From Candidatus Woesearchaeota archaeon (GTDB lineage Archaea > Nanobdellota > Nanobdellia > Woesearchaeales > GW2011-AR9): a stretch of 50,625 bases of DNA. Position numbers and translations under genes: made by a program. This document shows, piece after piece, positions 1 through 50,625 of this stretch. The notes under the pieces are model-generated. The model saw only the letters and a program-made list of their open reading frames with translations, had not been told where the DNA came from and searched no databases. Where the stretch lies: positions 1 to 50,625 of the forward strand of contig JABHWJ010000013.1 of the NCBI GenBank assembly GCA_018657845.1, read 5' to 3'. Every line of letters begins with the position of its first letter. Positions within the stretch are counted from its first letter, which is position 1.

Positions 1-88
1 TGTTATGGTTGTTGGGTAGTGGAAATCAACTAGACAAGTAGACAACCACCATGAAGGTATATAAATGAGGAGATCTTGTTTATGGTTT

Positions 89-910
89 ATGGGAGCTATT
101 GAATTGATGAGGAAGGAATGCTTGAGGAGAAGGTATAGTTTAGAGACGGTTAAAGCTTATAGTTATTGCGTGGGGAAGTTTTTGAGAAGGAATTCTAAAG
201 AGGTTAAGAAAACAACTAAAGTAGATGTGCAAAGGTATTTAGATTATTTGGTTGAGCGAGGAGCTTCTGCTAGTACTTTAAATGTTAACTTAAGTGCACT
301 AAAGTTTTTGTTTGAAGAGATTTTAGGAAAGAAGTTAACTGTAAAAGTTAAGTTTGCTAAGGTTCCTAAACGATTACCTGATTTTTTGACTAAAGAAGAG
401 ATTAAGAAATTGTTTGAAGCAATTGGCAATCCTAAGCATAAACTGATGATTGAATTATTGTATTCTACTGGGATGAGGGTTAGTGAATTAGTCAATCTCA
501 AAGTAGAAGATTTATGTCTTAATGAAGGGTATGGCTGGGTTAGACAAGGAAAGGGCAATAAAGATCGGCCGATGGTAGTTGCAGAAAGAATTAGAACAAG
601 ATTGAGTGAGAGGATAATAGGGAAGAAATTAGAGTCTGGAGATTTTGTTTTTCAAAGTTATTGTGGGAAGTATTCTACAAGCACTATTAGAAAGATTTTG
701 GAGAGGGCAGCTAAAGAATCTGGAATAAGTAAGAGGGTTCATCCACATATGTTGAGGCATTCTTTTGCTACCCATTTAGTTGAAGAAGGCAATGGGGTAG
801 ATGTGATTCAGCCATTATTGGGACATAATCGGATTGAAACCACGATGGTGTATTTACATGCTTCTCCAAAGAGGTTTCTTAGTGTGAAAAGTCCTTATGA
901 TTCTTTGTGA
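89..910 (+). CDS. XerA/XerD-family tyrosine recombinase with N-terminal SAM-like domain
   Basis: Catalytic residues present: TGMRVSEL (R), GKGNKDR (K), HPHMLRHSFATH (HxxR), LGH and TTMVY. The ORF track starts at 65; ATG 89 downstream of TATATAAA (58-65) is the more likely start. No IntI-specific insertion. Confidence 0.9.
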   Translation: MGAIELMRKECLRRRYSLETVKAYSYCVGKFLRRNSKEVKKTTKVDVQRYLDYLVERGASASTLNVNLSALKFLFEEILGKKLTVKVKFAKVPKRLPDFLTKEEIKKLFEAIGNPKHKLMIELLYSTGMRVSELVNLKVEDLCLNEGYGWVRQGKGNKDRPMVVAERIRTRLSERIIGKKLESGDFVFQSYCGKYSTSTIRKILERAAKESGISKRVHPHMLRHSFATHLVEEGNGVDVIQPLLGHNRIETTMVYLHASPKRFLSVKSPYDSL

Positions 911-947
911 GAACGATTAATTGAAGATTGGAAAAGTCGAAATATGT

Positions 948-1397
948 TTAGAAAAAAGTGGTAATGTAGAAAGCGATTAACCCTAAGATGAGACCACCAA
1001 AGAGGTCGTACCAATCATGTTTCTTAAGATAGATTCTGGAGTAGGCAGTGAAAACTGCGATTGTTGTGAAGAAGGTGATTGTTAAAGGGGTAGGAAAGGA
1101 TTGGTTGAAGATGAGGGCTAGGAAAACTACCCTAGCAGTATGGAGACTAGGAAATGAAGAGGCATCTATTCTTTCAATGAAATTGTGATGGTTTTGTTTT
1201 TTAGGACGATTTTTGAAATAGAATATTCTGATAAGGATTACTATTAATAGGGTGGAGATTAAACCAAAGATTAGTTTTATGGTTAAAAGGTGTTTTTGGA
1301 AAGCGAGAGTTAAAAGGATGATTATTGAGAAGAAGACAAAACTTCCCAATGAAGTGAGGTCACGGAAAAATTGATGAATAAATTTTTGATATTTCAT
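948..1397 (-). CDS. PAP2-family membrane lipid phosphate phosphatase
   Basis: RP motif, SFPSLH, SRIYLKKHDWYD; multiple TM segments. Confidence 0.88.
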   Translation of the reverse strand: MKYQKFIHQFFRDLTSLGSFVFFSIIILLTLAFQKHLLTIKLIFGLISTLLIVILIRIFYFKNRPKKQNHHNFIERIDASSFPSLHTARVVFLALIFNQSFPTPLTITFFTTIAVFTAYSRIYLKKHDWYDLFGGLILGLIAFYITTFF

Positions 1398-1492
1398 TTT
1401 TGGTTGTTTTTTGATATTTCTTTTTTTGTCATTCTATTATTTTTTTAAGTTGTTGTTTTTTTGTTTTTGATTTTTTCTTAAATATAAATAAC

Positions 1493-2347
1493 TTAAATAT
1501 AAATTATAATTAATGTAGTGATAACCCAAAGTAAGGTTCCGATCATTAGGGGTTTATCCCTAAAGCTTTTTTCGGGATGGCGGGTTATTTCCGATCCTTC
1601 GTTAATGAGATTGAAGTAACGGAAGATGACGTAAAGAGCAAAAGGAAGGGTATAAAGGAGTTTTTGGTGTTGGCTGAGAAAAGAGTAAAGTGCATAAGAG
1701 ATTATTAATAAGGTGGTGGAGATGACCATTAAGGAGTTGGTGGTAGTGAGGGTGTATTCTTTGAGAACTTTTCTAGTGGAGTGGGCTTTTTCTTTGAGGA
1801 AGAGGAGATCAGCGTGACGTTTTCCAATTGTAAGGAAAATGGAAAGGAAAAAGGGACAAAGAATTAACCAGGGAGAAATCTTTACTTCGATAAGATATGC
1901 TCCAGAGATTGCGCGGAGGACGAATAAAGAAGCGATGGCGAGAATGTCTCCAAAGAGGATATGTTTAAGATAGAAAGTGTAGATTTGGCTAAGGATGAGG
2001 ATTGCTAAGACAAGGTAGAGGAAATTTATGTTGAGTGCGGCCGCTAAAGTTACTGAGATTAGGAAGAAGATTATTGCTGAGATAATGGCGGTTTCTTTGC
2101 TAATGGTGTTGTTGGCCAAAGGTCTCAGTTTTTTTTCAGGATGAAGTTGATCTTTTTTTAGGTCAACTAGATCATTGATGATGTAATTAGTGGAAGAGAT
2201 TAAGCAGAGAGAGATAAATCCAAGAATTGAGAAAGTTAATGGTTTAAGATGGAAGAGATTCCCAGAGAAGAAAAGAGCTAAGAAAATAACTAGGTTTTTG
2301 TACCATTGTCTTACCCTAATGAGATTGAGGAAATGTTTTAGTTCCAT
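1493..2347 (-). CDS. UbiA-family prenyltransferase, polyprenyl-phosphate phosphoribosyltransferase (DPPR synthase)-like
   Basis: RVRQWYKNL, NYIINDLVDLKKDQLHPEKKLRP, YTFYLKH, LRAISG and GKRHAD motifs; about 9 TM helices. Confidence 0.8.
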   Translation of the reverse strand: MELKHFLNLIRVRQWYKNLVIFLALFFSGNLFHLKPLTFSILGFISLCLISSTNYIINDLVDLKKDQLHPEKKLRPLANNTISKETAIISAIIFFLISVTLAAALNINFLYLVLAILILSQIYTFYLKHILFGDILAIASLFVLRAISGAYLIEVKISPWLILCPFFLSIFLTIGKRHADLLFLKEKAHSTRKVLKEYTLTTTNSLMVISTTLLIISYALYSFLSQHQKLLYTLPFALYVIFRYFNLINEGSEITRHPEKSFRDKPLMIGTLLWVITTLIIIYI

Positions 2348-2375
2348 TTAAGATTTAGATAAATAGTTTTAGTTT

Positions 2376-3842
2376 TTAAGATTTTGGTTTTAAGATGAAG
2401 TAAGTGCACTCAAGAATTTGTTGGTGGTGGCGTTCTTGAAGGGTTTCTTTTAGGATGATGATGTTTTCTTGTTTGAGGAGTTGGAGGAATTGTTGTTTTT
2501 TATCTAGGCAGGTTTGATCTTGAGGATGGCAAATGAGTTCACAGGCGTTAATGATGATTAACTCAGCCGTGGACTTCTTGTTTTGGTAGATAGGAAGCGC
2601 ATAGTCCATTCCACTTAAAGGAATGATGGAATTATCAAGGTAAGAGATTAACGAAGGACTAGTAGTAAGAATGGGTCCTTGAATATTGTGATCCTGGATG
2701 TATTCTACAAATTGAGGATTTAGATCTGGGTTTTTTTCCATGTTGAATAGGTAAGGAAGTCCAATGATGATGAGAATGACGACAATGAAAATGAATGCAG
2801 TAGATTTAATAAATGGTTTCTTTGATTTTTTCAGTTTTTGATAGATTTGAATGATGTAGGGGGAGACGATGATAGCTAGGAAGGGAACAGCAAAAACAAG
2901 ATAACGGATTTCTTTTCTAGCTACAAAGAAAGTGAAGTAGAGTATTAAGAGAGTGGGGATTAAGTAGATAAGGAAAATCGAGGAGTTTTTCCAAGATCGT
3001 TTTTTGATAAAATCATAAAGGCCATAAAAGTAAACTAAATAAGGGGGGTTCTTGAGGAAGAAATTAGTTAGATAAAATAATATTCCAGTCCCATAAAGCC
3101 AGGTGGCGGTGGAAACTATCCAGTTTCCGGAGAGGAATGGTTCTAATGGATTAGGGTAAGTGAAGTAGTTGAAGATTAAATAAGGGAGAGTAGGGATGAG
3201 GAATCCCATTGTGAGGATGAAGAGGTGTTTTATTTTTTGTAGGAATTTAGTGTTGTTGAAAATTAAGATTATATAGGTAGAGAGAAGGATTATTCCTAAC
3301 GGAAATTTGGTGAGGAAAGCTAAGGAAGTAAAGATTCCAGAGAGGAAAAGATTTAGAGCTGATTTTTTGGTTTGAGAAATGAAAAAGTAGATTGCTAGGA
3401 GGATAAAGAGAATGGCAAGAGGTTCAGAAAGAACTAAGCCGGTGAACATGAAGAAAACAGGGGTGAAACTGAAAAGAAGAGCAGAGAGAATTGCGGATGT
3501 TTTGTTGAAAAGTTTTTTGGTGATGTGGTAAATTAGGGTGATGCTGGCTAATGAGAAAATTAGATTGACGAGTTTGGCAGTGAGGATAACTGGAAGATTA
3601 AGTTTCCAGAATGTCCCCAGTAAGATTGGGTAAGTTAAGGGACGAAAGGATTCCCATAATCCTAGTTTTCCTTGGGTGAAAATGTATTTGCCCATGCCAA
3701 TGTAAACATGGCTATCCCACCAGAGGTTGTAGTTTAAGAGAAGGTAAATAATTCTAGTTATTAAAGAAATTAGAAGAATCCAAAAAAGAGGATTCTTATG
3801 AAAAGACTTACTAATTTTTTGGAAGGATTTAACAAAGTTCAT
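2376..3842 (-). CDS. GT-C fold membrane glycosyltransferase (ArnT/PMT_2-like)
   Basis: WWDSHVY in first loop, RPLTYP, LSEP, LAFLTK, KEIRYL; many TMs. Confidence 0.78.
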   Translation of the reverse strand: MNFVKSFQKISKSFHKNPLFWILLISLITRIIYLLLNYNLWWDSHVYIGMGKYIFTQGKLGLWESFRPLTYPILLGTFWKLNLPVILTAKLVNLIFSLASITLIYHITKKLFNKTSAILSALLFSFTPVFFMFTGLVLSEPLAILFILLAIYFFISQTKKSALNLFLSGIFTSLAFLTKFPLGIILLSTYIILIFNNTKFLQKIKHLFILTMGFLIPTLPYLIFNYFTYPNPLEPFLSGNWIVSTATWLYGTGILFYLTNFFLKNPPYLVYFYGLYDFIKKRSWKNSSIFLIYLIPTLLILYFTFFVARKEIRYLVFAVPFLAIIVSPYIIQIYQKLKKSKKPFIKSTAFIFIVVILIIIGLPYLFNMEKNPDLNPQFVEYIQDHNIQGPILTTSPSLISYLDNSIIPLSGMDYALPIYQNKKSTAELIIINACELICHPQDQTCLDKKQQFLQLLKQENIIILKETLQERHHQQILECTYFILKPKS

Positions 3843-4518
3843 CTTCTGTTAATGATTCACAAATAAGTTCGTGTAGTTGTTGTTTAGGAATCATCCCTTC
3901 ATATTTCTTACCATCGATGATCAAGGTAGGATATTGGTTTACCTTAAATTCAGAAGCTAGAATTTTAAGGAGAGATTCACTGTCTTGGAAGTTCATATTA
4001 ATGGGGAAAACTAAAACTTTTCCTTCAAAAGTATTACGAAAGTAAGTTAGTAGAGTTCCTTGACTGGGACAGTTAGGGCAGTCTTCTTCATAGAAGTAAA
4101 GGATTGGAACGATCTCAAGATTACAAAGCTCTTTACTTTTTTTAGCGAAGAGCCAATAACGAATATTGTCTAAGAGGTATTTTCTTCCGGCCATATCAAA
4201 TTCTTCGGGATCTAATCTGGAGTCTTTTTCATATTCAAGGAATTCACTTAAAGATTCAGAGAGATCTTCAATGGCCCCATTAAGAGTGGTTTGAAGTACA
4301 GGACAGATGTCTTCTTGTCCTTCTAATTCGTTAATATAATAATATTGTAATTGTAAACTTTCATATTCATTTTCTTGGTTTTTGTTAACTTTTTCCATCC
4401 AGTTGCCCCGGTAGTTTTCCATGAGGAAGCCGAGAGTAAGGCCGAGAGAAAAGATTAAGGCAGTAAGGATTGCCGCTAAGATATACTTGTCTTTGCTTAT
4501 TTTTCTTTTTGTTTCCAT
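3829..4518 (-). CDS. Membrane-anchored protein with C-terminal thioredoxin-like fold
   Basis: N-terminal TM; YFYEEDCPNC (CxxC) and QYPTLIIDGKKYEG cis-Pro motif; overlaps next gene. Confidence 0.7.
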   Translation of the reverse strand: METKRKISKDKYILAAILTALIFSLGLTLGFLMENYRGNWMEKVNKNQENEYESLQLQYYYINELEGQEDICPVLQTTLNGAIEDLSESLSEFLEYEKDSRLDPEEFDMAGRKYLLDNIRYWLFAKKSKELCNLEIVPILYFYEEDCPNCPSQGTLLTYFRNTFEGKVLVFPINMNFQDSESLLKILASEFKVNQYPTLIIDGKKYEGMIPKQQLHELICESLTEDELC

Positions 4519-4584
4519 GAGATTACCTTCGAATATTCTTTATTTTGAAGTTTAAGTATTTATAATGATTTATGTTTTTGAGAG

Positions 4585-5889
4585 TTACCATTTTGTTTTC
4601 TTACCAATGCTAAATTGGATTAAAGAGAGGATTAAGATTGTTCCTTTGATTAGATAATAAACGGCGAAATAGGGAATGAAATGGATGTAGCCATGTTTAC
4701 GGATCTTTTCATTAGCGTTTTTATGGGCGAGATAAAAGAAAGTAAAGGTTATTGAAATGAGAAAGATGAAAATGAATATCTTTTTGAATTCAAAATTGAG
4801 AATGTTGAAGTTAGATAAACTGAGATTCTTTAAGTAAACCAAGAAATCAAAGTTTAAGATATAGGCGTTTTTCATTTTTTTAATTACTGGGAGGATGAGA
4901 TAGTAAAAGGCAAAAAAGAATCCAGTAAAAGCAAGTACGAAACCAAAAACGTTTTTGGTCATTTGCATGATTCCAAAATCTCCATACTTACGGTCGAGGA
5001 CCATGCTTCTATATTGATGAAGGCAAGAGATACTTCCTTGATACCAACGTCTTCTTTGTTTGTAGAATGCTTTAAGGGTTCCAGGAGAGTTAGTGTAGAC
5101 ATAACCATCAAAACATTGTTTGATAAGGTAGGATTCTTTTTGAACCCGGTAGGCTATTTCTTGGTCTTCGGTAAGGTTAGTAGGATCGAAGCCGCCAAGT
5201 TTTTTGATGATTGAAGTTTTGTAAAGGGAGAATGGTCCAGGAGCTACGTAAACAGAATCAATTTGGGCAGAGAGACGAGAGACGAGAATCATTAGGAGAT
5301 ATTCTATCCATTGGATTCTTTGGAGAATTTTCTTAGGATCTTTTACTTTCATCGCGGGAGTGATGATGGCTAATCTGGGGTTATTCTGTTCTTGATAATA
5401 AGAGACCATCTTTTTTAAAGTTAGGTGGTGGACTTCGGAATCTGCATCTAAGCAAGCGAAGAATTCCCCTTTAGCTAATTTTAAGGCTTTGTTCATAGAA
5501 GTAGCCTTACCCACGTTTTGGTGGGAGATGAAAGTGATGTTAGTTGGGGTGTTGTTTTCCTCATTATTTTTTTGGTGAAGAATTTGGATGAATTCATCAA
5601 CGACTTCTTTAGTGCGATCAGTGCTTCCATCATTAACTACAATTATTTCTAAATTTTCTTTTGGGTAATGTAAATTGAGAACAGATTGGATTGTTTTGAG
5701 GATAGTGTCTTGTTCATTGTAAGCAGGGATAATAACAGAAACGAAAGGAAAATGTTTTGGTTCAGTTGAACGGGATTCTTCCTGGTTGAAGAATGATCTT
5801 TTATCTAAGAATATTAATAAGAGGAAAATTGAGAAGTATAGAGAAATGATGTAAGCAGTCCATAAAATTATCTCAGCAAAAAACTCCAT
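4585..5889 (-). CDS. Processive GT2 glycosyltransferase (PgaC/IcaA/cellulose synthase-like)
   Basis: IIPAYNE, NDGSTD, LDAD, TED and QRRRW (D,D,D,QxxRW) motifs; N- and C-terminal TMs. Confidence 0.9.
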   Translation of the reverse strand: MEFFAEIILWTAYIISLYFSIFLLLIFLDKRSFFNQEESRSTEPKHFPFVSVIIPAYNEQDTILKTIQSVLNLHYPKENLEIIVVNDGSTDRTKEVVDEFIQILHQKNNEENNTPTNITFISHQNVGKATSMNKALKLAKGEFFACLDADSEVHHLTLKKMVSYYQEQNNPRLAIITPAMKVKDPKKILQRIQWIEYLLMILVSRLSAQIDSVYVAPGPFSLYKTSIIKKLGGFDPTNLTEDQEIAYRVQKESYLIKQCFDGYVYTNSPGTLKAFYKQRRRWYQGSISCLHQYRSMVLDRKYGDFGIMQMTKNVFGFVLAFTGFFFAFYYLILPVIKKMKNAYILNFDFLVYLKNLSLSNFNILNFEFKKIFIFIFLISITFTFFYLAHKNANEKIRKHGYIHFIPYFAVYYLIKGTILILSLIQFSIGKKTKW

Positions 5890-5910
5890 GAATAAACCCC
5901 CTAGTTGTTA

Positions 5911-5959
<49 letters not shown>

Positions 5960-5990
5960 GGTTATGTTGTTTTGTTGTTGTTAAACTTTT

Positions 5991-6071
5991 ATTAAAAGCA
6001 ATTTGCACGGCCCGAGATGAGTTCTCAAAACAACGAACTCATGGGCCTCCCTTGGCAAAATCGCTTTTAAT
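5991..6071. other. Long imperfect inverted repeat / hairpin of unknown function
   Basis: Nested arms ATTAAAAGC/GCTTTTAAT, TTTGC/GCAAA, GGCCC/GGGCC and ATGAGTTC/GAACTCAT around a 10-nt loop; GC-richer than its flanks. Confidence 0.8.
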
Positions 6072-6090
6072 GTTAGTGAATGTGTCATTG

Positions 6091-7482
6091 TTAATTGAAC
6101 TCCCAAATCTCATTTTGTTCTGAAAGATGAATTCTTTTAAATCTTTCGTTCTTAAAGATGAACAAAAGTCCTTGGTCATGAGGAAGGGTGTTCTGCATTT
6201 GTTCTGTGATGAGGATGTGAGAGATGTGGTGCCTTTCTAAAATTGGGAAGGAAACTGAAGGGTAAGATGAAGAGAGAACTTCTTGAGATAAATAGAATTT
6301 TTCATCATACAAGGGATCATCAAAAGTAAGGAAAGGATCTTTTTGAGAAAAGTATTGGATTAAGTAACTATTTTCAGTGGTAGAAAAAATTTTATCTGGA
6401 GTAAGGATGGGTTGGTCTTTGAGGGCGAGGAGAGTTTCTTCAAGCTCAGGGGTTGGTGAAAGAGTAGAGAGCCGATCTATGCAAGTGAGGGTAGAGAAAA
6501 TTATTCCTAAGATCAGAAGGAAGATAGTAGCGTTTTTGATAATTTGAAGCTTCCATTCTTTGTTGAATAAATAGACAAATCCAAATGTAGCGAAGATTAA
6601 AAGGATGAAGTTGAGATAAATCAAAGAAGAGGTTTGATAGATGTATAATGGGATGAAAAACGGAAGGAAAAAATAAGTGAGATAAAATTTGTTTTTTTTC
6701 CAGGTAATGGTTAATCCAATGATTGCGAGGAGGAAAGCAAAAAGACTAAGTCCAAAGATTCCACCTAAATCTGAGAAAAGATCAAAGAGAATGTTTTGAG
6801 AAAGATAAGGGCCAAGTAAGAATGGTTTTCCTAAAACTAAGTTAAGTGAAGTTAATAAAAAAATCATAATTCCCAGAGGTTTGACGTAATTGTCTTTTTT
6901 TAAGTAAAAGTAAAGAGCAAGGAGTAGTAGAGCTAAGAAGGAACTGAATAAATCGAAGAAAGGAATGAGAAAGAAGGGAATGTAGGAGAGGGATTTGAGA
7001 AATTTGTTTTTGCTGAACAATGCCGAGAATCCAGCGAGGAGAAGGAAGATGAATAATGAGTGATGGGAAAGGGTGGCGAAAGTGAAAATAAATACAGGAG
7101 ATAGGATAATAAACAAAAGGAGGAAGAATTCTTCTTTAAGAGAGAGGTTGAATCGTTTAGTTATATTATTAAGTAAGAGTAAGGAGAGGATTCCTAATAA
7201 TGATGTGAAAATTTGTGCTAAGTAAGGGAAGTGAGGCAGGTAAGAGAAAAGGTGAAGGATTAAGTGGTAAGGGTTTTGCCAAAAGTTACTAAGATTAATT
7301 TGAGTGGCAGAGTAAAGAGGGTGATAAGATGATGTGGAGATGAGGAGATAATTGTGGTTAAGAATTCTAAATAAGAACGGTAAACTTAGAGTTATAATTA
7401 GGAAAAGAGGTAAGTATATTGATTTGTATTTAATCAAGTGTCCTAATACTGTATTTATGGTTTTGTCGGTCTGAGTTGACAT
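6091..7482 (-). CDS. Multi-pass membrane protein, GT-C/STT3-like architecture (possibly degenerate)
   Basis: About 12 TMs plus C-terminal extracellular domain ending in ISHILIT; layout parallels 7455..8957. Confidence 0.55.
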   Translation of the reverse strand: MSTQTDKTINTVLGHLIKYKSIYLPLFLIITLSLPFLFRILNHNYLLISTSSYHPLYSATQINLSNFWQNPYHLILHLFSYLPHFPYLAQIFTSLLGILSLLLLNNITKRFNLSLKEEFFLLLFIILSPVFIFTFATLSHHSLFIFLLLAGFSALFSKNKFLKSLSYIPFFLIPFFDLFSSFLALLLLALYFYLKKDNYVKPLGIMIFLLTSLNLVLGKPFLLGPYLSQNILFDLFSDLGGIFGLSLFAFLLAIIGLTITWKKNKFYLTYFFLPFFIPLYIYQTSSLIYLNFILLIFATFGFVYLFNKEWKLQIIKNATIFLLILGIIFSTLTCIDRLSTLSPTPELEETLLALKDQPILTPDKIFSTTENSYLIQYFSQKDPFLTFDDPLYDEKFYLSQEVLSSSYPSVSFPILERHHISHILITEQMQNTLPHDQGLLFIFKNERFKRIHLSEQNEIWEFN

Positions 7483-8957
7483 CTTACTTTGTAAATATGA
7501 ACTGTGTTGCTATATAATAATTCAAAACATCTTTGGTCAATATAAGGAGGTAATTCTAAATTATAAATAGATTTACTTTGAGGAGAAACTAATAGGTAAT
7601 GAAGGTTATATCTATCGAAAAGACTAATCGCTTGAGTTTGATAAGAGGTGCTGAAAAAAGAATTAAGATGAGAGAAACGTTCATCAATATCTTTGATTAA
7701 AGAAAATTGGGTGTCCATGAAATTTTTTCTTTGGCTAGTGTAGGCTAAGAGGTGACCTTCAGATAGGGAAGTTATTATAGTTGCTTGGGGGTTGGTGTTT
7801 TCTTTAATCCAAGTGAATGCTTTGAGATCTTCATCAGAAGGTGTTTGTTGCTGAAGGGCATAAGTGAAAGAGGGTATGATTGAAGTAATGATAAAAAGGA
7901 TTAAGATGATTATTGGTAAAACTGTAGTCCAACGTTTTATTTTAGTAAAATGAGTTTTTTGAAGATAAGGAGTGAAGGAAGTATACGCTTGGGCGAAGAA
8001 GATAGCTAAAATAAGACCAAAAAACATTAGGGCTAGACGAAATTCAACAAAATTGATGATTGCTAAGAATGCGGTGGAAATTGCTAGGCCAAGGAGGAGA
8101 AAAACATTTTTGTTTTTTTGTTCGAATAAAGATCTGTAAATTGTATAAAGTCCGATAAGGAAAGGAATCACGCCAATTAAGATTAGAGAGTTTAAGATGG
8201 AAATGTTAGGGAAGTATTGATTCATAATTTGAGGGGGAACGTTCTGCCAGATGAAGCTAGGCCCTTCAGTAATGAGAGTTCGTTTAAAGAAAAGAAATTG
8301 GGTCCAGATGAAAAGGAATAATGAGAAAAGAGCAAGTTCTAATTCTGCTTTGTCGGTTCTTTTTTCTTCAAGTTTGGAAAGGAACAAGTAGAAGAGGGTC
8401 CCTATTATTAGTAGGGCTGTGGCAGCACTAGTAAGAGAAAGGATTAAGATAGAGATGATGTAAATGTAATTGAACTTTTTTTCTCTGATTTTCATCAAGG
8501 AGTAAATGGCGAGTAAGGATAATGGGAGGAATAGGGATAATGGAGTGAAGGAATTAGTTTGGAAAAGGATAGGGATGAATGCAGAGATGAAGGCTGCGAA
8601 TAAAGAAGGGTTGTTTTTTTTGGTAATTTGTTTAGCAATGATGAAAATTAAAAAAGGGATTAGGGAGAGTAAGATGTTGGGGAGGAGTTTAGCTACTAGG
8701 TCTAATGGTAAGAATAGATCTAATGAAGCGGAAAGGTAATGAAACGCAGGTAGGAAGATCAGAGTTCTTCCGCCATAGGAAAGCGGGTCATCATAAAGTG
8801 GGAGGCCATGACTGGTTATGTGTTCAACCTGTCTTAGGTGGAAATAAGAATCATAAGTGAAGTTAGAAATAGAGAAGGCGAGGATTAATCTTAACATAAG
8901 AGTAAAGATAATTATAGCCAAAAGGAAGTATTTGGTTCTTTTTTCATTTGTGACCAT
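7455..8957 (-). CDS. GT-C fold membrane glycosyltransferase (STT3/PMT-like)
   Basis: YDSYFHLRQVE and YDDPLSYGGR loop motifs, AFTWIKENT, GHLL; many TMs. Confidence 0.7.
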   Translation of the reverse strand: MVTNEKRTKYFLLAIIIFTLMLRLILAFSISNFTYDSYFHLRQVEHITSHGLPLYDDPLSYGGRTLIFLPAFHYLSASLDLFLPLDLVAKLLPNILLSLIPFLIFIIAKQITKKNNPSLFAAFISAFIPILFQTNSFTPLSLFLPLSLLAIYSLMKIREKKFNYIYIISILILSLTSAATALLIIGTLFYLFLSKLEEKRTDKAELELALFSLFLFIWTQFLFFKRTLITEGPSFIWQNVPPQIMNQYFPNISILNSLILIGVIPFLIGLYTIYRSLFEQKNKNVFLLLGLAISTAFLAIINFVEFRLALMFFGLILAIFFAQAYTSFTPYLQKTHFTKIKRWTTVLPIIILILFIITSIIPSFTYALQQQTPSDEDLKAFTWIKENTNPQATIITSLSEGHLLAYTSQRKNFMDTQFSLIKDIDERFSHLNSFFSTSYQTQAISLFDRYNLHYLLVSPQSKSIYNLELPPYIDQRCFELLYSNTVHIYKVRCQLRPTKP

Positions 8958-9044
8958 GATTTAAGTGAAAAAGAGGTTTTATTTTATAAATATGTAGGGT
9001 TGAGAGTCGAAATGTTTATAATATTTGGTAATTGAGATATTTAA

Positions 9045-9713
9045 ATGAAAGTTTCTACGGGGGCAGAATTTTTGGATAGAGTGTTTAATGGAGGGTATGA
9101 TACGGATGTAGTTACTACTATTTTTGGCCCTTCTGGAAGTGGGAAGACTAATCTTTGTTTGATTTCTGCAGTTAAGGTTGCTGAGCAAGGAAAGAAGGTG
9201 GTGTTTATTGATACGGAGGGAGGGATTTGTGTAGAACGGATTAGGCAGATCTCTAAAGATTATGAAGGGGTGTTGAAAAAGATCGTTTTCTTTAACCCAT
9301 TTAATTTTGTTGAGCAGCAGGAAGTTTTTGAAACTCTTAAAGAGATGGTGAATGAAGAGGTAGGGATGATTGTTGTAGATAGTATTTCCATGTTGTATCG
9401 GTTAGAGTTAGGTAAGGGCGAAGGGGTGTACGATGTTAATGTAGCCTTAGGAAGGCAGATTGCTCATTTAGTTGAGATTGCTAGGCGGCGTAAGATTCCG
9501 GTGTTAGTTACTAATCAAGTTTATTCTGATTTTGATAATAAAGATAAAGTGAAGATGGTTGGTGGCGATTTGTTGAAGTATGGTTCCAAGTGTTTGATTG
9601 AATTAATTAATTTGGTTAATTCTAGAGGATTAGTGTTGAGGAAGCATAGGTCGTTGCCTGAAGGGTTGAATGTTAAATTTAAGATTGTTTCTGAAGGGAT
9701 TGAAGAAGTTTAG
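9045..9713 (+). CDS. radB: DNA repair and recombination protein RadB
   Basis: GPSGSGKT Walker A, IDTEG, VVDSIS, TNQV and C-terminal KHR motif; 222 aa with no RadA N-terminal domain. Confidence 0.93.
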   Translation: MKVSTGAEFLDRVFNGGYDTDVVTTIFGPSGSGKTNLCLISAVKVAEQGKKVVFIDTEGGICVERIRQISKDYEGVLKKIVFFNPFNFVEQQEVFETLKEMVNEEVGMIVVDSISMLYRLELGKGEGVYDVNVALGRQIAHLVEIARRRKIPVLVTNQVYSDFDNKDKVKMVGGDLLKYGSKCLIELINLVNSRGLVLRKHRSLPEGLNVKFKIVSEGIEEV

Positions 9714-9754
9714 AATAAATTTATATAATTAATAATTTTAGTTAATTCTGATAG

Positions 9755-10708
9755 ATGGTTGCTAAAACAAAGTTTTCAAAAGAGGAATTAAATAAGATTC
9801 TGTTAGATTATGATTTAGGGAGATTGAAAAGTTTAAGATTATTCAAAGAAGGGACAGTACAGACGAATATCTTTCTTGAGACAACTAAGGACAATTATGT
9901 TTTAAGATACTATGAAAATAGATCAAAAGAATATGTTCTTTTTGAGGTGAACATTCTTCATTATTTTAGTGATCATAACTATCCTTGTGCAACTCCAATA
10001 AGAAATGTTCATGGGGAGTTTATTGGTAGGTATAAAAAGAAGTATTTTGCAATCTTTGATTATGTTAAAGGAAATCATATTGAGAAACCAACTAAAATTC
10101 AAGGTCATGAATTGGGAAAGTATCTTGCTAAGCTCCATAACATTTCACAAAGTTATAGGCCTGATTATTTGGAGGTTAGAGAAACTAAAGATAAAAAGTT
10201 TTGTTTGGACACTGCAAAAGTTGAAGGAAAGAAATTCAAATCAAGGATTAAAGCAAACAAAAGAATGGAAATTTTAAAAAGAGAAATTGGTAAGGTAAAA
10301 TTGCCAGGTTCTCTACCGAAAGGGGTGTGTCATGGTGATTGGGATATTACTAATTTGAAATTTGAGGGAAATAAATTAGTCGGGGTTTTGGACTTTGATG
10401 ATTCTTGTTATACTCATTTAATATTTGATGTGGCTAATTTTATTTATTATTGGGCGTGGATGAGGGAGAAAAAATTTGATTTTAGTAGAGCAAGATCTTT
10501 ATTGAAAGATTATTTGAAATATAGAAAACTTTCTGAAATAGAGAAAAGATATTTGTTTGATGGAATAAAGATGGTTATCTTTACTTATATGGGTTGGTTT
10601 TTTTATGAGAAGTGGAAGAATGAAGATGTGTTTGAGAAATGTAGGAACAGACTTGAATTTTTAGATGGAATTGGCCGGGAAGAGTTTTATAAAAAGCTGT
10701 TTAAGTGA
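9755..10708 (+). CDS. Type II homoserine kinase-like phosphotransferase (APH superfamily)
   Basis: EGTVQTN, YVLRYYE, LAKLH, LPKGVCHGD...N and GVLDFDD motifs. Confidence 0.75.
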   Translation: MVAKTKFSKEELNKILLDYDLGRLKSLRLFKEGTVQTNIFLETTKDNYVLRYYENRSKEYVLFEVNILHYFSDHNYPCATPIRNVHGEFIGRYKKKYFAIFDYVKGNHIEKPTKIQGHELGKYLAKLHNISQSYRPDYLEVRETKDKKFCLDTAKVEGKKFKSRIKANKRMEILKREIGKVKLPGSLPKGVCHGDWDITNLKFEGNKLVGVLDFDDSCYTHLIFDVANFIYYWAWMREKKFDFSRARSLLKDYLKYRKLSEIEKRYLFDGIKMVIFTYMGWFFYEKWKNEDVFEKCRNRLEFLDGIGREEFYKKLFK

Positions 10709-11546
10709 TTAATTGTTGACATTCTTCGTGGGTGAGTTTTTGATATTTTCCAGAAAGAACTATTTCTTGGTTAACTAATTCTGGTAGAGTTAATCCGGAG
10801 TCTGATTCTTGGTGATATTGGGTTGCAATTTCAGAAAAAGGAATGTCTGGATAAGTTATTTGGAGTTGATCAAATTTTGAGGTGAGGTCATCGAACTCTT
10901 GTTTGGGAAATGTTTTTGTGAAAGCTTTATTGGCACAGATCATTCCATAGATGACATCTACAACAGCATGTTGTTTTGTGTATAATACTGAAGAGAACAT
11001 TGCACCCATGTTTTTTTCATAAGGTTGAAATTCATTTGGAGGGATGATTGATTTTCCAATGTTGTAAGCTAGAACTGAATAAGTAATGTGTAAGCTAGGG
11101 CAGCAATTAACTGGATCATCCCAGTATTGGACAAATTTTAATGCCTTATCTTTGTGTTTTGTTGGCCGGGGCATGAAGGTTGGAATTGTTTTGAAAACAT
11201 CGGCAGCAAGTTCATTAGCGTATTTGAAACAGTCGGTGATTTCTTGCACTTCTTGGTTTTCGATGCAAGCAATACTGAAGTGTTTGGCTAATGAGAAAAA
11301 TTGAGGAACAATTAATGAATAGGCCTTGGCATCTTTTGGTTTAAAGGGAATTCTTTTATCTATCTCTGTTTCTACACAATACTTGTCTGCGTTTCTGATT
11401 AGGTTTTGAGTCCGGTGATATTGATTCATCCAGTCCCAAGCAATGTCTAGGAGAATTCTTCCTTTTTTACTGGTTTGTAAGTGTAAGAACTCTCTGATTA
11501 CTGGGAGAGTAAGTTTTACTGGTGGCATTGGTGGTAGAGAAAACAT
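10701..11546 (-). CDS. Divergent PAP2-superfamily phosphoesterase
   Basis: PTFMPRP, DDPVNCCPSLH and TKQHAVVDVIYG match PAP2/IPC-synthase-type motifs; few hydrophobic stretches. Confidence 0.6.
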   Translation of the reverse strand: MFSLPPMPPVKLTLPVIREFLHLQTSKKGRILLDIAWDWMNQYHRTQNLIRNADKYCVETEIDKRIPFKPKDAKAYSLIVPQFFSLAKHFSIACIENQEVQEITDCFKYANELAADVFKTIPTFMPRPTKHKDKALKFVQYWDDPVNCCPSLHITYSVLAYNIGKSIIPPNEFQPYEKNMGAMFSSVLYTKQHAVVDVIYGMICANKAFTKTFPKQEFDDLTSKFDQLQITYPDIPFSEIATQYHQESDSGLTLPELVNQEIVLSGKYQKLTHEECQQLIT

Positions 11547-11653
11547 ATTATCTGAGGAGTAAGTTTATTATAAATTTATTTCTGTGTTGGAGTGGATACA
11601 TGAGCTAATGTTTAAGGAATGTTTATATAATGAAGAATTAATATATTTAAATT

Positions 11654-11893
11654 ATGAATAAGAAAATTATTTTAATTGGGGTTATTGCGGTGTTGATACT
11701 TTCTTTAGTGATAGTGTTTACTGTTTTTAAACACGATTATCGGCCAGCTACATTGGATGGAGATAAATGTTTCACTTATACTCAAGATTGTACTTGTTTT
11801 GGATCACTTTTGGTTATGGAAAGTTTTCCTCTTCAATATAATTGCCAAGGGTTAGAGTTCTGTGAAGAGATTAATGTTACTGAATGTGATTAA
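11654..11893 (+). CDS. Small membrane-anchored Cys-rich protein
   Basis: N-terminal signal/TM, six Cys; preceded by TTTATATA box. Confidence 0.7.
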   Translation: MNKKIILIGVIAVLILSLVIVFTVFKHDYRPATLDGDKCFTYTQDCTCFGSLLVMESFPLQYNCQGLEFCEEINVTECD

Positions 11894-11916
11894 TCTTTGT
11901 TAGGTATTGATATTCC

Positions 11917-11932
11917 CAGAAACCTTTATAAA
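11917..11932 (+). promoter_or_regulatory. BRE/TATA promoter for rps2
   Basis: CAGAAACC-TTTATAAA, about 125 nt upstream of the uS2 ATG. Confidence 0.6.
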
Positions 11933-12057
11933 GTACTGACGAAAATAGATAGTTATAGCCGACGCTTATCCGTTGTAGGGTAAAGCATTACACATTGAGG
12001 CAAAAAAAATATGTGAATAAGACTTATTCTTATTTGCTAATGGAGCTAAAATAAAAA

Positions 12058-12666
12058 ATGGTAGCAGAACAACAAGAGAATTTACTCTTACCTTCAGCTG
12101 AATACTTGAAGTCAGGAGTACATATTGGAACTAAATTTAAAACTAAATATATGAATAATTTCATTTACAAAACTAGGCCAGATGGGTTAAGTGTTTTGAA
12201 TTTGAAGAAAATTGATGAAAGAGTCAAAGTTGCAGCTAAGTTCTTATCACAATATGAACCTCAAGATATTTTGGTGGTAGGTAGGAGAGAGAATGGCTGG
12301 AAAGCTTTGAAGATGATGAATAAATTAGCTGGAATCAGAGTTATTACTGGAAGGTATCCCCCAGGAATTCTAACTAATCCAAATCTAGAAACTTTTATTG
12401 AACCAAAGGTATTGGTAGTTTGTGACCCTTGGCCAGATAAGAATGCAGTAGAAGATGCTTTGAAAGCAGGAATGCCTATTGTGGCATTATGTGATACAAA
12501 TAACCAAACCAATAATCTTGATTTGGTAGTTCCTTGTAATAATAAAGGAAGGAAATCCGTAGGGATAGTAATATATTTGTTAACTCAAGAATACTTACGT
12601 CATAAAGCTGTGTTGAAGGGCGATGAAAAGTTAGGCGCCGAAATAGACGACTTTACTGATGAATAG
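12058..12666 (+). CDS. rps2: 30S ribosomal protein uS2 (archaeal type)
   Basis: YLKSGVHIGT, GRYPPGILTNP, PIVALCDTNN, PCNNKGRKS. Confidence 0.97.
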   Translation: MVAEQQENLLLPSAEYLKSGVHIGTKFKTKYMNNFIYKTRPDGLSVLNLKKIDERVKVAAKFLSQYEPQDILVVGRRENGWKALKMMNKLAGIRVITGRYPPGILTNPNLETFIEPKVLVVCDPWPDKNAVEDALKAGMPIVALCDTNNQTNNLDLVVPCNNKGRKSVGIVIYLLTQEYLRHKAVLKGDEKLGAEIDDFTDE

Positions 12667-12667
12667 A

Positions 12668-12695
12668 TTTATTCTTTTTTTCTTTTTATTTTATC
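12668..12695 (+). terminator. Archaeal oligo-T terminator after rps2
   Basis: T-runs immediately after the TAG stop. Confidence 0.5.
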
Positions 12696-12726
12696 ATTTC
12701 GTTTATTTACCTATTAAGGAGGGGAC

Positions 12727-13434
12727 TTGTTGATGTCTGACAATATTATTGAATTAAGAAGTAGGGAAGATCTAGAAAGAATTGTAAAAACAAGTCTTAG
12801 TGATTTTTTCAGTAATCAACTTAGAACATTTTTGAATGAGAACCCAAACTCTGTTGATGATATAAAACGTGAGATTTCTTTGTTTAATATCACTGATGAT
12901 CTTGAGAAAAGATATGAGAAGAAATTAGAGCATTTTTGTGGTTTTATCCGAATGTTTTATTTCGGCATGAGCCGTGATAAGGTTGATAAAGAGGATATGT
13001 TATTCCATGGGTTTTTGGATCAATTTCAAGGTGAAGAATACTTTGAGATGGCTTATTCTTTTAGAAATTCACGAGATAATAGTATTGATAATCTTAATGC
13101 TCTTCAAGAATTTATAAATGGTGAACTGATTAGTCATAAATTGGATCTGAATTCTATCCGGGAGCCCAGTTTTCTCTTACCTTTCATAATGGGTCTTTAT
13201 CCAAATGCTGATAGCTTGAATCATACATTTTTAAACTATCTTGAGAAACAAGTGGAATCTGTTGGACAATTAACTAGAAACCTCATGTTGGTTTTTGGAA
13301 AACTACAGGGCATTGATCAAAATGAAGTTTATAGGGATGTGGCAATGCGTAAGAAAAAGTTCATAGAATTATCATTTTATGAACATAGTTTTGTGCCAAT
13401 GGTAGAATGTTTATACGAATCTTATCAGCGTTAG
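12727..13434 (+). CDS. Hypothetical protein
   Basis: 235-aa ORF with GGAGGG SD upstream (ATG 12733 is an alternative start); no recognised motif. Confidence 0.7.
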   Translation: MLMSDNIIELRSREDLERIVKTSLSDFFSNQLRTFLNENPNSVDDIKREISLFNITDDLEKRYEKKLEHFCGFIRMFYFGMSRDKVDKEDMLFHGFLDQFQGEEYFEMAYSFRNSRDNSIDNLNALQEFINGELISHKLDLNSIREPSFLLPFIMGLYPNADSLNHTFLNYLEKQVESVGQLTRNLMLVFGKLQGIDQNEVYRDVAMRKKKFIELSFYEHSFVPMVECLYESYQR

Positions 13435-13493
13435 ATTCTTTTTTTTTCTTTTTAACAAAACATTTTTATAATTATGTTTAAAATAAGTTTTTT

Positions 13494-14054
13494 ATGAAAT
13501 TAATCATAGTTAGACATGGGGAAACTGAAGAGAATAAGGCACATATTTTGCAAGGGCACTTACCCGGAAAACTTTCTCAGTTAGGAATTGAACAGGCAAA
13601 GAAAGTTGCTTTGAGATTAAAAGAAGAACCAGTTGAGGTTATTTATTCGAGTGATTTGGCAAGAGCTGTTGACACTGCTAAAGAGATTCATAAGTTTCAT
13701 CCTGGTGTGGATTTAATATTTACAGAAAAGCTTAGAGAAAAAAATATGGGAAGTTATACTTCTCTTAATTATAAAGAGGTTGATTGGGACAATCCTCCTA
13801 AGGATATGGAAACTAGAGAGAGTATGAGGATAAGAGTTAAATCTTTGATTGATGAGGTTTATTCAAAATATCAAAATAAGACCGTTGTCTTTGTTGGTCA
13901 TGGGGGAATAAATAAAGCTATTATTGCTTTGGTTAAAGGAGAAGGAGTAGATTATGATTTGGTCAATTCAGGAAATACTGCAGTAACTATTTTTGAGATT
14001 TATGAAGATAACAAACATAAGATTCATTGTCTGAATTGTACTAAGCATTTGTGA
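13494..14054 (+). CDS. Histidine phosphatase (phosphoglycerate mutase family)
   Basis: VRHGET, SSDLARA, LREKNMG, VGHGG. Confidence 0.92.
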   Translation: MKLIIVRHGETEENKAHILQGHLPGKLSQLGIEQAKKVALRLKEEPVEVIYSSDLARAVDTAKEIHKFHPGVDLIFTEKLREKNMGSYTSLNYKEVDWDNPPKDMETRESMRIRVKSLIDEVYSKYQNKTVVFVGHGGINKAIIALVKGEGVDYDLVNSGNTAVTIFEIYEDNKHKIHCLNCTKHL

Positions 14055-14145
14055 GGTAACTAGTTCTTTTAGAAGAGATGATTTAGAGTAATTAAATGGT
14101 CTTTAATAATACTTATAAAGGGAAAATCGATGTTTGTTAAATAGG

Positions 14146-15114
14146 ATGAAAAAGAAGATTGTGGTCATTGGTGGAGGGACAGGAAACTTTACAGTGTTAC
14201 AAGGGTTAAAGAATTATCCTGTGGAGTTAAGTTCAATTGTTTCGATGGCTGATGACGGCGGAAGTACTGGGGTTTTGCGCGATGAATTGGGAGTATTGCC
14301 TCCAGGAGATGTGAGACAATGTTTAGTTGCTTTATCAGGATCATCACGTTTGATGAGGAGTTTGATGAATTACCGGTTTGAAGATGGATGTTTACAAGGA
14401 CACAGTTTTGGAAATTTATTCTTATCTGCTTTGGAGAAAGTTACAGGTAGTTTTGAAAAAGCAGTAGATGAGGTAGGGAAGGTTTTATTGATTAAGGGGA
14501 AAGTGATTCCAGTTACAATTAATCAAACCAGATTGAAAATGATTTTGAATAATAAGAAACTGTTGGATGGAGAGTGTCAGATTCACGAATCTACTGAAGT
14601 CGATCAAGGATATACTGCGCTTTATTTGGAACCTTTTCCTACAGTGAATCAACGAGCGATTGATGAAATCAGGAATGCGGATTTGATTGTTTTAGGTCCG
14701 GGCGGATTATATACTTCTTTAATTCCAAATTTACTTGTGGAAGGAATGAGTAAGGCTTTAAGGGAAACGCAAGCTAAGAAAGTTTTTGTGGTTAATCTAA
14801 TTAATAAAAAAGGTCAAACCACCAATTTTTCTACTGGGGATTATTTGAAAGAGATAAATAGATTTACAGGAAGGAATGTTTTTGATCATGTTATAATCAA
14901 TGATGGTCTTCCTCCAGAGGAATTAGTTGCCAAGTATAAAGAAGAAGGAGATTTAGTTAAAGATGATTTGGAGGATCCAAAAATTATTAGAGCTAATTTA
15001 TTGGGTAATGGATTTAAGGAAGTACAGAAAGGGGATTTGATTAAGAGGAATTTAATTCGTCATGATTCTGATAAACTGGCTGCAGAGTTGATGAAACTTG
15101 TTGAAACTTGTTGA
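14146..15114 (+). CDS. YvcK/GlmR-like protein (CofD/UPF0052 family)
   Basis: IGGGTG, ADDGGSTGVLR, PPGDVR, GHSFGNL, GPGGLYTSLIPNL and RHDSDKLA; bacterial YvcK-type rather than F420 CofD-type. Confidence 0.88.
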   Translation: MKKKIVVIGGGTGNFTVLQGLKNYPVELSSIVSMADDGGSTGVLRDELGVLPPGDVRQCLVALSGSSRLMRSLMNYRFEDGCLQGHSFGNLFLSALEKVTGSFEKAVDEVGKVLLIKGKVIPVTINQTRLKMILNNKKLLDGECQIHESTEVDQGYTALYLEPFPTVNQRAIDEIRNADLIVLGPGGLYTSLIPNLLVEGMSKALRETQAKKVFVVNLINKKGQTTNFSTGDYLKEINRFTGRNVFDHVIINDGLPPEELVAKYKEEGDLVKDDLEDPKIIRANLLGNGFKEVQKGDLIKRNLIRHDSDKLAAELMKLVETC

Positions 15115-15142
15115 TTATTGAAACTTGTTAAATGGATTTAAG

Positions 15143-15628
15143 ATGAAGGAAAAATTATTAATTTTTGATTTAGATGATACATTGATTGATACTAATGGCG
15201 TTTTAAGAGAGGAGACTGTTTGGGAAGATGTGGAAAAGTTGACATTATTGCCTGGAGTGAAAGATTTCTTTATTAATTTTTCAGGAAAGAAAGTTTTAGT
15301 AACAAAAGAAACTGATGAAGGATTGCAGAGTAAGAAAATAGAAGTTTTAAAGATAAGAGATTTATTTGTTGAGATTCTGATTTGTTATAATAATGAAGGA
15401 AAGAAAAAATGTTTTGAAAAAGTGATGAATGATTTTCCGGATGATGAGCTTTGGGTGATTGGAGATCGGAGAGATTCAGAGATTAGGCATGGTAATGAAT
15501 TGGGTCTGAAAACAATGTTATTGAAGCGTGGAAAATATAAAAATTTAAAAGCTAAAGATGGGTTAGAGGTCCCAGATTATGAAGTAGAGGGATTTGAGGA
15601 ATTAACGGAGATAATATGCAAGCAGTAA
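15143..15628 (+). CDS. HAD-superfamily hydrolase
   Basis: FDLDDTL motif I, VT motif II, K motif III, IGDRRDSE motif IV. Confidence 0.85.
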   Translation: MKEKLLIFDLDDTLIDTNGVLREETVWEDVEKLTLLPGVKDFFINFSGKKVLVTKETDEGLQSKKIEVLKIRDLFVEILICYNNEGKKKCFEKVMNDFPDDELWVIGDRRDSEIRHGNELGLKTMLLKRGKYKNLKAKDGLEVPDYEVEGFEELTEIICKQ

Positions 15629-16713
15629 TTCTAGCAGCAGGAAAGGGAACGAGGATGTATCCCATGGCGATTAATAAGCCTAAGCCTTTAATAGAGGTAG
15701 CTAACAAGCCAGTTTTAGAACATACGCTAGATCAGATGCTAGGATTAATCGAAGAAGTAGTTATTATTGTGGGTTATAAGAAAGATATGATCATAGAAAG
15801 ATTTGGAGATAATTATAAAGGAATGAAAATCACTTATGTGGTACAAGAAGAGCAAAAAGGAACTGGACACGCGGTGTCAATGGCTCGAGAATTTGTTAAA
15901 GAGAAATTTTTGGTATTAAATGGAGATGATTTGTTTTCTAGAAAAGATATGGAGAACATTTCTAAATATAATAATTGTATTTTGGTTAAGTATAAAGAAG
16001 ATCCTTCTGCGTTTGGGGCGGTTGTTGTTAAAGAAGGGAAGGTTATTGATATTGTAGAGAAATCTAAAGAGTTAGTTTCTAATTTAGTTAACGCAGGAAT
16101 GTATTGTTTTTCTTTAGGGGTTTTTGAAATTTTGGAAAATTTAGAACCTTCAATTCGAGGAGAGTATGAGTTGACGGACGCAGTTAAGATTTTGGCTTCA
16201 CAAGGAGAGATGTATTATGAAGAGGTGAAGGGTTATTGGATTCCGGTGGGTTACCCATGGCATATCATTGAGGCCACCGAGAAATTATTAGAAGAGAGGG
16301 AAGAAGTTTCTATTAGGGGATCGTTGGAGAGTGGAGTGATTGTGGATGGTTCTATAGATATTGGGGAAAGTTCTATTGTTGGGGAAGGAACGTTGTTACA
16401 AGGAACAGTAGTTGTAGGAAAAAATTGTAAAATTGGTAGGAGTTGTAAAATAAAAGGTTTTAGTGCTATTGGGGAGAGGGCTGTAATTGAAGACGGCGTG
16501 GAATTAGAGGATGTGATTGTTGGGGCTGGAGCTCGGATCGGAGCTGGTTGCGTGATAAGGGATTCTGTTTTGGGAGAAGGCTCAATTGTTTCTTCGGGAG
16601 TTAAGATAGATAATAAAAATTGTGGTTGCAAGAAGAATGGGGGGAAGGGAGTTTATGTTGGAGATGATTGTAAGGTAGGAGATGAATTTGAGGAAGGAGT
16701 AGCGGTTGATTGA
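15616..16713 (+). CDS. Sugar-phosphate nucleotidyltransferase with left-handed beta-helix (archaeal GlmU-like)
   Basis: LAAGKGTRM, PKPL, QKGTGHA, NGD, RGEYELTD; C-terminal hexapeptide repeats. Confidence 0.88.
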   Translation: MQAVILAAGKGTRMYPMAINKPKPLIEVANKPVLEHTLDQMLGLIEEVVIIVGYKKDMIIERFGDNYKGMKITYVVQEEQKGTGHAVSMAREFVKEKFLVLNGDDLFSRKDMENISKYNNCILVKYKEDPSAFGAVVVKEGKVIDIVEKSKELVSNLVNAGMYCFSLGVFEILENLEPSIRGEYELTDAVKILASQGEMYYEEVKGYWIPVGYPWHIIEATEKLLEEREEVSIRGSLESGVIVDGSIDIGESSIVGEGTLLQGTVVVGKNCKIGRSCKIKGFSAIGERAVIEDGVELEDVIVGAGARIGAGCVIRDSVLGEGSIVSSGVKIDNKNCGCKKNGGKGVYVGDDCKVGDEFEEGVAVD

Positions 16714-16814
16714 TTTTTTCTAAAGATTTTTGTTAATTATGGTTAATAAATAAACTTAAAATAAAAAGTTATATAAAACCAAAAATATTTATTAATAAAA
16801 AAAGAGGTTATTGT

Positions 16815-16883
16815 ATGAAGTTTAAAGTTAAAGATACGGAAGAACAAGTTCTTCGGACCTTCCACTCAGGGGATCAGAAATGA
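16815..16883 (+). CDS. Putative 22-aa upstream ORF MKFKVKDTEEQVLRTFHSGDQK
   Basis: GAGGT SD at 16804-16808; its TGA overlaps the AMP phosphorylase ATG (ATGA). Confidence 0.4.
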   Translation: MKFKVKDTEEQVLRTFHSGDQK

Positions 16884-18358
16884 AATTCCGTGTGAAAGAT
16901 ATGGATATAGCTACAGGAGATATTCTAGTTGCTATTCTAAATGAGAAAGATGCCAAGAAACTAGATCTTCATTCGGGAGATAGGGTGTTAGTGAATTATG
17001 GAAAAAAGTCAACTGTAGCCATATTAGATATTTCTGAAAGTAAAAGAGCTGTTCCTGAAGGAAAAATTGGATTATTTGAAGAGGTTTTGGACAAATTACA
17101 TATTAAAAAGGGAGCAGTTATAGATTTAGGGTTTACTGGCAAGCCAGAATCTGTTAAATATATTAGAGATAAATTATTCGGAAAAACATTGGCTTATACT
17201 GAGTTGTATCGTATCATAGATGATATTACTAATGATAGATTAACAGCGGTTGAAAAAACTTATTTTGTTGCTGCGGGGTTTATTAATGGTTGGAGTACCG
17301 AAGAAGTTGTAGACATGACTAAGGCAATGGTAGAAACTGGCGGGCAATTGAAATTTCCAGGAGTTACGTTAGATAAACATTGCATTGGGGGAGTGCCAGG
17401 AAATAGAACAACCATGATAGTTATTCCGATAATTGCTTCAGCAGGATTTACAATTCCAAAAACTAGTTCGAGGGCAATAACTTCTCCCGCGGGAACGGCA
17501 GATACAATGGAATGTCTGGCTAGAGTAGAATTACCTGAGAAGAGAATAAAAGAAATAGTTAGAAAAACAAAAGCTTGCATAGTTCATGGTGGAAGTATGA
17601 ATCTTGCTCCTGCAGATGATAAGATAATTGAAGTGGAACACCCTCTGTCAATAGATGCAGAAGGGCAATTGTTAGCTTCAGTGATGGCGAAAAAGTATAC
17701 TGTCAGTGCCAATCATGTTTTGATAGATATTCCTTTGGGAAAAACTACTAAGGCCAAAAATAAGAAAGATGCTAATCACTTGAGGAAGATGTTTGAGTTG
17801 ATTGGAGCAAAATTAGGAATGAATGTTATTGTTATAATTACAGATGGATCTCAACCAATAGGGAATGGGGTCGGTCCATTATTAGAATCAGAAGATGTAA
17901 TGGCGGTTCTTCGTAATGACCCATTAGCTCCAGAAGACCTAAAAGAGAAAGCAATTAAAATGGCTGGAATCTTATTAGAGATGACCGGAAGGTATAGGAG
18001 AAGAGAGGGTGCGAAAGTTGCTAGGGAAATTCTGAAAAGTGGTCAGGCTTTAAAGAAGATGCAAGAGATTATCAAGGCACAGGGAAGACAGAAGAAGTTT
18101 ACCTTGGGAGAGTATAGAAAACCAGTCAAGAGTGGAAAGAAGGGGAGAGTGAAAGAGATTGATAATGAGATTATTGCTAAGATTGCACGGATGGCAGGAG
18201 CACCTCACGATAAGGGATCAGGATTATTTATTAATAAAAAAATAGGAGATTCTGTTAAGAACGGAGAATTATTGTATACTTTGTATGCAGAAAATAAGTT
18301 TAAGTTGGATCTGGCGGTAGAATTCTTAAAGAAGAATAAAGGGTATATTATTGGTTAA
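16880..18358 (+). CDS. deoA: AMP phosphorylase (thymidine phosphorylase family, archaeal type)
   Basis: N-terminal extension, DKHCIGGVPGNRTT, PKTSSRAITSPAGTAD, LAPADD, SVMAKK, GSQPIGNGVGP. Confidence 0.93.
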   Translation: MKFRVKDMDIATGDILVAILNEKDAKKLDLHSGDRVLVNYGKKSTVAILDISESKRAVPEGKIGLFEEVLDKLHIKKGAVIDLGFTGKPESVKYIRDKLFGKTLAYTELYRIIDDITNDRLTAVEKTYFVAAGFINGWSTEEVVDMTKAMVETGGQLKFPGVTLDKHCIGGVPGNRTTMIVIPIIASAGFTIPKTSSRAITSPAGTADTMECLARVELPEKRIKEIVRKTKACIVHGGSMNLAPADDKIIEVEHPLSIDAEGQLLASVMAKKYTVSANHVLIDIPLGKTTKAKNKKDANHLRKMFELIGAKLGMNVIVIITDGSQPIGNGVGPLLESEDVMAVLRNDPLAPEDLKEKAIKMAGILLEMTGRYRRREGAKVAREILKSGQALKKMQEIIKAQGRQKKFTLGEYRKPVKSGKKGRVKEIDNEIIAKIARMAGAPHDKGSGLFINKKIGDSVKNGELLYTLYAENKFKLDLAVEFLKKNKGYIIG

Positions 18359-19089
18359 AATTTTCTACAGAAAGTTAGAAAACCAGTATGGCCAAGCATT
18401 TGAAACTCTGGACGCATGATTTTGTCTTCAATTTTCCATTTCCGTTCTAGAAGTTCTAATGTTTCGATTACTTTAATTTTTGTTCTTCTAGTGGAGTCAA
18501 TGAATATTTTTACTTGAGTGAGGTTGGGAAGATAGACAACTAAGTGAGCTCCAGATTTAAGAGACTTTTCTGCATGGGGAATCACTTGCCAGGGTTCAGG
18601 GAGATCCAAATTGATTAAATCTAATTCTTTTTCTTTGATGCCTTTGTAAATGTTATCTTGTTTTAGGTGAAGATTTTTGAGGTTAAATAGTTTAATATTT
18701 TTGTTGATGATATCATAATGTTCTGGGTTGATTTCGTAAACAGTTATCTCTTTGCAAATGTTGGCTAATGAAAGGCAGAGAGAACCAGAACCCCCTCCAG
18801 CGTCAACGATTTTGGAACTGTGGTTTATTCCAGTTTTAGCGATGACTAGGCCAATGTCTTTAGGTAACATTACTTGGGGTCCACGTTGTAGCGATTCCCA
18901 GAGGTCAGGAAAAGTAGGGTTGATTAAGGAGAAATTCTTTTCTTTGTTTGAAGTTAAGGTTTCTTTTTTTGACTTAAGATCTTTACTTTTGATTATACCA
19001 AAAGAGGTATGAAAGTCTTCATCTAGGTCTTTTACGAAAAACTTTTTTCCAGTGTTTTTTTCAATTAATATTTTTTTTATGTTTCTCAT
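18355..19089 (-). CDS. trmI: tRNA (adenine-N1)-methyltransferase TrmI/GCD14 family
   Basis: RGPQVMLPKD, DAGGGSGSL, LDLPEPW, RP..GHTGFL; start at 19089 avoids a 77-nt overlap with the upstream gene. Confidence 0.9.
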   Translation of the reverse strand: MRNIKKILIEKNTGKKFFVKDLDEDFHTSFGIIKSKDLKSKKETLTSNKEKNFSLINPTFPDLWESLQRGPQVMLPKDIGLVIAKTGINHSSKIVDAGGGSGSLCLSLANICKEITVYEINPEHYDIINKNIKLFNLKNLHLKQDNIYKGIKEKELDLINLDLPEPWQVIPHAEKSLKSGAHLVVYLPNLTQVKIFIDSTRRTKIKVIETLELLERKWKIEDKIMRPEFQMLGHTGFLTFCRKF

Positions 19090-19090
19090 T

Positions 19091-19630
19091 TTAAACTTGC
19101 ATCTCTCTAGTTTCAGTTGTGACACGTCCGCCTTGCCATTGGCCCCGATATGAAGAAGTGGATCCATCTATTTTGATAAAGAAACATTGACAGAATCTCG
19201 CTCCAAGTTCAATTTCTATTTCACAAGGACCAGCATTATAAATTGCGGGATGAAGGATTCCAGAATAACCAGGATCACCAACAGTTCCTCTCATGATTAC
19301 TCCCATTCTGTGAAGGGTAGTTCTGGGTTTGAATACAACAAAAACATCTTTGGGAACGTTAATCTTTTCTACAGTTTCAGCGATAAGATATTCTCCGGGT
19401 TTAAGGATATAAGAAGATTTATTATCTGAATTGTAAGAAGCAAGTTCTTCTACTTTGGGAGTTTGTCGTTCGTCTATTCCTAAAAATCCTTTTCCTTTTA
19501 ATTTGAACAGTTTATTTAATCTTAGGTCGATGACAATACTTTCGGGATTGTTGAGTTCTCTTTCGCAAAGACCTTCAACAAGATTGTTTTCTTTGATTAA
19601 TTGTTGAACTTTATTGGTTCCAAGGATCAT
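19091..19630 (-). CDS. dCTP deaminase/dUTPase family protein (probably dUTPase)
   Basis: IDLRL, KPRTTLHRMG, DPGYSG, GARFCQ, YRGQWQG; the deaminase Glu after DPG.G appears absent. Confidence 0.8.
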   Translation of the reverse strand: MILGTNKVQQLIKENNLVEGLCERELNNPESIVIDLRLNKLFKLKGKGFLGIDERQTPKVEELASYNSDNKSSYILKPGEYLIAETVEKINVPKDVFVVFKPRTTLHRMGVIMRGTVGDPGYSGILHPAIYNAGPCEIEIELGARFCQCFFIKIDGSTSSYRGQWQGGRVTTETREMQV

Positions 19631-19680
19631 AGGTTAAGGGAGCAAGAAAGGTTTATATTTGTTTTGGTGTTCTGGAGAAT

Positions 19681-20229
19681 ATGGACTTTCAAAATAATAA
19701 AAAGACATTCTTAGCTAAGTTAGATAAAAGTAAAAAAGGAGGAATTGATGAGAAAGTTATTTCTTTAATTGGAGTTATTAATAGTAAAGAGAATTATTAC
19801 ACTACTTCTTCTTGTTCTGGAAGAGTGGGGTTATTAAAGGGTTCTGAAAAGAAGAATGAAACAGAATGGTTAAAGGTTAGCCATGATTTGATTAAAGAAG
19901 ATTTCTTTGGATTGGAGAATAACAAGGGTTTGGTGTGGTTAAGGTTAGAGCCATTTATTATGCATATCTGTTGTAAGGATTTAGAATCGGCTAATATTTT
20001 GTTGGGTGGGGCTAAGAGGACGTATAAGAAAAGTTGTATTCTAAGTGTAAGTAACAAGTTTATTGTGGAAATAAGAGGGAGTGAACAATTAAAGATGCCT
20101 TTTTATGATGATGGAGAACTGTTATTCTCTGGAGAATTAACTTGGTTGAGAAATTTTATTAATGAGAAGTTGGGGAAGATTTGGGAAGGAATAAATAAGT
20201 TTGAGTTAATTCTAAAGGAATTAAAATAA
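19681..20229 (+). CDS. taw3: tRNA wyosine-derivative methyltransferase Taw3/TYW3
   Basis: DKSKKGGIDE, YYTTSSCSGR, KVSH, FIMH. Confidence 0.9.
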   Translation: MDFQNNKKTFLAKLDKSKKGGIDEKVISLIGVINSKENYYTTSSCSGRVGLLKGSEKKNETEWLKVSHDLIKEDFFGLENNKGLVWLRLEPFIMHICCKDLESANILLGGAKRTYKKSCILSVSNKFIVEIRGSEQLKMPFYDDGELLFSGELTWLRNFINEKLGKIWEGINKFELILKELK

Positions 20230-20244
20230 ATAAAAAATAAAAAT

Positions 20245-21378
20245 TTATTGTATTACTAGTTCTCCAATACAACAACAAGCATCTATTGTGTCACACCTTC
20301 TAGGTATTGGGCTTTCATAATTGTAACCTTCAACACTACAAGTTATTTCTGCAGTATTGCCATGTCTGTCAATACAAGCACCATCTAAATATGGTTCTTT
20401 TTTTGCTATTCCCGTACAGAAATCTCTACATTCTTTGTCTGGGTCTGGTAAGCAAGCACCTTCACTACAACCAAAATCACAATTAATGCCTATTCCACTA
20501 CAAGCAGAAATACATTCAGTTGAAGGAAAATATTCAATTAGATTATTATCTTCACAAATATCAACATAGTCTAATCCATTGCTACCTGTGCAGGTTCCTT
20601 TTACACTTGATTCTAATCCACCATCAGTATCTTCAAAATCACAACTTTCTACACAACTGTTATCTTGGCAGATAGAATCTTCTGTACATACTTGTCCCTC
20701 ACAATCATTGTCTGCACAATCTATTGTGTTATCTCCATCATTGTCAAAAGTGTCCGCACAAGAATCGTCTGAAAAGAATTCTGTACAATCATCACAAGGT
20801 AGGCATTCTCCCTCATTACAATCTCCTGCACAGGAGACATAGCCACCAGCTTCAAAAGTTAGTGCACAACTATAAACTCCTTGATCTCCAATGATTTCTT
20901 CAGTACATTCATTATCATTCATCAATCCCCATGGTCCAGAACCTTCGGTGTGTGTAGCTACAGTGACTTCTTCCCAATTAATACCATTGCCAAACCAATT
21001 TGCACATTTTGGCCAAGTTTCTTCAGGAACACTTTCTTCATCACCACTATCGCCTCCGCCTCCACCGCCAGTACTTTTCTTACCTTCGGGTTTCTTTTCT
21101 TCAACAGTTTTTTCTGAATCTGTGTTTGTAGTTCCGCTAGTTTCTCCTGGTTCTGTTGTTGTTTCTACTCCTTCTTCAGAAGAAGATTCGTCAACAGATG
21201 GTTCATCTGCAGCAGGAATTGGTGTGGGTTCTTCTTGAATTGCAGAAATGATGATGACAGTTAGAATGATTAAGGTTAATATTCCTAATGTTAACTGCCA
21301 GATCATTTTTTTATTATTTAATAAAGAACTTGGTTTTTTTTTAATAGATTTTTTAATTTTTATAGATTTCTTAGCCAT
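20245..21378 (-). CDS. Membrane-anchored Cys-rich extracellular protein
   Basis: Basic N-terminus plus TM, acidic S/T/E linker, CADTFDNDGDNTIDCADNDC Ca-binding-like repeat, DTDGG..KGT..D.C..LIEYF module. Confidence 0.8.
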   Translation of the reverse strand: MAKKSIKIKKSIKKKPSSLLNNKKMIWQLTLGILTLIILTVIIISAIQEEPTPIPAADEPSVDESSSEEGVETTTEPGETSGTTNTDSEKTVEEKKPEGKKSTGGGGGGDSGDEESVPEETWPKCANWFGNGINWEEVTVATHTEGSGPWGLMNDNECTEEIIGDQGVYSCALTFEAGGYVSCAGDCNEGECLPCDDCTEFFSDDSCADTFDNDGDNTIDCADNDCEGQVCTEDSICQDNSCVESCDFEDTDGGLESSVKGTCTGSNGLDYVDICEDNNLIEYFPSTECISACSGIGINCDFGCSEGACLPDPDKECRDFCTGIAKKEPYLDGACIDRHGNTAEITCSVEGYNYESPIPRRCDTIDACCCIGELVIQ

Positions 21379-21513
21379 GGAAATATCACCTTTTTTTAAA
21401 GTTAACAGTTTGATTGTTTAACTAATTAATACTTCTTGTAATATAAATGTTTTGGGAGAAAGAATTTTTATTAAGAACAAATAGAAAATAAGAAAAATAA
21501 AAGAAAAAAGAAA

Positions 21514-24500
21514 TTACTTCCGTTTCTTGGTTACTACAGCTACACCTAATCCTACTGCAACAAGTATTAATATAACCAACACACCTAACAAAGCGACATA
21601 GGTGTTACTTTCTCTAAATGAAGAGGTCACTCCAGATACAGATGTTTCTGCTACGCTTCCGGGTCCTTTGAGTTGGTCAATTATTTGTTGTGTTAAAGAG
21701 GGCGTAGTTAAGTCGGCAGTAGACGAAGATTCACAAGGACCTACATTTAATGTAAGTTTTTCAGTGTCTTCTAAGATGTCATCTCTGTAAACTTCTACTT
21801 CGATGGTGTATTCTCCTTCTTTTGCATCAGTTACATCAAGAGTAAAAGTTAGAGTGTCATCGTTGTCATTATCAGAGTAATCTTCTAATTTTAGGTTTTT
21901 CTTTTCTAAGTTAATTCCTAAATCAGTGTTTTTTACTCTGATACTTACGTCATCTTCGTCTTTAGTTCCAATGTTCTTTATGAGTACAGATAGAGAAACG
22001 TATTCGTTACAGTAGGTTTTTTCTACTAAACTTGTAGATGAAATTACAATGTTGTGAGAATCTCTTTCAATTCCTACATCTTTGGTTTCTTCATCAGCGT
22101 GTTCTGCTCCGTCACTGGTTTCTCCTTCAACTTCAATGATAAGTTCGTATTCATCTTCTTCTAGGTCTGAAGGAAGAGTGAATTTGATGGTTTCTTTGTG
22201 GTCGTCTCCATCATCTAAGTCGAAGTTCTCAGAGATTTCTTCTAAGTCATCTTCATCGTCATCAATGTTTTTGATGGTGATGGTGATGAAAACATCTTCT
22301 AAGTCGTCGTTTCCTGTGTTCTTAACATTAACTTCGATTTCGTTTTCTTCTCCAGGATAAAATTTACCACTACTTTTACCATTAACTTCAACATCTTCAA
22401 TGATTAAGTCACTTTCAGCTTGTAGGTAAAGATCAATTGTTGAGGAGACGGTAGTCGCATCAGCTTTAGCTTCAACTTTTATGTCTCCAAGATTATCTTT
22501 CTTACCATCAGCATCTTCAGGAACGTAAACGGAAACCCAAGCAGTAACTTCTTCGAGAGGATCAAGTGTTCCCAAATTTAGTTCTTCACTAAAAGTTCCA
22601 CTTTCAGTAAGAGAGAACTTAACTTGATAATCGTTGTTAATAGCACTAGTGATTTTTGTTTCAGTTAAAGAATCAAGAGTTCCTTTGTTCTTAACAGTGA
22701 AGGATTTTTTGAAGGTGGTTTCACGAGTAGCATCTTCGATTTCAATCTTATCAGTTGTAGTTAATCCAGCTCCTAATTCATCAACAACTTCGTAAGTAGA
22801 GAAACCTTCGAATGTAGTGAAGACATAAGTGTTGCTTTTTTGTTCGCCTACACAATCTTCACAAACTGCGTTGTCTTTCAAGATTACTGGGTTACTGAAA
22901 GAGGTACTGTAGAAAGTAATAGTAGCATCAACGTTAGTGAATTCTTCTGCCATACCTATTGAAGTATCAATAGAAAGGTAGTGTTCACTTAATTCGATTA
23001 CTTCATCTAAGTCAGTGAGGTCTCTTAGATCAACAGCTCCGAATTCTACTTTTCCATAATCGTTTTCAATAACTAACTCCCAATCTTCTAATTGGTTGTC
23101 AGTTGCATCTGCAGGAATGTTGGTTTCAAAAGATTCTGCAATGGGAATTTTACTAACTAAGATGCACCATTCTTCTGTTTCTTCCCCGTTGATTGCGGCA
23201 TATAAGTAATGAGCACCTTCTCCATCTGGAGAAAATTCATAGCTGCTTCCGGTGTGGACAGGATCTTCTAATTTTGAATTGTACCAAGTAACTAAATGGT
23301 CGTATCCTTCTTCAGCAAGAGTTACTTCTAAAGCTGGTTCGAAAGCAATACCATCAGCAATGGCCCAACAGCCATCAGTTTCTGGTGTCCAATCTTCAAT
23401 GCAACTGTTTCTTTTTATGTCTACAGTTTCTGTGGTTGATTGAGTAGAGTCATCTCTGAAAAGAGCTTTTACAGAAATTGTGTTAGTAGTTTCTTCAGTG
23501 AGTTCGTCTGCATAAATCTTTACAGATTTTGTTTTGACTTCGTTAGGATTAATTGTAACTCCTGGAAGATCAAGTTCTATGACTTCGTTGTCAGAAGAGA
23601 TAAGGAAGTGAACATCATCTTCAATATTGTCTCCAGCGTTAGTGTATTCAATTACAACTTTAGTAAATTCTTTACAAGTAAGTTCTTCTTGAAGTACTTT
23701 TAAGTTTGAGATAACAATATCTGCGGGTTCTTGTTCTACTACAAAGACAAAATCGAAAAGGTCATTACGTAGAGATTTATCCATGTAGTCTTTTCCTTCT
23801 GCTTTGATATTAACATCATATTTCCCTTCAGGAACTTCATAAGAAAGGCTTTCTTTCAAAATAACTACTTGAGAAGCTCCAGGATTTAGATTAAAAGTTT
23901 CGGTATCTTCGAAAGTAAAATCTAATGAAGATACTTCGGCAGTGATTCCAGTTACCATATATTCTAGATTGTTTTTAACAGTAAATTGGACACTAACTTC
24001 TTCTAAAGGATTAACTGGAGTAGATTCTTCTCCAGAGGTTACAGAATCGCCATTAACTTTAACTCCACTAATAGTAAGAGCAGAAGTGATTGTAGCATCT
24101 ACTGTAAACTCTGTAGGTTCATATCCATCGTTGGCAGTAAAGGTGCAGGTTCCTTCTTTACCATTGTCTTCCCAATTGCCCAAAGATAAGGTTAATTCAT
24201 TACCGTCGATTGCACAAGTTATTCCACCAGTAGCGACAGCACCAGTAAAAGCTAAGATGTCGCCATCAGCGTCAGTAATGAAATTGGTTAAATTTAAGGT
24301 TTTTTCTTCTGTGTTGACTTCTTCTAATTTCTGAGCGGAAATGGTTCCTTCGGGAACTTCGTTAGCATTTCCATTACTGGATCCTAATGTAGGAGTGTCA
24401 AATTCTTTCCAGATAGAAGAACCGTCGTGTTGTCTTCCTAAAGATTTACTTTTGCCAGGAACAGCAAGATCTCCGTCTTCTCCATAAGAAGCGTCGTCTA

Positions 24501-24819
24501 CTGTATTTCCATCGCTATCTTTTAGGATGAGTTTTTCTCCAACATTATTAAGAGTAAGAATAGCAGCTAGTGATTTAGTTTTACCTGCTTTTATTTTTAT
24601 TCCTGTAAGAGAAACGACTTTATTATCGTCTTCAATGGTCCAACCATTAAGAGTAATGGTTTCACCAGCATTGTAAAGTTCGATTCCATCAGGATTTGTG
24701 GAAAATTCATTAATAAATACTGTTCCGGTGTAATCGGAATCTGCTAATGCTGCTCGAGTAGTTAAAAGAAGAGCAACAATTGCTAATACAACAAAAAAGA
24801 TTTTGTGGTTTGTTTTCAT
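21514..24819 (-). CDS. Large acidic S-layer-like surface protein (lamin-tail domain plus Ig/CARDB repeats, C-terminal TM)
   Basis: Signal peptide; VFINEF..IELYN..LNGWTI..LNN.GE..SLGR..W..PTLG (LTD); repeated VKN.G motifs; TM followed by KKRK. Confidence 0.8.
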   Translation of the reverse strand: MKTNHKIFFVVLAIVALLLTTRAALADSDYTGTVFINEFSTNPDGIELYNAGETITLNGWTIEDDNKVVSLTGIKIKAGKTKSLAAILTLNNVGEKLILKDSDGNTVDDASYGEDGDLAVPGKSKSLGRQHDGSSIWKEFDTPTLGSSNGNANEVPEGTISAQKLEEVNTEEKTLNLTNFITDADGDILAFTGAVATGGITCAIDGNELTLSLGNWEDNGKEGTCTFTANDGYEPTEFTVDATITSALTISGVKVNGDSVTSGEESTPVNPLEEVSVQFTVKNNLEYMVTGITAEVSSLDFTFEDTETFNLNPGASQVVILKESLSYEVPEGKYDVNIKAEGKDYMDKSLRNDLFDFVFVVEQEPADIVISNLKVLQEELTCKEFTKVVIEYTNAGDNIEDDVHFLISSDNEVIELDLPGVTINPNEVKTKSVKIYADELTEETTNTISVKALFRDDSTQSTTETVDIKRNSCIEDWTPETDGCWAIADGIAFEPALEVTLAEEGYDHLVTWYNSKLEDPVHTGSSYEFSPDGEGAHYLYAAINGEETEEWCILVSKIPIAESFETNIPADATDNQLEDWELVIENDYGKVEFGAVDLRDLTDLDEVIELSEHYLSIDTSIGMAEEFTNVDATITFYSTSFSNPVILKDNAVCEDCVGEQKSNTYVFTTFEGFSTYEVVDELGAGLTTTDKIEIEDATRETTFKKSFTVKNKGTLDSLTETKITSAINNDYQVKFSLTESGTFSEELNLGTLDPLEEVTAWVSVYVPEDADGKKDNLGDIKVEAKADATTVSSTIDLYLQAESDLIIEDVEVNGKSSGKFYPGEENEIEVNVKNTGNDDLEDVFITITIKNIDDDEDDLEEISENFDLDDGDDHKETIKFTLPSDLEEDEYELIIEVEGETSDGAEHADEETKDVGIERDSHNIVISSTSLVEKTYCNEYVSLSVLIKNIGTKDEDDVSIRVKNTDLGINLEKKNLKLEDYSDNDNDDTLTFTLDVTDAKEGEYTIEVEVYRDDILEDTEKLTLNVGPCESSSTADLTTPSLTQQIIDQLKGPGSVAETSVSGVTSSFRESNTYVALLGVLVILILVAVGLGVAVVTKKRK

Positions 24820-24879
24820 TTTATTTTTTACCTCAAATGAATTTTTATTTGTTTATTGTTTGTTATTTATTGTTGGAAG

Positions 24880-26316
24880 TTATTGTTTTACTAATGCAAC
24901 TATCAAGATGCCAATAATTATTAGGGTAACTCCCATTGCTAAAATCATTAATACTACCATCAAAGTAGATTCTTCAAATTTTAACTCTGTAGATTCTAAC
25001 GGTTCATAAGTTGCGGCAGCATTCAAATTAGGGGTGGCAGGTGCAGCAACAGCGGTTGTAGTAATTTCTGGAATAGTTTCCTTAGGAGCTTCTGGTTCGG
25101 AGGTAGGTTCTGGGGTAGGTTCTGCTTCTGGCTCAGAAGGCACAGTAGTACATTCCTTGACTTCTAAGTAAACTATTTTTTTATCTCCAAAGACGTTGTA
25201 ATCATAGTAAGAAATTATATCAATAGGATATGTTCCTACTTCGAAATCTTTGTCTAAGTCAATGATTATTTTTTCTATGTGAGAATTATCATCTTCGTGG
25301 CCACGTTCTAAAGCAAAATTATAATCCATATCGATTCCTAAGTCTGTGTTAAGGATAGATAGGGCAGCATGACTTTGTTTACTGCTCCCATAATTAGTTA
25401 CTTTAACGATTAGATTTGATCTTCTAAGACAGGAAATTTCTTCAGGATCTAATGTGGCGCTTTCTATTCTAACATCATCGGTTTCTCTTTCAACTTCTAA
25501 ATAAATGATCCAGTCTATGGTGAATTTAGCTTTATTATCATCTTTGGCTTCTATTTCAACATCTAATTGATAAGTTCCTTTTTCAGTATCCATAGGAATT
25601 TCAAAATTTAAAATGATCTCTTGATCTTTATCGGAGAGGTCTTCTCCAGCAAGAAGATCGAAGTCTTCTTCTTCATCAAGATCTTTACCAAATTCAGAAT
25701 CGTCTAAAGTTAAAGTTATGGTTCCTTCCATGTCTCCATAATCATAATCTTCATCAAAAAGATTTTCTAATCGAAAACCAAGACGAATTTTATCTCCAGG
25801 ACTAAGATTCTTAACTTCAGTTTCGTCATCGTTAATTGCTTTTTTATAATTGTCGAAGTTGTTAACATAAGCATAGATCTTCTTTATTTCAAGCATTGAG
25901 TGGACGTTAGTTCTTATAGGGATAGAAGTTTCTTGACCAGATGAGGTGGTTATTTTTAGAGTGGCAATATCATGCTCTCCTTGGTCGGCTTCTACAGGAA
26001 TCTGAGTTTTAAGGTTAATTGTTTTTTCAGTTCCTTCGAAAGTAAAAGAATAACTATCAGAAGTAGTTGTGGAAAACTTTACATCATAATCTGATTTTAC
26101 ATCAATGATTGTTAAAATTACTTCTTCAGTTTCGGCTGAATTTTTAAGTGTGAATTGTTGGTCTAAATTTAGTTCTTGTTCATCATCATCGAGGTCATCA
26201 TAATCAACTTCTAGGATCACCTGATTATCATCTACAGAAAGTTCTGCTTGGGCAATACTTGCTAGTAGAATTAAGATAAATACGCTTAAGATTAGTTTAG
26301 TTTTAATTTTACCCAC
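24880..26316 (-). CDS. Acidic Ig/CARDB-type surface protein, paralogous to the C-terminal half of 21514..24819
   Basis: Signal peptide; shared PG....N, ER....V.I, NTDLGI and G.Y.I motifs; Pro/Thr linker; C-terminal TM; GTG start. Confidence 0.75.
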   Translation of the reverse strand: MGKIKTKLILSVFILILLASIAQAELSVDDNQVILEVDYDDLDDDEQELNLDQQFTLKNSAETEEVILTIIDVKSDYDVKFSTTTSDSYSFTFEGTEKTINLKTQIPVEADQGEHDIATLKITTSSGQETSIPIRTNVHSMLEIKKIYAYVNNFDNYKKAINDDETEVKNLSPGDKIRLGFRLENLFDEDYDYGDMEGTITLTLDDSEFGKDLDEEEDFDLLAGEDLSDKDQEIILNFEIPMDTEKGTYQLDVEIEAKDDNKAKFTIDWIIYLEVERETDDVRIESATLDPEEISCLRRSNLIVKVTNYGSSKQSHAALSILNTDLGIDMDYNFALERGHEDDNSHIEKIIIDLDKDFEVGTYPIDIISYYDYNVFGDKKIVYLEVKECTTVPSEPEAEPTPEPTSEPEAPKETIPEITTTAVAAPATPNLNAAATYEPLESTELKFEESTLMVVLMILAMGVTLIIIGILIVALVKQ

Positions 26317-26422
26317 CCCTGGATATTTTTCTATTGTTGAGTAGTCACAAGATTTATAAGGATTTATATACTGGAGTATATATGTTCGTTATATATTAAG
26401 AGAAAAAGAAAATAAGGAATAA

Positions 26423-26914
26423 TTAATCTCTTGGTTTGGTCCCTGCATAGAAGAATTTTTCAATGGAAACATCGGTGTCATTGAAGTTTCCTGATCTCGG
26501 ATGATTTTCTGCACTTGGAGGTGGAGTTGGTTGAGGCACAGGAGCTGCCTGCTGATTTGATTGAACTGGCTGAGGGGTTGGCTGTGGTCGAGGAGCTGCG
26601 CGGATAATCTTGAGTTCTTGGATTTTCTTATCCATACCTTCTAAGCGCTCTCTGAATTCTTTTATTGTTTTAACCATAAATAAAGTGTTTTTTTCTAAAA
26701 TGTCTTTGATCTTCTCATCAGTGAGCTCTTGTTGTTTTTCTTGATTTTGGGAAGAGGTATGGATATCATGATTAGTTTCTTTGAGGGAGGTGTAATCTTG
26801 TTTAGAAAGAAGCTTTTCTGCCTGTTCGATGGCTGCTTCACGATCGGGAGTTAAACCCTGTTTCATTAATTCTAAGGCTAAATCATTAATTTTTTGAATT
26901 CTTTCAACGTTCAT
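26423..26914 (-). CDS. Hypothetical coiled-coil protein with Pro/Gln linker
   Basis: GAGGT SD; helical N-terminus; ordered-looking C-terminal HPRSGNFNDTDVSIEKFFY. Confidence 0.8.
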   Translation of the reverse strand: MNVERIQKINDLALELMKQGLTPDREAAIEQAEKLLSKQDYTSLKETNHDIHTSSQNQEKQQELTDEKIKDILEKNTLFMVKTIKEFRERLEGMDKKIQELKIIRAAPRPQPTPQPVQSNQQAAPVPQPTPPPSAENHPRSGNFNDTDVSIEKFFYAGTKPRD

Positions 26915-27024
26915 TTTGTGTACCTCTTTAATATAAATAGTGTTTTGAGAGAAACAACTGCTTCTTATAACGTTTTCTATTCTTGGGTATATTCAATAAT
27001 CTTACCAAGATCTTTGGTTTTTAT

Positions 27025-27345
27025 TTAAGGTTTAGAAATAGTTCCACAAACAAAGGGGATTTTGAAAGGAATTACTCCAATTGTGCTGAGATAAACTGCT
27101 ACTAAAGCAAGGATTAATCCGACGAAAAAACCAAGAATGGCGAATTTGAACTCAATAATGGCTAATTGTCCTTTTTTATTTTTATTAAATCCAGGAAATA
27201 AGAAACCACAAACAAAGGGGATTTTGAAAGGAAGAATACTTTTAGCACCAAGATAAATTAAAGCTAAACCTCCAACCAATCCTACAAAAAAACCTACGAA
27301 GAAATACTGCAATTCAATCATCCCAAGTTGGCCTCTTTTGTTCAT
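27025..27345 (-). CDS. Small membrane protein made of two tandem class III signal peptide (prepilin-like) units
   Basis: NKRGQL..IE + TM + PFKIPFVCG, then NKKGQL..IE + TM + PFKIPFVCG; ATG 27345. Confidence 0.8.
   Translation of the reverse strand: MNKRGQLGMIELQYFFVGFFVGLVGGLALIYLGAKSILPFKIPFVCGFLFPGFNKNKKGQLAIIEFKFAILGFFVGLILALVAVYLSTIGVIPFKIPFVCGTISKP
27044..27233. repeat. 28-bp perfect direct repeat (27044-27071 and 27206-27233)
   Basis: CCACAAACAAAGGGGATTTTGAAAGGAA occurs twice, 162 bp apart, encoding PFKIPFVCG. Confidence 0.95.
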
Positions 27346-27403
27346 AAGTTGGGAAAGTATTTTTAGGTATATAAATGTTTCTTTTTGGGACAAATAGTAA
27401 AAT

Positions 27404-27421
27404 AACCGAAAGGTTTATAAA
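27404..27421 (+). promoter_or_regulatory. BRE/TATA promoter of tfb
   Basis: AACCGAAAGG-TTTATAAA; GGTGA SD at 27471-27475. Confidence 0.7.
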
Positions 27422-27481
27422 TGATTGATGTAAATAGTTTATAAAGTTAACGTGAGGGATGTTTCTAATCGGTGATAAAAA

Positions 27482-28405
27482 ATGCGAAGAACAACTATAT
27501 CAGAATGCCCGGACTGTGGTTCTAAGGACCTTAGAAAAGATAGAGAGAAAGGAGAAGTTATCTGCAAAGAATGTGGACTAGTCGTAGAAGAAAAAATGGT
27601 CGACTTTTCTCAGGAATGGAGAGATTTTAGTGATGATGGTGGAGAAAGTAAACGTAGAACTGGGGCGCCAAGCACGTATACTCAATTTGATCAAGGATTG
27701 GGTACAGAAGTAGGAACTACTTCAGATTTTTATAAATTAGGTAGCGAGGGAGCTAAAGATAAGTTTTTTAGATTACGTAAGTGGCAATATAGGATTAGTA
27801 CTGCTATTGAGAGAAATCTTAAGGTTGCTTTGGCTGAATTGAAGCGAGTTTCTAGTTTTTTGAAATTACCTAAATCCGTAGAAGAAGAATCAGCTAGAAT
27901 TTATACTATGGCTGTACAAAAAGGATTAGTACGTGGAAGATCGATGGAATCTGTAGTTGCAGGAGCTTTATATGCTGCTTGTAGAAGGCACGAAGTTCCT
28001 AGAACTTTAGATGAAATGGGTGAGGCTTCTGGAATTGAGAAAAAAGAAATTGGTCGGACTTACAGGTTTGTGACCCGCGAGTTGGGGATTAATATCTTAC
28101 CTTCAAATCCAGCAGATTATATTCCAAGATTCGCTTCTGCTTTGAATTTATCAGCTGAAACTCAATCTAGGTCTGTAGAGATTTTAGAACAAGCTAGGGA
28201 TATTGAGTTAACTTCCGGAAGAGGACCAACTGGAATTGCAGCTGCTGCCCTTTATGTTTCAAGTTTGATTCATGGAGAGAAAAGAACTCAACGAGAAGTT
28301 GCTGACGTTGCTGGAGTTACTGAAGTTACAATCAGGAATCGATATAAAGAACTGATTAAGAAACTTAAGCTGACGAAAGAAGTTGAGAAGAATAAAAAGA
28401 AATAA
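27482..28405 (+). CDS. tfb: Transcription initiation factor IIB
   Basis: CPDC..CKECG Zn ribbon, EWR, RTGAP, two cyclin repeats (GLVRGRS, GRGPTG), TEVTIRNRYKEL. Confidence 0.98.
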   Translation: MRRTTISECPDCGSKDLRKDREKGEVICKECGLVVEEKMVDFSQEWRDFSDDGGESKRRTGAPSTYTQFDQGLGTEVGTTSDFYKLGSEGAKDKFFRLRKWQYRISTAIERNLKVALAELKRVSSFLKLPKSVEEESARIYTMAVQKGLVRGRSMESVVAGALYAACRRHEVPRTLDEMGEASGIEKKEIGRTYRFVTRELGINILPSNPADYIPRFASALNLSAETQSRSVEILEQARDIELTSGRGPTGIAAAALYVSSLIHGEKRTQREVADVAGVTEVTIRNRYKELIKKLKLTKEVEKNKKK

Positions 28406-28452
28406 TTTCTTTTTTTATTTAATTTTTAGGTTTTAGGTGTTATGGATCGGAA

Positions 28453-29094
28453 ATGACTAGAATAGACCCAGAAATCTATCAAAGAGTTCAAAGAAGAGTT
28501 TTATATTCTAAAAAAGAAGAGCTTAAAGGAAAGGTTTCAGGAAACGTTAAAGTTACTTTATTGGATCCAACAGATTTTTATTTAAAATGTGACGAGGAAG
28601 ATTTTCTTAACATTTCTATAGTTGATAAACAAGGGGCAAGATATTACAGTGTTTTTTGGGATACTCAATCTAATTTATCTGGATTTTATGATGCTTCTGT
28701 GGAATTTTATCAAAATGTTATTGTGGACCCTACAGTTCAAGCAAGAAATAAAGCAATGAATAATCAGGTTCTTTTTACTGGTGAGGGAGATCATGATTTT
28801 ATTAGTCTAGATCAATATTTAAATGGAGACTTTAATTGTGATTCTGATTTTGAAGAAGGGGTTTTAAGATTATTTACTCCTCATTTTGATTTAGGTTTTG
28901 AGAAGCTTTCAATATATGAATATACTAAAATTTCTGTTGTTTCTCACCAAGATTTATCTCCACATATTGCCAAATTAATTCAGAAAACTTCTCGTTTTGG
29001 TTTTCAAGAATCTGAATTAGAAAATTTAGAAACTTCCGTAACTTATTTATTACATGACAAATTCTTAAGAGGAAGTGATTCAAAATGCAAATAA
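28453..29094 (+). CDS. Hypothetical protein
   Basis: 213-aa ORF overlapping the next gene by 10 nt; no recognised motif. Confidence 0.7.
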   Translation: MTRIDPEIYQRVQRRVLYSKKEELKGKVSGNVKVTLLDPTDFYLKCDEEDFLNISIVDKQGARYYSVFWDTQSNLSGFYDASVEFYQNVIVDPTVQARNKAMNNQVLFTGEGDHDFISLDQYLNGDFNCDSDFEEGVLRLFTPHFDLGFEKLSIYEYTKISVVSHQDLSPHIAKLIQKTSRFGFQESELENLETSVTYLLHDKFLRGSDSKCK

Positions 29095-30125
29095 CTCCGG
29101 AAGTAAAAGCACAATTAGAAGAGCAGAAGAAGCAGTGTGTCTTTTGTAAATTAATTTCTGGAGAGATGGAAGCAAAGAAGGTTTTTGAAGATAATATTGT
29201 TATTGGTATGTTGGATATTTATCCGGCGAAGAAAGGACATGTATTGTATATGTTAAAAGAGCATTATCCAATTATGCCATATATTCCCCCAGATGAGTTT
29301 AAACATTTTTTTGGTTTGGTGCCAAAAGTGTGTGGGGCGATTAAAGAAGGATTAGTGACGACTGGGGCGAATTTGTTTATTGCTAATGGTTTTGTGGCTG
29401 GGCAGAAAGCAGCTCATTTCTTAGCGAATGTTTTTCCAAGAGATAATGGGGATGGGTTTTTTAACTTTTTATTTAAGTTAAGAGACAATACCTTAACAGA
29501 AGAACAGATTAAGATGTTGGGTCATAATTTTCCTTTGATGATGAATAATCATTTTACTAGAAATCCAGCAGAGTGGCATAAAGGAAAAGGAGAAGTCCCT
29601 AATTTTTTGAAAGAGATTTATGAAAGTTCTATTCCAATTTATGAGGATGAAAAGGTGCTTTGTATTCTTCCAAATAAAGAGTTGATTGGAGGCCATATAG
29701 AAATCTATAGTAAATTAGAAGAGAAGTTTATTGAGAAACTTTCTATTGAAGATTCAAGCCATTTATTTTTTACAGCTTCGTTTGCGGCTACGGCATTGTT
29801 TGAAGGGTTGAAGGCTCAGGGAACAAACATTATTTTAAAATCCGGTTTTTCTGACGATAACAAAGAAGGGAAGTTGTGTGTTCACGTTTTACCTCGATCA
29901 GAGAATGATGGTTTACAAGGAATGATGTGGGAACCAAAACCTCCAAAAGATGAATTGGATGTTGTGCTGAAGAAGATAAAAGAAGAAGTATGGAAAATTA
30001 AATATGTAGAAGAAAAGAAAGTTGAAGAGAAGAAAAGAGAACCAGAAGTGATTAAGATAAAAGTTGAGAAAAAAGAAAGTTCTTCTGATGAAATCCGGAA
30101 GGCGTTAGAAAGAATAAAAAATTAA
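29085..30125 (+). CDS. Tandem HIT-domain protein with degenerate histidine triads
   Basis: CVFCKLI, LDIYPAKKGH, NG..AGQ..HFLANVFPR; second copy IYEDEK..GHI..VHVLPR. Confidence 0.8.
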   Translation: MQITPEVKAQLEEQKKQCVFCKLISGEMEAKKVFEDNIVIGMLDIYPAKKGHVLYMLKEHYPIMPYIPPDEFKHFFGLVPKVCGAIKEGLVTTGANLFIANGFVAGQKAAHFLANVFPRDNGDGFFNFLFKLRDNTLTEEQIKMLGHNFPLMMNNHFTRNPAEWHKGKGEVPNFLKEIYESSIPIYEDEKVLCILPNKELIGGHIEIYSKLEEKFIEKLSIEDSSHLFFTASFAATALFEGLKAQGTNIILKSGFSDDNKEGKLCVHVLPRSENDGLQGMMWEPKPPKDELDVVLKKIKEEVWKIKYVEEKKVEEKKREPEVIKIKVEKKESSSDEIRKALERIKN

Positions 30126-30137
30126 TTATACTCTAAG

Positions 30138-30493
30138 ATGGAACCTTTAAACACTTATTTAACGAAGAAAGGATGGTCTGATGACTTGGAGAAAACTATA
30201 GAAAGATATCCATATCTATTTGCAATTTTTTTAAAGAAGGTCATTGGCAGGCACTCGTCCCTGGTTGGAATATTGTTTATTTCACTAAAGAGTATTTTGC
30301 TGGAGTGAAACATATTAAAGAACATCAGGATTTACTTAGACAATTTGAAAATGATCGACTATTAATAAACAAATATACTAATCAAAGAGAGGTTGCAAAA
30401 GTGATGGGAGATACTGTTACTGCAGATCATTTAGATGAGAAAATATCTTTTTTGGCTCAATCTCAAGTTTATAGGATTTCTAATCTTAAATAA
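30138..30493 (+). pseudogene. Hypothetical gene split by a -1 frameshift at a T7 run (30226-30232)
   Basis: Frame 0 ORF 30138-30308; -1 frame open 30185-30493; junction reads ATT TTT TTA AAG. Confidence 0.5.
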
Positions 30494-30508
30494 TATCCAT
30501 CTGTTCTT

Positions 30509-31813
30509 CTATTCTCCATCAAATTTTACTAAATGAAAAATATCATATCCTTGCAGTTTTTCTCTTCCTTTAAGGTCTGGGAGATCAATTATAATTGCAA
30601 TCCCAGATATGGTTCCACTTAATTTTTCCACTAGACGACAAGCAGCTTTCATAGTTCCTCCGGTGGCTAAGAGATCATCAATGATAACCACATTATCTTC
30701 TGCACTAATAGAATCTTTGTGCATTTCAATTTGGTCAATACCATATTCTAATTCATATTCCTGAGAAACAGTTTCAGGAGGAAGTTTTCCCTTTTTTCTT
30801 ATTAGCACCAAAGGAAGATTTAATTCGTGGGCAAGAACTGAAGCAAAAATGAATCCTCTAGAATCAATACCTACTATTTTTGTAGGGTTCTTTTTTTTAC
30901 AATATTCCTTTAGTTTAGTTATTGAATGTTTAAATGCTTTGGGATCTCTTAGTAAGGTAGAAACATCTCGAAACATTACTCCTTGTTTAGGCCAGTGAGG
31001 AGTTGTTCTGATTGATTTCTTTAAGTCAAATTCTTTTTCGTTTTCTGTTATTGGTTGAGATGGTTGTCCAACTTTGGGAATTGTATTAGTGAGTAAATTA
31101 GTTACTTTCTCGACATTTTGTTCAAATATTTCTAATACGGCTTCCCAGGTTACTGGTTCTTCGTTTTCTTTCCAACAATCATAATCTGTGGACATGGCAA
31201 TAGCAGCATAAGGGATATTAATTTCGTTAGCGAGGGTAGCTTCAGGAGCAATAGACATGTTAATAATGTCTGCGCCCCAAGCTCTGAACATATGAGATTC
31301 GGCCTTTGTTGAAAACCGGGGCCCTTCAATGGTAACTACAGTTCCTTTTTTATGGTGGTCTATTTTAAGTTCTTCAGCAGTTTTTACTAGAGCTTCTCGA
31401 AGTTGTTGATTGAAAGGATTGGCCATGGGAGTATGAGCTATTTTTCCTGGCTGGAATGATTCATGAAAAGAAATTTTTCTATGTCTGGTGAAATCAATGA
31501 ATTGATCAATGATAATAAAATCTCCTCGTTTGATTTCTTCCTTAAGACTTCCACAAGCAGTGGTTGCTAAGATATGGGTGCAACCAGCATCTTTGAGAGC
31601 TTGAATGTTGGCACGAAAGTTAATTTGGGTTGGAGGAATGGTGTGTTGTCGACCATGGCGAGCAAGGAGAACGACTTCAGTGTCATTTATTCTTCCAACT
31701 TTTAATGAAGAAGAAGGTTGACCATAACGTGTGTCAACAATTAGTTCATGAGCGTCTTGTAAAATATCTGGGTTGTTTAGTCCAGATCCACCGATGATTC
31801 CAATTTTTACCAT
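30509..31813 (-). CDS. 5'-methylthioadenosine phosphorylase fused to adenine phosphoribosyltransferase (MTAP-APRT)
   Basis: N-terminal GIIGGSG, LARHGRQH, IEGPRFSTKAES, INMS, STDYDCW; C-terminal WPKQGVMFRD, SRGF, IRKKGKLP, YELEYG, IDDLLATGGT. Confidence 0.93.
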   Translation of the reverse strand: MVKIGIIGGSGLNNPDILQDAHELIVDTRYGQPSSSLKVGRINDTEVVLLARHGRQHTIPPTQINFRANIQALKDAGCTHILATTACGSLKEEIKRGDFIIIDQFIDFTRHRKISFHESFQPGKIAHTPMANPFNQQLREALVKTAEELKIDHHKKGTVVTIEGPRFSTKAESHMFRAWGADIINMSIAPEATLANEINIPYAAIAMSTDYDCWKENEEPVTWEAVLEIFEQNVEKVTNLLTNTIPKVGQPSQPITENEKEFDLKKSIRTTPHWPKQGVMFRDVSTLLRDPKAFKHSITKLKEYCKKKNPTKIVGIDSRGFIFASVLAHELNLPLVLIRKKGKLPPETVSQEYELEYGIDQIEMHKDSISAEDNVVIIDDLLATGGTMKAACRLVEKLSGTISGIAIIIDLPDLKGREKLQGYDIFHLVKFDGE

Positions 31814-31814
31814 T

Positions 31815-32798
31815 TTAATTTACCTCTTGTTTGAGTTGTTCGGAGTTTAGATCTTTTAAGTTTACACCAATTCTCTCTACCACTTTTGATGCTAATAATG
31901 AACCCAATTTTCCAGCTTTTTCTAAGTCCCAATCATTACAGAAACCATAAAGAAATCCGGCAGCATAACTATCTCCTGCCCCAGTTGTGTCAATAGCTTC
32001 GGTGAGGAAGGGTTCGATAAAGTTAACAATTCCATCTTTGCAGATTAAGGAACCTTCTTTGCCAATTTTAACAATGGCGATTTTAACATGGTTGGCTAAT
32101 TCTTGAACAGCTTCTTCTGGTTCTAGGCCAGTAAATTCTTTAGCTTCAGTTTCATTAACAAAAACAATGTCTGCATGATTCATTACTAAATCTTTAAGAA
32201 ATTCTTTATTTCTTCTGATTAATCCTGGATCGGCTAGGTCAATAGAAACTAACGTGTTGTGTTTCTTGGCTAGTTCGATTGCATGTAGGATTGTTTCTTT
32301 AGTTGGCCCTTCAATTTGGTAACCTTCTAAATGGAGGACTTTGCTTTTTTGAATGTCTTCTTCTAAGACGTCTTCTTTAGCTAACTGAATTGCTGCCCCT
32401 AAGTGAACGGAGAAAGTTCGTTCTGAATCTGGAGTGATGAAGGTCAGGGCGTGACCAGTTATGGATGGGTGGGTGTTTATTTTTGTAGAGACTCCGTTTT
32501 TTTGTATCTCTTGGATGTAGATTTCACCATGTTCATCAGTACCTACTTTTCCGCAAAGAATAGATTTTCCTCCGAGGAAAGAGATACACTTGAGAGTGTT
32601 TGCTGCACTACCTCCAGGAACTTTTTCTATTTTTAATTGGTGTTGGTTGATTTTTTCTAAAAGAAGTTTTGCTTGATCTTCTTCAACGAGATGCATTTCT
32701 CCTTTAGCTAAATTAAATTCAAGAAGTTTATTATCATCTACTTCTACAAGAAGGTCCATTAAGGCATTTCCTAAACCGATTACGTCGTATGTTTTCAT
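31815..32798 (-). CDS. PfkB-family kinase, adenosine kinase-like
   Basis: GNALMD, GGSAANT, LEGY, FVNETEA, DTTGAGDSYAAGFL; operon context. Confidence 0.85.
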   Translation of the reverse strand: MKTYDVIGLGNALMDLLVEVDDNKLLEFNLAKGEMHLVEEDQAKLLLEKINQHQLKIEKVPGGSAANTLKCISFLGGKSILCGKVGTDEHGEIYIQEIQKNGVSTKINTHPSITGHALTFITPDSERTFSVHLGAAIQLAKEDVLEEDIQKSKVLHLEGYQIEGPTKETILHAIELAKKHNTLVSIDLADPGLIRRNKEFLKDLVMNHADIVFVNETEAKEFTGLEPEEAVQELANHVKIAIVKIGKEGSLICKDGIVNFIEPFLTEAIDTTGAGDSYAAGFLYGFCNDWDLEKAGKLGSLLASKVVERIGVNLKDLNSEQLKQEVN

Positions 32799-32812
32799 TT
32801 TTTGTATTTGGG

Positions 32813-34225
32813 TTAATATCTGTAATGCTCTGATTTATATGGCCCTTCTTTTGGAACATCTAGATATTTAGATTGTTTGTCAGTCATGACATCAAGTTCT
32901 ACTCCGATTTTTTTCAGATGCAGTCTAGCAACTTCTTCATCTAATTCTTTTGGTAGAACAGTTACGCCAAGTTCATGAGGTTTTGTCCACAATTCAATTT
33001 GAGCAAGAACTTGGTTAGTGAAACTGTTTGACATTACAAAACTAGGGTGGCCAGTTGCACATCCTAAATTAATTAATCTTCCTTCTGCAAGAATATAGAT
33101 TTCTTTTCCATCCAAAGTATATTTGTCATATTGTGGTTTGATGTTTTCTTTAGTTGCTCCAGATTTGTTATCTAACCAATCCATATCAATTTCGTTGTCA
33201 AAGTGACCGATGTTACAAACTATCGCTTGGTCTTTCATCATTTGAAAATGTCTGTCAACGATGACATGATAATTTCCAGTAGTTGTTACAAAGAGATCTC
33301 CTTCTTTGGCAGCGTTGTCCATCTTTTTAACTTCATATCCTTCCATTGCTGCTTGTAAAGCATTAATTGGATCGATTTCTGTTACAACTACACGACAACC
33401 ATATCCTTTAAGTGATTGGGCGCAACCTTTTCCAACATCTCCATAACCAGCAACAACCGCAACTTTTCCTGCTAACATTACATCGGTTGCTCTTTTGATT
33501 CCATCAACTAAAGATTCTCTACATCCATAAAGATTGTCGAACTTAGATTTAGTTACAGAATCATTGACGTTAATTGCAGGGAATAAAAGTTTTTTTTTTC
33601 TAGCCATTTGGTAAAGTCTGTGCACACCAGTAGTAGTTTCTTCAGAAACTCCCTTTACTTCTTTAACCACATTAGTCCAACGTTGATTATTTTCGGTGTA
33701 GGTTTCTTTAAGTGAGTTAATTAATTCTTTGAAGTCTTCTCCTTCCGTAGAATAATCTTGTTCTAAAACTGAAGAGTCCTTTTCAATATCTACTCCTTTA
33801 TGGATCATCATGGTAGCATCCCCACCATCATCAACAATTATTGTTGGGCCTTTTCCTTCTCCAAAGTCTAACGCTTTCTTGGTGCACCACCAATATTCTT
33901 TAAGAGATTCTCCTTTCCAGGCAAAAACTGGAATTTCTTGAGCTGCAATCGCAGCAGCAGCATGATCCTGTGTTGAGAAAATATTACAAGAAGCCCATCT
34001 TACTTCTGCTCCGAGAAGTTTGAGGGTTTCGATTAGAACTGCGGTTTGAATTGTCATATGCAAAGAGCCCATGATTCTTGACCCTCGAAGGGGTTTACTT
34101 TCTTGGTATTTTTCTCTAATTGCTATAAGGCCAGGCATCTCTTTCTCGGCAATTTTGATTTCTTTTCTTCCCCAATCTGCTAAGGAGAGGTCTTTTATTT
34201 TATAATCAGTAAAGTTTTCATTCAT
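32813..34225 (-). CDS. ahcY: S-adenosyl-L-homocysteine hydrolase (long form with insertion)
   Basis: [57 protein letters not shown]; AGGTGA SD favours ATG 34225 over GTG 34234. Confidence 0.97.
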
Positions 34226-34303
34226 ATTAGTCACCTTTTTGTATTTATTTTAAGGTTGAATCTAAACACAATATATATAAAGATTTAGGAATTATCTTTC
34301 ACT

Positions 34304-35593
34304 ATGGCCAATGCAGGTGATTATGTAAAAATACATACTAAAAAGGGCGTAGAGGAAGGAATCCTAATGCCTAGTTCTGATGAAAATGTGGTTCTTATTA
34401 AATTAGATAGCGGTTATAATTTGGGTTTTGAAAAGAAAAAGATTACTAAGATGAACGTAGTGAAGAAAGGGGTTAAAAAAGAAGAGAAAGGTAAACGGAT
34501 TGTTAAAGACAAGAATTTACCCACCATTGCGATTTTACATACAGGAGGAACGATTGCTTCCAAAGTCGATTATAGGACTGGGGGGGTGGCGACTGAATTT
34601 AGCCCCGAAGAATTAATAAAATTATTTCCAGAGTTGAAGAAGATTGCAAATGTTGAATCAGAATTGATTGCTCAAATGTGGAGTGATGATCTGCGTTTTA
34701 AACATTTTACTTTAATTGCCAAGGCCGTGGAGAAATATGTTAAAAAGGGAGTTAAAGGAATTATTGTAGGAATAGGAACAGATAATTTGGCTGTTGCCGC
34801 TGCCGCACTTAGTTTTATGGTGGAGAAAAGTCCAGTTCCGATTGTTTTAGTGGGGGCACAAAGAAGTTCTGACAGAGGAAGTAGTGATGCAGGAATGAAT
34901 TTAATTTGTGCAGCAGAGTTTGTGGTTAAATCTGATTTTGGAGGTGTAGGAATTTGTATGCATGAAAGATCTGGTGATAATAATTGTTTGATTTTGTCTG
35001 CGAGTAAAACTTATAAATTACATTCTTCTCGTCGAGATGCGTTTAGGCCGGTGAATTCTGAGGCTCTTGCTAAAATAAATTATAAAACTCGTGAAATTAA
35101 GTTTTTGACTAAAGATTATCCCCATAAAAGTAAAGAATTAGTGGTTAAATCAAAGATGGAAGAAAAGGTTGGTTTGTTAAAGATTCATGTCAACATGTTT
35201 CCTGAACAGTTTTCATTTTTTCAAGGTTATAAGGGATTAGTAATAGAAGGAACTGGATTAGGACATACTCCAGGACAAGTTCCTAATCCTGACTGCATAG
35301 TGCATAAGAAAATCTATCCAGCGATCAAAAAATTAGTGGATTCTGGTTGTGTGGTAGTGATGACTACTCAATGTATTTTTGGTGGAGTAAATATGAATGT
35401 TTATGATAAAGGTCGAGATTTGTTGTCGTTAGGAGTAGTATCTGGAGGAGATATGTTAGCTAACACTGCCTTAGTGAAGTTATCTTGGTTATTGGGAAAT
35501 TATCCTCAAAAAGAAGTTGTAAGGTTTGTGGGGAAGGATTTTCGAGGAGAGATTAATAAAAATATTAGTTATGAAGAAGACTTTTTAAAATGA
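34304..35593 (+). CDS. gatD: Glutamyl-tRNA(Gln) amidotransferase subunit D
   Basis: KLDSGYNLG N-domain, TGGTIASKVDYRTG, GTD, GAQRSSDRGSSD, SRRDAF, GTGLGH. Confidence 0.95.
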   Translation: MANAGDYVKIHTKKGVEEGILMPSSDENVVLIKLDSGYNLGFEKKKITKMNVVKKGVKKEEKGKRIVKDKNLPTIAILHTGGTIASKVDYRTGGVATEFSPEELIKLFPELKKIANVESELIAQMWSDDLRFKHFTLIAKAVEKYVKKGVKGIIVGIGTDNLAVAAAALSFMVEKSPVPIVLVGAQRSSDRGSSDAGMNLICAAEFVVKSDFGGVGICMHERSGDNNCLILSASKTYKLHSSRRDAFRPVNSEALAKINYKTREIKFLTKDYPHKSKELVVKSKMEEKVGLLKIHVNMFPEQFSFFQGYKGLVIEGTGLGHTPGQVPNPDCIVHKKIYPAIKKLVDSGCVVVMTTQCIFGGVNMNVYDKGRDLLSLGVVSGGDMLANTALVKLSWLLGNYPQKEVVRFVGKDFRGEINKNISYEEDFLK

Positions 35594-35880
35594 AAAAAAG
35601 ATTATTTCTAGTTTTGTTATTGGGGTTGTTTTTAGTAATGTTTACTTTTATGGGCTGTAAAGAGGTTCCGGTAGAGAAACAGTGTTTTGTTGATGAAGAT
35701 TGTGTTAAGGATGTTTGTTGTCATGCTTCTGATGCCGTTAATGTTATTTATGGTCCTGATTGTTCAGGGATATTTTGTACTTCTGTTTGTGCAGAAGGAA
35801 CAACTGACTGTGGCCAAGGAGAATTGAAGTGCAAAAGAGGAGAATGTCAAGTTGTGTTGAAGGAGAATATTGAAGAGTAA
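35590..35880 (+). CDS. Small secreted/lipoprotein-like eight-cysteine protein
   Basis: Signal ending FMGC; C..DEDC...CCH...C...CT..C...C...C....C pattern. Confidence 0.75.
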   Translation: MKKRLFLVLLLGLFLVMFTFMGCKEVPVEKQCFVDEDCVKDVCCHASDAVNVIYGPDCSGIFCTSVCAEGTTDCGQGELKCKRGECQVVLKENIEE

Positions 35881-35949
35881 ATTTTTTGTTGTTCTAATTT
35901 TTTGGGAAAAGGTTTTTAAGTGGAAATCTAATCTGGATTTATTATTTAT

Positions 35950-36081
35950 GCGGGGGTGGCAGAGTCTGGTCAAATGCGCTAGCTTGAGGTGGCGAGAGAC
36001 AAAGTCTTTGAGGTTTACTGTCTACGCCAGCAAACGGCTAGTCCCTTAGTGGGTGCGCGTGTTCAAATCACGTCCCTCGCA
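35950..36081 (+). tRNA. tRNA-Leu (anticodon GAG) with a 46-nt intron at 37/38 (35990-36035)
   Basis: Acceptor GCGGGGG/CCCTCGC+A; anticodon stem CTAGC/GCTAG with GAG at 35986-35988; long variable arm; T arm GCGTG-TTCAAAT-CACGT; CCA not encoded. Confidence 0.92.
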
Positions 36082-36155
36082 CATTTTAATTTTAATTCTG
36101 TGTTAATTAATTCTAATCCAAAGTTATATAAATGAAGAGTTAATTTTGAAAGGTT

Positions 36156-36974
36156 ATGAGTGGTTCAAGAGATATCTGGGAAATTACACAAGAAGTTAAG
36201 AATTTGCCTAAGTTAAATGACCCTGTTTTTATCGAAGGTTTGCCAGGTATAGGTAATGTTGGAAAGATTGCAGTGGATTTTCTAGCTGAAGAATTAAAGG
36301 CTGTGAAATTATTCTCATTTTTTTCGTATAGGTTTCCTCATTCTGTTTTTGTCAATGAAGAGAATATGGTAGAGATGCCAAGAATTGATATTTATTATAA
36401 GAAATTTAGAGGGAAGGATAAACGAGATTTAGTTTTGTTGACTGGGGATTTACAACCAATTGACGAAGAGAGTTGTTATAGTTTTTGTGATGAAGTTATT
36501 AAGATTGCTAAGAACTTAGGATGTAAAGAAATTGTGACTACTGGAGGAATTGGATTACAAAATGCTCCAGAGAAACCAAGAGTTTATTGCACAGGTAATG
36601 ATGAGAAATTAATGAAGAAGTATATCAAAAAAGGAATTATGGTAGAACGAGATATTTTTGGAGTCGTTGGACCAATTGTTGGAGCTTCAGGATTGTTGGT
36701 TGGCCTAGGAAATCTTAGGAAGATATCAGGAGTAGCTTTATTGGCAGAAACATTTGGCCACCCAATGTATTTAGGAATCAAAGGGGCGAAGGAAATTCTT
36801 AAAGTCCTTGATGATCAATTAAATATTGGGATTAATTTTAAGAAATTGAATAAAGAAGTTGTTGATTTAGAAAAAGAAGTGATGAAGAGAACTAAAGATT
36901 GGGCAGCAGCATCATCTAAAGGAAAGATGGAAGTGGCTGGAGCGAAGAAGAAAGAAGCGAGTTATATTGGATAA
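36156..36974 (+). CDS. PAC2-family proteasome assembly chaperone
   Basis: IEGLPGIGNVGKIA, GDLQP, GPIVGASGLL, LLAET, C-terminal YIG; TTATATAA upstream. Confidence 0.9.
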   Translation: MSGSRDIWEITQEVKNLPKLNDPVFIEGLPGIGNVGKIAVDFLAEELKAVKLFSFFSYRFPHSVFVNEENMVEMPRIDIYYKKFRGKDKRDLVLLTGDLQPIDEESCYSFCDEVIKIAKNLGCKEIVTTGGIGLQNAPEKPRVYCTGNDEKLMKKYIKKGIMVERDIFGVVGPIVGASGLLVGLGNLRKISGVALLAETFGHPMYLGIKGAKEILKVLDDQLNIGINFKKLNKEVVDLEKEVMKRTKDWAAASSKGKMEVAGAKKKEASYIG

Positions 36975-37081
36975 TTTTGGTTAAATTAGCTGATTCTTAG
37001 AATTTTTTAGAATTTTTTTAGCGAGGTTGTTTTTTTCTCTTAAACACAACTTTTATAAATAAATATAATATACTTTAGGTC

Positions 37082-39109
37082 ATGCATAAAAAGAGGTGTA
37101 TTAGAGATAGGAATAGTTGGGAGAGTAATAAAAAAGGTCAGCTAACAATTTTTATAATTTTAGGAATTGTGCTTATTATTGCAGTTGCTTTGGGATTGGT
37201 TTTATGGAAAGGGACAGCTGTTTTTAAGCCAAGTAAAATATTTCTTTCAGAAAAAGGAAAAGTAGAATCTCAGATAACTTCTTGTATTTCGATTATAGGG
37301 CAGGAGGCTCTAGATATCATCGGGGCAACAGGAGGATATATTGAAATTCCTGATGAGATTTCTAAGGATGGTGGAAGTCATCTTAAACTTTCTCCATTTA
37401 TACTTGTCCCCTATTGGAGTGTGGGGCAATCAAAAAGAATTCCTTCTATAGATTTAGTCAAGGAAAGAATTGATGCATATATGGAATCAAGATTGCCATC
37501 ATGTATTTTTGCACCCTCTGAATTATTTGATGAATTTGATATTGTTGAAAAAGGTCCAGTGGAATCAAATGTTGAATTAGTAGATGGAGGAATTATCTTT
37601 AATGTTCGATATGATCTAGAAGTTAGAAATAAAGATGGATCTGTAGTTACAGAATTAATTGATCACTTAGCAGAATCTGATATTAAACTAAAGAACCTTC
37701 ATGAGATGGCCAGTGCAATAATGGAAGCTGAATTTGAAGAGTTGAAGTTAGAAGATATAACTATGGATTTAATTTCTCTAGAACACCCAAAGGTTCCTTT
37801 AATTGGTTTTGATATGAGTTGTACTAAAAAGAAATGGAAAGTAAATGAGGTACAAAGTACTTTGCAAGATATGTTAAGAGTTAATGTGGGAGAATTAAAA
37901 GTAAGTGGAACAAATTATGTGGAATTTCCAGAAGAACTTCCCTATTATAATACTCATTATGTTTGGAATGTAGGTTTAGAGGATCCAGAAATTACAGTTA
38001 ATCTAAATTATCAAGATGGGTTTCCGTTTTATTTCCAGGTGACTCCAAGTCAAGGAAATACTATGAAAAGTGGAGTTCTAGGGGGACAAAGTTTGTTATC
38101 CTTTTTATGTTTGCAATCTTGGAAGTTTACTTATGATGTGAGTTATCCAGTGATGGTAGAATTAATTGATGATACTACTGGGTATTTGTTTAATATGGCT
38201 TTTACAGTTCATGTGGTGCGAAATCAAGCTAATCGGAATGAAGCTACCACTACAATAAATCCTTCGCTATTAATTGATATTGGGGGAGATAATGAAGTTT
38301 ATTGTGAAGATTATGCTAAAAAACCATTGTTAGTTAAAACGTATGAGTTAATTCAGAATGAAGAAACAGGAATTTCTGACCATAAGCCTTTGAAAGATGT
38401 AGAGATAAGTTATACTTGTTTAAAGTATACTTGTGAGATGGGTGAAAGTGATTACAATTATGCAAAATATGGCGACGTAGCAATTTTAGATGAGATGTTT
38501 CCTTATTGTCCAGGTGCTTTATTGAGAGGAAACAAAGAAGGATACAAAGAAGCAATGGTGAGAGTAGTAACGGACAAGTATAAAGAAGTTGAGTTGAACA
38601 TGATCCCTATTTATTTATTAGATTCAGAGAAAATAAAAGTTGTTAAACATGGGTTTAAAGATCCTTTAACTGGAATTGAGGATGTTGCGGGGGCAGATGC
38701 TTTGGAAAAAGGAGAATTGGCTTCAGTAAAAATAACTAACAAGAAAGGAGGGGAAGTTTTCCACGAAGCAACATATATTTATCGTATGGAGAAAGGAGGG
38801 TTTAGTTTATTAGATCTTAATGAAGAGGATTCAGCAAAAGCTGAAAGTAGTTTAGAGTTATTGGGAGGAACAGATTTCAGTTATGAATTGGAAATTTATG
38901 TTTTTGATGAAACTGATATCAAAGGAGGATATCAAGGAATTTGGGATGTTGATTGGGATTCTTTGAAAAGTGGAGGAGATGTCGTTTTCCATGTATTAGC
39001 TCAAGACTCATGGGATTCCGATGTTGATATGTTTGATTTTGTAGCAAATTTAGATGTGTATAGTTCATATGTAACGGTTCCAACAATCGGGAGCGTAGGT
39101 GAAGAATGA
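37082..39109 (+). CDS. Large exported protein with class III (type IV pilin-like) signal peptide
   Basis: KKG|QLTIFIILGIVLIIAV; CI......ALD.IG..GGY motif; first gene of a coupled operon. Confidence 0.8.
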   Translation: MHKKRCIRDRNSWESNKKGQLTIFIILGIVLIIAVALGLVLWKGTAVFKPSKIFLSEKGKVESQITSCISIIGQEALDIIGATGGYIEIPDEISKDGGSHLKLSPFILVPYWSVGQSKRIPSIDLVKERIDAYMESRLPSCIFAPSELFDEFDIVEKGPVESNVELVDGGIIFNVRYDLEVRNKDGSVVTELIDHLAESDIKLKNLHEMASAIMEAEFEELKLEDITMDLISLEHPKVPLIGFDMSCTKKKWKVNEVQSTLQDMLRVNVGELKVSGTNYVEFPEELPYYNTHYVWNVGLEDPEITVNLNYQDGFPFYFQVTPSQGNTMKSGVLGGQSLLSFLCLQSWKFTYDVSYPVMVELIDDTTGYLFNMAFTVHVVRNQANRNEATTTINPSLLIDIGGDNEVYCEDYAKKPLLVKTYELIQNEETGISDHKPLKDVEISYTCLKYTCEMGESDYNYAKYGDVAILDEMFPYCPGALLRGNKEGYKEAMVRVVTDKYKEVELNMIPIYLLDSEKIKVVKHGFKDPLTGIEDVAGADALEKGELASVKITNKKGGEVFHEATYIYRMEKGGFSLLDLNEEDSAKAESSLELLGGTDFSYELEIYVFDETDIKGGYQGIWDVDWDSLKSGGDVVFHVLAQDSWDSDVDMFDFVANLDVYSSYVTVPTIGSVGEE

Positions 39110-42100
39110 ATACTAAAAAACTGGTGACTTTATTTATCATTATGTTAATGGTAATGCTCCCAGTAGTTTCAGCTGTGGAAATTTCAGAAGTGGTGGTAAG
39201 GGATGTCACTGAAACTGGAGCAACAGTAGAATGGTTGACTGATGAAGAAGCTGATAGTGCAGTTGATTATGGTTTAGATAAAGAAAATTTTTCTAATGAA
39301 ATGAATGAAGAAGAGGTTTTAGAACATTCTGTGGCTTTGGTTGGTTTGGATTCTGGAAGTGATTATTATTTTAAGGTAATGAGTGGTGATGCAGAAGATG
39401 ACAATAGTGGAGATTTTTATTCATTCAAAACTTTAGAAGGAGAGGTTGTTGAGGAAGAAGGTTTTAAGTTAGAGATTGAAGTTCCAGAATATCTTGCAGA
39501 AGAAGAGGTTGATCTTACAGGGGTAGCTTCGGTAGGAAGTAAGGTTAAATTATATCTTGATGGGTTATTAGAAGGGATTGTAACTGTTAGTGAAGAAGGA
39601 ACTTTTGAATTTTTGGAAGTAGATTTGACGAGAAATGAGTGGAATACTTTATTGTTTTTAGCTAAGAGTGGAGAGGAGGAGATTAGTAAGGAGTTTAAGG
39701 TATTTGTAGATCTGAAGGCTCCACAGATAAGTTTGATTGGAGAGGTTCCTGAATTTCTTTTGGAAGCTGAATTAGCTATTAAGGGTAAGATCGGTGAGGA
39801 AGCCCAAGTAGTGGTTTTACTTAATGAACAAGAGGTTTATAATAATAAGACTAGTGAGTTTTTAGTTGATTTAACTTTGGTTGAGGGAGAGAATACCTTA
39901 TTAATTAGTGCAGAAGATTTAGCTGGAAATAAAGAATTTGTAGAAAGAACTATTTTATTAGACATGTCTGCTCCCGAAGTAAGTTTTGATTTTGAAAAAG
40001 GGATGGAATATTATCAAGGGAATGCAGAAACACAGATTTTTGGACAAACAGAAGCAGGAGCAAAATTATATCTTTATTATTTTAAACAAACAGCTTCTGG
40101 AAAAGATCCAGACTTTAGTAGGGCTTTTGGTGAAGCAACTGCCGATGAGAATGGAAGCTTTGTTTTTGACGAAGTAGATTTAGATCACCCGCCTACATTT
40201 ACTTTATTAGAGAAATTAGGCCCTAAACAAGTACCACAAGAATTATTAGAAGTAGAGATTTCTTCTTATGAAGGGGCAGATCAACAAGAAAATTGGATAA
40301 CTTATGTTTATGTTATTGCTGAAGACAAAGCAGGTAGGGTAGGTTATGCAGAGAAAACTATTCAGATTCATTCTTGTTTCTCTGGAGAGTTGAAGTTTAA
40401 TGTTATGCCATTGACTGAATTTCAGTTACCTAGACGTTTGGATCCAGATTTATTAGATGACGGAAGACAGGTTGTTACAATGGTTTTAGATTTAGATTAT
40501 TTGGGACAAGGTCAACCGTTAACAGATGCAAATGGGAATATTATTTCTGAAGGTTTTGAGATTAGTGATATTAATTTTAGAAAAGCTTGTACTCATGGAA
40601 TGATTGATGATGAGAGCACGGCATTAGCTTGTAAGATTTTGCCAGAGACTCCACAGAAAAAAGTTCCTAATGCCAATAAGGATGCTTGGTTTGTTCAATA
40701 TACTTTAAACTCTGCTGAAGATTTTAGTGAAAAGGAAGATGATTTTTGGAATGATTTTAAGAAAAGGCAAGTTGTGTTTCCAATAAAAGCAGAGATAAGT
40801 TATCGAGAAAGATTAGCCCCTGGACAACAAGGTTATAATTCTAATCAATATGGGGGACAACAGAGCCCATATAGTCAATATAGTCAATACAGTGGTTCTG
40901 GAAGTAGTCTTTATGGAGGTAGTAGTTATGGAAGCGCATATGGCAGTAATTATGGTAACAATGTTTATGGAAGCCAATTATATGGTCCTTTGAAAACACA
41001 AACGGTTTGTTTAAATCCTGGTTATTTCGTAGATATTCCAATTGATAGTGAAGATTTAATTCCCGATTGGTTGGCTGATGATGGAGTTAGAATTCTGAAT
41101 AATACAATAGAAACAATTGATACAATAAATGAATATTTGTATGATGCAATGGTTATTGCGGGAGTTACTTGCGGAGCGAGTTTTATATTGAGGATGGCAG
41201 CTAGATGGTATAGGTTATTCCAACAGAAATGGGAACCTTATCTTTCAGAAGCTGAAAAACTTGCTGCGGCAGTAGGTGTAACTACAGGAGAAAAAGGCCA
41301 ATGTCCTTTGGATCAAGGTGGACTATTTGCTGATGACACAATTGCTAATTGGAAGAAGTTACAAAATAGTGATCATGCAGACAAGCAAACAGCTAATTTC
41401 CCAGAAAATTTAGATGATCTTAGTTTGAATCTGAAATTGAATTGTCCAAAAACTGCCAGTGCTTGGAAAATAGAAGATGGAATAGATCAAGTTTTCAAAT
41501 ATTCTTGTTATCGGGTGTTCTGTAAAGCGGCCCCCGCTAGATGGACTGAGGATAAAACAGAAACTAAGGTTCAAGCAACCATATTAAAGGGTCAGAGTTG
41601 TGGAGGAACAACTGGAAAAGGATTACCTCTACAGAAATTAGAAAATTGTGATAAAGAATTTACTTACATGAGTACTTCGTTGGGTTTGAAAGGAATCCAG
41701 CAAACTGGGACTGAAAACTTGAGAGATTGTTGGAAAGGTCCTAATGGAGTAATCTATTTTTATTTTAAGCAGAAGAATACAAATGTAGATGAACGAAATA
41801 AAGGGATATATCATTTAACACCATTAGATCATATTACTGGTTCTTTTGGAGATATTCCTGCAGATGATTTAGTTGTTTATCAACCAAAAGGTTCAGATAA
41901 TTATATTGTGGGGGTAGATGACACTTGTAATAATCTTTGTAAAAGGACTCCTGGATTTGAGGCTTTGAAAAAGGGACAAGGTTTAACTAAAGCTTGTAAG
42001 TTAGAGAAAAAAGACGGTTCTATTGAAGTGAATACTGGAGAATTTACTGCAGGATATACTAAAGATTGTTTTATTAATGAAAAAACAAAAACTTTACAGC

Positions 42101-44526
42101 AGTGTATCTGTGTGGGAGCTGAAGAGAAACAAGAAACTTATGCGGCGAGAACGGCATTAAGGGCGGATGGAAATAATGTCGAAGAGTGGTCTTATCGACA
42201 AGATCGGATTTTCCAAGAATCTAATGAACAACAAGGAACTTATTACCCAAAATGGAGATATTATGGGGGAAGAGATTTCCCAGCTAGTTTTGGTTTAAAC
42301 CATTTATTAGATTATACGCGTCCAGATAATGAGGAGATTGCAGAAGTCAATCCAAATACTCAACATATTGGGGCAGTGCAAAGTTTGTGCATTAGTGGAG
42401 TGTACAATAGGTTAAAATTATTAAGAGACACTTTAGATTATGTGGCACAGTGTATTACTGATGCGAAACATAATAGTATAAATGATGCAGGAATTTGTAA
42501 ACATTTAATGAGTCAATATGTTTGTGGTTTGGTATACAAGATAATTGCATATGCTGCTAAAGGATGTTTACCAATAACTTTTAGTGATGAAGAATCTAAG
42601 GGTAGTTTTGATAAATTAGGAAAAGGAATAGAACTTGGAATTGGTTCTCTTTATGAAACAGTAGATACTTCTTTTGAAGATTTGAAAAGTGAGTTTGGTA
42701 ATGCTAAATTAAATGAATTTGTATCTGGAGGAGTAGAAGGTTTTACTCGATCGGTGTGTATGGCAGCATTGGGTTATGATTGGGTTTTTGATATGGATTT
42801 CTTAATGGATGCAGCTTATGCAACTCCATTTAAGACAACTGCCTTAGTGATACCAGAAAGAGAATTAGTATCTTATGATCCAACTCAGAAATCAGCTATC
42901 TATAGTTATAGCTTGGGAGCGTCATTATTTCCGGGATGTGATATCCGAAGTTGGAATGTTAAATTGAAATGTGTGGGTCCAGAAGACATGGGCAAGCCAG
43001 GAGTAGATTGTACCCAACAAGGCTGTGACTGTGCGAAGATCTCAGGAGCTTCTCCATTCTCTTACGATCGGGAAAGGATAATGGAGGGTGGAACTGGATT
43101 TGATGTAAGTGCCGGAGGATATGCTAGTTTACCTGTACCTTCGCCACAAATTATTACTAGCCAATATAGATATGATCACGTTGTAGTAGAGTTGATGTTA
43201 GAGCAATATGCAGATCCATCGACTTGTTTTGATGAAGGATATTTCACTGGAAATGTAGGGAGATTCTATTTCCCAGTTGTAGAAGTTGGAAGTGAGCCAA
43301 GTGTGGATTGTAATGTTGATTTAGAGTCAGGTAGATTTATTTGTAGTGGGTTGTCTGAGTTTTTTAGTACCGGAGCAGGTTACTTTGAATGGCCATTTGT
43401 GGATTGTGCAAATCAGGAATCGGGAGGGTATGTTGCATGTAATAGTCCAAATGGAATTATAAAAGGAGATCCCTTAATTATAAGACCACACATAACTACT
43501 GATGGGACGCAAGATTTGTGTATGTATATGACTTTAAATGGAGGTCCACAATCAATCACGAAAGTAGGAAAGATTCCTAAATTAAATGTGGGGTCAATAA
43601 GTCCTACTTATTCTTTTAGTCCAAGTTTAGATAATAGTTGGTTTGTGGGAGGGTTAGGAGAGAATATTTTCTTGGACCAGGGAACAAGTAATCTTGGGTG
43701 TAATGATGCACTTGCAAAGGAGAAAACTGGTGATCCAATAAAGTCTAATGGGGTATTTTCTGTATCTTTTACAGGAGGAAGTATTGCTGGAACTTTTAAA
43801 GTGAAGGTGGGTGCGACTGTTGAAACTCCAGGTTATACAAAAAGTGAAGAACTCTTGATTAACCCTGCCAATAGTGGGCAAGATTTTAATGTTAATCAAA
43901 TAAATCAAATACCCTTTGTGGTAGGCGGATATAAAATTAAAAACATTTTGAAGAGTACTTTTGTAGGGCCGAATGGGAAGTGTACTTGGAAGACGCAATC
44001 AGCTAACACTCCTGGGATGCAAACAACTGGGACGAAGACATTAACATTAAGTATGGAATTAAGGTATCCTGGATTGGGAGGAAGTTGCGAATTAGGAGTT
44101 ACTACCAAAATACCAGGTTCACAATTTGGAGTTACAGGACATCAACAACCAATAGTAATTCAGGAATCTAAAATATCTTTGGTTAGCCAAGATGTCCAAG
44201 AAACTTATGATTACTTTTTGGCAGGATCATATGCAGATACTTTTACTCGAGCAATTAATATGGTCCAAGGCAATGAGGGAGGAGAGAAGGAAATCCATGC
44301 TTATTATTTGGCTGTTGCGGCGAGAGTTTTACAAGGGGCAAATCAAGCAGAGAATACAAATCCTAAAGCGTATAAAGATGAAGTTGTTGGTTTGATTACC
44401 CAGTTTGCTAATGAAAATTATGGTCCAGAGATTAAAGGAAGGAATGATTACAAGAAAATAGCTGCGTATATGAAGGAGATTGGGAACGCTTTTGGAGTAA
44501 GTGGGGATATTTTGTCTAAAATTTGA
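39106..44526 (+). CDS. 1806-aa secreted protein: FN3-like domain, Ig-like repeats, Cys-rich body
   Basis: Signal peptide VVSA|VE; ATVEWLTDE..S.V.YG..H.V.L.GL...YYFKV.S (FN3-like); D..AP and EGEN...AEDLAGN Ig repeats; internal hydrophobic segment; ATGA overlap. Confidence 0.85.
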   Translation: MNTKKLVTLFIIMLMVMLPVVSAVEISEVVVRDVTETGATVEWLTDEEADSAVDYGLDKENFSNEMNEEEVLEHSVALVGLDSGSDYYFKVMSGDAEDDNSGDFYSFKTLEGEVVEEEGFKLEIEVPEYLAEEEVDLTGVASVGSKVKLYLDGLLEGIVTVSEEGTFEFLEVDLTRNEWNTLLFLAKSGEEEISKEFKVFVDLKAPQISLIGEVPEFLLEAELAIKGKIGEEAQVVVLLNEQEVYNNKTSEFLVDLTLVEGENTLLISAEDLAGNKEFVERTILLDMSAPEVSFDFEKGMEYYQGNAETQIFGQTEAGAKLYLYYFKQTASGKDPDFSRAFGEATADENGSFVFDEVDLDHPPTFTLLEKLGPKQVPQELLEVEISSYEGADQQENWITYVYVIAEDKAGRVGYAEKTIQIHSCFSGELKFNVMPLTEFQLPRRLDPDLLDDGRQVVTMVLDLDYLGQGQPLTDANGNIISEGFEISDINFRKACTHGMIDDESTALACKILPETPQKKVPNANKDAWFVQYTLNSAEDFSEKEDDFWNDFKKRQVVFPIKAEISYRERLAPGQQGYNSNQYGGQQSPYSQYSQYSGSGSSLYGGSSYGSAYGSNYGNNVYGSQLYGPLKTQTVCLNPGYFVDIPIDSEDLIPDWLADDGVRILNNTIETIDTINEYLYDAMVIAGVTCGASFILRMAARWYRLFQQKWEPYLSEAEKLAAAVGVTTGEKGQCPLDQGGLFADDTIANWKKLQNSDHADKQTANFPENLDDLSLNLKLNCPKTASAWKIEDGIDQVFKYSCYRVFCKAAPARWTEDKTETKVQATILKGQSCGGTTGKGLPLQKLENCDKEFTYMSTSLGLKGIQQTGTENLRDCWKGPNGVIYFYFKQKNTNVDERNKGIYHLTPLDHITGSFGDIPADDLVVYQPKGSDNYIVGVDDTCNNLCKRTPGFEALKKGQGLTKACKLEKKDGSIEVNTGEFTAGYTKDCFINEKTKTLQQCICVGAEEKQETYAARTALRADGNNVEEWSYRQDRIFQESNEQQGTYYPKWRYYGGRDFPASFGLNHLLDYTRPDNEEIAEVNPNTQHIGAVQSLCISGVYNRLKLLRDTLDYVAQCITDAKHNSINDAGICKHLMSQYVCGLVYKIIAYAAKGCLPITFSDEESKGSFDKLGKGIELGIGSLYETVDTSFEDLKSEFGNAKLNEFVSGGVEGFTRSVCMAALGYDWVFDMDFLMDAAYATPFKTTALVIPERELVSYDPTQKSAIYSYSLGASLFPGCDIRSWNVKLKCVGPEDMGKPGVDCTQQGCDCAKISGASPFSYDRERIMEGGTGFDVSAGGYASLPVPSPQIITSQYRYDHVVVELMLEQYADPSTCFDEGYFTGNVGRFYFPVVEVGSEPSVDCNVDLESGRFICSGLSEFFSTGAGYFEWPFVDCANQESGGYVACNSPNGIIKGDPLIIRPHITTDGTQDLCMYMTLNGGPQSITKVGKIPKLNVGSISPTYSFSPSLDNSWFVGGLGENIFLDQGTSNLGCNDALAKEKTGDPIKSNGVFSVSFTGGSIAGTFKVKVGATVETPGYTKSEELLINPANSGQDFNVNQINQIPFVVGGYKIKNILKSTFVGPNGKCTWKTQSANTPGMQTTGTKTLTLSMELRYPGLGGSCELGVTTKIPGSQFGVTGHQQPIVIQESKISLVSQDVQETYDYFLAGSYADTFTRAINMVQGNEGGEKEIHAYYLAVAARVLQGANQAENTNPKAYKDEVVGLITQFANENYGPEIKGRNDYKKIAAYMKEIGNAFGVSGDILSKI

Positions 44527-44554
44527 TAATTTAATATTTGTTTAATTTAATAAA

Positions 44555-45082
44555 ATGAGAGAAAAAAGAGGGAAGGCGAGGACGATTGTATTGTTATTAC
44601 TATTTTTAATAGTGTTCTTGGTATTGATATATGGTGGTTATTTTTATAAATTAATGGAAAAAGAGAAAGTAGAATTGGACGAAGATTTAGGATTGGGAGA
44701 AGAACCAGATATTGGAGAGGTAACTGATTCTGAGGAGCCTGAAGTGGTGGAAGATGTTTCAGAAGAATCTGAAGAAACTTTAGTCGGATGTAATAAACAT
44801 CTTGAGGAATTAAATTGTGTTAAAGAGGGTTGTTTGTGGGAAAGTGATTTAATTTTATGTTATGATTACGGAGAGATTGAAGAAGAGTGTAGTTTTAGTG
44901 AGAGTGAAAATGATTGTTTGTTGTTTGGTTGTATTTGGAATGAAAAAGATCTTTCTTGTGAGGAATTTGAAGAGACGTCTGATGTTTTAGGTTGTTTTGA
45001 TTTTATTGATAAGCAGAATTGTGAGGCAGAGAATTGTTTTTGGGATGCAATAGAAGAACTGTGTGAGGAAAGAGAAATATGA
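44555..45082 (+). CDS. Membrane-anchored acidic protein with three C-x8-C-x4-C-x-W-x6-C repeats
   Basis: KRG plus TM; repeats CNKH..CLW, CSFS..CIW, CFDF..CFW. Confidence 0.8.
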   Translation: MREKRGKARTIVLLLLFLIVFLVLIYGGYFYKLMEKEKVELDEDLGLGEEPDIGEVTDSEEPEVVEDVSEESEETLVGCNKHLEELNCVKEGCLWESDLILCYDYGEIEEECSFSESENDCLLFGCIWNEKDLSCEEFEETSDVLGCFDFIDKQNCEAENCFWDAIEELCEEREI

Positions 45083-48000
45083 AGAAAGGATTTTTATTAA
45101 TGTTTTTTTTTGGGTTGTTTTTTTTAAGTGCAGGATTAGTTCAGGCAATAATTCCTTATTCAATTTTGGTTCAAGACTGTGATCCGTATATGCTTAGTGA
45201 GACTGGATGTGCTACTAATGATCTTACTGAAGACGTTTATTATTTTTATGATGAAGTGGAGAGGAGTTGGAAGTATCAATTAGACTCTGGACTTACTTTA
45301 GGGACTGGAGAATGGTTAGAATTAAATGAGATCTCTATAGATATACAAGATAATGTTTTTGATCCAGGGATTGAAAGTTGTGGACAACATGATTTTATTT
45401 ATCGTGAATATTGTTGGCTTAATAATTTTTTGATAGAAGCGCATGAAGATTCAATAGAATGGTTGTATGATTCTGAAGAAGCTTATGATCCAGTTTATTT
45501 AGATGGGTTAGATGTAATCTGTAAATGGCATCGACAAGAGGAAATAGATTCTGGACCTTGGTCGCCTGCCACTGGTCTCAACCGCCCATTTGAAGGGAAG
45601 ATTTTTTTTGTTCCTGAATTATTAGAAACAGAATATCCAGTGGAAAAAATATTATATCCTGGGGAGGATTTGGGAGTTGTTACTACTGCGTTTGCATGTG
45701 ATAATTCTCAAATGAAATTAAAACAAGAAGAAGAATTAAATTTTGAATTTTCTAGTTTGGGCCAATATTGTGATTATTCTTTTGAATGCGAAACGGGAGT
45801 TTGTGCAGATGGGGTTTGTTGTGATCAGAAATGTGATTGGGGGTGTTCATCTTGTGCTTCAGAAGGAAACGAAGGATCTTGTGTTCAAAAACCAGAAAAC
45901 ACAACTTGCGGAAATGGTAAAATTTGTACTCTAGAAGGAGAGTGTAAAAAAGAGTTGGGAGTGAAATGTAGTCTAGGAGAAGAGTGTTTAAGTGGTAATT
46001 GCAACAGCGGGGTTTGTTGTAACGTAGAATGTGAAGGTGGTTGTGAGTATTGCAATAAGCCTGGAAAGGTGGGGACTTGTATTTTTAGATATAGTGGTTA
46101 TCCTGGGTTAGATTATTGTCCAGCTGGAGAAGTTTGTGATGGTTATGGTGGATGTAAAGAAGGAAAAGTTGTGTGGTTGGCAAACGAACAAGATGTTCCT
46201 CCGGAAGAAGAGTTCACTGATGAAGTGATTATAGATGATCCCGAAAGTGTAAACTATTTGTGTAAGAATTGTTATGTTACTCCTTATCAAGAAACTGAGG
46301 CGGTTGGAAAGGCATCGGATGGTTTTTTATTGAATGGAGTTAGATTGTTACTCAATGACCCTAGTTCTCCTTATCTATCTGCTAGAAAAAATAATTATGG
46401 TACAATAGAATTAATCAGATCTTTAGAAGCAGCCTCTTGTTATATGAATCAGAATTTTGGGGGAGTAAAATTACAGATAAACGATTTGAGTAAAGAGAAA
46501 GGGGGAGAAATATCTGGACATGCTAGTCACGAGAGTGGGTTGGATGTAGATACTGGAATATTTACTTTTTCTAACGGGAATTTTGAAGGAGAATTAAGTA
46601 AGAAATGTTTATCTGAGATTGTTGTTGAAGTTAATTCTGAAGGAAAGGAAGTGAAGAAAGTTGGTTGTAAGGCGGGAAAGGTTTATGATTCTTTTAATAA
46701 TCCAGAAGCCTTAAGAGCCAATTGGGAATTTTTGAAAAAGTTAAATCAAATTTATGATGTACAATTTATTTTCTTGGATAAAGAATTGATAAATCCAATT
46801 AAAAAATATGCCACTTCTATTGGCGAAGGGCATCTTTGGGGGGAAGTAGGAGGTGTGCTTAAACATTGGCCCAATCACCATCATCATTATCACATCAGAT
46901 TAAAGTGTCCACTTGGAGATAAAAAGTGTAAGGGTGCAGGAGCGGTTAAGGAAACCCCCTGTGAAAGTGTTGATGAAGAAATAAATAATTGTGAAAGCAC
47001 TTTCAAAAAAGAAGGTTTTCAATGTATGTTTAAGGGAAGTGAAGGAGATGCAATTACTTCTGGATGTAAAGTTACAGAAGCATGTTATGGTGGAGAATGT
47101 TGTTCAGCAGGAGATTATTGTTGTCCAATCAGTGGAGAGAAAGGAAAATTAGTAGGGAAAGAATTAGATGAGACCGCAGTAATTGTAGAAAGTTTAGAGT
47201 GGAAAGAAACTAATGTTGAAGGGGCGGATTTGTATATTTATGAAACTCAATGTAAATCTAAATTAAATGAGTTGAATGATAGGGTTGAGGGGATTGTGTT
47301 ACCTAAAGGATTAGCTAAAGAGTCTACCTTAGGAGAGGTATGTGCAGATGCTTCATTTGAAACAATGATAATTGGAAGTCTTCCATATCCGACAAATCTT
47401 AAAAAATGGGAAGATGCAATAAAAGCAGAAGGCTTACCTGGAAAAACATGGATGGGGAAATTAGATTCTAATGGTCCAACTGATGAAAAGTTCATGGAAG
47501 ATGTTGGAAGAGATTCTTTGCTTTTTATTCCATGTACTACTGATTTAAGTCAACCCTTAGAAATATTTTATTTTTTGCATGGAAATAGGGGATTTGGTGG
47601 TCCAAAAGATTTGAATGATTTTAAAACTAGGGCGGCTCCTAAAATTAAGGAAATGGGTTTAGATGGAAGAAATATTATTTGGGTGATTCCGGAATTACCT
47701 TGGTCTTCAGGAGACGAATCTAAGCAAGCGCTAGCTAAAGGAACTGGAAGGGCAATTCCTAAGAGGCAAAAAAGTCTTTTGGCAAAGGGAAATTTGGAAG
47801 GAATAGACTTTGTTCAATTTCATCAAGATATCATGGTGATTATAGAAGAGCTTGAACCAAGTTTTGATGAAAGTTTAGTTACTTATATTTCTATGGCTGG
47901 TCACAGTGCAGGAGGAGCGGCCTTATGGTGGGCAGCAGAAAGTGGGGCTTTAGAAACTTTAGCAGTTAATAAAATAACTTTTTCTGATGCCGATTATTTT

Positions 48001-49017
48001 GGTGGAGCGAAAAAAGTATGGGCGAAGTATTTTGGTGGAGGAAAAGTTCCAGGGGGACTGGGAGCAGAAATTGGAGCAGAATTAAACTTGTTAGTTCAGG
48101 ATCCTAGCAACAGGGGTGCCCATAATCCTACAGCTTCGGCGTTGAGTTTTATTAAAAAATGGAAAGGAAATCTTCCAGATAATATTAATTATGTTCCTTT
48201 AAAGATGAAGCATAGGCCAATTGGGAAATATTCCTTATCTTGGGTTAGTGATAATCCTCCTATTGAGGCTGTAGATATTCCTTATGTCAATAGAGAAATA
48301 ATTGAAGATGGTTCTAAAAAAGAAGTAAAAGTTTATTTTTATTTTCATGGTAATACTAAATCTACCCAGAGTAAGAGTTTTGTAGAAAGTTATGTAGAAA
48401 ATTATGATCTGTTAGAAAATATGGCTGGGTTAGAAGAAAAGACTGGAGAGAAAGGAGTTTTGGTTGTGTTGAAAGGAGCTTCTCCTAACAGTGTGGGAAA
48501 TTCTGGACAGTGGATGAAAGGGACAAGAGGAGATGAATCTTGGTTTAGTTGTTTTTATGATGAAGCTTTAGTGAAGTTAGATGATTTGGGTTTAAAGCCT
48601 ACTTCAATGAGGTTGATGTCTCATAGTGCAGGGGGTAAGGCGATTAGGAATATTGTTAATTCTGGGTTTTTGGGCGAATCGGGATTGTTGCCTTTAGAAT
48701 CTGTATCTTATTATGATTCTTGTTATGGGGGTTGGTGTAGTGATGTTATGGATGAAATTGTGGATGAAGAAGCAGAGATTTTTGCTATCTGGTCTCCAGA
48801 AGGAGCTTCTCCCCAGAATAAGGTTTCAGCATTTAGTTTTTTGACTGGGATGAGTAAGGAAGAAGTGAAAGGAATGAAAAATGGAGATGTATATGAAGGA
48901 AAGGAAGGATTTGAAAATACTGTTTATGCTGTTAAGGTAGAAGAGTCTCATGGAGATGTAGTGAGGAAATGTTTTTACAACTATATTTCTGATGGGGAAT
49001 GTGAGGCGGCTAGTTAA
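45079..49017 (+). CDS. Secreted multidomain hydrolase: Cys-rich repeats, MepA/M74 murein endopeptidase domain, two alpha/beta-hydrolase domains
   Basis: Signal LVQA|II; AVG....G.L.NG, YGT.EL, NDLS..GG, GHASHESGLDVD, WPNHHHHYHIRLKCP....C; then FLHG/GHSAGG/SDA and FHG/SHSAGG/YDS. Confidence 0.85.
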   Translation: MKKGFLLMFFFGLFFLSAGLVQAIIPYSILVQDCDPYMLSETGCATNDLTEDVYYFYDEVERSWKYQLDSGLTLGTGEWLELNEISIDIQDNVFDPGIESCGQHDFIYREYCWLNNFLIEAHEDSIEWLYDSEEAYDPVYLDGLDVICKWHRQEEIDSGPWSPATGLNRPFEGKIFFVPELLETEYPVEKILYPGEDLGVVTTAFACDNSQMKLKQEEELNFEFSSLGQYCDYSFECETGVCADGVCCDQKCDWGCSSCASEGNEGSCVQKPENTTCGNGKICTLEGECKKELGVKCSLGEECLSGNCNSGVCCNVECEGGCEYCNKPGKVGTCIFRYSGYPGLDYCPAGEVCDGYGGCKEGKVVWLANEQDVPPEEEFTDEVIIDDPESVNYLCKNCYVTPYQETEAVGKASDGFLLNGVRLLLNDPSSPYLSARKNNYGTIELIRSLEAASCYMNQNFGGVKLQINDLSKEKGGEISGHASHESGLDVDTGIFTFSNGNFEGELSKKCLSEIVVEVNSEGKEVKKVGCKAGKVYDSFNNPEALRANWEFLKKLNQIYDVQFIFLDKELINPIKKYATSIGEGHLWGEVGGVLKHWPNHHHHYHIRLKCPLGDKKCKGAGAVKETPCESVDEEINNCESTFKKEGFQCMFKGSEGDAITSGCKVTEACYGGECCSAGDYCCPISGEKGKLVGKELDETAVIVESLEWKETNVEGADLYIYETQCKSKLNELNDRVEGIVLPKGLAKESTLGEVCADASFETMIIGSLPYPTNLKKWEDAIKAEGLPGKTWMGKLDSNGPTDEKFMEDVGRDSLLFIPCTTDLSQPLEIFYFLHGNRGFGGPKDLNDFKTRAAPKIKEMGLDGRNIIWVIPELPWSSGDESKQALAKGTGRAIPKRQKSLLAKGNLEGIDFVQFHQDIMVIIEELEPSFDESLVTYISMAGHSAGGAALWWAAESGALETLAVNKITFSDADYFGGAKKVWAKYFGGGKVPGGLGAEIGAELNLLVQDPSNRGAHNPTASALSFIKKWKGNLPDNINYVPLKMKHRPIGKYSLSWVSDNPPIEAVDIPYVNREIIEDGSKKEVKVYFYFHGNTKSTQSKSFVESYVENYDLLENMAGLEEKTGEKGVLVVLKGASPNSVGNSGQWMKGTRGDESWFSCFYDEALVKLDDLGLKPTSMRLMSHSAGGKAIRNIVNSGFLGESGLLPLESVSYYDSCYGGWCSDVMDEIVDEEAEIFAIWSPEGASPQNKVSAFSFLTGMSKEEVKGMKNGDVYEGKEGFENTVYAVKVEESHGDVVRKCFYNYISDGECEAAS

Positions 49018-49019
49018 AG

Positions 49020-49601
49020 ATGAGTTTTAATGTAAGAGGAGTTCCAAGGGTTGTTTTAGTTTTGTTAATTATTGGAGGGCTTGTTTTTTTAAGTGCTTTA
49101 ATCTTAGGAGTTACGAATTTGAGTGGGGCTTCTGGAGGAGAAGGAGATGCACTTCTTTATCAGAATGGTCCGTTCGGTGAAGGATTAGTGTTGAAGAATT
49201 TTCAATGGTGTGATTATGTAGATATTTATTATAGATGTATTAATCCAAGGAGTACTTTTGATGTTCCAGGGAGTGTATCTTTTACTTTAACTGTGGAAAG
49301 TGATGTAGTGAGTGGAGGGGTACAGTTGGTAGAAAATTATGCAATTAAGGATAAAGAAGGAAATTATCATTTAGTGATGGATGAAGCGAATGCTATTTAT
49401 TTTGAAGGGATTAGTTCTGAAGATAAGGATAAAGTTTTTTTTAAGAATTCATTTAGGTTAGAAGAAGATCTTAGCCCGGGAGATTATATTTTGGAGTTAG
49501 AAGTAGAGAATCTTTTGTTTGGGGGAAAGTTGACGTTGGAAGAAGAAATTAGTGTTGAGGAAATTTTACCAGAAGATCCGGCAGGGGTGGAGTACCAATG
49601 A
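49020..49601 (+). CDS. Membrane-anchored single Ig-like domain protein
   Basis: RG plus hydrophobic N-terminus; beta-rich with PGDYILELEVEN strand. Confidence 0.7.
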   Translation: MSFNVRGVPRVVLVLLIIGGLVFLSALILGVTNLSGASGGEGDALLYQNGPFGEGLVLKNFQWCDYVDIYYRCINPRSTFDVPGSVSFTLTVESDVVSGGVQLVENYAIKDKEGNYHLVMDEANAIYFEGISSEDKDKVFFKNSFRLEEDLSPGDYILELEVENLLFGGKLTLEEEISVEEILPEDPAGVEYQ

Positions 49602-50625
49602 AAAGATTATTCTGGATTTTGATGATTGTTTTAGTTATGTTTGGTGTTCAAGCACAAGTGGCACCTATTTCTGGAGGGGGGAGTAATGATCCTGGTGTGC
49701 CCCAAGTTGTTTTATCTGGAGATATATTGCAAGATTGTCCGCATTTAGATTTTAATAGCCACAGTAATTCGGAGGCTGTGGGGAAACAATCAGCTGGAAG
49801 TTTGGTTAGTGGAGTGAAGTTACCAGATAGATCTTATTTTAATAAGAATTGGCAATCTTCCAACAATGACGAGCAATATGGGACGATAGAATTAGTAAAT
49901 ACTTTGGAGTTAACTGCTTGTTATATGAATTTGATGTTTGAATCTACTCCTCTTAAAGTTCATGATTTGAGTGTACAAAATGGTGGAAAATTGAATCCAC
50001 ATAAAAGTCATCAGAATGGTTTGGATGTCGACGTGGGATTTTATTTATATGAGGGAACTAGTAATTATGTTAATGTTTGGAAAGAAATGTGTGATCGGGA
50101 GGGAGAGGGAAAAAATTGTTATGCTGCAGGCACTGGTAAATATAATGTAGATCTTCAATTCTTACATCCAGATTCTTTAACGACCAATTGGTGGTTTATT
50201 AAAACGCTAATTAATGTTTATGATGTTCGAGCCATTGCTTTTGATCAAGTTTTACAAGATGTTTTGGAAACTCATGTAAGGGATGTTTTAGGTGAGGGAG
50301 AAGCATGGGATAGACATAAACCCTTGTTTGCTAAATGGCCTGGACATCATGATCATTATCATATTAGGTTGAAATGCCCAAAAGGAGATTTGCACTGTGA
50401 GGGAAGTAAAGCAGAGAAGAATTTTCCAGGAGAGGGGTTTGTAGATCCAGGAGTTCCATCACAAGAGCTTGCGGAGCAGAATACACAAACAACTGGACAA
50501 CAATTACCTGGAGAGCAAACTACTACGGGAGCCTCACCAATTGGAGGGAGTACCCAAGGAGGAGTACAACAATCAACAATTCCTAATTGTGCTTATTGTC
50601 AGAAAATAGATAGTTCTTGGTTAAA
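49598..50625 (+). CDS. Secreted protein with N-terminal MepA/M74 murein endopeptidase domain (3'-truncated by window)
   Basis: Not in ORF track; translated by hand: MKRLFWILMIVLVMFGVQA|Q...SEAVGKQSAGSLVSGVKLP...QYGTIELV...HDLSVQNGG.LNPHKSHQNGLDVD...WPGHHDHYHIRLKCPKGDLHC; no stop before window end. Confidence 0.88.
   Translation, partial: MKRLFWILMIVLVMFGVQAQVAPISGGGSNDPGVPQVVLSGDILQDCPHLDFNSHSNSEAVGKQSAGSLVSGVKLPDRSYFNKNWQSSNNDEQYGTIELVNTLELTACYMNLMFESTPLKVHDLSVQNGGKLNPHKSHQNGLDVDVGFYLYEGTSNYVNVWKEMCDREGEGKNCYAAGTGKYNVDLQFLHPDSLTTNWWFIKTLINVYDVRAIAFDQVLQDVLETHVRDVLGEGEAWDRHKPLFAKWPGHHDHYHIRLKCPKGDLHCEGSKAEKNFPGEGFVDPGVPSQELAEQNTQTTGQQLPGEQTTTGASPIGGSTQGGVQQSTIPNCAYCQKIDSSWL

Follow-up and report, generated by a model that had tools for sequence, protein, structure and literature searches.

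What use would an archaeon have for a cluster of exported proteins that includes two enzyme domains of a bacterial peptidoglycan endopeptidase family? Most Woesearchaeales, a very diverse archaeal group, have no known host, and archaeal life on bacteria, or predation of them, is an open question. We examined such a cluster at the end of a 50,625-nt stretch of DNA (the window), which is an entire contig of the 862,812-base (0.86-Mb) genome, 89% complete, of a tiny marine Woesearchaeota-type archaeon. On balance we favour the view that the cluster is a cell-surface display system for enzymes attacking bacterial cell walls.

A coupled gene locus in an archaeal chromosome

Six closely coupled, co-oriented genes (A to F) with exported products occupy positions 37082-50625 of the + strand, as established from the list of open reading frames and by direct reading (a slash in a motif marks the position after the Gly at −1):

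A, 37082..39109, +: 675 aa; class III (prepilin-like) N-terminus, Cys-containing ectodomain, no Pfam family
A signal, nt 37082-37207, +: KKG/Q and hydrophobic helix, from reading of the sequence
B, 39106..44526, +: 1806 aa; predicted secreted giant
B stalk, residues ~24-420: FN3 and Bap-like Ig, after the signal peptide and before a low-complexity linker
B disulfide-rich core, nt 40981-44523, +: ~1180 residues; matches no known family
C, 44555..45082, +: 175 aa; acidic, predicted membrane-anchored, three Cys/Trp repeats
D, 45079..49017, +: 1312 aa; predicted secreted multidomain enzyme with a Cys-rich N-terminal region
D Peptidase_M74, nt 46300-46956, +: residues 408-626
D serine alpha/beta-hydrolase-like domains (two), nt 47284-48258 and 48259-49014, +
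E, 49020..49601, +: 193 aa; small, pilin-like, N-terminal RG and hydrophobic helix
F, 49598..50623, +: 342 aa, open at the contig end; predicted secreted Peptidase_M74 protein in the cargo slot
F Peptidase_M74, nt 49775-50422, +: residues 60-275
Probable start of the cargo module in F, 50588..50623, +: C-x2-C-x-K-I-D-x2-W; ends with the contig

An earlier note on this DNA had described at least six coupled, co-oriented genes, all with export signals, and its coordinates, overlaps and gaps were all reproduced. Three junctions are ATGA overlaps (at 39106, 45079 and 49598) and two are short gaps (28 nt between B and C, 2 nt between D and E), each read directly. By eye, all six products have N-terminal signal or anchor stretches: in addition to the signal of A, signal-like hydrophobic stretches are present in B, D and F and hydrophobic anchors in C and E. 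A tRNA scan of the window detected no tRNA gene. Promoter and terminator scans returned no more than shuffled sequence, with patterns that are bacterial-type in a host that is archaeal.

The earlier note had also raised the prospect that this part of the contig is chimeric or bacterial. The region would then be an assembly chimera, or a lysis module of a provirus or mobile element of bacterial origin; its peptidoglycan hydrolase domains are indeed of bacterial type, and among named M74 relatives the nearest found comes from Bdellovibrio (27% identity). The present data contradict this reading, which we consider scarcely tenable. The genes immediately upstream of A (TFB, GatD, PAC2) are an archaeal context, G+C is even across the window (0.33-0.37), and a phage match for A was not found. 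The PAC2/A junction is spanned by contigs of four public runs from four studies, one of them 19.6 kb long and corresponding to 33980-50625; the best-matching run may be the source sample itself. No RNA run is listed among the public runs with this sequence. The order PAC2-A-B recurs in relatives, many of which keep the same chromosomal place, with PAC2 on one side and enolase on the other, and A and B are archaeal genes found across the order. The contig was judged non-chimeric because of the junction-spanning public contigs and the recurrence of PAC2-A-B. The genes form one cluster in a DPANN genome, as had been claimed, and the cluster is conserved and coupled in Woesearchaeota-type relatives. 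One public contig extends ~3 kb beyond the window end; within the assembly, the contig tail overlaps no other contig and the enolase motif is absent.

Scaffold, cargo slot and enzymes

The N-terminus of A has the layout of a class III signal, a charged leader and KKG/Q (Gly at −1) followed by a hydrophobic helix. Among 30 homologues Q20 is invariant and the flanking motif is conserved, in agreement with the class III signal attributed to this protein earlier. Homologues of A are present in 39 of 41 relatives and, at E<=1e-20, in 279 of the 301 genomes of an order-wide set that includes 7 unpublished genomes. An Atlas search with A returned 'hypothetical protein' clusters of Nanobdellota/Woesearchaeota only, and one with B gave no usable match. 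A PDB profile search with A produced one pilin chain at a non-significant E of 1.8, and Pfam searches at lowered thresholds brought up no meaningful match for A or E, nor for the core of B or the regions of D without an assignment.

B had been described as an FN3/Ig/Cys protein of 1806 aa. All its FN3/Ig matches fall under the Pfam cut-offs. A profile of 24 sequences, however, does match FN3 domains and, at E 6.1e-8, a Bap Ig-like domain (7dm0), in line with the description. The B alignment contains numerous invariant cysteines and no conserved transmembrane segment. A transmembrane helix in mid-B was rejected, since conservation is lacking in the hydrophobic stretch itself and invariant cysteines abound in the next 1100 residues; an S-layer reading of B seems unlikely given the invariant-cysteine core and natural fusions of B. 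In one relative B carries a C-terminal Peptidase_M74 domain (E 1.5e-13), in another a C-terminal SH3_3 domain with a score at the cut-off, and in another family, f116, a B homologue has the cargo module described below at its C-terminus. Outside the window's family, A and B occur without E, module or hydrolase, so the basic role of the scaffold is something broader than wall attack.

Within the window's family the order PAC2-A-B-E is kept across loci and is followed by a cargo slot. Our collection has 60 unique loci in which B and E are both present, 55 of them assessable; these and the genome counts are drawn from related genomes and are not independent samples. The first ORF past E overlaps E by 4 nt in 24/55 loci. 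Canonical peptidoglycan hydrolase domains occupy the slot in 31 loci and DUF2272 in 7 further ones (38/55 in total), and represent ~10 families, including lytic transglycosylase, amidase, M23, M15, M74, SleB-like, GH25 and Tse1-like DUF2272 domains; some slot domain calls are under the Pfam cut-offs (L023, L026, L029, L104, L115). DUF2272 is placed with NlpC/P60-CHAP amidases such as Tse1 in the passage of PMC10318531 that treats it. Frequent companions are SGNH/GDSL esterase, alpha/beta-hydrolase or phosphoesterase domains. The remaining 17 of the 55 slots contain no recognised peptidoglycan hydrolase (4 GDSL+FGE, 4 GDSL only, 4 DUF218-type, 5 unknown or none). Enolase lies next to the cargo, on its 3' side, in several loci.

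Behind this conserved carrier the putative effector varies between close relatives. Cargo often differs between sister loci, as in a well-supported pair with Amidase_2 in one locus and M74 plus hydrolase in the other (branch lengths 0.15 and 0.12). In five genomes, 6 of the 11 M74, SLT, Amidase_2 and M23 matches over cut-off fall in the ~13-kb locus.

Strong matches to E are restricted, among the 301 genomes of the order, to families f1 and f116, as are those to the cargo module. Relatives of E have KKG-x4-E, with Glu at +5; E in the window has RG/V and lacks Glu+5. A and E were considered as homologues and the idea was set aside, as their profiles align over the N-terminal leader and helix alone (probability 35%). 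For C, blastp found no homologue in 28 related loci, the other 80 loci being left out. The synteny survey proposed in the earlier note thus recovered a scaffold that is conserved and an enzyme cargo, directed against bacterial peptidoglycan, that varies, and the cargo-specific module and natural B fusions give that idea better support than it had from the sequence alone. The operon layout stood in part: the scaffold/cargo pattern is conserved, but the placement of C and D between B and E is atypical, being unique to the window among 61 loci (the 60 and the window).

A module of ~45 residues is common to otherwise unrelated cargo enzymes. Present in 52 of the 55 assessable loci, and in the slot alone wherever its place could be determined, it is an element shared by unrelated putative effectors and a candidate tag or adaptor. 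It has matches in 36/41 family genomes, exactly one in 31 of those. Where the locus is known (17 genomes), all 18 matches fall in the ORF or ORFs that follow E; two additional matches are compatible with the slot by contig distance. Order-wide, the module occurs in 5/301 genomes, in f1 and f116 only. Its position in the cargo varies, lying in the first fifth of 15, the middle of 32 and the last part of 8 of the 55 cargo proteins. In the genomes checked, M23 and SLT genes at other places gave no match to the module.

The tail of F is probably the start of this module. Searched with a short pattern, the six-frame translation of the genome (501,238 residues) gives its motif, C-x2-C-x-K-I-D-x2-W, as the sole match. 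With the HMM the tail matches weakly because only 11 of the ~45 module positions are present: F ends where the module would start, and the window's genome therefore has no scored module match.

The two MepA-domain proteins of the earlier note are D and F, both with Peptidase_M74 matches above the 25-bit cut-off (D residues 408-626, E 3.1e-16, 60.1 bits; F residues 60-275, E 9.7e-18, 65.1 bits), the only M74 matches in the whole genome. Aligned to E. coli MepA (1tzp), both keep the LAS-type motifs H-x2-H...D-x-D and H-x2-H-x-H intact, whose residues we take, from the MepA literature, to have zinc-binding and catalytic roles. Against the MepA equivalog NCBIfam PRK09429 they score 63 and 70 bits, far under the cut-off of 272, so the substrate specificity of MepA does not follow from the match. 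The two serine hydrolase domains of D retain HG, GHSAGG, Asp and His. Across seven copies of this domain HG, H-S-x-G-G and D are invariant, and the C-terminal His is missing only in the copy cut by the end of its locus (L083). The domains have no Pfam match and no significant match to PDB profiles (E 0.12-3); the 24 weak PDB matches are mostly to named esterases or lipases, one with its alignment at the nucleophile elbow. Their substrates may be esters or lipids of the envelope.

Proposed surface display and its alternatives

In the arrangement we propose, A and B would form a surface structure found throughout the order. A would be fixed by its class III helix, either in the membrane or as part of a short pilin-like stalk, and B, as a secreted giant, would supply a large disulfide-rich head and an FN3/Ig stalk like that of an adhesin. 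The window's family would have gained E, small and the second pilin-like protein of the set, together with the downstream cargo slot, whose enzymes are predicted to be secreted and combine the ~45-residue module with shuffled peptidoglycan-cleaving domains. We infer that the module docks the cargo enzyme to an E/B complex. The wall of a touched bacterium could then be cut locally, letting the archaeon attach, reach the cell contents or kill. The cargo of the window would be F, an M74 endopeptidase, and D an extra enzyme at an atypical place in which M74 is joined to two serine hydrolase domains. Against a display system stands D itself, the largest enzyme of the locus, which lacks the module and lies between B and E, unlike in the 60 other loci.

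The surface proteins and the enzymes might instead be functionally separate. A and B would be general envelope or adhesion proteins, the co-transcribed enzymes would be freely secreted for a bacteriolytic (bacteriocin-like) or scavenging, nutritional use, and the module would serve in wall binding, folding or export. A and B do occur across the order without cargo, the variable position of the module is what a binding domain would show, nearby nucleoside-salvage genes suit a scavenging lifestyle, and free-acting secreted archaeal peptidoglycan hydrolases are documented in the consulted part of PMC12352652. We nevertheless regard free enzymes as unlikely. The module is restricted to the slot and to the family having E, B has natural fusions with both M74 and the module, and E often overlaps the next ORF; one would also expect to meet a general wall-binding domain in hydrolases encoded elsewhere, and the outside M23 and SLT genes of the genomes checked lack the module. 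Much less probable still is that the enzymes are autolysins remodelling a murein-like wall of the archaeon's own. Bacteria do use M74, M23 and SLT enzymes as housekeeping autolysins, and 3/5 family genomes have a single Mur-ligase-like match each, but archaeal controls without murein also match that family. There is no PBP transpeptidase match in 5/5 genomes and no Mur ligase match in the window's genome or in the family genome G023, and swaps of enzyme class between sister lineages are unlike housekeeping.

The earlier note had spoken of a pilus. In a true type IV-like pilus, A and E would be minor or tip pilins and B the adhesin at the tip, in the manner of PilY1; the enzymes would be carried to bacteria on an extended filament that might be able to retract. 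Both A and E have class III-type N-termini (KKG-x4-E in homologues of E), and the prepilin peptidase that the note suggested looking for is encoded in the genome (Peptidase_A24 at C21:11989-12315, 52.9 bits). Several A paralogues of ~250-320 aa, with the N-terminal region of A, could be major subunits. The search for a pilus ATPase had a mixed outcome: a 766-aa ATPase, of a type present in 4/4 family genomes, adjoins an unassigned 731-aa membrane protein with at least five hydrophobic segments, but its T2SSE match is weak (45-47 bits) and limited to the P-loop core. T2SSF (PilC/FlaJ) has no match in the window's genome (89% complete) or in four family genomes (92-98% complete), against six matches in a genome of another family of the order, and the pilus claim is unsupported on this point. 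A, at 675 aa, far exceeds typical pilins, E in the window lacks Glu+5, and A, B and E have no detectable sequence homology to pilins or PilY1. Class III signals are also used in archaea by non-pilus surface proteins. A pilus seems to us doubtful, and we retain surface display on A, B and E as the preferred reading.

Comparison with known systems

That archaea of this lineage encode peptidoglycan hydrolases is not new, as the earlier note had acknowledged. For Woesearchaeota/Pacearchaeota, large extracellular proteins of the lytic-transglycosylase class have been described, as fam00969 (Castelle et al. 2021, PMC8204110) and as GH23 genes (Vigneron et al. 2022, PMC9723730), and passages of these papers and of PMC12352652 already present both diverse Nanoarchaeota/Woesearchaeota peptidoglycan hydrolases and the idea of bacterial hosts. 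The likeness is close: the same lineage, secreted murein-degrading proteins and possible bacterial hosts or prey; the L030 cargo, a 3116-aa protein with SLT and M15 domains, fits the fam00969/GH23 description. In the passages seen, those accounts concern single proteins of one enzyme class, whereas here a slot draws on ~10 enzyme families, and text passages of PMC8204110 and PMC9723730, supplementary tables aside, make no mention of A-B-E neighbours, a slot, a shared module or B fusions. Woldo and Danwoldo of Halogranum are secreted archaeal peptidoglycan hydrolases that kill bacteria (Strock et al. 2025, PMC12352652), and the same paper finds peptidoglycan hydrolase homologues prominent and diverse in Nanoarchaeota. 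They too are bacterial-type enzymes with signal peptides in archaea, but, as described in the sections consulted, they are free, Tat-secreted and modular, with known wall-binding domains, in contrast to a fixed slot behind a scaffold and a lineage-specific module; those sections do not mention M74, operons or pilins. The claim of novelty therefore narrows: the hydrolases and the bacterial-host idea are in print, and what appears to be new is the conserved scaffold, along with the polymorphic slot and the module of its cargo. They extend archaeal peptidoglycan hydrolases acting against bacteria from free enzymes to an apparently organised, fast-evolving system.

Type IV pilus tip complexes consist of minor pilins and a large PilY1-type adhesin. 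Similarly, two pilin-like N-termini here flank a very large secreted adhesin-like protein. Episymbiotic Saccharibacteria are reported to have host-binding pili (PMC9894109, PMC11623550), and the present organism resembles them as an ultrasmall one probably living on other cells. Pilus tip systems have no enzyme cargo slot, and in our locus neither pilin or PilY1 homology nor PilC/FlaJ was found. E. coli MepA, a penicillin-insensitive murein endopeptidase (PDB 1tzp), shares with D and F the M74 match and the LAS-type metal and catalytic motifs; phmmer scores are only 24-34 bits, and the domains here are archaeal and fused to other domains.

The murein enzymes of the variable slot point to bacteria as hosts or prey of the archaeon, and the locus offers handles on this relationship: proteins to localise, a tag for pull-down and enzymes to assay. 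Cargo types could be matched to co-occurring bacteria, M74 to mDAP-type walls and SGNH esterase with lytic transglycosylase to O-acetylated walls, and the locus is a source of new lytic enzyme combinations.

Bacterial polymorphic toxin and effector systems combine a conserved carrier with variable effectors that bear a common delivery tag, an example of an effector being the T6SS amidase Tse1. Here, too, there are a conserved carrier, rapid effector exchange, occasional effector-carrier fusion, peptidoglycan amidases among the effectors and a short element on unrelated effectors that may act as a tag. The carriers are unrelated to A and B, and in our locus no secretion-machine genes lie nearby and the producer is archaeal; an organism without murein may do without immunity genes. 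More tentatively, A-B-E and its module-tagged cargo could be an undescribed, DPANN-specific contact weapon or host-access organelle, in which a cysteine-hairpin/Trp module of ~45 residues would load exchangeable enzymes, for cleavage of walls, esters and phosphoesters, onto a giant adhesin with pilin-like anchors. If so, one whole Woesearchaeales family would live on bacteria as episymbionts or prey on them, the wall chemistry of a lineage's host could be predicted from the type of cargo that the lineage carries, and the organelle would be a functional, non-homologous counterpart of bacterial effector delivery.

The gene cluster and its genomic setting

The window is one entire contig of a genome (G000) of 862,812 bases in 44 contigs, 89% complete. 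An earlier note, made from the sequence alone, described six co-oriented open reading frames (ORFs) with three ATGA overlaps and two short gaps, and direct reading bore out all of these together with their coordinates:

A, 37082-39109, + strand: scaffold protein
B, 39106-44526, + strand: scaffold protein
C, 44555-45082, + strand: small anchored protein with Cys/Trp repeats
D, 45079-49017, + strand: enzyme with a Peptidase_M74 domain
E, 49020-49601, + strand: 193-aa protein with a pilin-like N-terminus
F, 49598-50623, + strand, open at the contig end: by sequence, a secreted M74 protein

Archaeal genes (TFB, GatD and the PAC2 proteasome chaperone) lie immediately upstream of the cluster, and G+C is even throughout the window. 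The earlier note had allowed for a bacterial or chimeric origin of this region; it is neither, because the PAC2/A junction is bridged by contigs from four public marine/seawater runs of four studies. One bridging contig (19.6 kb) covers 33980-50625 and continues for about 3 kb past the window's end.

GC skew tracks gene strand across the window: it is very high (0.3-0.48) over genes on the + strand and close to zero or negative over those on the - strand, so that G strongly exceeds C in the coding strand. The window also encodes a large surface-type protein that is unrelated to the cluster (21514-24819, - strand; 1101 aa, Lamin-tail [LTD] and CARDB). Nucleoside/nucleotide salvage genes (AMP/thymidine-phosphorylase-like, a PNP_UDP_1-phosphoribosyltransferase fusion, PfkB kinase and AdoHcy hydrolase) are clustered at 16880-18358 (+ strand) and 30509-34234 (- strand), which fits a scavenging lifestyle.

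A begins with a charged leader, KKG|Q and a hydrophobic helix; Pfam, PDB profile and Atlas searches gave no known family for its other 630 residues. B comprises a signal peptide, an FN3 and Bap-like Ig stalk, a low-complexity linker and a Cys-rich part of ~1180 residues. The FN3/Ig matches fall below Pfam cut-offs, and a profile of B matches 7dm0 with an E of 6.1e-8. The ~1180-residue part contains dozens of invariant cysteines and had no known relatives in profile searches. The 42 database homologues of B are named as hypothetical or FN3-containing proteins of Woesearchaeota/Nanoarchaeota. No homologue of C was found by blastp in 28 related loci.

D consists, in order, of a Cys-rich N-terminal region, Peptidase_M74 and two copies of a serine α/β-hydrolase-like domain. 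In D and F alike, the M74 domain retains the metal and catalytic motifs seen in E. coli MepA, and its score falls far short of the cut-off for MepA equivalogs; the closest named M74 relative found is a Bdellovibrio protein (27% identity). M74 is rare in the order (4 of 301 genomes) and, in a profile search of G000, confined to this cluster; SLT, Amidase_2 and M23 were not found in that genome. Two M74 matches in a genome of another family (G036:C50:2352-2957 and G036:C115:3016-3660; loci L126 and L129) contain in-frame stops (one TGA, one TAA) and may be decayed copies or assembly errors. The hydrolase-like domains of D keep HG, GHSAGG, Asp and His; they have no Pfam match, and a PDB profile search returned weak esterase matches only. 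One study (bioRxiv 10.64898/2026.06.10.730825) reportedly describes a bactericidal archaeal α/β hydrolase, an analogy that makes a lytic role for these domains plausible, though it is not evidence for one.

A conserved scaffold and a variable cargo slot

A was found in 39 of 41 close relatives and, at E<=1e-20, in 279 of 301 genomes sampled order-wide, a tally that includes seven unpublished genomes. Among 108 loci fetched around A homologues, 60 unique loci contain both B and E; 55 were assessable for cargo (the enzymes encoded in the slot after E), and five further loci have too little downstream sequence. In the window's family, PAC2 is followed in turn by A, B, E and a secreted protein, often with enolase next, and the ORF after E starts with a 4-nt overlap of the E stop in 24 of the 55 assessable loci. 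In loci from outside the family, the gene after A and B encodes an unassigned protein of about 280-300 aa, and neither E nor a hydrolase is present. The window itself is atypical: its A forms the longest branch of the A tree, B and E are separated by the insertion of C and D, and F, the gene in the slot, is truncated.

Titles of related records read Candidatus Woesearchaeota, Nanoarchaeota or Nanoarchaeia. Many automated public records with the A-B-E locus (L047, L051-L055 and others) are titled 'uncultured Methanosarcinales archaeon', which conflicts with their genes and with their nearest relatives, Woesearchaeota/Nanoarchaeota, and is probably an automated mislabel.

Cargo was typed by Pfam scans and by local searches seeded with Pfam-labelled segments.

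Table. Contents of the slot after E in the 55 assessable loci
Canonical peptidoglycan-hydrolase domain: 31
DUF2272 only: 7
GDSL plus FGE-sulfatase-like: 4
GDSL only, two of them truncated where the locus ends: 4
DUF218-type: 4
Unknown or none: 5

The canonical set comprises SLT, Amidase_2, M23, M15/M15_4/VanY, SleB-like Hydrolase_2, GH25, glucosaminidase and M74, and 5 of the 31 calls lie below the Pfam cut-off. A published classification (PMC10318531) places DUF2272 among the NlpC/P60-CHAP amidases, which include the T6SS effector Tse1. The conserved scaffold with variable cargo for which the earlier note had proposed a synteny survey holds strongly, with a peptidoglycan hydrolase or DUF2272 in 38 of 55 slots. 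As a control, over-cut-off matches to M74, SLT, Amidase_2 and M23 were located in five genomes, and 6 of 11 fall inside the ~13-kb locus. Frequent companions of the cargo are SGNH/GDSL esterases, calcineurin-like and EEP phosphoesterases, polysaccharide deacetylase and a D-type serine hydrolase. Polypeptides that combine GDSL with SLT may parallel O-acetyl-peptidoglycan esterases, which clear the way for lytic transglycosylases.

In two loci (L027 and L099) the gene after E encodes a cytoplasmic-type AlbA_2/HATPase_c_4 (Schlafen-like) protein in place of a secreted enzyme. The slot of a third (L034, genome G004, 9418-10999) holds a 315-aa GDSL ORF and a separate 172-aa SLT ORF, 115 nt apart and both lacking the module described below; it looks like a broken cargo gene.

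A module common to the cargo enzymes

Alignment of 41 unrelated cargo proteins exposed a common stretch of ~45 residues with the pattern C-x5-C-x-E-I-D-x-V-W, a variable helix-like part, then [VI]-W-D and G-x-W. Of 68 listed downstream ORFs, 56 matched a local HMM of this module. The other 12 comprise two enolases, two AlbA-like ORFs, one 147-aa ORF, both pieces of the split cargo gene, three ORFs in second or third position, and D and F of the window. The module lies downstream of E in 52 of the 55 assessable loci. Throughout the 108 loci, all 74 module-bearing ORFs sit in the slot, and the module is absent from A and B of the window's family.

Whole-genome searches found the module in 36 of 41 family genomes (31 with exactly one match, five with two). 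In the 17 genomes for which the locus sequence was examined, every one of the 18 matches falls in the ORF or ORFs after E, and two more matches are consistent with the slot by distance on the same contig. Order-wide, the module occurs in 5 of 301 genomes, namely three of the four other sampled genomes of the window's family and two of another family of the order, f116. Strong matches to protein E are similarly restricted: all five family genomes have one at E<=3e-44, and the rest of the order gave 12 weak matches. G000 itself gave no module match in the order-wide search. F breaks off at C-x2-C-x-K-I-D-x2-W, the sole match to the short pattern in 501,238 six-frame residues of G000, and, judged from this sequence, probably carries the module just past the contig end. 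We hypothesize that the module serves in docking.

Scaffold and enzymes are also joined directly. The B of one relative (G015) is ~180 residues longer and ends in Peptidase_M74 (E 1.5e-13), that of another ends in a bacterial SH3 domain scoring at the cut-off, and f116 has a 2176-aa B homologue in which the module follows the B-like C-terminal region. In a quick maximum-likelihood tree of A with 56 rows, cargo differs between well-supported sister loci, for example Amidase_2 versus M74 plus hydrolase, or Amidase_2+FGE versus FGE+DUF2272; other sister pairs have the same cargo. Together, the fusions and the turnover between sister loci form the pattern of a polymorphic effector system with a conserved carrier.

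Display, target and relation to known systems

The earlier note proposed a pilus- or surface-displayed machine that attaches to bacteria, as host or prey, and breaches or scavenges their wall. An extended pilus would agree with the prepilin peptidase that the genome encodes (C21 11989-12315), and with the Glu at +5 of E homologues, which the window's E lacks. Set against these pilin-like features, no T2SSF platform protein was found in G000 or in four genomes of the window's family that are near-complete (one genome from a different family of the order gave six T2SSF matches), and the sole candidate for a pilus ATPase (766 aa) matches just the T2SSE core. For these reasons a surface-anchored display complex is taken as the best reading, with an extended pilus as its rival.

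At C20:12790-17356 (- strand; L124) the ATPase gene is followed by that of a 731-aa membrane protein with at least five hydrophobic segments and no Pfam match; the two may be a divergent filament-assembly pair. ATPases of this type are kept in 4 of 4 family genomes lacking a T2SSF match. On the contig of the prepilin peptidase, a 253-aa paralogue of the N-terminal part of A (KRG|Q leader) precedes a 678-aa secreted protein (C21:185-2970, + strand; L125). Each genome of the window's family has several short and ~800-aa paralogues of A, and the short ones have A's N-terminal region in common.

Gene content also bears on the target. None of five genomes gave a PBP transpeptidase match, and G000 gave none to a Mur ligase; three relatives have one Mur-ligase-like match each, to a family that matches archaeal control genomes too. 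Within the reach of these searches, a murein wall of the archaeon's own is excluded as the enzymes' target. The observation made in the earlier note is confirmed and its interpretation partly supported: the scaffold with variable cargo stands, and the pilus and the bacterial host stay at the level of suggestion.

Full-text searches, and term searches within the four papers cited below, gave no account of the A-B-E locus, its slot, the module or the fusions, although supplementary tables might list the families. Published work already describes large lytic-transglycosylase proteins of Woesearchaeota/Pacearchaeota and suggests bacterial hosts (PMC8204110, PMC9723730, PMC10936187), and Strock et al. 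showed that archaeal peptidoglycan hydrolases kill bacteria and remarked on their diversity in Nanoarchaeota (PMC12352652).

Follow-up and report, generated by a model that had tools for sequence, protein, structure and literature searches.

Genes and features at the locus

The window, i.e., the whole stretch of 50,625 nucleotides that was analyzed, carries six consecutive forward-strand genes near its end. The gaps between them are −4, 28, −4, 2, and −4 nt, and an N-terminal signal or anchor segment occurs in all six encoded proteins. The gene under study encodes a protein of 1312 aa, here called g1312. The genes are as follows.

37082..39109, + strand: membrane-anchored protein of 675 aa with an N-terminal TM segment, the first gene of a conserved cluster
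39106..44526, + strand: giant surface protein of 1806 aa, a core gene of the family with homologues in relatives
44555..45082, + strand: acidic, Cys-rich, membrane-anchored protein of 175 aa, whose end covers the first 4 nt of g1312
45079..49017, + strand: g1312, secreted multidomain protein of 1312 aa (ORF list)
49020..49601, + strand: membrane-anchored protein of 193 aa, with a homologue in 19 of 19 syntenic loci
49598..50623, + strand: second secreted M74 protein (Pfam), 342 of 704 aa, running off the contig end

The description of g1312 in the earlier note, a secreted archaeal protein of 1312 aa with an embedded MepA-type domain, held up: the ORF is real, its N-terminus resembles a signal peptide, and the contig is archaeal. 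The regions and motifs of the protein are given below.

45079..45147, + strand: signal peptide, aa 1–23 (hydrophobic segment aa 7–25; cleavage site placed by eye between GLVQA and II)
45148..45750, + strand: N-terminal region, aa 24–224, with zero matches in Pfam, NCBIfam, and PHROG
45751..46164, + strand: two Cys-rich repeats, aa 225–362 (Cys map)
46288..46956, + strand: Peptidase_M74 domain (MepA-type LAS zinc peptidase), aa 404–626 (Pfam, 1tzp alignment, and model)
46516..46551, + strand: LAS motif GHASHESGLDVD (G-H481-A-S-H484-E-S-G-L-D489-V-D491), aa 480–491, containing the H-x6-D part
46867..46929, + strand: motif WPNHHHHYHIRLKCPLGDKKC (N-H600-H-H-H603-Y-H605-IRLK-C610-PLGDKK-C617), aa 597–617, containing H-x-H and C-x6-C (46873..46929 from the N before H600 to C617)
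46957..47148, + strand: Cys-rich linker, aa 627–690 (Cys map)
47224..47325, + strand: leader segment, aa 716–749, which directly precedes domain B in other proteins
47353..48261, + strand: alpha/beta-hydrolase domain A, aa 759–1061 (8-sequence alignment and model)
48271..49014, + strand: alpha/beta-hydrolase domain B, aa 1065–1312 (4-sequence alignment and reciprocal HMM matches with A)

The homologues of the Cys-rich repeat region are large proteins, some of them named Polyangiaceae, Myxococcales, or Deltaproteobacteria. The leader was recognized from two alignments: aa 710–742 align with aa 389–421 of protein P0008 (E 2.9e-5) and aa 721–742 with aa 714–735 of P0002 (E 0.002), in both cases just upstream of the B domain of the other protein. 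No cell-wall-binding Pfam domain was detected in g1312 at E ≤ 0.01, and outside the M74 region the PDB sequence search gave weak, non-significant rows (E 0.03 to 0.64; Fab light chains and NrnA). A phage origin was considered and dropped: none of the six operon proteins had a match in PHROGs, and a search of viral folds returned generic esterases alone. The earlier note mentions neither the second M74 gene nor the esterase-like pair of domains, and it does not describe the operon.

Host genome and occurrence of the gene

The contig carries the archaeal markers TFIIB, RadA/Rad51, GatD, TYW3, GCD14, and PAC2. The genome is 0.86 Mb in size and 89% complete, and its nearest named homologues are Woesearchaeota. 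In a profile search of this 89%-complete genome, there were zero matches to Mur_ligase_M or Transpeptidase (PBP), which fits the earlier proposal that the enzyme acts on a substrate absent from its own cell. SLT had zero matches, either in g1312 or in the rest of the genome. With a GC content of 0.362, the g1312 gene differs little from its contig (0.349) and is therefore not a recent arrival. It was detected in seawater/marine metagenome runs from many studies, and the listed sequencing runs with the gene included no RNA datasets. The identical protein is present on four public contigs. Contigs from four runs (low-depth DNA, with some bins uncovered) showed 0 indels and 4 SNPs, of which 3 were synonymous, too few for a selection test.

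Assignment of the M74 domain to the MepA family

By sequence and fold, the M74 domain of g1312 is a member of the MepA/M74 family. The Pfam profile PF03411 (Peptidase_M74) matched aa 408–626 at 60.1 bits, where 25 is the cut-off, and with E 3.1e-16, well past anything expected by chance; a genome-level search confirmed the match. In the PDB sequence search, E. coli MepA (1tzp) was the sole significant match (E 5.7e-5, ~20% identity). Both motifs match those of 1tzp residue for residue, the H-x-H/C-x6-C motif aligning with the HRAHMHVRLRCPADSLEC stretch of that structure and the C610/C617 pair with the C-x6-C of MepA. LAS enzymes are defined by the motifs H-x(3-6)-D and H-x-H (PMC3927764), and g1312 has both of these together with the other invariant residues. 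In an alignment of 58 sequences of the family (residue numbering = alignment position + 399), eight columns are invariant, and all of them are kept in g1312: G475, H481, H484, G487, D491, H600, H603, and H605. The D489 column is nearly invariant across the 58 sequences. The individual elements reported from the letters of the DNA were thus recovered: the MepA-pattern zinc ligands, the H-x-H motif, and the terminal C-x6-C at aa 480–491 and 597–617; the upstream elements, as AVGK at aa 408 and YGT at aa 440; and the catalytic LAS residues, as H484-x6-D491 and H603-x-H605, plus H481 and H600.

The structural model of the domain (pLDDT 93.1) led to the same assignment. The top five Foldseek matches in the PDB were all MepA chains (E 3.5e-12 to 2.5e-10, TM 0.60–0.65, rmsd ~8 Å), and the next match was a hedgehog N-domain with E 4e-3. 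The earlier note would have given up its reading if another LAS family had been the best structural match; MepA is the best match and none was better, although the likeness is moderate at these TM values. The PF03411 match spans profile positions 1–201 of 240, leaving the last ~40 unmatched, and the MepA equivalog model of NCBIfam (NF006947) scored 63 bits against a cut-off of 272. Given this partial profile cover and sub-cut-off score, the specificity of the domain may differ from that of MepA.

The second M74 protein in the window gave similar scores, with PF03411 at 65.1 bits (aa 60–275) and NF006947 at 70.1 bits (cut-off 272). Its full-length form, P0010, has 704 aa, falls in one cluster with a 342-aa member from a contig of 50,625 bp, and has domain B at its end. 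Among 41 relatives, 8 have M74. In a phylum-wide sample of 401 genomes, it was found in 15, all inside the same family or order. Full-text literature searches found no report of M74 in these archaea.

Two alpha/beta-hydrolase domains downstream of M74

The C-terminal part of g1312 consists of two paralogous alpha/beta-hydrolase domains, as judged from their sequences, and both are silent in Pfam: aa 690–1312 gave zero matches in Pfam and NCBIfam, including curated esterase or lipase families, and the nearest Atlas clusters to A and B have no Pfam family in common. The candidate residues of domain A are an oxyanion motif at H834-G835 and a triad of S943, D970, and H1045; those of domain B are H1090-G1091 and S1183, D1213, and H1291. 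In the alignment of eight domain A sequences, H942, G945, G946, and H1045 are invariant, the candidate nucleophile S943 is found in 7/8, and the acid position holds D or E in 8/8. For domain B, the motifs are kept in 4/4 sequences, and its HMM matches with domain A are reciprocal. An alpha/beta-hydrolase fold with a G-x-S-x-G elbow and candidate Ser/acid/His residues is thus indicated by fold and alignment for A and by sequence for B.

The model of domain A (pLDDT 76) matched CE1/esterase-D-type folds with Z scores of 14.8–11.4, and Foldseek also returned esterases. Domain A resembles the CE1, esterase-D, IroE, and antigen-85 hydrolases in its fold (8bbp_A: Z 14.8, rmsd 3.7 Å, 217 aligned residues), its G-H-S-x-G-G nucleophile elbow, and its H-G oxyanion motif. 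It differs from them in sequence (8–18% identity, with no Pfam match) and in its candidate acid, D970, which lies behind the strand that immediately succeeds the nucleophile helix and not behind the usual later one. No single fold match stands out, so the substrate cannot be read off. A and B are probably serine esterases, a role suggested by a generic fold at pLDDT 76 and by context.

Domain A is rare, yet it is not restricted to the genome of g1312. In a sample of 301 genomes of the order, which included only four others of the same family, its profile found G000 alone; further HMM searches found the domain in G006, G010, G016 (partial), and G023 as well. Domain A alone gave zero matches against proteins of 174–557 aa. 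Elsewhere, the A/B module is fused to M15_4, SLT, VanY, Muramidase, and M23.

A conserved gene cluster with variable neighbors

We compared 20 loci, namely those of 19 of the 23 same-family genomes with the giant gene, plus the window. The C-terminal third of the giant protein is present in 23 of 24 same-family genomes. Its aa 1117–1800 match P0005 (31% identity, E 7e-95), a protein that ends in domain A, and in P0011 and G015 the giant protein is fused to M74. The 675-aa gene has a syntenic homologue in 8/8 loci whose stretch extends upstream of the giant gene. In relatives, the homologue of the 193-aa protein directly follows the giant gene, and the 175-aa protein has zero homologues in the 19 syntenic loci.

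The genes beside this cluster vary. A peptidoglycan-hydrolase Pfam domain scored above the cut-off in 13 of the 20 loci. It was encoded either by one of the two genes that follow the 193-aa homologue or by the giant gene, and it belonged to Amidase_2, SLT, M23, M15_4, GH25, or M74. Two further loci had such a domain below the cut-off, and the remaining five (5/20) had no peptidoglycan-hydrolase Pfam domain, showing instead Metallophos, DUF2272, GDSL, or a contig end. SLT proteins occupy the corresponding position in relatives such as G007, G020, and G022. GDSL/SGNH domains were found in the corresponding gene or genes of six loci (6/20), in two of which, G010 (with a weak GDSL match) and G022, GDSL/SGNH and SLT lie in one protein. 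The gene or genes next to the operon cycle through most classes of murein hydrolase.

Proposed function and alternatives

We propose, with a probability of roughly 0.6, that g1312 is a secreted murein endopeptidase that forms one cassette of a surface apparatus aimed at bacterial walls. The protein would be exported via its signal peptide, and outside the archaeal cell the M74 domain, as an active zinc LAS peptidase, would cut the peptides that cross-link bacterial murein. Homology with E. coli MepA makes D-Ala-meso-DAP the likely bond, a guide to the kind of bond and not to the exact one. Domains A and B may strip the wall or envelope of ester-linked decorations, e.g., glycan O-acyl groups, as their fold and context suggest; the swapping of the A/B domains among wall hydrolases points to murein. 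The apparatus would consist of the 675-aa anchor protein, the ~1800-aa giant protein, and the 193-aa anchor protein, conserved across the archaeal family, and beside it each genome would hold a different set of wall-degrading enzymes. With such an apparatus, the cells could attach to bacteria, breach them, or feed on them, the living target being the presumptive part of this scheme.

The same enzymes might have another purpose, the scavenging of free murein debris in seawater, from which an auxotrophic cell would obtain amino acids and amino sugars without attacking living bacteria or attaching to them. The small genome (0.86 Mb) and the marine runs in which the gene was found accord with this, and secreted hydrolases and esterases fit polymer degradation; however, the enzymes are encoded together with the giant protein, which has a signal peptide and is a core component of the family, and in other organisms they are fused to it. 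A diffusible digestive enzyme would suit this arrangement less well than one acting at the cell surface. We consider scavenging unlikely as the purpose. It is less likely still that M74 acts on something other than murein: it might process surface proteins of its own cell, the giant protein among them, or its substrate might be the wall of an archaeal host, made of pseudomurein or another material. Some proteins with the LAS fold have substrates other than murein, and hedgehog N-domains are the next structural matches; the score is far under the MepA equivalog cut-off, g1312 has no peptidoglycan-binding domain, and the cultured DPANN are described as episymbionts of archaea. Against this, no other structural match comes near that to MepA, and the same position or partner domains carry SLT, GH25, Amidase_2, M23, M15_4, and VanY, Pfam families of peptidoglycan hydrolases. 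These six families would be expected to act on bonds absent from pseudomurein.

The two remaining alternatives concern the enzyme itself and the origin of the contig. Binding-only derivatives of hydrolase folds are generally known, and the M74 domain might be a catalytically dead module that tethers the protein to murein; we regard this as very unlikely, with all eight family-invariant residues kept in both M74 copies of the window, and with HxxHxH and HxxHx4DxD kept in 8/8 and 7/8 of the M74 ORFs of relatives, respectively. Finally, the contig could be bacterial or CPR DNA misbinned into an archaeal genome, and the enzyme an ordinary bacterial autolysin. M74 is a bacterial family, E. coli alone matched among the control genomes, and the sole taxon-named member of the 59-row clan in the M74 tree is a KSB1 bacterium. 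Nevertheless, TFIIB, RadA, GatD, TYW3, and PAC2 lie on the same contig as g1312, the GC content is uniform along it, and the gene order PAC2, 675-aa, giant, 193-aa is kept in related archaeal genomes (PAC2 in 6/8 loci that reach upstream of the giant gene, and the 193-aa gene in 19/19), which makes misbinning extremely improbable.

The reading of g1312 as a wall-directed endopeptidase can be taken a step further, tentatively. The 675-aa, giant, and 193-aa cluster might be a dedicated organelle for breaching bacterial walls, shared by an entire family of marine Woesearchaeota-like archaea and lying beside a fast-evolving effector position, a proposal that we hold as possible but rather doubtful. 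As part of it, and at the same tentative level, the effector position would swap murein amidases, glycosidases, peptidases (here M74), esterases, and phosphoesterases. If this were true, these archaea would interact across domains, living on bacteria as episymbionts or preying on them, and the enzyme set of each genome would mirror the wall chemistry of the partner, with M74 indicating mDAP-type, Gram-negative partners.

Comparison with known systems

MepA is a zinc-dependent enzyme reported to cleave the D-alanyl-meso-DAP bond (PMC6403190; PMC3927764). E. coli MepA, the penicillin-insensitive murein DD-endopeptidase of MEROPS/Pfam family M74 (1tzp, 1u10), and g1312 share the Pfam family, H-x6-D and H-x-H, the extra histidines, C-x6-C, and the fold, but the former is a periplasmic housekeeping enzyme of ~270 aa, whereas the M74 domain of g1312 is embedded in a secreted archaeal protein of 1312 aa.

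Large extracellular SLT proteins have been described in Woesearchaeota and Pacearchaeota (fam00969; Castelle et al., 2021; PMC8204110), as have Woesearchaeota MAGs that degrade peptidoglycan (Vigneron et al., 2022; PMC9723730). As presented there, the fam00969 proteins resemble g1312 in their lineage, very large size, secretion, bacterial murein-degrading domain, and proposed role toward the walls of bacteria. In contrast, the catalytic domain of g1312 is an M74 peptide-bond cutter without SLT, which places the protein outside that family. An operon with variable neighbors and alpha/beta-hydrolase partner domains are not described in the available portions of these two papers. Archaeal peptidoglycan hydrolases that kill bacteria have also been reported (Strock et al., 2025; PMC12352652). 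Like g1312, they are archaeal and secreted, with a horizontally shuffled domain and a patchy distribution, and are prominent in Nanoarchaeota. The definition given there requires a Pfam cell-wall-binding domain; g1312 has none and falls outside it, and a domain-pair screen would therefore miss it. M74 and MepA have 0 occurrences in the main text of PMC12352652.

The present finding is less surprising because peptidoglycan hydrolases of DPANN/Nanoarchaeota were already published (PMC12352652, PMC8204110, PMC9723730). It extends the catalogue of archaeal peptidoglycan hydrolases by the family M74 and by proteins that domain-pair screens miss. Little is known of which hosts most Woesearchaeota-like DPANN archaea have or how they live, and the conserved surface operon offers a testable genomic marker of bacterial interaction.

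The O-acetylpeptidoglycan esterases (SGNH, e.g., Ape) that occur with lytic transglycosylases resemble the present case in the pairing of an esterase with a murein hydrolase, but differ from A and B, which are alpha/beta hydrolases. We know of no need of an M74 peptidase for de-O-acetylation. O-acetylation is reported to block lysozymes and to control lytic transglycosylases (PMC6174289; PMC6627197). The A/B module, which is uncharacterized and travels with wall hydrolases, may represent a new wall-modifying esterase.

A secreted archaeal protein with a MepA-type domain

The 1312-aa product of the window, g1312, is a secreted archaeal protein with a real, intact MepA-type domain, as the earlier note had proposed from the sequence. 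Residues 408–626 match Pfam Peptidase_M74, the MepA family (PF03411; E 3.1e-16, 60.1 bits, with the gathering score at 25, profile positions 1–201 of 240), and both motifs quoted in that note were found, at aa 480–491 (nt 46516–46551) and aa 597–617 (nt 46867–46929). E. coli MepA (1tzp_A) was the only significant PDB match by sequence (E 5.7e-5), and its alignment sets g1312 GHASHESGLDVD against MepA GHASHQTGLDVD and g1312 HHHHYHIRLKCP...C against MepA HRAHMHVRLRCP...C. When the g1312 domain, its window paralogue, and 56 single-domain relatives were aligned (58 sequences), the columns of G475, H481, H484, G487, D491, H600, H603, and H605 showed no variation, and those of S471, G476, S483, D489, N548, and R607 were near-invariant; the g1312 domain keeps every family-invariant residue. 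The AlphaFold model built from this alignment had a mean pLDDT of 93.1 and a pTM of 0.90. MepA chains took the first five places among its Foldseek matches in the PDB (E 3.5e-12 to 2.5e-10; TM 0.60–0.65, rmsd ∼8 Å), and a hedgehog N-terminal domain came next (E 4e-3); a closer structural match to another LAS family, which the earlier note had named as grounds for rejecting the MepA assignment, did not emerge. Although g1312 and E. coli MepA have the M74 family and fold in common, the equivalog score of g1312 is far below the cut-off (NCBIfam NF006947, 63 bits against 272), and MepA equivalog status is not reached.

Features of g1312 and of the second M74 gene
45079–49017, +, g1312 ORF, 1312 aa
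aa 1–23, signal peptide (N-terminal segment)
aa 24–224, region without family (no Pfam, NCBIfam, or PHROG match)
aa 225–362, two Cys-rich repeats (Cys map, homologue search)
aa 404–626, M74 domain (Pfam, PDB match, alignment, model, Foldseek)
aa 627–690, Cys-rich linker (Cys map)
aa 716–749 (window 47224–47325), leader segment upstream of domain A
aa 759–1061, domain A, predicted alpha/beta hydrolase (alignment, model, fold comparison)
aa 1065–1312, domain B, predicted alpha/beta hydrolase (alignment and A/B HMM matches)
49598–50623, +, second secreted M74 gene, cut by the contig end (Pfam M74, 65.1 bits)

Two predicted hydrolase domains and their fusion partners

The C-terminal half of g1312 had no match in Pfam or NCBIfam. 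The model of domain A, built from eight sequences (mean pLDDT 76.3, pTM 0.83), has an alpha/beta-hydrolase fold. VIA-align placed it with CE1 feruloyl esterases, esterase-D/IroE-type hydrolases, and mycolyltransferases (Z 14.8 to 11.4), none clearly ahead of the others; the top match was 8bbp_A (rmsd 3.7 Å over 217 residues), and Foldseek also returned esterases (E ∼1e-6, TM 0.4–0.5). In the eight-sequence alignment, H834-G835, H1045, and G1049 are invariant, as are H942, G945, and G946 of the elbow G-H942-S943-x-G945-G946; S943 is present in seven sequences (Gly in P0007; P numbers denote related proteins from our searches), and at D970, the acid position, every sequence has D or E. The equivalents in domain B (H1090-G1091, S1183, D1213, and H1291) are present in four of four sequences. 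Because the A HMM matches the B domain of P0002 (1.1e-12) and the B HMM matches the A domain of P0009 (4.9e-7), A and B are paralogous. Both are predicted Ser-acid-His alpha/beta-hydrolase domains with candidate triads. A short leader that lies upstream of B in other proteins sits before A in g1312 (E 2.9e-5 to P0008), which suggests that the start of B was the insertion site of A. Repeats like those at aa 225–362 were seen in large proteins, some named Polyangiaceae, Myxococcales, or Deltaproteobacteria.

A search of 1.84 billion representatives with the M74 domain gave 2071 matches at E ≤ 1e-3, 226 at ≤ 1e-10, and 8 at ≤ 1e-30, the nearest being multidomain proteins. P0008 combines M74 with B, P0009 and P0015 combine it with A, and P0021 (2816 aa; cluster members named Woesearchaeota archaeon) terminates in M74 and A; in P0011, M74 is fused to the C-terminus of a homologue of the window's 1806-aa giant surface protein. 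Domain A or B was present in 10 of the 149 listed M74 representatives (query's own protein excluded), one of them partial. Seven proteins, including the query's own, were found with the C-terminal half: an A or B domain is joined to Peptidase_M15_4 in P0002, to SLT in P0003 and P0004, to Muramidase and VanY in P0006, and to VanY in P0007; in P0005, domain A comes directly after a region (31% identity, E 7e-95) homologous to the last ∼690 residues of the giant protein. The A/B module thus accompanies murein hydrolases that belong to several different catalytic classes. In other organisms, the module and M74 are each covalently joined to the giant protein. In the same M74 clan, P0030 and P0176 join M74 to a GDSL-type esterase or a CapA-type metallophosphatase, types that also adjoin the operon in archaeal loci; the source name of the M74-GDSL relative is “lysophospholipase L1-like esterase/murein endopeptidase.”

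A conserved surface operon with variable neighboring genes

Six + strand genes occupy 37082 to the contig end, separated by −4, 28, −4, 2, and −4 nt, and a signal or anchor segment opens all six products. Of 41 related genomes, 31 contain the C-terminal third of the 1806-aa protein, as do 23 of 24 from the same family, nearly always once per genome and in ORFs of 1500–2200 aa; the giant gene is a core gene of the family. Neighborhoods were fetched for 19 of the 23 same-family genomes with this gene, which lies at a contig end in the other four. A 193-aa homologue directly follows the giant gene in 19/19 loci; where the fetched stretch extends far enough upstream, the 675-aa gene is present in 8/8 loci and PAC2 in 6/8. 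The cluster PAC2, 675-aa anchor, ∼1800-aa giant, and 193-aa anchor is conserved between the window (37082–50625, +) and loci L018–L036. The genes that follow it vary.

Genes after the 193-aa homologue in related genomes
G001: DUF2272
G002: GH25 + Amidase_2
G004: GDSL slightly below cut-off
G005: enolase, then M15_4
G007: 2884-aa protein with SLT at its end
G009: enolase, then GDSL
G010: SLT + domain A (+ weak GDSL)
G011: GDSL + Hydrolase_2 below cut-off + FGE-sulfatase
G012: Metallophos + M23 below cut-off
G014: Metallophos
G015: GDSL + weak Hydrolase_2; M74 fused to the giant protein
G016: start of domain A, then contig end
G017: Metallophos + M15_4
G018: Amidase_2
G020: SLT
G021: M15_4 + SLT
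G022: SLT + GDSL
G023: M23 + domain A, then SLT
G024: M15_4 + SLT

Across these 19 loci and the window, a peptidoglycan-hydrolase Pfam domain was above the cut-off in 13 of 20 and below it in two more; five had none. Accompanying ester- or phosphoester-cleaving domains were GDSL (6/20), A/B (4/20), and Metallophos (3/20). In the window, the slot after the 193-aa gene is filled by a 704-aa M74-B protein, and the 175-aa gene and g1312 form an extra insertion between the giant and 193-aa genes, with no counterpart in any of the 19 syntenic loci. The 175-aa membrane-anchored protein (44555–45082, +), translationally coupled to g1312, is very acidic (51 D+E) and Cys-rich (12 Cys), with weak Trefoil and PSI matches. 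Just downstream of the operon in two related archaea, a gene for a long RelA/SpoT-type protein (HD_4 + RelA_SpoT + TGS + ACT) adjoins enolase (L021 14884–16767, +; L023 2358–4229, −).

The second M74 gene encodes a signal peptide and an M74 domain with the same invariant residues as g1312. Its full-length form in other assemblies, P0010 (704 aa; the cluster also includes a 342-aa member encoded on a 50,625-bp contig), ends in domain B. The two window M74 domains are 38–41% identical and are not sisters in the tree. M74 was the sole family found of six wall-hydrolase families searched in the genome (estimated 89% complete), with no match to SLT, M23, Amidase_2, or M15_4.

Distribution of M74

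PF03411 was present in 8 of 41 relatives (window's genome included) and in 15 of 401 genomes sampled over the phylum, all 15 from the same family (10 of its 42 other genomes) or the same order. G014, G021, G023, and G024 also encode short secreted single-domain M74 proteins (251–296 aa); in these genomes the giant gene is on a different contig. We built a quick maximum-likelihood tree of 147 domains, unrooted and with few rows taxon-labelled, omitting 10 of 157 HMM matches (partial coverage) and P0010, a near-duplicate of the window's second gene. One branch (SH-aLRT 99) sets apart 59 rows, which include both window copies, all eight related-archaeal copies, and all A/B-fused representatives; their sole taxon-named member is a KSB1 bacterium. 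On the other side, the sole taxon-named cluster among those looked up is Myxococcota/Deltaproteobacteria.

Proposed function

Profile searches of the genome detected no Mur_ligase_M or PBP Transpeptidase domain, which matched 12/14 and 10/14 control genomes, respectively; allowing for 89% completeness, the cell appears to lack murein and Mur-ligase-dependent pseudomurein synthesis. We propose that g1312 is exported via its secretion signal and that its M74 domain would bind zinc through H484, D491, and H605, by analogy with LAS enzymes, MepA included. Outside the cell, the domain would cut the peptide cross-links of murein, A and B would strip ester-linked groups from the wall or envelope, and the ensemble would act at the archaeal surface against bacteria. 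The giant core surface protein is tightly linked to g1312 in the operon and fused to its domains in other organisms, and in relatives the neighboring gene or genes are replaced by other murein hydrolases. We put the probability that g1312 acts from the cell surface on bacterial walls as an active murein peptidase at roughly 0.6; the main rival reading, that it serves in scavenging necromass, seems to us unlikely.

Published archaeal wall hydrolases make the general phenomenon already known. The smallest genomes of Woesearchaeota and Pacearchaeota encode large extracellular SLT proteins, for which binding to or degradation of bacterial walls has been proposed (PMC8204110), and a “vampiristic” lifestyle has been proposed for Woesearchaeota from GH23 genes (PMC9723730). 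Modular peptidoglycan hydrolases were reported in 175 of 3,706 archaeal genomes, prominently in Nanoarchaeota, and two haloarchaeal ones kill a bacterium (PMC12352652). As described there, that screen demanded a Pfam cell-wall-binding domain, whereas g1312 has none; the main text of the paper mentions neither M74 nor MepA. In full-text literature searches, Peptidase_M74 did not occur together with archaea, and papers on Woesearchaeota, Nanoarchaeota, or Pacearchaeota yielded no MepA or M74; murein endopeptidase and DPANN co-occur in one paper. O-acetylpeptidoglycan esterases are described as permitting lytic transglycosylase action, a precedent for combining esterases with wall hydrolases that suits the relatives' SLT-plus-GDSL proteins better than M74. 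Relative to the literature examined, four features appear to be new: the occurrence of the M74 family in these archaea, the esterase-like A/B module, its fusion and that of M74 to the giant core protein, and a conserved operon flanked by a variable gene for a wall hydrolase.

Genome and contig

The window is contig C24 (50,625 bp), one of 44 in a genome of 862,812 bp. It is archaeal, because it encodes TFIIB, RadA/Rad51, GatD, TYW3, a GCD14-type tRNA methyltransferase, and PAC2, and the taxon-named nearest homologues of its proteins are mostly Candidatus Woesearchaeota archaeon. The GC content of the g1312 gene (0.362) is close to that of the contig (0.349). Near-identical copies of the gene occur in 20 listed DNA runs (seawater or marine metagenome) from 17 studies, 15 of which runs contain at least half of the sampled words; contigs of four runs aligned to the gene with four SNPs (V1065A and three synonymous changes) and without indels.

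The + strand has a strong excess of G over C (overall GC skew +0.29), which is not due to gene orientation alone, since minus-strand membrane-protein genes (948–3842 and 6091–8957) share it (+0.45 to +0.51). Genes of envelope-glycosylation type lie at 948–8957 (−; PAP2 phosphatase, UbiA prenyltransferase, two PMT_2-type glycosyltransferases, and GT2), and a large 1101-aa protein (21514–24819, −) is a likely surface protein from its Lamin-tail and CARDB matches. The tyrosine recombinase at the contig start (65–910, +; Phage_integrase with a SAM-like N-domain) could be a chromosomal Xer-type enzyme rather than a mobile-element integrase.

Follow-up and report, generated by a model that had tools for sequence, protein, structure and literature searches.

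The window analyzed here is a stretch of 50,625 nucleotides from a Woesearchaeota (DPANN) archaeon with a genome size of 0.86 Mb, and its gene content is archaeal, including TFIIB, GatD, RadA/Rad51, TYW3, and PAC2. According to the ORF list and its translation, one gene of this window encodes a secreted-type multidomain protein of 1312 aa. An identical protein of 1312 aa, P0003, is found on four contigs in the public collection, and relatives carry the labels Woesearchaeota or Nanoarchaeota. The features of the locus are listed below.

45079..49017, + strand: whole gene, with a signal-peptide-like N-terminus, Cys-rich modules, M74, and two α/β-hydrolase-like domains (ORF list, translation)
45079..45147, + strand: signal-peptide-like N-terminus, aa 1–23, MKKGFLLMFFFGLFFLSAGLVQA (read from the sequence)
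45763..46173, + strand: Cys-rich repeat region (Cys counts)
46300..46956, + strand: Peptidase_M74 (MepA-like murein endopeptidase) domain, aa 408–626 (Pfam PF03411)
47359..48261, + strand: D1, first α/β-hydrolase-like domain, aa ~761–1061 (family profile match, AF2 model)
47578..47583, + strand: His-Gly of D1, H834-G835 (H834 at 47578–47580), proposed oxyanion-hole turn (H17 and G18 of the model, directly after model strand 10–16; conservation)
47905..47907, + strand: candidate nucleophile of D1, S943 in G-H-S-A-G-G (directly after model strand 117–125)
47986..47988, + strand: candidate acid of D1, D970 (directly after model strand 148–152)
48211..48213, + strand: candidate base of D1, H1045 (four residues past model strand 219–224)
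48316..48975, + strand: D2, second, diverged α/β-hydrolase-like domain, aa ~1080–1299 (jackhmmer row P0003/1080–1299, hhalign, AF2 model)
48346..48348, + strand: H1090 of the D2 His-Gly, H1090-G1091 (codon check, strand-end His-Gly)
48625..48627, + strand: candidate nucleophile of D2, S1183 in S-H-S-A-G-G (directly after model strand 355–365)
48715..48717, + strand: candidate acid of D2, D1213 (directly after model strand 389–395)
48949..48951, + strand: candidate base of D2, H1291 (five residues past model strand 465–469)
49598..50623, + strand: neighboring gene for a second M74 protein, cut by the contig end (PF03411, E 9.7e-18)

With its signal-peptide-like N-terminus, MKKGFLLMFFFGLFFLSAGLVQA, the protein is apparently exported. 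The Cys-rich repeat region has no match in the Pfam search, and 26 of the 54 Cys residues of the protein fall within aa 229–400. PF03411 matches the protein with an E-value of 3.1e-16 and 60.1 bits against a gathering cut-off of 25, covering profile positions 1–201 of 240. Additionally, NCBIfam PRK09429 scores 63 bits on this domain, under its equivalog cut-off of 272. Judged by these profile scores, the upstream domain is a member of the M74 family, and an E. coli-type MepA orthologue is ruled out at the equivalog level. The M74 protein at the contig end is identical to the full-length P0045 (704 aa) at 327 of 342 BLASTP positions (96%), and the family domain search places a D2-type domain at aa 456–699 of P0045. 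The locus also holds large secreted proteins of unknown function, encoded by ORFs of 1806, 675, 175, and 193 aa. Of the ten related loci searched, three (L003, L004, and L009) encode a homologue of the 1806-aa protein upstream of the gene with the domain, and a fourth locus, L002, shows a weak match to it.

The initial annotation had proposed tandem serine α/β-hydrolase domains behind the M74 domain, a reading that is supported by the predicted fold, the homology of D1 and D2, and the conserved HG, Ser, Asp, and His. The eight motifs quoted for it are all found in the translation of 47530–49014 on the + strand: YFLHGN, GHSAGG, FSDA, and KHRP in D1, and FYFHGN, SHSAGG, YYDS, and ESHG in D2. The start then given for D1 was too late, as the family profile (47359–48261) and alignment A3, in which a conserved N-terminal segment of D1 is seen, place the true start about 57 residues earlier.

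D1 and D2 have no above-threshold match in Pfam, NCBIfam, PHROG, or PDB sequences. In the PHROG search, none of 11 proteins (D1, D2, and nine relatives) was matched at E ≤ 0.01, and PF00756 gives no match at E ≤ 1 to the query domains, nor to P0001 or P0002. Comparison of the D1-type and D2-type profiles by hhalign gives a probability of 98.1% and an E-value of 8.6e-14 over 198 columns, with FHG, HSxGG, D, and H aligned, and queries with D1 and with D2 both match the same stretch of single-domain proteins of ~300 aa. At the level of sequence profiles, D1 and D2 are diverged copies of one family, which comprises 130 representative clusters at E ≤ 1e-3, of which 70 also pass E ≤ 1e-10. In BLASTP, the two copies share ~31% identity along 59 residues surrounding the nucleophile elbow, and this divergence suggests different specificities.

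The structure prediction proposed in the initial annotation gave an α/β-hydrolase fold for both domains. The AF2 model of D1 and D2, built from an alignment of 30 rows into which multi-domain relatives brought some non-homologous residues of their other domains, has a mean pLDDT of 82.6 and shows an alternating strand-helix pattern; of its 495 residues, 391 score at least 70. Its pTM of 0.56 means that the mutual arrangement of D1 and D2 is not fixed by the model. VIA-align returned 304 chains at Z ≥ 8, and the best 50 of these 304 are all α/β-hydrolases. For D2 (model residues 245–488), the best match is the feruloyl esterase 8bbp_A (Z 13.6, rmsd 3.1 Å, 193 aligned residues), and for D1 (model residues 1–246), it is the YjfP serine hydrolase 9bd4_B (Z 12.2, rmsd 3.6 Å, 194 aligned residues). 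Sequence identity of D1 and D2 to the fold matches is 7–18%. Foldseek found no match to the model at E ≤ 1e-3. In a profile search of the PDB, all 34 matches are weak (best E 0.037); 31 of them are named as α/β-hydrolases or esterases, and the nucleophile elbow is covered in the three alignments shown.

Each candidate residue in the model lies at a strand end or within five residues of one. In both domains, a nucleophile elbow of the form Sm-x-Nu-x-Sm-Sm is predicted directly after a strand, and H1045 and H1291 come after the last core strand. The canonical position of the acid is after strand β7; D970 and D1213 instead follow β6, the strand next after the nucleophile strand. DSSP of the model thereby agrees with the initial annotation, which placed the acid after the next strand. 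A catalytic acid after β6 is a known variant, seen in pancreatic lipases. Since this position differs from that in the closest structural neighbors, the catalytic role of the acid is assigned here only provisionally. Positions past the strand after β6 are not conserved, D1008 being present in 23 of 62 rows. The model thus supports an α/β-hydrolase fold with a candidate Ser-Asp-His triad in both D1 and D2.

Conservation across the family agrees with these assignments. The column counts are H 126/129, G 119/129, S 119/138, D 121/135 with a further 8 E, and late H 100/107. The invariant positions include H17, G18, S126, D153, and H228 in alignment A3 and S116, D146, and H224 in A4, the D2-type alignment, where S, D, and H are kept in 14 of 14 rows. 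The family also has conserved features of its own, a P-E-L-P-W-S loop and a D-A-x-Y motif. GxSxG-like motifs are short and common, and the single-sequence fold has a mean pLDDT of only 34.9, as would be expected if the motifs had arisen by chance in an unstructured or unrelated C-terminal region. That explanation is refuted by the 130 clusters at E ≤ 1e-3, the column-conserved motifs, the pLDDT of 82.6, and Z above 12. The whole 1312-aa protein contains only two [GS]xSxG motifs, those of D1 and D2.

Among the 97 family rows that cover all four columns, 81 keep H, S, D or E, and H, and 16 lack part of the set. The Ser is missing in 12 of these (9 Gly, 2 Arg, 1 Asp), several of which also lack the His, indicating that the fold can outlast catalysis. 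One or both domains could accordingly be non-catalytic binding or scaffold modules, or else acyltransferases like antigen 85, as the neighbors Ag85A (1sfr_A, Z 11.8), MPT51 (1r88_B, Z 11.3), and a mycoloyltransferase (6sx4, Z 11.4) would allow. We consider this improbable because both copies in the present protein retain all four residues, as most rows do, and S, D, and H are invariant in A4. For D1 and D2 themselves, we infer catalytic activity.

D1 and D2 would most likely use a serine nucleophile to hydrolyze a carboxylic ester of the bacterial envelope. PF00756 (Esterase) is the sole Pfam family reached by relatives for the D1/D2-type domain: 10 of 90 relatives match it at E ≤ 0.01, and 4 of 90 reach the gathering score of 22 bits, these being distant relatives of ~300 aa (P0087, 29.2 bits; P0082, 24.5; P0113, 24.0; P0114, 22.7). 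Serine carboxypeptidases (1ac5_A, Z 11.1; 1ysc_A, Z 10.8) and cathepsin A (7kdv_B, Z 11.4) are also among the structural neighbors, the named ESM Atlas neighbors include a Peptidase_S9 cluster at 0.90, and peptidases are the commonest fusion partners. D1 and/or D2 might thus be serine peptidases or amidases of the α/β-hydrolase fold that trim peptidoglycan stem peptides or wall-linked proteins; they would then add to the peptidase activities of the M74 domain instead of cleaving esters. However, the peptidase matches rank lower and lie on much larger proteins, whereas carboxylic esterases (CE1 feruloyl esterases, FrmB, EstA, PF00756) account for the top-ranked neighbors and for all Pfam links, and we regard a peptidase or amidase as unlikely. 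Chemistries other than ester hydrolysis are conceivable, since serine carboxypeptidases, acyltransferases, and thioesterases all occur among the neighbors.

A peptidoglycan-hydrolase domain (M23, M74, M15/VanY, SLT, muramidase, amidase, or glucosaminidase) is present in 68 of the 130 relatives scanned, with the peptidases M74, M23, and M15/VanY as the most frequent partners. This holds for 66 of the 90 relatives of at least 500 aa, about three quarters, and for seven of the eight locus proteins in named archaeal MAGs. The fusion of most long relatives to such hydrolases fits an attack on bacterial envelopes. The distribution of the domain family is patchy; in the profile search, it occurs in 10 of the 301 genomes sampled from the phylum and in 8 of 36 genomes of the same taxonomic family. 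Archaeal peptidoglycan hydrolases have been argued to be accessory, conflict-type genes (Strock et al. 2025, PMC12352652), and the patchy distribution fits such genes. The same domains might instead act on the archaeon's own surface, remodeling or de-acylating S-layer glycans or surface proteins, and the surrounding large secreted ORFs and the recurrence of the 1806-aa homologue upstream are consistent with this. We nevertheless give this reading only a slim chance, given that the fusion partners are overwhelmingly murein-specific, murein is absent in such archaea, and the patchy distribution is of the accessory, conflict type.

We consider it reasonably probable that this is a secreted multi-enzyme DPANN protein that attacks bacterial envelopes, combining an M74 domain with two hydrolase copies of an unannotated family. 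In this mechanism, the LAS-type M74 domain would cut peptidoglycan cross-links. D1 and D2, each with a His-Gly turn predicted after β3, a Ser elbow after β5, an Asp after β6, and a His after the last strand, would hydrolyze either an ester-linked lipid or O-acyl groups carried by peptidoglycan or some other wall polymer. O-acetyl peptidoglycan, teichoic-acid esters, lipids, and peptides are equally conceivable as substrates. Given the ether lipids of archaea and their lack of murein, self-immunity of the producer would follow logically.

A more far-reaching proposal, which we put forward as speculative, is that the new family supplies a standard module to an envelope-breaching toolkit common to host-dependent DPANN archaea and Patescibacteria, acting as a (phospho)lipase or wall de-acylase that frees bacterial ester lipids. 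The module, fused to murein hydrolases and encoded beside a conserved giant surface protein, would act once the wall is opened, and the released bacterial ester lipids would be scavenged by lipid-auxotrophic cells. The cells' own ether lipids and murein-free surface would confer immunity, and the two diverged copies might provide two substrate specificities on one chain.

Secreted murein hydrolases of DPANN archaea have recently been interpreted as probable antibacterial weapons (Strock et al. 2025, PMC12352652; Vigneron et al. 2022, PMC9723730). The words "esterase" and "lipase" are absent from the main texts of both papers, supplements aside, and the α/β-hydrolase module is thus undescribed in those main texts; "M74" and "MepA" are likewise absent from the main text of PMC12352652. 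The present family is sizeable, with 130 clusters, a candidate Ser-Asp-His triad, and an α/β-hydrolase fold, and it is without annotation in Pfam, NCBIfam, and PHROGs. Should the domain prove to be an esterase or lipase, one protein would hit two layers of the bacterial envelope with neither chemistry harmful to its producer. This offers a testable claim on the way in which tiny, host-dependent archaea kill bacteria or feed on them, as well as a new family of enzymes for antibacterial or lipolytic screens.

Among known systems, the best fold matches are of the CE1 or esterase D type (PF00756), taken here as feruloyl esterases, FrmB (S-formylglutathione hydrolase), S. pneumoniae EstA, and antigen 85 (8bbp_A, Z 13.6; 7b5v_A, 13.1; 7l0a_A, 12.5; 1sfr_A, 11.8; 2uz0_A, 11.8). 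D1 and D2 have the nucleophile elbow and the late His in common with these enzymes. However, the catalytic acid of the esterase D and Ag85 types stands after β7, whereas that proposed for D1 and D2 lies 27–30 residues past the Ser, after β6, and the P-E-L-P-W-S loop and D-A-x-Y further set the family apart. In the pancreatic-lipase family (PF00151), which has HG and GHSxG, the catalytic Asp follows β6, ~24 residues past the Ser. The likeness here is one of motif spacing only; PF00151 has no Pfam match in the query protein, and Foldseek gave a weak match to lipoprotein lipase 6oau_A (E 9.6e-3). For SGNH/GDSL Ape-type O-acetyl-peptidoglycan esterases, the query shows no PF13472 or PF00657 match, and its fold is predicted to be that of α/β-hydrolases; a separate GDSL domain stands beside the D1/D2-type domain in three relatives (P0040, P0034, and P0085).

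The T6SS effectors Tle1 and Tle4 are antibacterial α/β-hydrolase (phospho)lipases delivered together with wall-degrading effectors. They match the model much more weakly than the CE1 type (6sjl_E, Foldseek E 2.6e-3; 4r1d_A, Z 10.4 for D1), no sequence similarity to D1 or D2 was detected, and they are injected rather than exported by a signal peptide. LysB, the mycolylarabinogalactan esterase of mycobacteriophages, is absent among the best 50 of the 304 fold matches listed. It offers a functional analogy, an α/β-hydrolase esterase paired with a peptidoglycan hydrolase, as LysB beside LysA breaches the bacterial envelope (PMC7022511, PMC8309991). LysB and LysA are separate phage proteins that target mycolata.

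The 1312-aa protein is encoded at 45079..49017 on the + strand, according to the ORF list and translation, and its C-terminal part at 47530..49017 carries the two domains that we term D1 and D2. The initial annotation had recognized these domains from eight short motifs, all of which are present in the translation of 47530–49014. The pattern [GS]xSxG occurs in the entire protein only at the elbows of D1 and D2. The fusion behind a MepA-like domain is likewise borne out: Pfam places a Peptidase_M74 domain upstream of D1 and D2, although this domain is no equivalog of E. coli MepA (NCBIfam, 63 bits vs a cut-off of 272).

Features of the 1312-aa protein (all + strand; codon positions checked)
45079..49017: gene of the 1312-aa protein
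aa 408–626: Peptidase_M74 (MepA-like) domain, Pfam E 3.1e-16, 60.1 bits vs a cut-off of 25
First half of 47530..49017: D1 motifs YFLHGN, GHSAGG, FSDA, KHRP
Second half of 47530..49017: D2 motifs FYFHGN, SHSAGG, YYDS, ESHG
D1 codon starts: H834 at 47578, S943 at 47905, D970 at 47986, H1045 at 48211
D2 codon starts: H1090 at 48346, S1183 at 48625, D1213 at 48715, H1291 at 48949

The N-terminus, MKKGFLLMFFFGLFFLSAGLVQA, resembles a signal peptide. Cys-rich modules at aa 229–400 (window 45763–46173; 26 Cys) and aa 631–760 (window 46996–47358; 10 Cys) have no Pfam match. Just before the gene, a 175-aa ORF (44555–45082) encodes an acidic, Cys-rich product with a hydrophobic segment at its N-terminus. 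These modules and this ORF may represent disulfide-stabilised binding modules.

The C-terminal 495 aa match nothing in Pfam or NCBIfam at E ≤ 1 and no PDB sequence at E ≤ 10 (phmmer); for the domains together with stand-alone relatives, matches numbered 0/11 proteins in PHROGs and 0/14 in NCBIfam. When phmmer was run exhaustively over 1.84 billion representatives, 130 proteins matched at E ≤ 1e-3; of these, 70 reached E ≤ 1e-10 and 13 reached E ≤ 1e-30. Part of the 130 align to the first half of the query and part to the second. When the halves were queried separately against these relatives, D1 matched 114 and D2 matched 43, and both landed on the same stretch in 22 single-domain proteins. 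Because a BLASTP comparison of the two domains aligned no more than one segment of 59 residues at the elbow (E 0.005), profiles were needed. The profile of D1-type and stand-alone domains (16 rows) matched that of D2-type domains (14 rows) with a probability of 98.1% (E 8.6e-14) across 198 columns, and the FHG, HSxGG, D-A/C-Y-G, and late H positions of the two profiles line up. D1 and D2 are thus diverged copies of a single domain. The tandem arrangement first proposed holds, but the start assigned to D1 does not: because the family profile matches from 47359 and the D1-type alignment contains a conserved segment there, D1 begins approximately 57 residues earlier. Two copies of the domain occur in 6/133 proteins, and only the relative P0004 also pairs a D1-type with a D2-type copy, with an M15_4 domain between the two.

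The candidate catalytic columns are the most conserved of the jackhmmer alignment, to which 133 proteins contribute 140 rows.

Conservation in the jackhmmer alignment (D1 numbering)
H834: 126/129
G835: 119/129
S943: 119/138, Gly in 14
G945: 137/138
D970: 121/135, plus 8 Glu
H1045: 100/107

N865 (125/133), Y973 (123/135), and a P-E-L-P-W-S loop are also conserved. Among the 97 rows spanning all four key columns, 81 keep H/S/D-or-E/H, and 12 of the 16 exceptional rows are without Ser (9 Gly, 2 Arg, 1 Asp). All 14 rows of the D2-type alignment carry the S, D, and H, and the His of the HG turn varies. D2-type domains also have conserved Cys. Relatives in which Gly (or Arg/Asp) replaces the Ser include P0053, P0060, P0071, P0079, P0086, P0098, P0102, P0107, and P0122. 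Several of them carry VanY, P0060 and P0102 combine VanY with a muramidase, and P0107 and P0122 have no match in Pfam. This Ser-less subgroup likely consists of pseudo-enzymes or binding modules. One or both of D1 and D2 could themselves be non-catalytic or be acyltransferases, which we consider quite improbable; in the 1312-aa protein, all four residues are retained in both domains. We judge D1 and D2 to be probably catalytically competent.

The initial annotation had proposed structure prediction as a check on the triads. AlphaFold2 run on the single sequence of aa 818–1312 was unusable (mean pLDDT 34.9). In the 47-row alignment and two further trial sets, MAFFT stacked every relative onto D1; we therefore chose for the fold a shallower, balanced alignment, since it alone put the D2-type relatives on D2 (with the D1-type rows on D1). 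The resulting model, based on this shallow (30 rows) and partly noisy alignment, has a mean pLDDT of 82.6, with 232 residues at or above 90 and 159 between 70 and 90; its pTM of 0.56 does not fix how the two domains are oriented to each other. DSSP of the model gives the strand-helix alternation typical of alpha/beta-hydrolases in both domains, and the candidate residues all follow strands.

Predicted positions of candidate catalytic residues (model numbering)
His-Gly turn: D1, strand 10–16, then H17 G18; D2, strand 264–272, then H273 G274
Nucleophile Ser: D1, strand 117–125, then S126; D2, strand 355–365, then S366
Acid Asp: D1, strand 148–152, then D153; D2, strand 389–395, then D396
Base His: D1, strand 219–224, then H228; D2, strand 465–469, then H474

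As first suggested from the motifs, the predicted acids D970 and D1213 come after beta6, the strand adjacent to the one that leads to the nucleophile, and the loop after the subsequent strand is not conserved in the family. An acid after beta6 is known from pancreatic lipases. Foldseek against the PDB returned no row at E ≤ 1e-3 for the two-domain model (rmsd 7–10 Å), and lipases and esterases made up most of its top rows (E 2e-3 to 1e-2). Since nothing significant was obtained, we used VIA-align, which found 304 chains at Z ≥ 8 among 48,161 representative chains; among the 50 matches listed, all 50 are alpha/beta-hydrolases.

Structural matches of the single domains (VIA-align)
D2 (model 245–488): 8bbp_A feruloyl esterase, Z 13.6, rmsd 3.1 Å, 193 aligned
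D2: 7b5v_A CE1, Z 13.1
D2: 3wyd_B, Z 13.1
D2: 7l0a_A FrmB, Z 12.5
D2: 1sfr_A antigen 85A, Z 11.8
D1 (model 1–246): 9bd4_B YjfP, Z 12.2, rmsd 3.6 Å, 194 aligned
D1: 3gff_B IroE-like, Z 11.8
D1: 6nkc_B lipase, Z 11.6
D1: 4r1d_A Tle4, Z 10.4

Collectively, the model supports the reading of D1 and D2 as tandem alpha/beta-hydrolase domains, a homologous pair with a predicted fold that puts Ser/Asp/His and HG at topologically right places. We hold the fold and the homology of the two domains with high confidence. Chance occurrence of the motifs is ruled out by the 130 relatives, the column conservation, the AlphaFold2 pLDDT (82.6), and the VIA-align Z scores.

The family travels with murein hydrolases. 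Counting M23, M74, M15_4/VanY/M15, SLT, muramidase, amidase_2/3, and glucosaminidase as peptidoglycan-hydrolase domains, such a domain was found in 39/90 shorter relatives at E ≤ 0.01 (32 of these at or above the gathering score), in 29/40 longer relatives at E ≤ 1e-4, and in 66/90 relatives of at least 500 aa. Two relatives, P0012 and P0018, lay outside the domain scan; precomputed annotation gives SLT for P0012. Further partners are metallophosphoesterase, GDSL lipase, beta-lactamase-like, C39-like, and T4SS-pilin domains.

Eleven loci were confirmed (one genome per species), 10 in archaeal MAGs and 1 in a Patescibacteria MAG. The archaeal labels are Woesearchaeota or Nanoarchaeota/Nanoarchaeia (seven), 'archaeon' (two), and 'uncultured archaeon' (one), and one Methanosarcinales MAG is counted among the ten. 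The elbow and an SDxxY motif are present in 11/11 loci and HG in 10/11, and M74, SLT, or M15_4 occurs in 7/8 locus proteins scanned, with the Patescibacteria locus L010 left out. In L010 (3165–7109), the open frame in which the domain match lies is interrupted once by an in-frame stop under table 11; recoding, a frameshift, or a defective gene could each explain it. The domain is present in 10/301 genomes of the phylum sample and in 8/36 within the window's own family; its distribution is patchy and accessory.

The window itself is archaeal, with TFIIB, GatD, a RadA/Rad51-type recombinase, TYW3, and PAC2 as markers, a G+C of ~35%, and a source assembly of 0.86 Mb in 44 contigs (89% complete); relatives of the 1312-aa protein bear Woesearchaeota or Nanoarchaeota labels. 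The + strand GC skew is strongly positive (0.2–0.48) across most of the window, also over 1–9000, although the long ORFs there are on the - strand, and is ~0 only at 20–26 kb and 30–34 kb; it does not simply track gene orientation. The gene belongs to a series of ORFs that share its direction, are closely spaced or overlap, and have large, secreted-looking products.

Co-directional run (+ strand)
37082–39109: ORF
39106–44526: 1806-aa secreted protein
44555–45082: 175-aa ORF
45079–49017: 1312-aa protein
49020–49601: 193-aa ORF
49598–50623: second M74 protein, next-but-one gene, cut by the contig end (Pfam E 9.7e-18)

The M74 domains of the second M74 protein and the 1312-aa protein share 37% identity. 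Because the second protein is identical at 327/342 positions to P0045, a 704-aa relative whose aa 456–699 form a D2-type hydrolase domain, a third copy probably lies just past the contig end. Homologues of the 1806-aa protein lie immediately upstream of the domain-bearing gene at loci L003, L004, and L009 (32–34% identity), with only a weak match at L002, and homologues of the 193-aa ORF occur at L003, L004, L005, and L009. Woesearchaeota thus have a recurrent cluster in which the wall-hydrolase/esterase protein is accompanied by a giant surface protein and a small one.

D1 and D2 would each be an active serine hydrolase, and their likeliest reaction would be hydrolysis of an ester of the bacterial envelope, because the nearest relatives by fold and Pfam are carbohydrate/small-molecule carboxylesterases. 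PF00756 (Esterase) is matched by 10/90 relatives at E ≤ 0.01, four of which reach the gathering score (P0087, 29.2 bits; P0082, 24.5; P0113, 24.0; P0114, 22.7), and Abhydrolase_6 is weakly matched by a few of the 90. A PDB profile search with the 47-row alignment gave insignificant matches only (best E 0.037); 31/34 of these are named alpha/beta-hydrolases or esterases, and the three alignments shown all span the nucleophile elbow. In the ESM Atlas, aa 772–1066 adjoin unannotated ~270-aa bacterial clusters at 0.97 (Myxococcota, Pseudomonadota), and the nearest named cluster, at 0.91, has PF00756 on 28% of its members. Peptidase or amidase activity, found among the wall-hydrolase partners, is an unlikely assignment for D1 and D2 themselves, given these esterase relatives. 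Candidate substrates of the predicted esterases would be peptidoglycan O-acetyl groups, ester bonds of teichoic acids or of further polymers of the wall, and ester lipids; we place middling confidence in an ester on the bacterial envelope. O-acetyl groups on peptidoglycan block lytic transglycosylases and lysozymes. The archaeal producer is without murein and without ester-linked core lipids and should therefore be immune. The neighbouring giant surface protein might instead suggest action on the archaeon's own surface, which we regard as improbable beside the association with murein hydrolases.

Peptidoglycan hydrolases of Nanoarchaeota/Woesearchaeota have already been published (PMC12352652, PMC9723730); by word search, 'esterase' and 'lipase' are absent from the main texts of these two papers, and a literature search on secreted murein-linked esterases of Nanoarchaeota returned no related paper. 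We rate as novel the unannotated alpha/beta-hydrolase family and the multi-enzyme architecture, and neither the fold nor the chemistry. Compared with CE1/esterase D-type hydrolases, D1 and D2 are alike in behaviour but fall outside PF00756 and have their acid at a non-canonical position. In function, one of the two closest analogues is the group of T6SS lipase effectors, which are delivered together with wall hydrolases. The other is mycobacteriophage LysB working with LysA, as described in two reports (PMC7022511, PMC8309991).

Follow-up and report, generated by a model that had tools for sequence, protein, structure and literature searches.

A second M74 endopeptidase-type gene in a Woesearchaeota-type archaeon and its predicted place in a secreted operon directed at bacterial walls

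The Woesearchaeota-type archaeon described here carries two Peptidase_M74 genes on one contig, and the second of them (copy 2) is cut by the contig end. From its sequence, we consider it likely that the gene is functional, with its 5' half on the contig, and that it is a component of a secreted operon that lyses bacteria or breaches the wall of a host. Such an operon suggests that the archaeon attacks or feeds on bacteria. Throughout, the window is the whole 50,625-nucleotide stretch that was analysed, copy 1 is the first M74 gene (45079-49017), and copy 2 is the frame from 49598 (P0001).

The open frame and its M74 domain

The copy 2 frame runs on the forward strand from the ATG at 49598 to 50623 (342 codons) and is open at its 3' end at the end of the window. 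As the original prediction held, it encodes a putative signal peptide and a complete MepA-type domain, followed by a Q/T/G linker and the start of a Cys-containing domain, which we found to be the first 18 residues of a module of about 45 residues (Table 1). Because the window is the entire contig (G000:C24), the truncation of copy 2 is assembly-derived. The gene had also been described as missed by the ORF track. The 3' end is indeed open, but NCBI nr already holds the identical 342-aa partial protein, so the omission reflects the open 3' end alone. GC content is even along the contig (0.33-0.36), and the same 50.6-kb contig encodes archaeal TFB, RadA, GatD and TYW3. Rfam and tRNA scans across the window gave no matches.

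Table 1. Positions of the features discussed, in window coordinates
Feature	Position	Strand	Basis
Upstream genes (675 aa, 1806 aa, 175 aa), tightly packed run	37082..45082	+	ORFs, synteny with G015
Copy 1, 1312-aa protein, predicted secreted	45079..49017	+	ORF, Pfam
193-aa protein, predicted membrane-anchored, between both M74 genes	49020..49601	+	ORF
Copy 2 gene, 5' part (342 of 704 codons), M74 endopeptidase / alpha-beta-hydrolase type	49598..50625	+	ORF, P0002, L028
Predicted signal peptide, copy 2 residues 1-20, MKRLFWILMIVLVMFGVQAQ	49598..49657	+	sequence, hydropathy, inspection
Variable tract, codons 27-56, between signal peptide and M74 core	49676..49765	+	comparison with L028
Peptidase_M74 (LAS zinc metallopeptidase) domain	49775..50422	+	Pfam, AF2, Foldseek
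H138-x6-D145, H-x(3-6)-D zinc-binding motif (E. coli H113, D120)	50009..50032	+	MepA alignment
H250, H253, H255 (E. coli H206, H209, H211)	50345..50362	+	MepA alignment
CP..C stretch and Q/T/G/P-rich low-complexity linker	50423..50569	+	translation
First 18 residues of the ~45-aa module, cut by the contig end	50570..50623	+	HMM

By inspection, the N-terminus of copy 2 (MKRLFWILMIVLVMFGVQAQ followed by VAP) has a basic n-region (MKR), a 13-residue hydrophobic core and a cleavage site between QAQ and V. The core (residues 5-17) has a mean Kyte-Doolittle value of 2.87, and copy 2 would be exported by a Sec-type signal peptide. The start codon overlaps the stop codon of the upstream 193-aa gene in the sequence ATGA, and GGGGTGGAG lies upstream of the start ATG.

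Pfam PF03411 (Peptidase_M74) matched residues 60-275 of copy 2 (E 9.7e-18, 65.1 bits, cut-off 25) over profile positions 1-200 of 240, and a profile search of the genome returned the same M74 coordinates. The AF2 model of copy 2 had a pLDDT of 87.9, dropping to 55 at the model end, and a pTM of 0.88. When this model was compared with known structures by Foldseek, the best five matches were MepA (1tzp/1u10; E 1.1e-11 to 3.9e-11, TM 0.62-0.66), followed by hedgehog N-domains, LdcB and other LAS proteins at E values of at least 0.014. MepA structures were also the sole match in a PDB sequence search (E 1.5e-7).

In LAS peptidases, the first His of the H-x-H motif is catalytic. The copy 2 segments HKSHQNGLDVD (135-145) and HHDHYHIR (250-257) align to HASHQTGLDVD and HRAHMHVR of E. 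coli MepA, whose zinc ligands we take to be H113, D120 and H211. Copy 2 has the H-x-H motif as H253-Y-H255 and the H-x(3-6)-D ... H motif as H138-x6-D145 ... H255, where H-x(3-6)-D follows the zinc motif definition in PMC4087270. The columns of H138, D145, H250, H253 and H255 are invariant in a 52-sequence family alignment. We infer from these residues that the M74 domain of copy 2 is catalytically complete and would be enzymatically active.

The original prediction called the gene a second MepA paralog. A second M74 gene with its catalytic residues kept is present, whereas the name MepA reaches too far: against the MepA equivalog model NCBIfam NF006947 (cut-off 272), the full-length form of copy 2 (P0002) scored 66.7 bits and copy 1 scored 63.0, with E. 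coli MepA at 360.6 as the control. Because the score is so far under the cut-off, copy 2 is a family member and not a MepA orthologue, and its bond specificity may differ from that of MepA. E. coli MepA, the penicillin-insensitive murein endopeptidase of MEROPS family M74, cleaves D-Ala-mDAP (DD) and mDAP-mDAP (LD) cross-links and has a housekeeping role in the periplasm rather than that of a weapon. Copy 2 shares with it (1tzp, 1u10) the Pfam family, the fold, the pattern H-x6-D ... H-x2-H-x-H and a signal peptide (predicted in copy 2). In contrast to E. coli MepA, with which it has 20-22% identity in the structural alignment, copy 2 belongs to a multidomain protein with a module and an alpha/beta-hydrolase domain, and its operon also encodes giant surface proteins and an SLT lytic transglycosylase. 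MepA proper acts in the periplasm of a murein-building organism, whereas the host of copy 2 is an archaeon in which no Mur or PBP genes were found. A Myxococcus xanthus protein also named 'MepA' was rejected as a relative, since it belongs to the M36 proteases.

A variable tract separates the predicted signal peptide from the M74 core. When copy 2 was compared with the near-identical contig L028, every listed codon difference except K245N fell in codons 27-56, which also contain a one-codon indel. In codons 1-60 the Nei-Gojobori method gave 11.5 synonymous and 19.5 non-synonymous differences (dS 0.40, dN 0.15), and in codons 61-342 it gave 0 and 1, which is uninformative for dN/dS; pairs deeper than copy 2 and L028 are less than 50% identical and saturated for dN/dS. 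The tract has two alleles only among the four sequences. A search of the genome and loci for a donor of the tract found none, just chance matches of 13-21 bases, and a diversity-generating retroelement was set aside on the pattern alone (an indel, changes that by eye are not adenine-specific, and an N-terminal position).

The full-length gene and its operon

The whole gene is found on the near-identical contigs L028 and L029, where it encodes 704 aa, and the 704-aa form also occurs in three cluster members. L028 DNA is 97.6% identical to copy 2, and P0002 (704 aa, full-length) has 96% identity to copy 2 over residues 1-342. On these two contigs, the architecture beyond the contig end can be seen to include a C-terminal alpha/beta-hydrolase domain, and the gene is intact and does not end, as the original prediction had considered, as a pseudogene just beyond the window. 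Directly 3' of the 704-aa gene is a gene for a putatively secreted SLT lytic transglycosylase, which on L029 overlaps it by 20 nt, and then a gene for enolase. Knowledge of the C-terminal half and of the SLT neighbour thus comes from the near-identical contigs and not from this assembly. In tblastn and blastn searches, the 3' half of copy 2, the SLT gene and the enolase gene were absent from the 862,812-base assembly, and the window tail overlapped none of its other contig ends.

Within the window, the linker and a Cys motif (PNCAYCQKIDSSWL) stand at the end of the copy 2 frame. The conserved module has the pattern C-x2-C-x-K-I-D-x2-W ... V-W/Y ... W. A module HMM built from 7 seeds matched residues 325-342 of P0001 (E 7e-4) and found non-seed copies in P0017, P0029, P0013, P0011, two G029 proteins and one G006 protein. 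In Pfam scans of P0001, P0002 and copy 1, M74 was the sole domain, and there was no match to a cell-wall-binding domain.

The C-terminal alpha/beta-hydrolase domain of the 704-aa form, which lies outside the window, has the residues of a Ser-Asp-His triad. Among 10 sequences, H37-G38, H143-S144-x-G146-G147 (GHSxGG) and D180 are invariant and H259 is near-invariant, giving the HG oxyanion motif and the nucleophile elbow, followed by Asp and His, on the expected fold. Its model, of moderate quality (pLDDT 68.5), had 221 PDB fold matches at E 1e-3 or less (TM ~0.35-0.45), which among the matches listed are esterases and other serine hydrolases. No Pfam family matched the domain. It is probably an esterase.

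Upstream of copy 2, copy 1 has a Cys-rich N-terminal part, an M74 domain (residues 408-626, 46300-46956, 60.1 bits against the Pfam cut-off of 25) with the catalytic and zinc residues H484, D491, H600, H603 and H605, and then two alpha/beta-hydrolase-like domains (801-970 and 1072-1306). The 193-aa protein between the two M74 genes matched no family. It is conserved on L028 and in G015, another genome of the archaeal family, where A178 is 33% identical to it. Further upstream, the giant 1806-aa protein is putatively secreted and carries fn3/Ig-like domains at its N-terminus, and the 175-aa protein is Cys-rich. These upstream genes are syntenic in G015, where the homologue of the 1806-aa protein has a C-terminal M74 fusion. 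A fusion of M74 to the giant surface protein also occurs in the P0045 family, in which those members that have names are titled Woesearchaeota. M74 fusions in related clades bring in SLT, Amidase_3, Peptidase_M15_4 and GDSL esterase domains, and SLT is present in 41 of the 60 relatives. By this layout, copy 2 sits in a translationally coupled operon whose other products include giant surface proteins, another M74/esterase protein and, on the near-identical contigs, the SLT lytic transglycosylase.

Distribution and descent of the two copies

The genome (0.86 Mb) belongs to a Woesearchaeota-type DPANN archaeon and has an archaeal SSU rRNA (704 bits). M74 is concentrated in the archaeon's own family, where two counts found it in 11 of 36 and in 9 of 28 genomes; the corresponding figures outside the family were 1 of 24 and, for the rest of the phylum, 2 of 222. 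Together with the even GC and the archaeal housekeeping genes, this spread across the family bears out the earlier view that copy 2 is not a recent stray transfer. A word-index homologue search at near lengths gave 1319 candidates, none with E of 1e-5 or less; this search was uninformative, since a full HMMER scan found 1978 relatives.

Both copies fall inside a 38-row clade (UFBoot 98 / SH-aLRT 93) and do not branch with different bacterial clades. All 12 labelled rows of this clade are archaeal, 24 of the 38 rows being unlabelled, and one row (L039) comes from a MAG titled Methanosarcinales. The wider 60-row clade contains at least one bacterial-labelled protein, P0076 (candidate division KSB1). 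Of 26 unlabelled relatives that were looked up, P0076 and P0123, of which P0175 is a duplicate, have names of their own, and P0045 takes its label from cluster members that have names. Among the matches listed, 77 of the 79 named contig rows with M74 that passed the filter have bacterial titles. The nearest named bacterial relatives, again among the matches listed, are mostly from Myxococcota (58 of 79), with 4 of 79 from Bdellovibrionota, in a sampling biased by the scan pattern. Unlike both copies, the multidomain M74 proteins of Myxococcota, Bdellovibrionota and other bacteria lie outside the 60-row clade in the tree; they resemble the proteins described here in the lytic-domain fusions of neighbouring clades. 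We found no functional study of these bacterial multidomain proteins in the literature.

The two copies had been attributed to a duplication within the archaeal lineage. Their position in the archaeal-labelled clade agrees with this, but they are not each other's nearest relatives. In the best tree, the copies stand in separate 8-row subclades with other genera (81/83 and 93/83): G015 and P0006 accompany copy 2, and G006 and P0012 accompany copy 1. Copy 2 is 35-38% identical to copy 1 and closer to proteins of other genera (39-47% overall; P0003 47%, G029 41%, G015 39-41%). The segments thought to be peculiar to the two copies are more widely shared: YGTxELV is the consensus of the 52-sequence family alignment, and YGTIEL..CYM and NW.F.K...YD also occur in P0003, P0006 and P0009. 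Constraining the copies to be sisters, a group named after the tree had been seen, costs 11.4 log-likelihood units (p-AU 0.064), and the sister relation is borderline disfavoured. Because the copies are not nearest relatives of each other, the duplication or domain shuffling looks older than the genera, and both copies look like members of an archaeal radiation, having diverged from each other before, or via shuffling among, the genera of the family.

A recent tandem duplication in the archaeon's own lineage, followed by fast divergence of copy 2, would account for two copies on the same strand 600 bases apart, both with M74 and the same alpha/beta-hydrolase subtype. The C-terminus of P0002 is 34% identical to copy 1 residues 1072-1312, the highest value in alignment A2, copy 2 sits on a long branch (1.2), and the AU test does not reject the sister relation. 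Against the split into subclades with other genera, the cost of joining the copies and the closer identity of copy 2 to P0003, G029 and G015, we hold such a recent origin to be possible and on the doubtful side.

Target, known systems and alternative readings

No Mur_ligase_M or PBP transpeptidase was found in the 89%-complete genome. Because murein-synthesis genes were not found in the assembly, copy 2 most likely acts on the wall of external bacteria. On such a wall, the M74 endopeptidase would cut the peptide cross-links and the SLT the glycan strands, while the esterase might strip O-acetyl groups that block the SLT, or attack ester lipids that are absent from the archaeon. The giant surface proteins would cooperate with the enzymes by keeping them at the contact site.

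Archaeal peptidoglycan hydrolases are already known, and the M74/esterase type is a variant of them. Strock et al. (2025, PMC12352652) reported the killing of bacteria by peptidoglycan hydrolases from archaea, among which Nanoarchaeota are prominent; like copy 2, these enzymes are archaeon-encoded, secreted (predicted in copy 2) and of a murein-cleaving type. Nanoarchaeota in the taxonomy of the main text is the group that holds Woesearchaeota-type genomes. The census described there requires a Pfam catalytic domain together with a Pfam cell-wall-binding domain. Copy 2 and copy 1 fall outside this modular definition, and such M74 proteins were probably uncounted because they have no Pfam binding domain; the main text has no mention of M74, MepA or endopeptidase. 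In the main text of Vigneron et al. (2022, PMC9723730), which cites the earlier aquifer genome AR20, GH23 lytic murein transglycosylases of Woesearchaeota are read as predatory, or 'vampiristic'. That system has in common with ours the Woesearchaeota label, the idea of bacterial wall degradation and an SLT/GH23 gene (downstream, on L029), but it combines glycan-cleaving enzymes with a pore-forming toxin, whereas here a predicted cross-link peptidase goes together with a putative esterase. Neither MepA nor endopeptidase is mentioned in the main text of Vigneron et al. Literature searches found nothing that pairs Woesearchaeota with MepA and, judged by listing, nothing relevant on penicillin-insensitive murein endopeptidase in archaea; for Woesearchaeota peptidoglycan endopeptidase, M74 is absent from the retrieved passages of the sole match.

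A more specific reading, which we put forward tentatively, is that the Woesearchaeota-type family has built a contact-dependent apparatus that breaches the walls of living bacterial hosts or prey, in which giant adhesin-like proteins would carry or dock the M74, esterase and SLT enzymes via the ~45-aa module and the alpha/beta-hydrolase esterase would possibly belong to a previously undescribed subfamily. The same enzymology would also fit digestive scavenging, in which the archaeon, auxotrophic and small in genome, would draw amino acids and amino sugars from free peptidoglycan debris of dead bacteria and would have no living target. The reduced genome (0.86 Mb) and the lack of a targeting or wall-binding domain by Pfam are in keeping with scavenging, and the main text of PMC9723730 proposes that such DPANN archaea recycle cellular compounds. 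We nevertheless think scavenging unlikely, since the fusions of M74 to giant surface proteins in relatives suggest cell-bound use at a contact site and not free diffusion, and the operon is shared with adhesin-like giants.

A substrate other than murein, such as pseudomurein, some other envelope of an archaeal host that is cross-linked by peptides, or the archaeon's own surface proteins (for instance in processing of the giant proteins), would be in line with the score far under the MepA equivalog cut-off and with the Methanosarcinales-titled MAG in the clade. DPANN archaea in culture are so far known to live on archaeal hosts, and few DPANN hosts are known. LAS peptidases of the M74 type, however, are known to cleave murein at D-amino-acid or Gly-Gly bonds, whereas pseudomurein cross-links consist of L-amino acids. 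In addition, the SLT neighbour and the fusion partners (Amidase_3, M15_4, SLT) are all murein-specific families, and the main text of PMC12352652 gives just 2 archaeal hydrolase homologues from pseudomurein-making classes, so that we judge a non-murein substrate improbable. Least probable, and largely refuted, is that copy 2 is a decaying remnant of horizontal transfer or lies on a bacterial contig misbinned with the archaeal genome. The frame is incomplete in this assembly and the family is overwhelmingly bacterial among the matches listed, but the gene is intact at 704 aa on two contigs and in three cluster members, all catalytic residues are retained, the contig has archaeal housekeeping genes and even GC, the operon is syntenic in G015, and M74 occurs in about one third of the genomes of the archaeal family.

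The preferred reading remains a secreted operon directed at bacterial walls. Its enzymes would be candidate antibacterial lysins, the ~45-aa module is possibly a new docking or binding module, and an uncharacterised esterase subfamily appears to occur repeatedly beside a murein endopeptidase. A census of archaeal peptidoglycan hydrolases can overlook entire clades if it demands a wall-binding domain that is already known. A large part of the diversity of archaea belongs to DPANN, and an operon retained in one of their families, in which putative enzymes specific for bacterial walls stand beside giant surface proteins, is a testable hint of physical contact between some of these archaea and bacteria. 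If the contact-dependent apparatus is real, an archaeon would be parasitising or preying on bacteria across the domain boundary, with targets that the archaeon itself lacks (murein, possibly ester lipids or O-acetylated murein), so that no immunity protein would be needed.

Catalytic domain of copy 2

Pfam places a Peptidase_M74 domain (MepA-type LAS zinc peptidase, here M74) at residues 60-275 of copy 2, the last gene of the window (E 9.7e-18), and at residues 408-626 of the 1312-aa copy 1; the genome (G000) has no further M74 match. When copy 2 was searched against PDB sequences, MepA (1tzp/1u10) was the sole match (E 1.5e-7), and both motif blocks aligned. With MepA from E. coli MG1655 as the reference, residues H113, D120, H206, H209 and H211 map to H138, D145, H250, H253 and H255 in copy 2 and to H484, D491, H600, H603 and H605 in copy 1, and all five columns were invariant in an alignment of 52 sequences. 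H113, D120 and H211 are taken as the zinc ligands of E. coli MepA. An excerpt of PMC4087270 defines the LAS motif as H-x(3-6)-D ... H plus H-x-H, and the mapped residues of both copies show this pattern. The AlphaFold2 model of copy 2 residues 45-290 (pLDDT 87.9, pTM 0.88) has a predicted fold closest to MepA, whose chains are its best five PDB matches (E ~1e-11, TM 0.62-0.66), followed by Hedgehog N-domains and LdcB (E at least 0.014). Copy 2 thus carries a competent-looking M74/LAS peptidase domain.

The original prediction described copy 2 as a second MepA paralog. A second M74 domain is indeed present, but the full-length form of copy 2 scored 66.7 bits against the NCBI MepA equivalog model, versus a cut-off of 272 and 360.6 bits for E. 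coli MepA. Because this score is far under the cut-off, copy 2 would be an M74/LAS peptidase and, judged by sequence, is not an orthologue of MepA.

Contig end and full-length protein

The G000 assembly consists of 862,812 bases in 44 contigs (89% complete), and the window is the whole of one contig, so the missing 3' end of copy 2 reflects an assembly break and not a stop. The tail of copy 2 overlapped no other contig end of the assembly, and no continuation was present elsewhere in its 862,812 bases. The start codon of copy 2 shares bases with the stop of the preceding 193-aa gene (ATGA), GGGGTGGAG stands immediately upstream, and the N-terminus has, by inspection, the features of a putative Sec signal peptide. 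The gene had been reported as missed by the ORF track; since NCBI nr already lists an identical partial protein of 342 aa, that miss reflects only the open 3' end.

A HMMER scan over 1.84 billion representative proteins returned 1978 relatives at E <= 1e-3, of which 204 had E <= 1e-10 and 5 had E <= 1e-30. The top-scoring one, P0002, has 704 aa and 96% identity across all 342 residues of copy 2; two contigs from metagenomes, L028 and L029, encode it. The final 1.56 kb of the window is 97.6% identical to L028. On these near-identical contigs the gene is intact and encodes a 704-aa multidomain protein, so copy 2 would be no pseudogene. Past the window's last residue, P0002 continues with what remains of a ~45-aa module, then another low-complexity linker and a 275-residue domain.

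The predicted start of another Cys-containing domain after the first linker proved to be the first 18 residues of this conserved module (C-x2-C-x-K-I-D-x2-W ... V-W/Y ... W). An HMM of the module was built from 7 seeds, among them the lytic transglycosylase (SLT) protein of L029, which match by construction; its non-seed matches were P0017 (8e-12), P0029 (6e-11), P0013 (8e-8), P0011 (8e-5), two proteins of the archaeal genome G029, one without M74, and an M74-less protein of the archaeal genome G006. The module, which matched no known family, is common to M74 proteins, the downstream SLT protein and neighbouring M74-less proteins of G029 and G006, and in most relatives lies near the N-terminus, ahead of M74. 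That it is a docking or wall-binding element is our guess.

In the 275-residue C-terminal domain of P0002, HG, GHSxGG and an Asp are invariant and a His is near-invariant. The domain matched no Pfam family. Its model is of moderate quality (pLDDT 68.5, pTM 0.75) and had 221 PDB matches at E <= 1e-3; those listed are alpha/beta-hydrolase esterases and serine hydrolases (TM ~0.35-0.45), suggesting a hydrolase fold. Its look-alikes in a protein atlas, taken as a lead only, are unnamed or 'alpha/beta hydrolase' clusters from Myxococcota and Pseudomonadota. This hydrolase domain occurs twice in copy 1, adjoins M74 in P0003, P0034, P0009, P0013, P0012 and P0006, and is also found in the 2816-aa P0045 family and in G006. 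On L029 the 704-aa gene is followed by the SLT gene and then by an enolase gene, neither of which is present in the G000 assembly. No SLT was found in the G000 genome, as expected if its SLT copy is past the contig break; among 60 relatives, SLT is far commoner than M74 (41, of which 40 above the cut-off).

Compared with L028, every listed codon difference of copy 2 except K245N falls within codons 27-56, where there is also a one-codon indel, and a single base differs in the remaining 285 codons outside this tract. dS is 0.40 and dN 0.15 over codons 1-60, versus 0 synonymous and 1 non-synonymous change over codons 61-342. Only two alleles of the tract exist among four sequences, one in all three 704-aa sequences and the other in the window. 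No donor sequence was found; the tract is a mosaic, probably imported by recombination. The proposed dN/dS comparison with L028 gave no information on constraint of the domain; invariant catalytic columns, intact frames and family-wide retention indirectly suggest such constraint. The observation of copy 2 is real, and its M74 domain, invariant catalytic columns and intact 704-aa form make the gene look functional.

Coordinates of features in the window and in related loci
Feature	Coordinates	Strand	Remarks
Tyrosine recombinase	window 65-910	+	contig start; Phage_integrase, E 1e-43
CofD/YvcK family	window 14134-15114	+	strong match, E 2e-86, in a very small genome
Six-gene run	window 37082-50623	+	in order 675, 1806, 175, 1312, 193, 342+ aa
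1806-aa giant secreted protein	window 39106-44526	+	long S/Y/G/Q-rich low-complexity stretch at ~residues 560-620 (…YGGQQSPYSQYSQYSGSGSSLYGGSSYG…)
175-aa protein	window 44555-45082	+	between giant-protein gene and copy 1; acidic, Cys-rich, membrane-anchored; repeated C..C..W motifs; weak Trefoil and PSI matches only
Copy 2	window 49598-50623	+	342 codons, open at window end
Mosaic tract	window 49676-49765	+	codons 27-56 of copy 2; ~35% of bases differ from L028
Cys module, first 18 residues	window 50570-50623		module also in L024, L025 proteins
Cys module of SLT protein	L029 about 2270-2440
303-aa secreted SLT protein	L029 2137-3048	+	SLT domain E 3.2e-16; directly 3' of 704-aa gene, 20-nt overlap
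G015 giant protein with M74 fused at its C-terminus	L023 11231-17200	-

Phylogeny of the M74 domains

M74 domains were extracted by an HMM built from alignment A1, at a coverage of at least 70%, from the window, relatives' loci, 80 named genome-contig loci and 150 representatives, giving 234 rows from 245 sequences with matches. Duplicate loci, P0001 (copy 2 itself), P0005, P0152 and P0153 were left out beforehand, and L050 fell under the coverage filter. The bacterial genome-contig sample is biased, drawn by one motif pattern from the matches listed, and 58 of the 79 named genome-contig matches listed are Myxococcota. In the FastTree phylogeny, both window copies and every one of the 14 labelled archaeal rows share a clade of 61 rows (support 97) that contains no labelled bacterium. 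This clade, minus one duplicate, was combined with 12 sister-set rows, up to 10 Myxococcota and up to 3 rows per other phylum into a 91-row IQ-TREE analysis (LG+C20+F+G4 PMSF) rooted on E. coli MepA.

In the IQ-TREE phylogeny, a 38-row clade (98/93) divides into one clade of multidomain proteins (16 rows, 94/93) and one of short proteins (22 rows, 100/97). Its 12 labelled rows are all archaeal: 10 genomes of the window's family and one MAG each labelled Woesearchaeota and Methanosarcinales. P0045 enters at a 42-row node (90/84). Among the rows brought in at a 60-row node (98/94) is P0076, which carries the label candidate division KSB1, and the Myxococcota and Bdellovibrionota branch outside that node. 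No donor of the archaeal M74 can be named from the tree. The two copies do not fall with different bacterial clades, and by this placement both belong to an archaeal radiation. The predicted duplication within the archaeal lineage holds to that extent, but in this tree the copies are not sisters: copy 2, with P0002, groups with G015, a genome from another genus of the same family, and P0006 (83/87), and copy 1 with G006 and P0012 (94/78). The split thus probably predates these genera. A lineage-specific duplication followed by fast divergence is conceivable, since constraining copy 1, copy 2 and P0002 to be monophyletic gave a p-AU of 0.064 for a group named after the tree was seen, although the constraint cost 11.4 log-likelihood units.

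Two placements concern other genomes. The M74 of L039, a locus of the Methanosarcinales-labelled MAG, is nested tightly among Woesearchaeota-type rows, beside P0031 and sister to L044/G021, a position that points to misbinning of the contig or to recent transfer. The M74 rows of L026 and L027, from G048 of the same order, group with the KSB1-labelled P0076. In-frame stops (1 TGA, 1 TAA) also turned up in them during the genome search, and this 300-contig MAG may carry contaminating or decaying sequence.

Operon, host and distribution

The six genes of the run ending in copy 2 overlap or lie within 30 bases of one another. G015 has the same gene order, with proteins of 658 aa (45% identity to the 675-aa protein), 1989 aa (33% to the 1806-aa protein, full length) and 178 aa (33% to the 193-aa protein), and its M74 is fused to the giant protein. 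The P0045 family, whose named members are labelled Woesearchaeota, joins segments resembling the 1806-aa protein to M74 and a hydrolase domain of the first type. The G015 and P0045 fusions are Rosetta-stone links among the window's separate genes and argue for joint action of the giant surface proteins and the lytic domains. M74 has other fusion partners in neighbouring clades: Peptidase_M15_4, Amidase_3, SLT, GDSL esterase, PGA_cap and Metallophos; given the GDSL fusions, the endopeptidase-esterase pairing would have arisen with two unrelated esterase folds.

The host is a small-genome DPANN archaeon. Its SSU rRNA fragment is archaeal (704 bits), the window encodes TFB, a RadA/Rad51-type ATPase, GatD, TYW3, PAC2 and ribosomal protein S2, and named relatives of these proteins are labelled Candidatus Woesearchaeota archaeon. 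With a GC content of 0.33-0.36 along the window and 0.325-0.365 over all G000 contigs, the operon fits its archaeal contig in base composition. Neither Mur ligase nor PBP transpeptidase was found in G000 (89% complete). Of 36 genomes from the window's family, 11 carry M74, versus 1 of 24 from the order's other families; among 250 other genomes of the phylum at least 80% complete, it occurs in 9/28 of the family versus 2/222 elsewhere, both in the same order.

The general idea of archaeal enzymes directed at bacterial walls is already published. PMC12352652 reports that 175 of 3,706 archaeal genomes, prominently those of Nanoarchaeota, encode peptidoglycan hydrolases, and that two haloarchaeal enzymes kill a bacterium; its definition demands a Pfam wall-binding domain, and the main text does not mention M74, MepA or endopeptidase. 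PMC9723730 proposes predation for Woesearchaeota, where it describes GH23 transglycosylases and a pore-forming toxin; MepA and endopeptidase do not occur in its main text. In the literature on Woesearchaeota or archaea and MepA-type endopeptidases, supplements aside, we found no description of M74 in archaea. What is new is that M74 occurs in archaea, that it is paired there with an uncharacterised esterase and with a small shared module, and that relatives carry it fused to giant surface proteins. Our preferred reading is that copy 2 is one of the enzymes of a putative secreted, bacterial-wall-directed operon of a DPANN archaeon.
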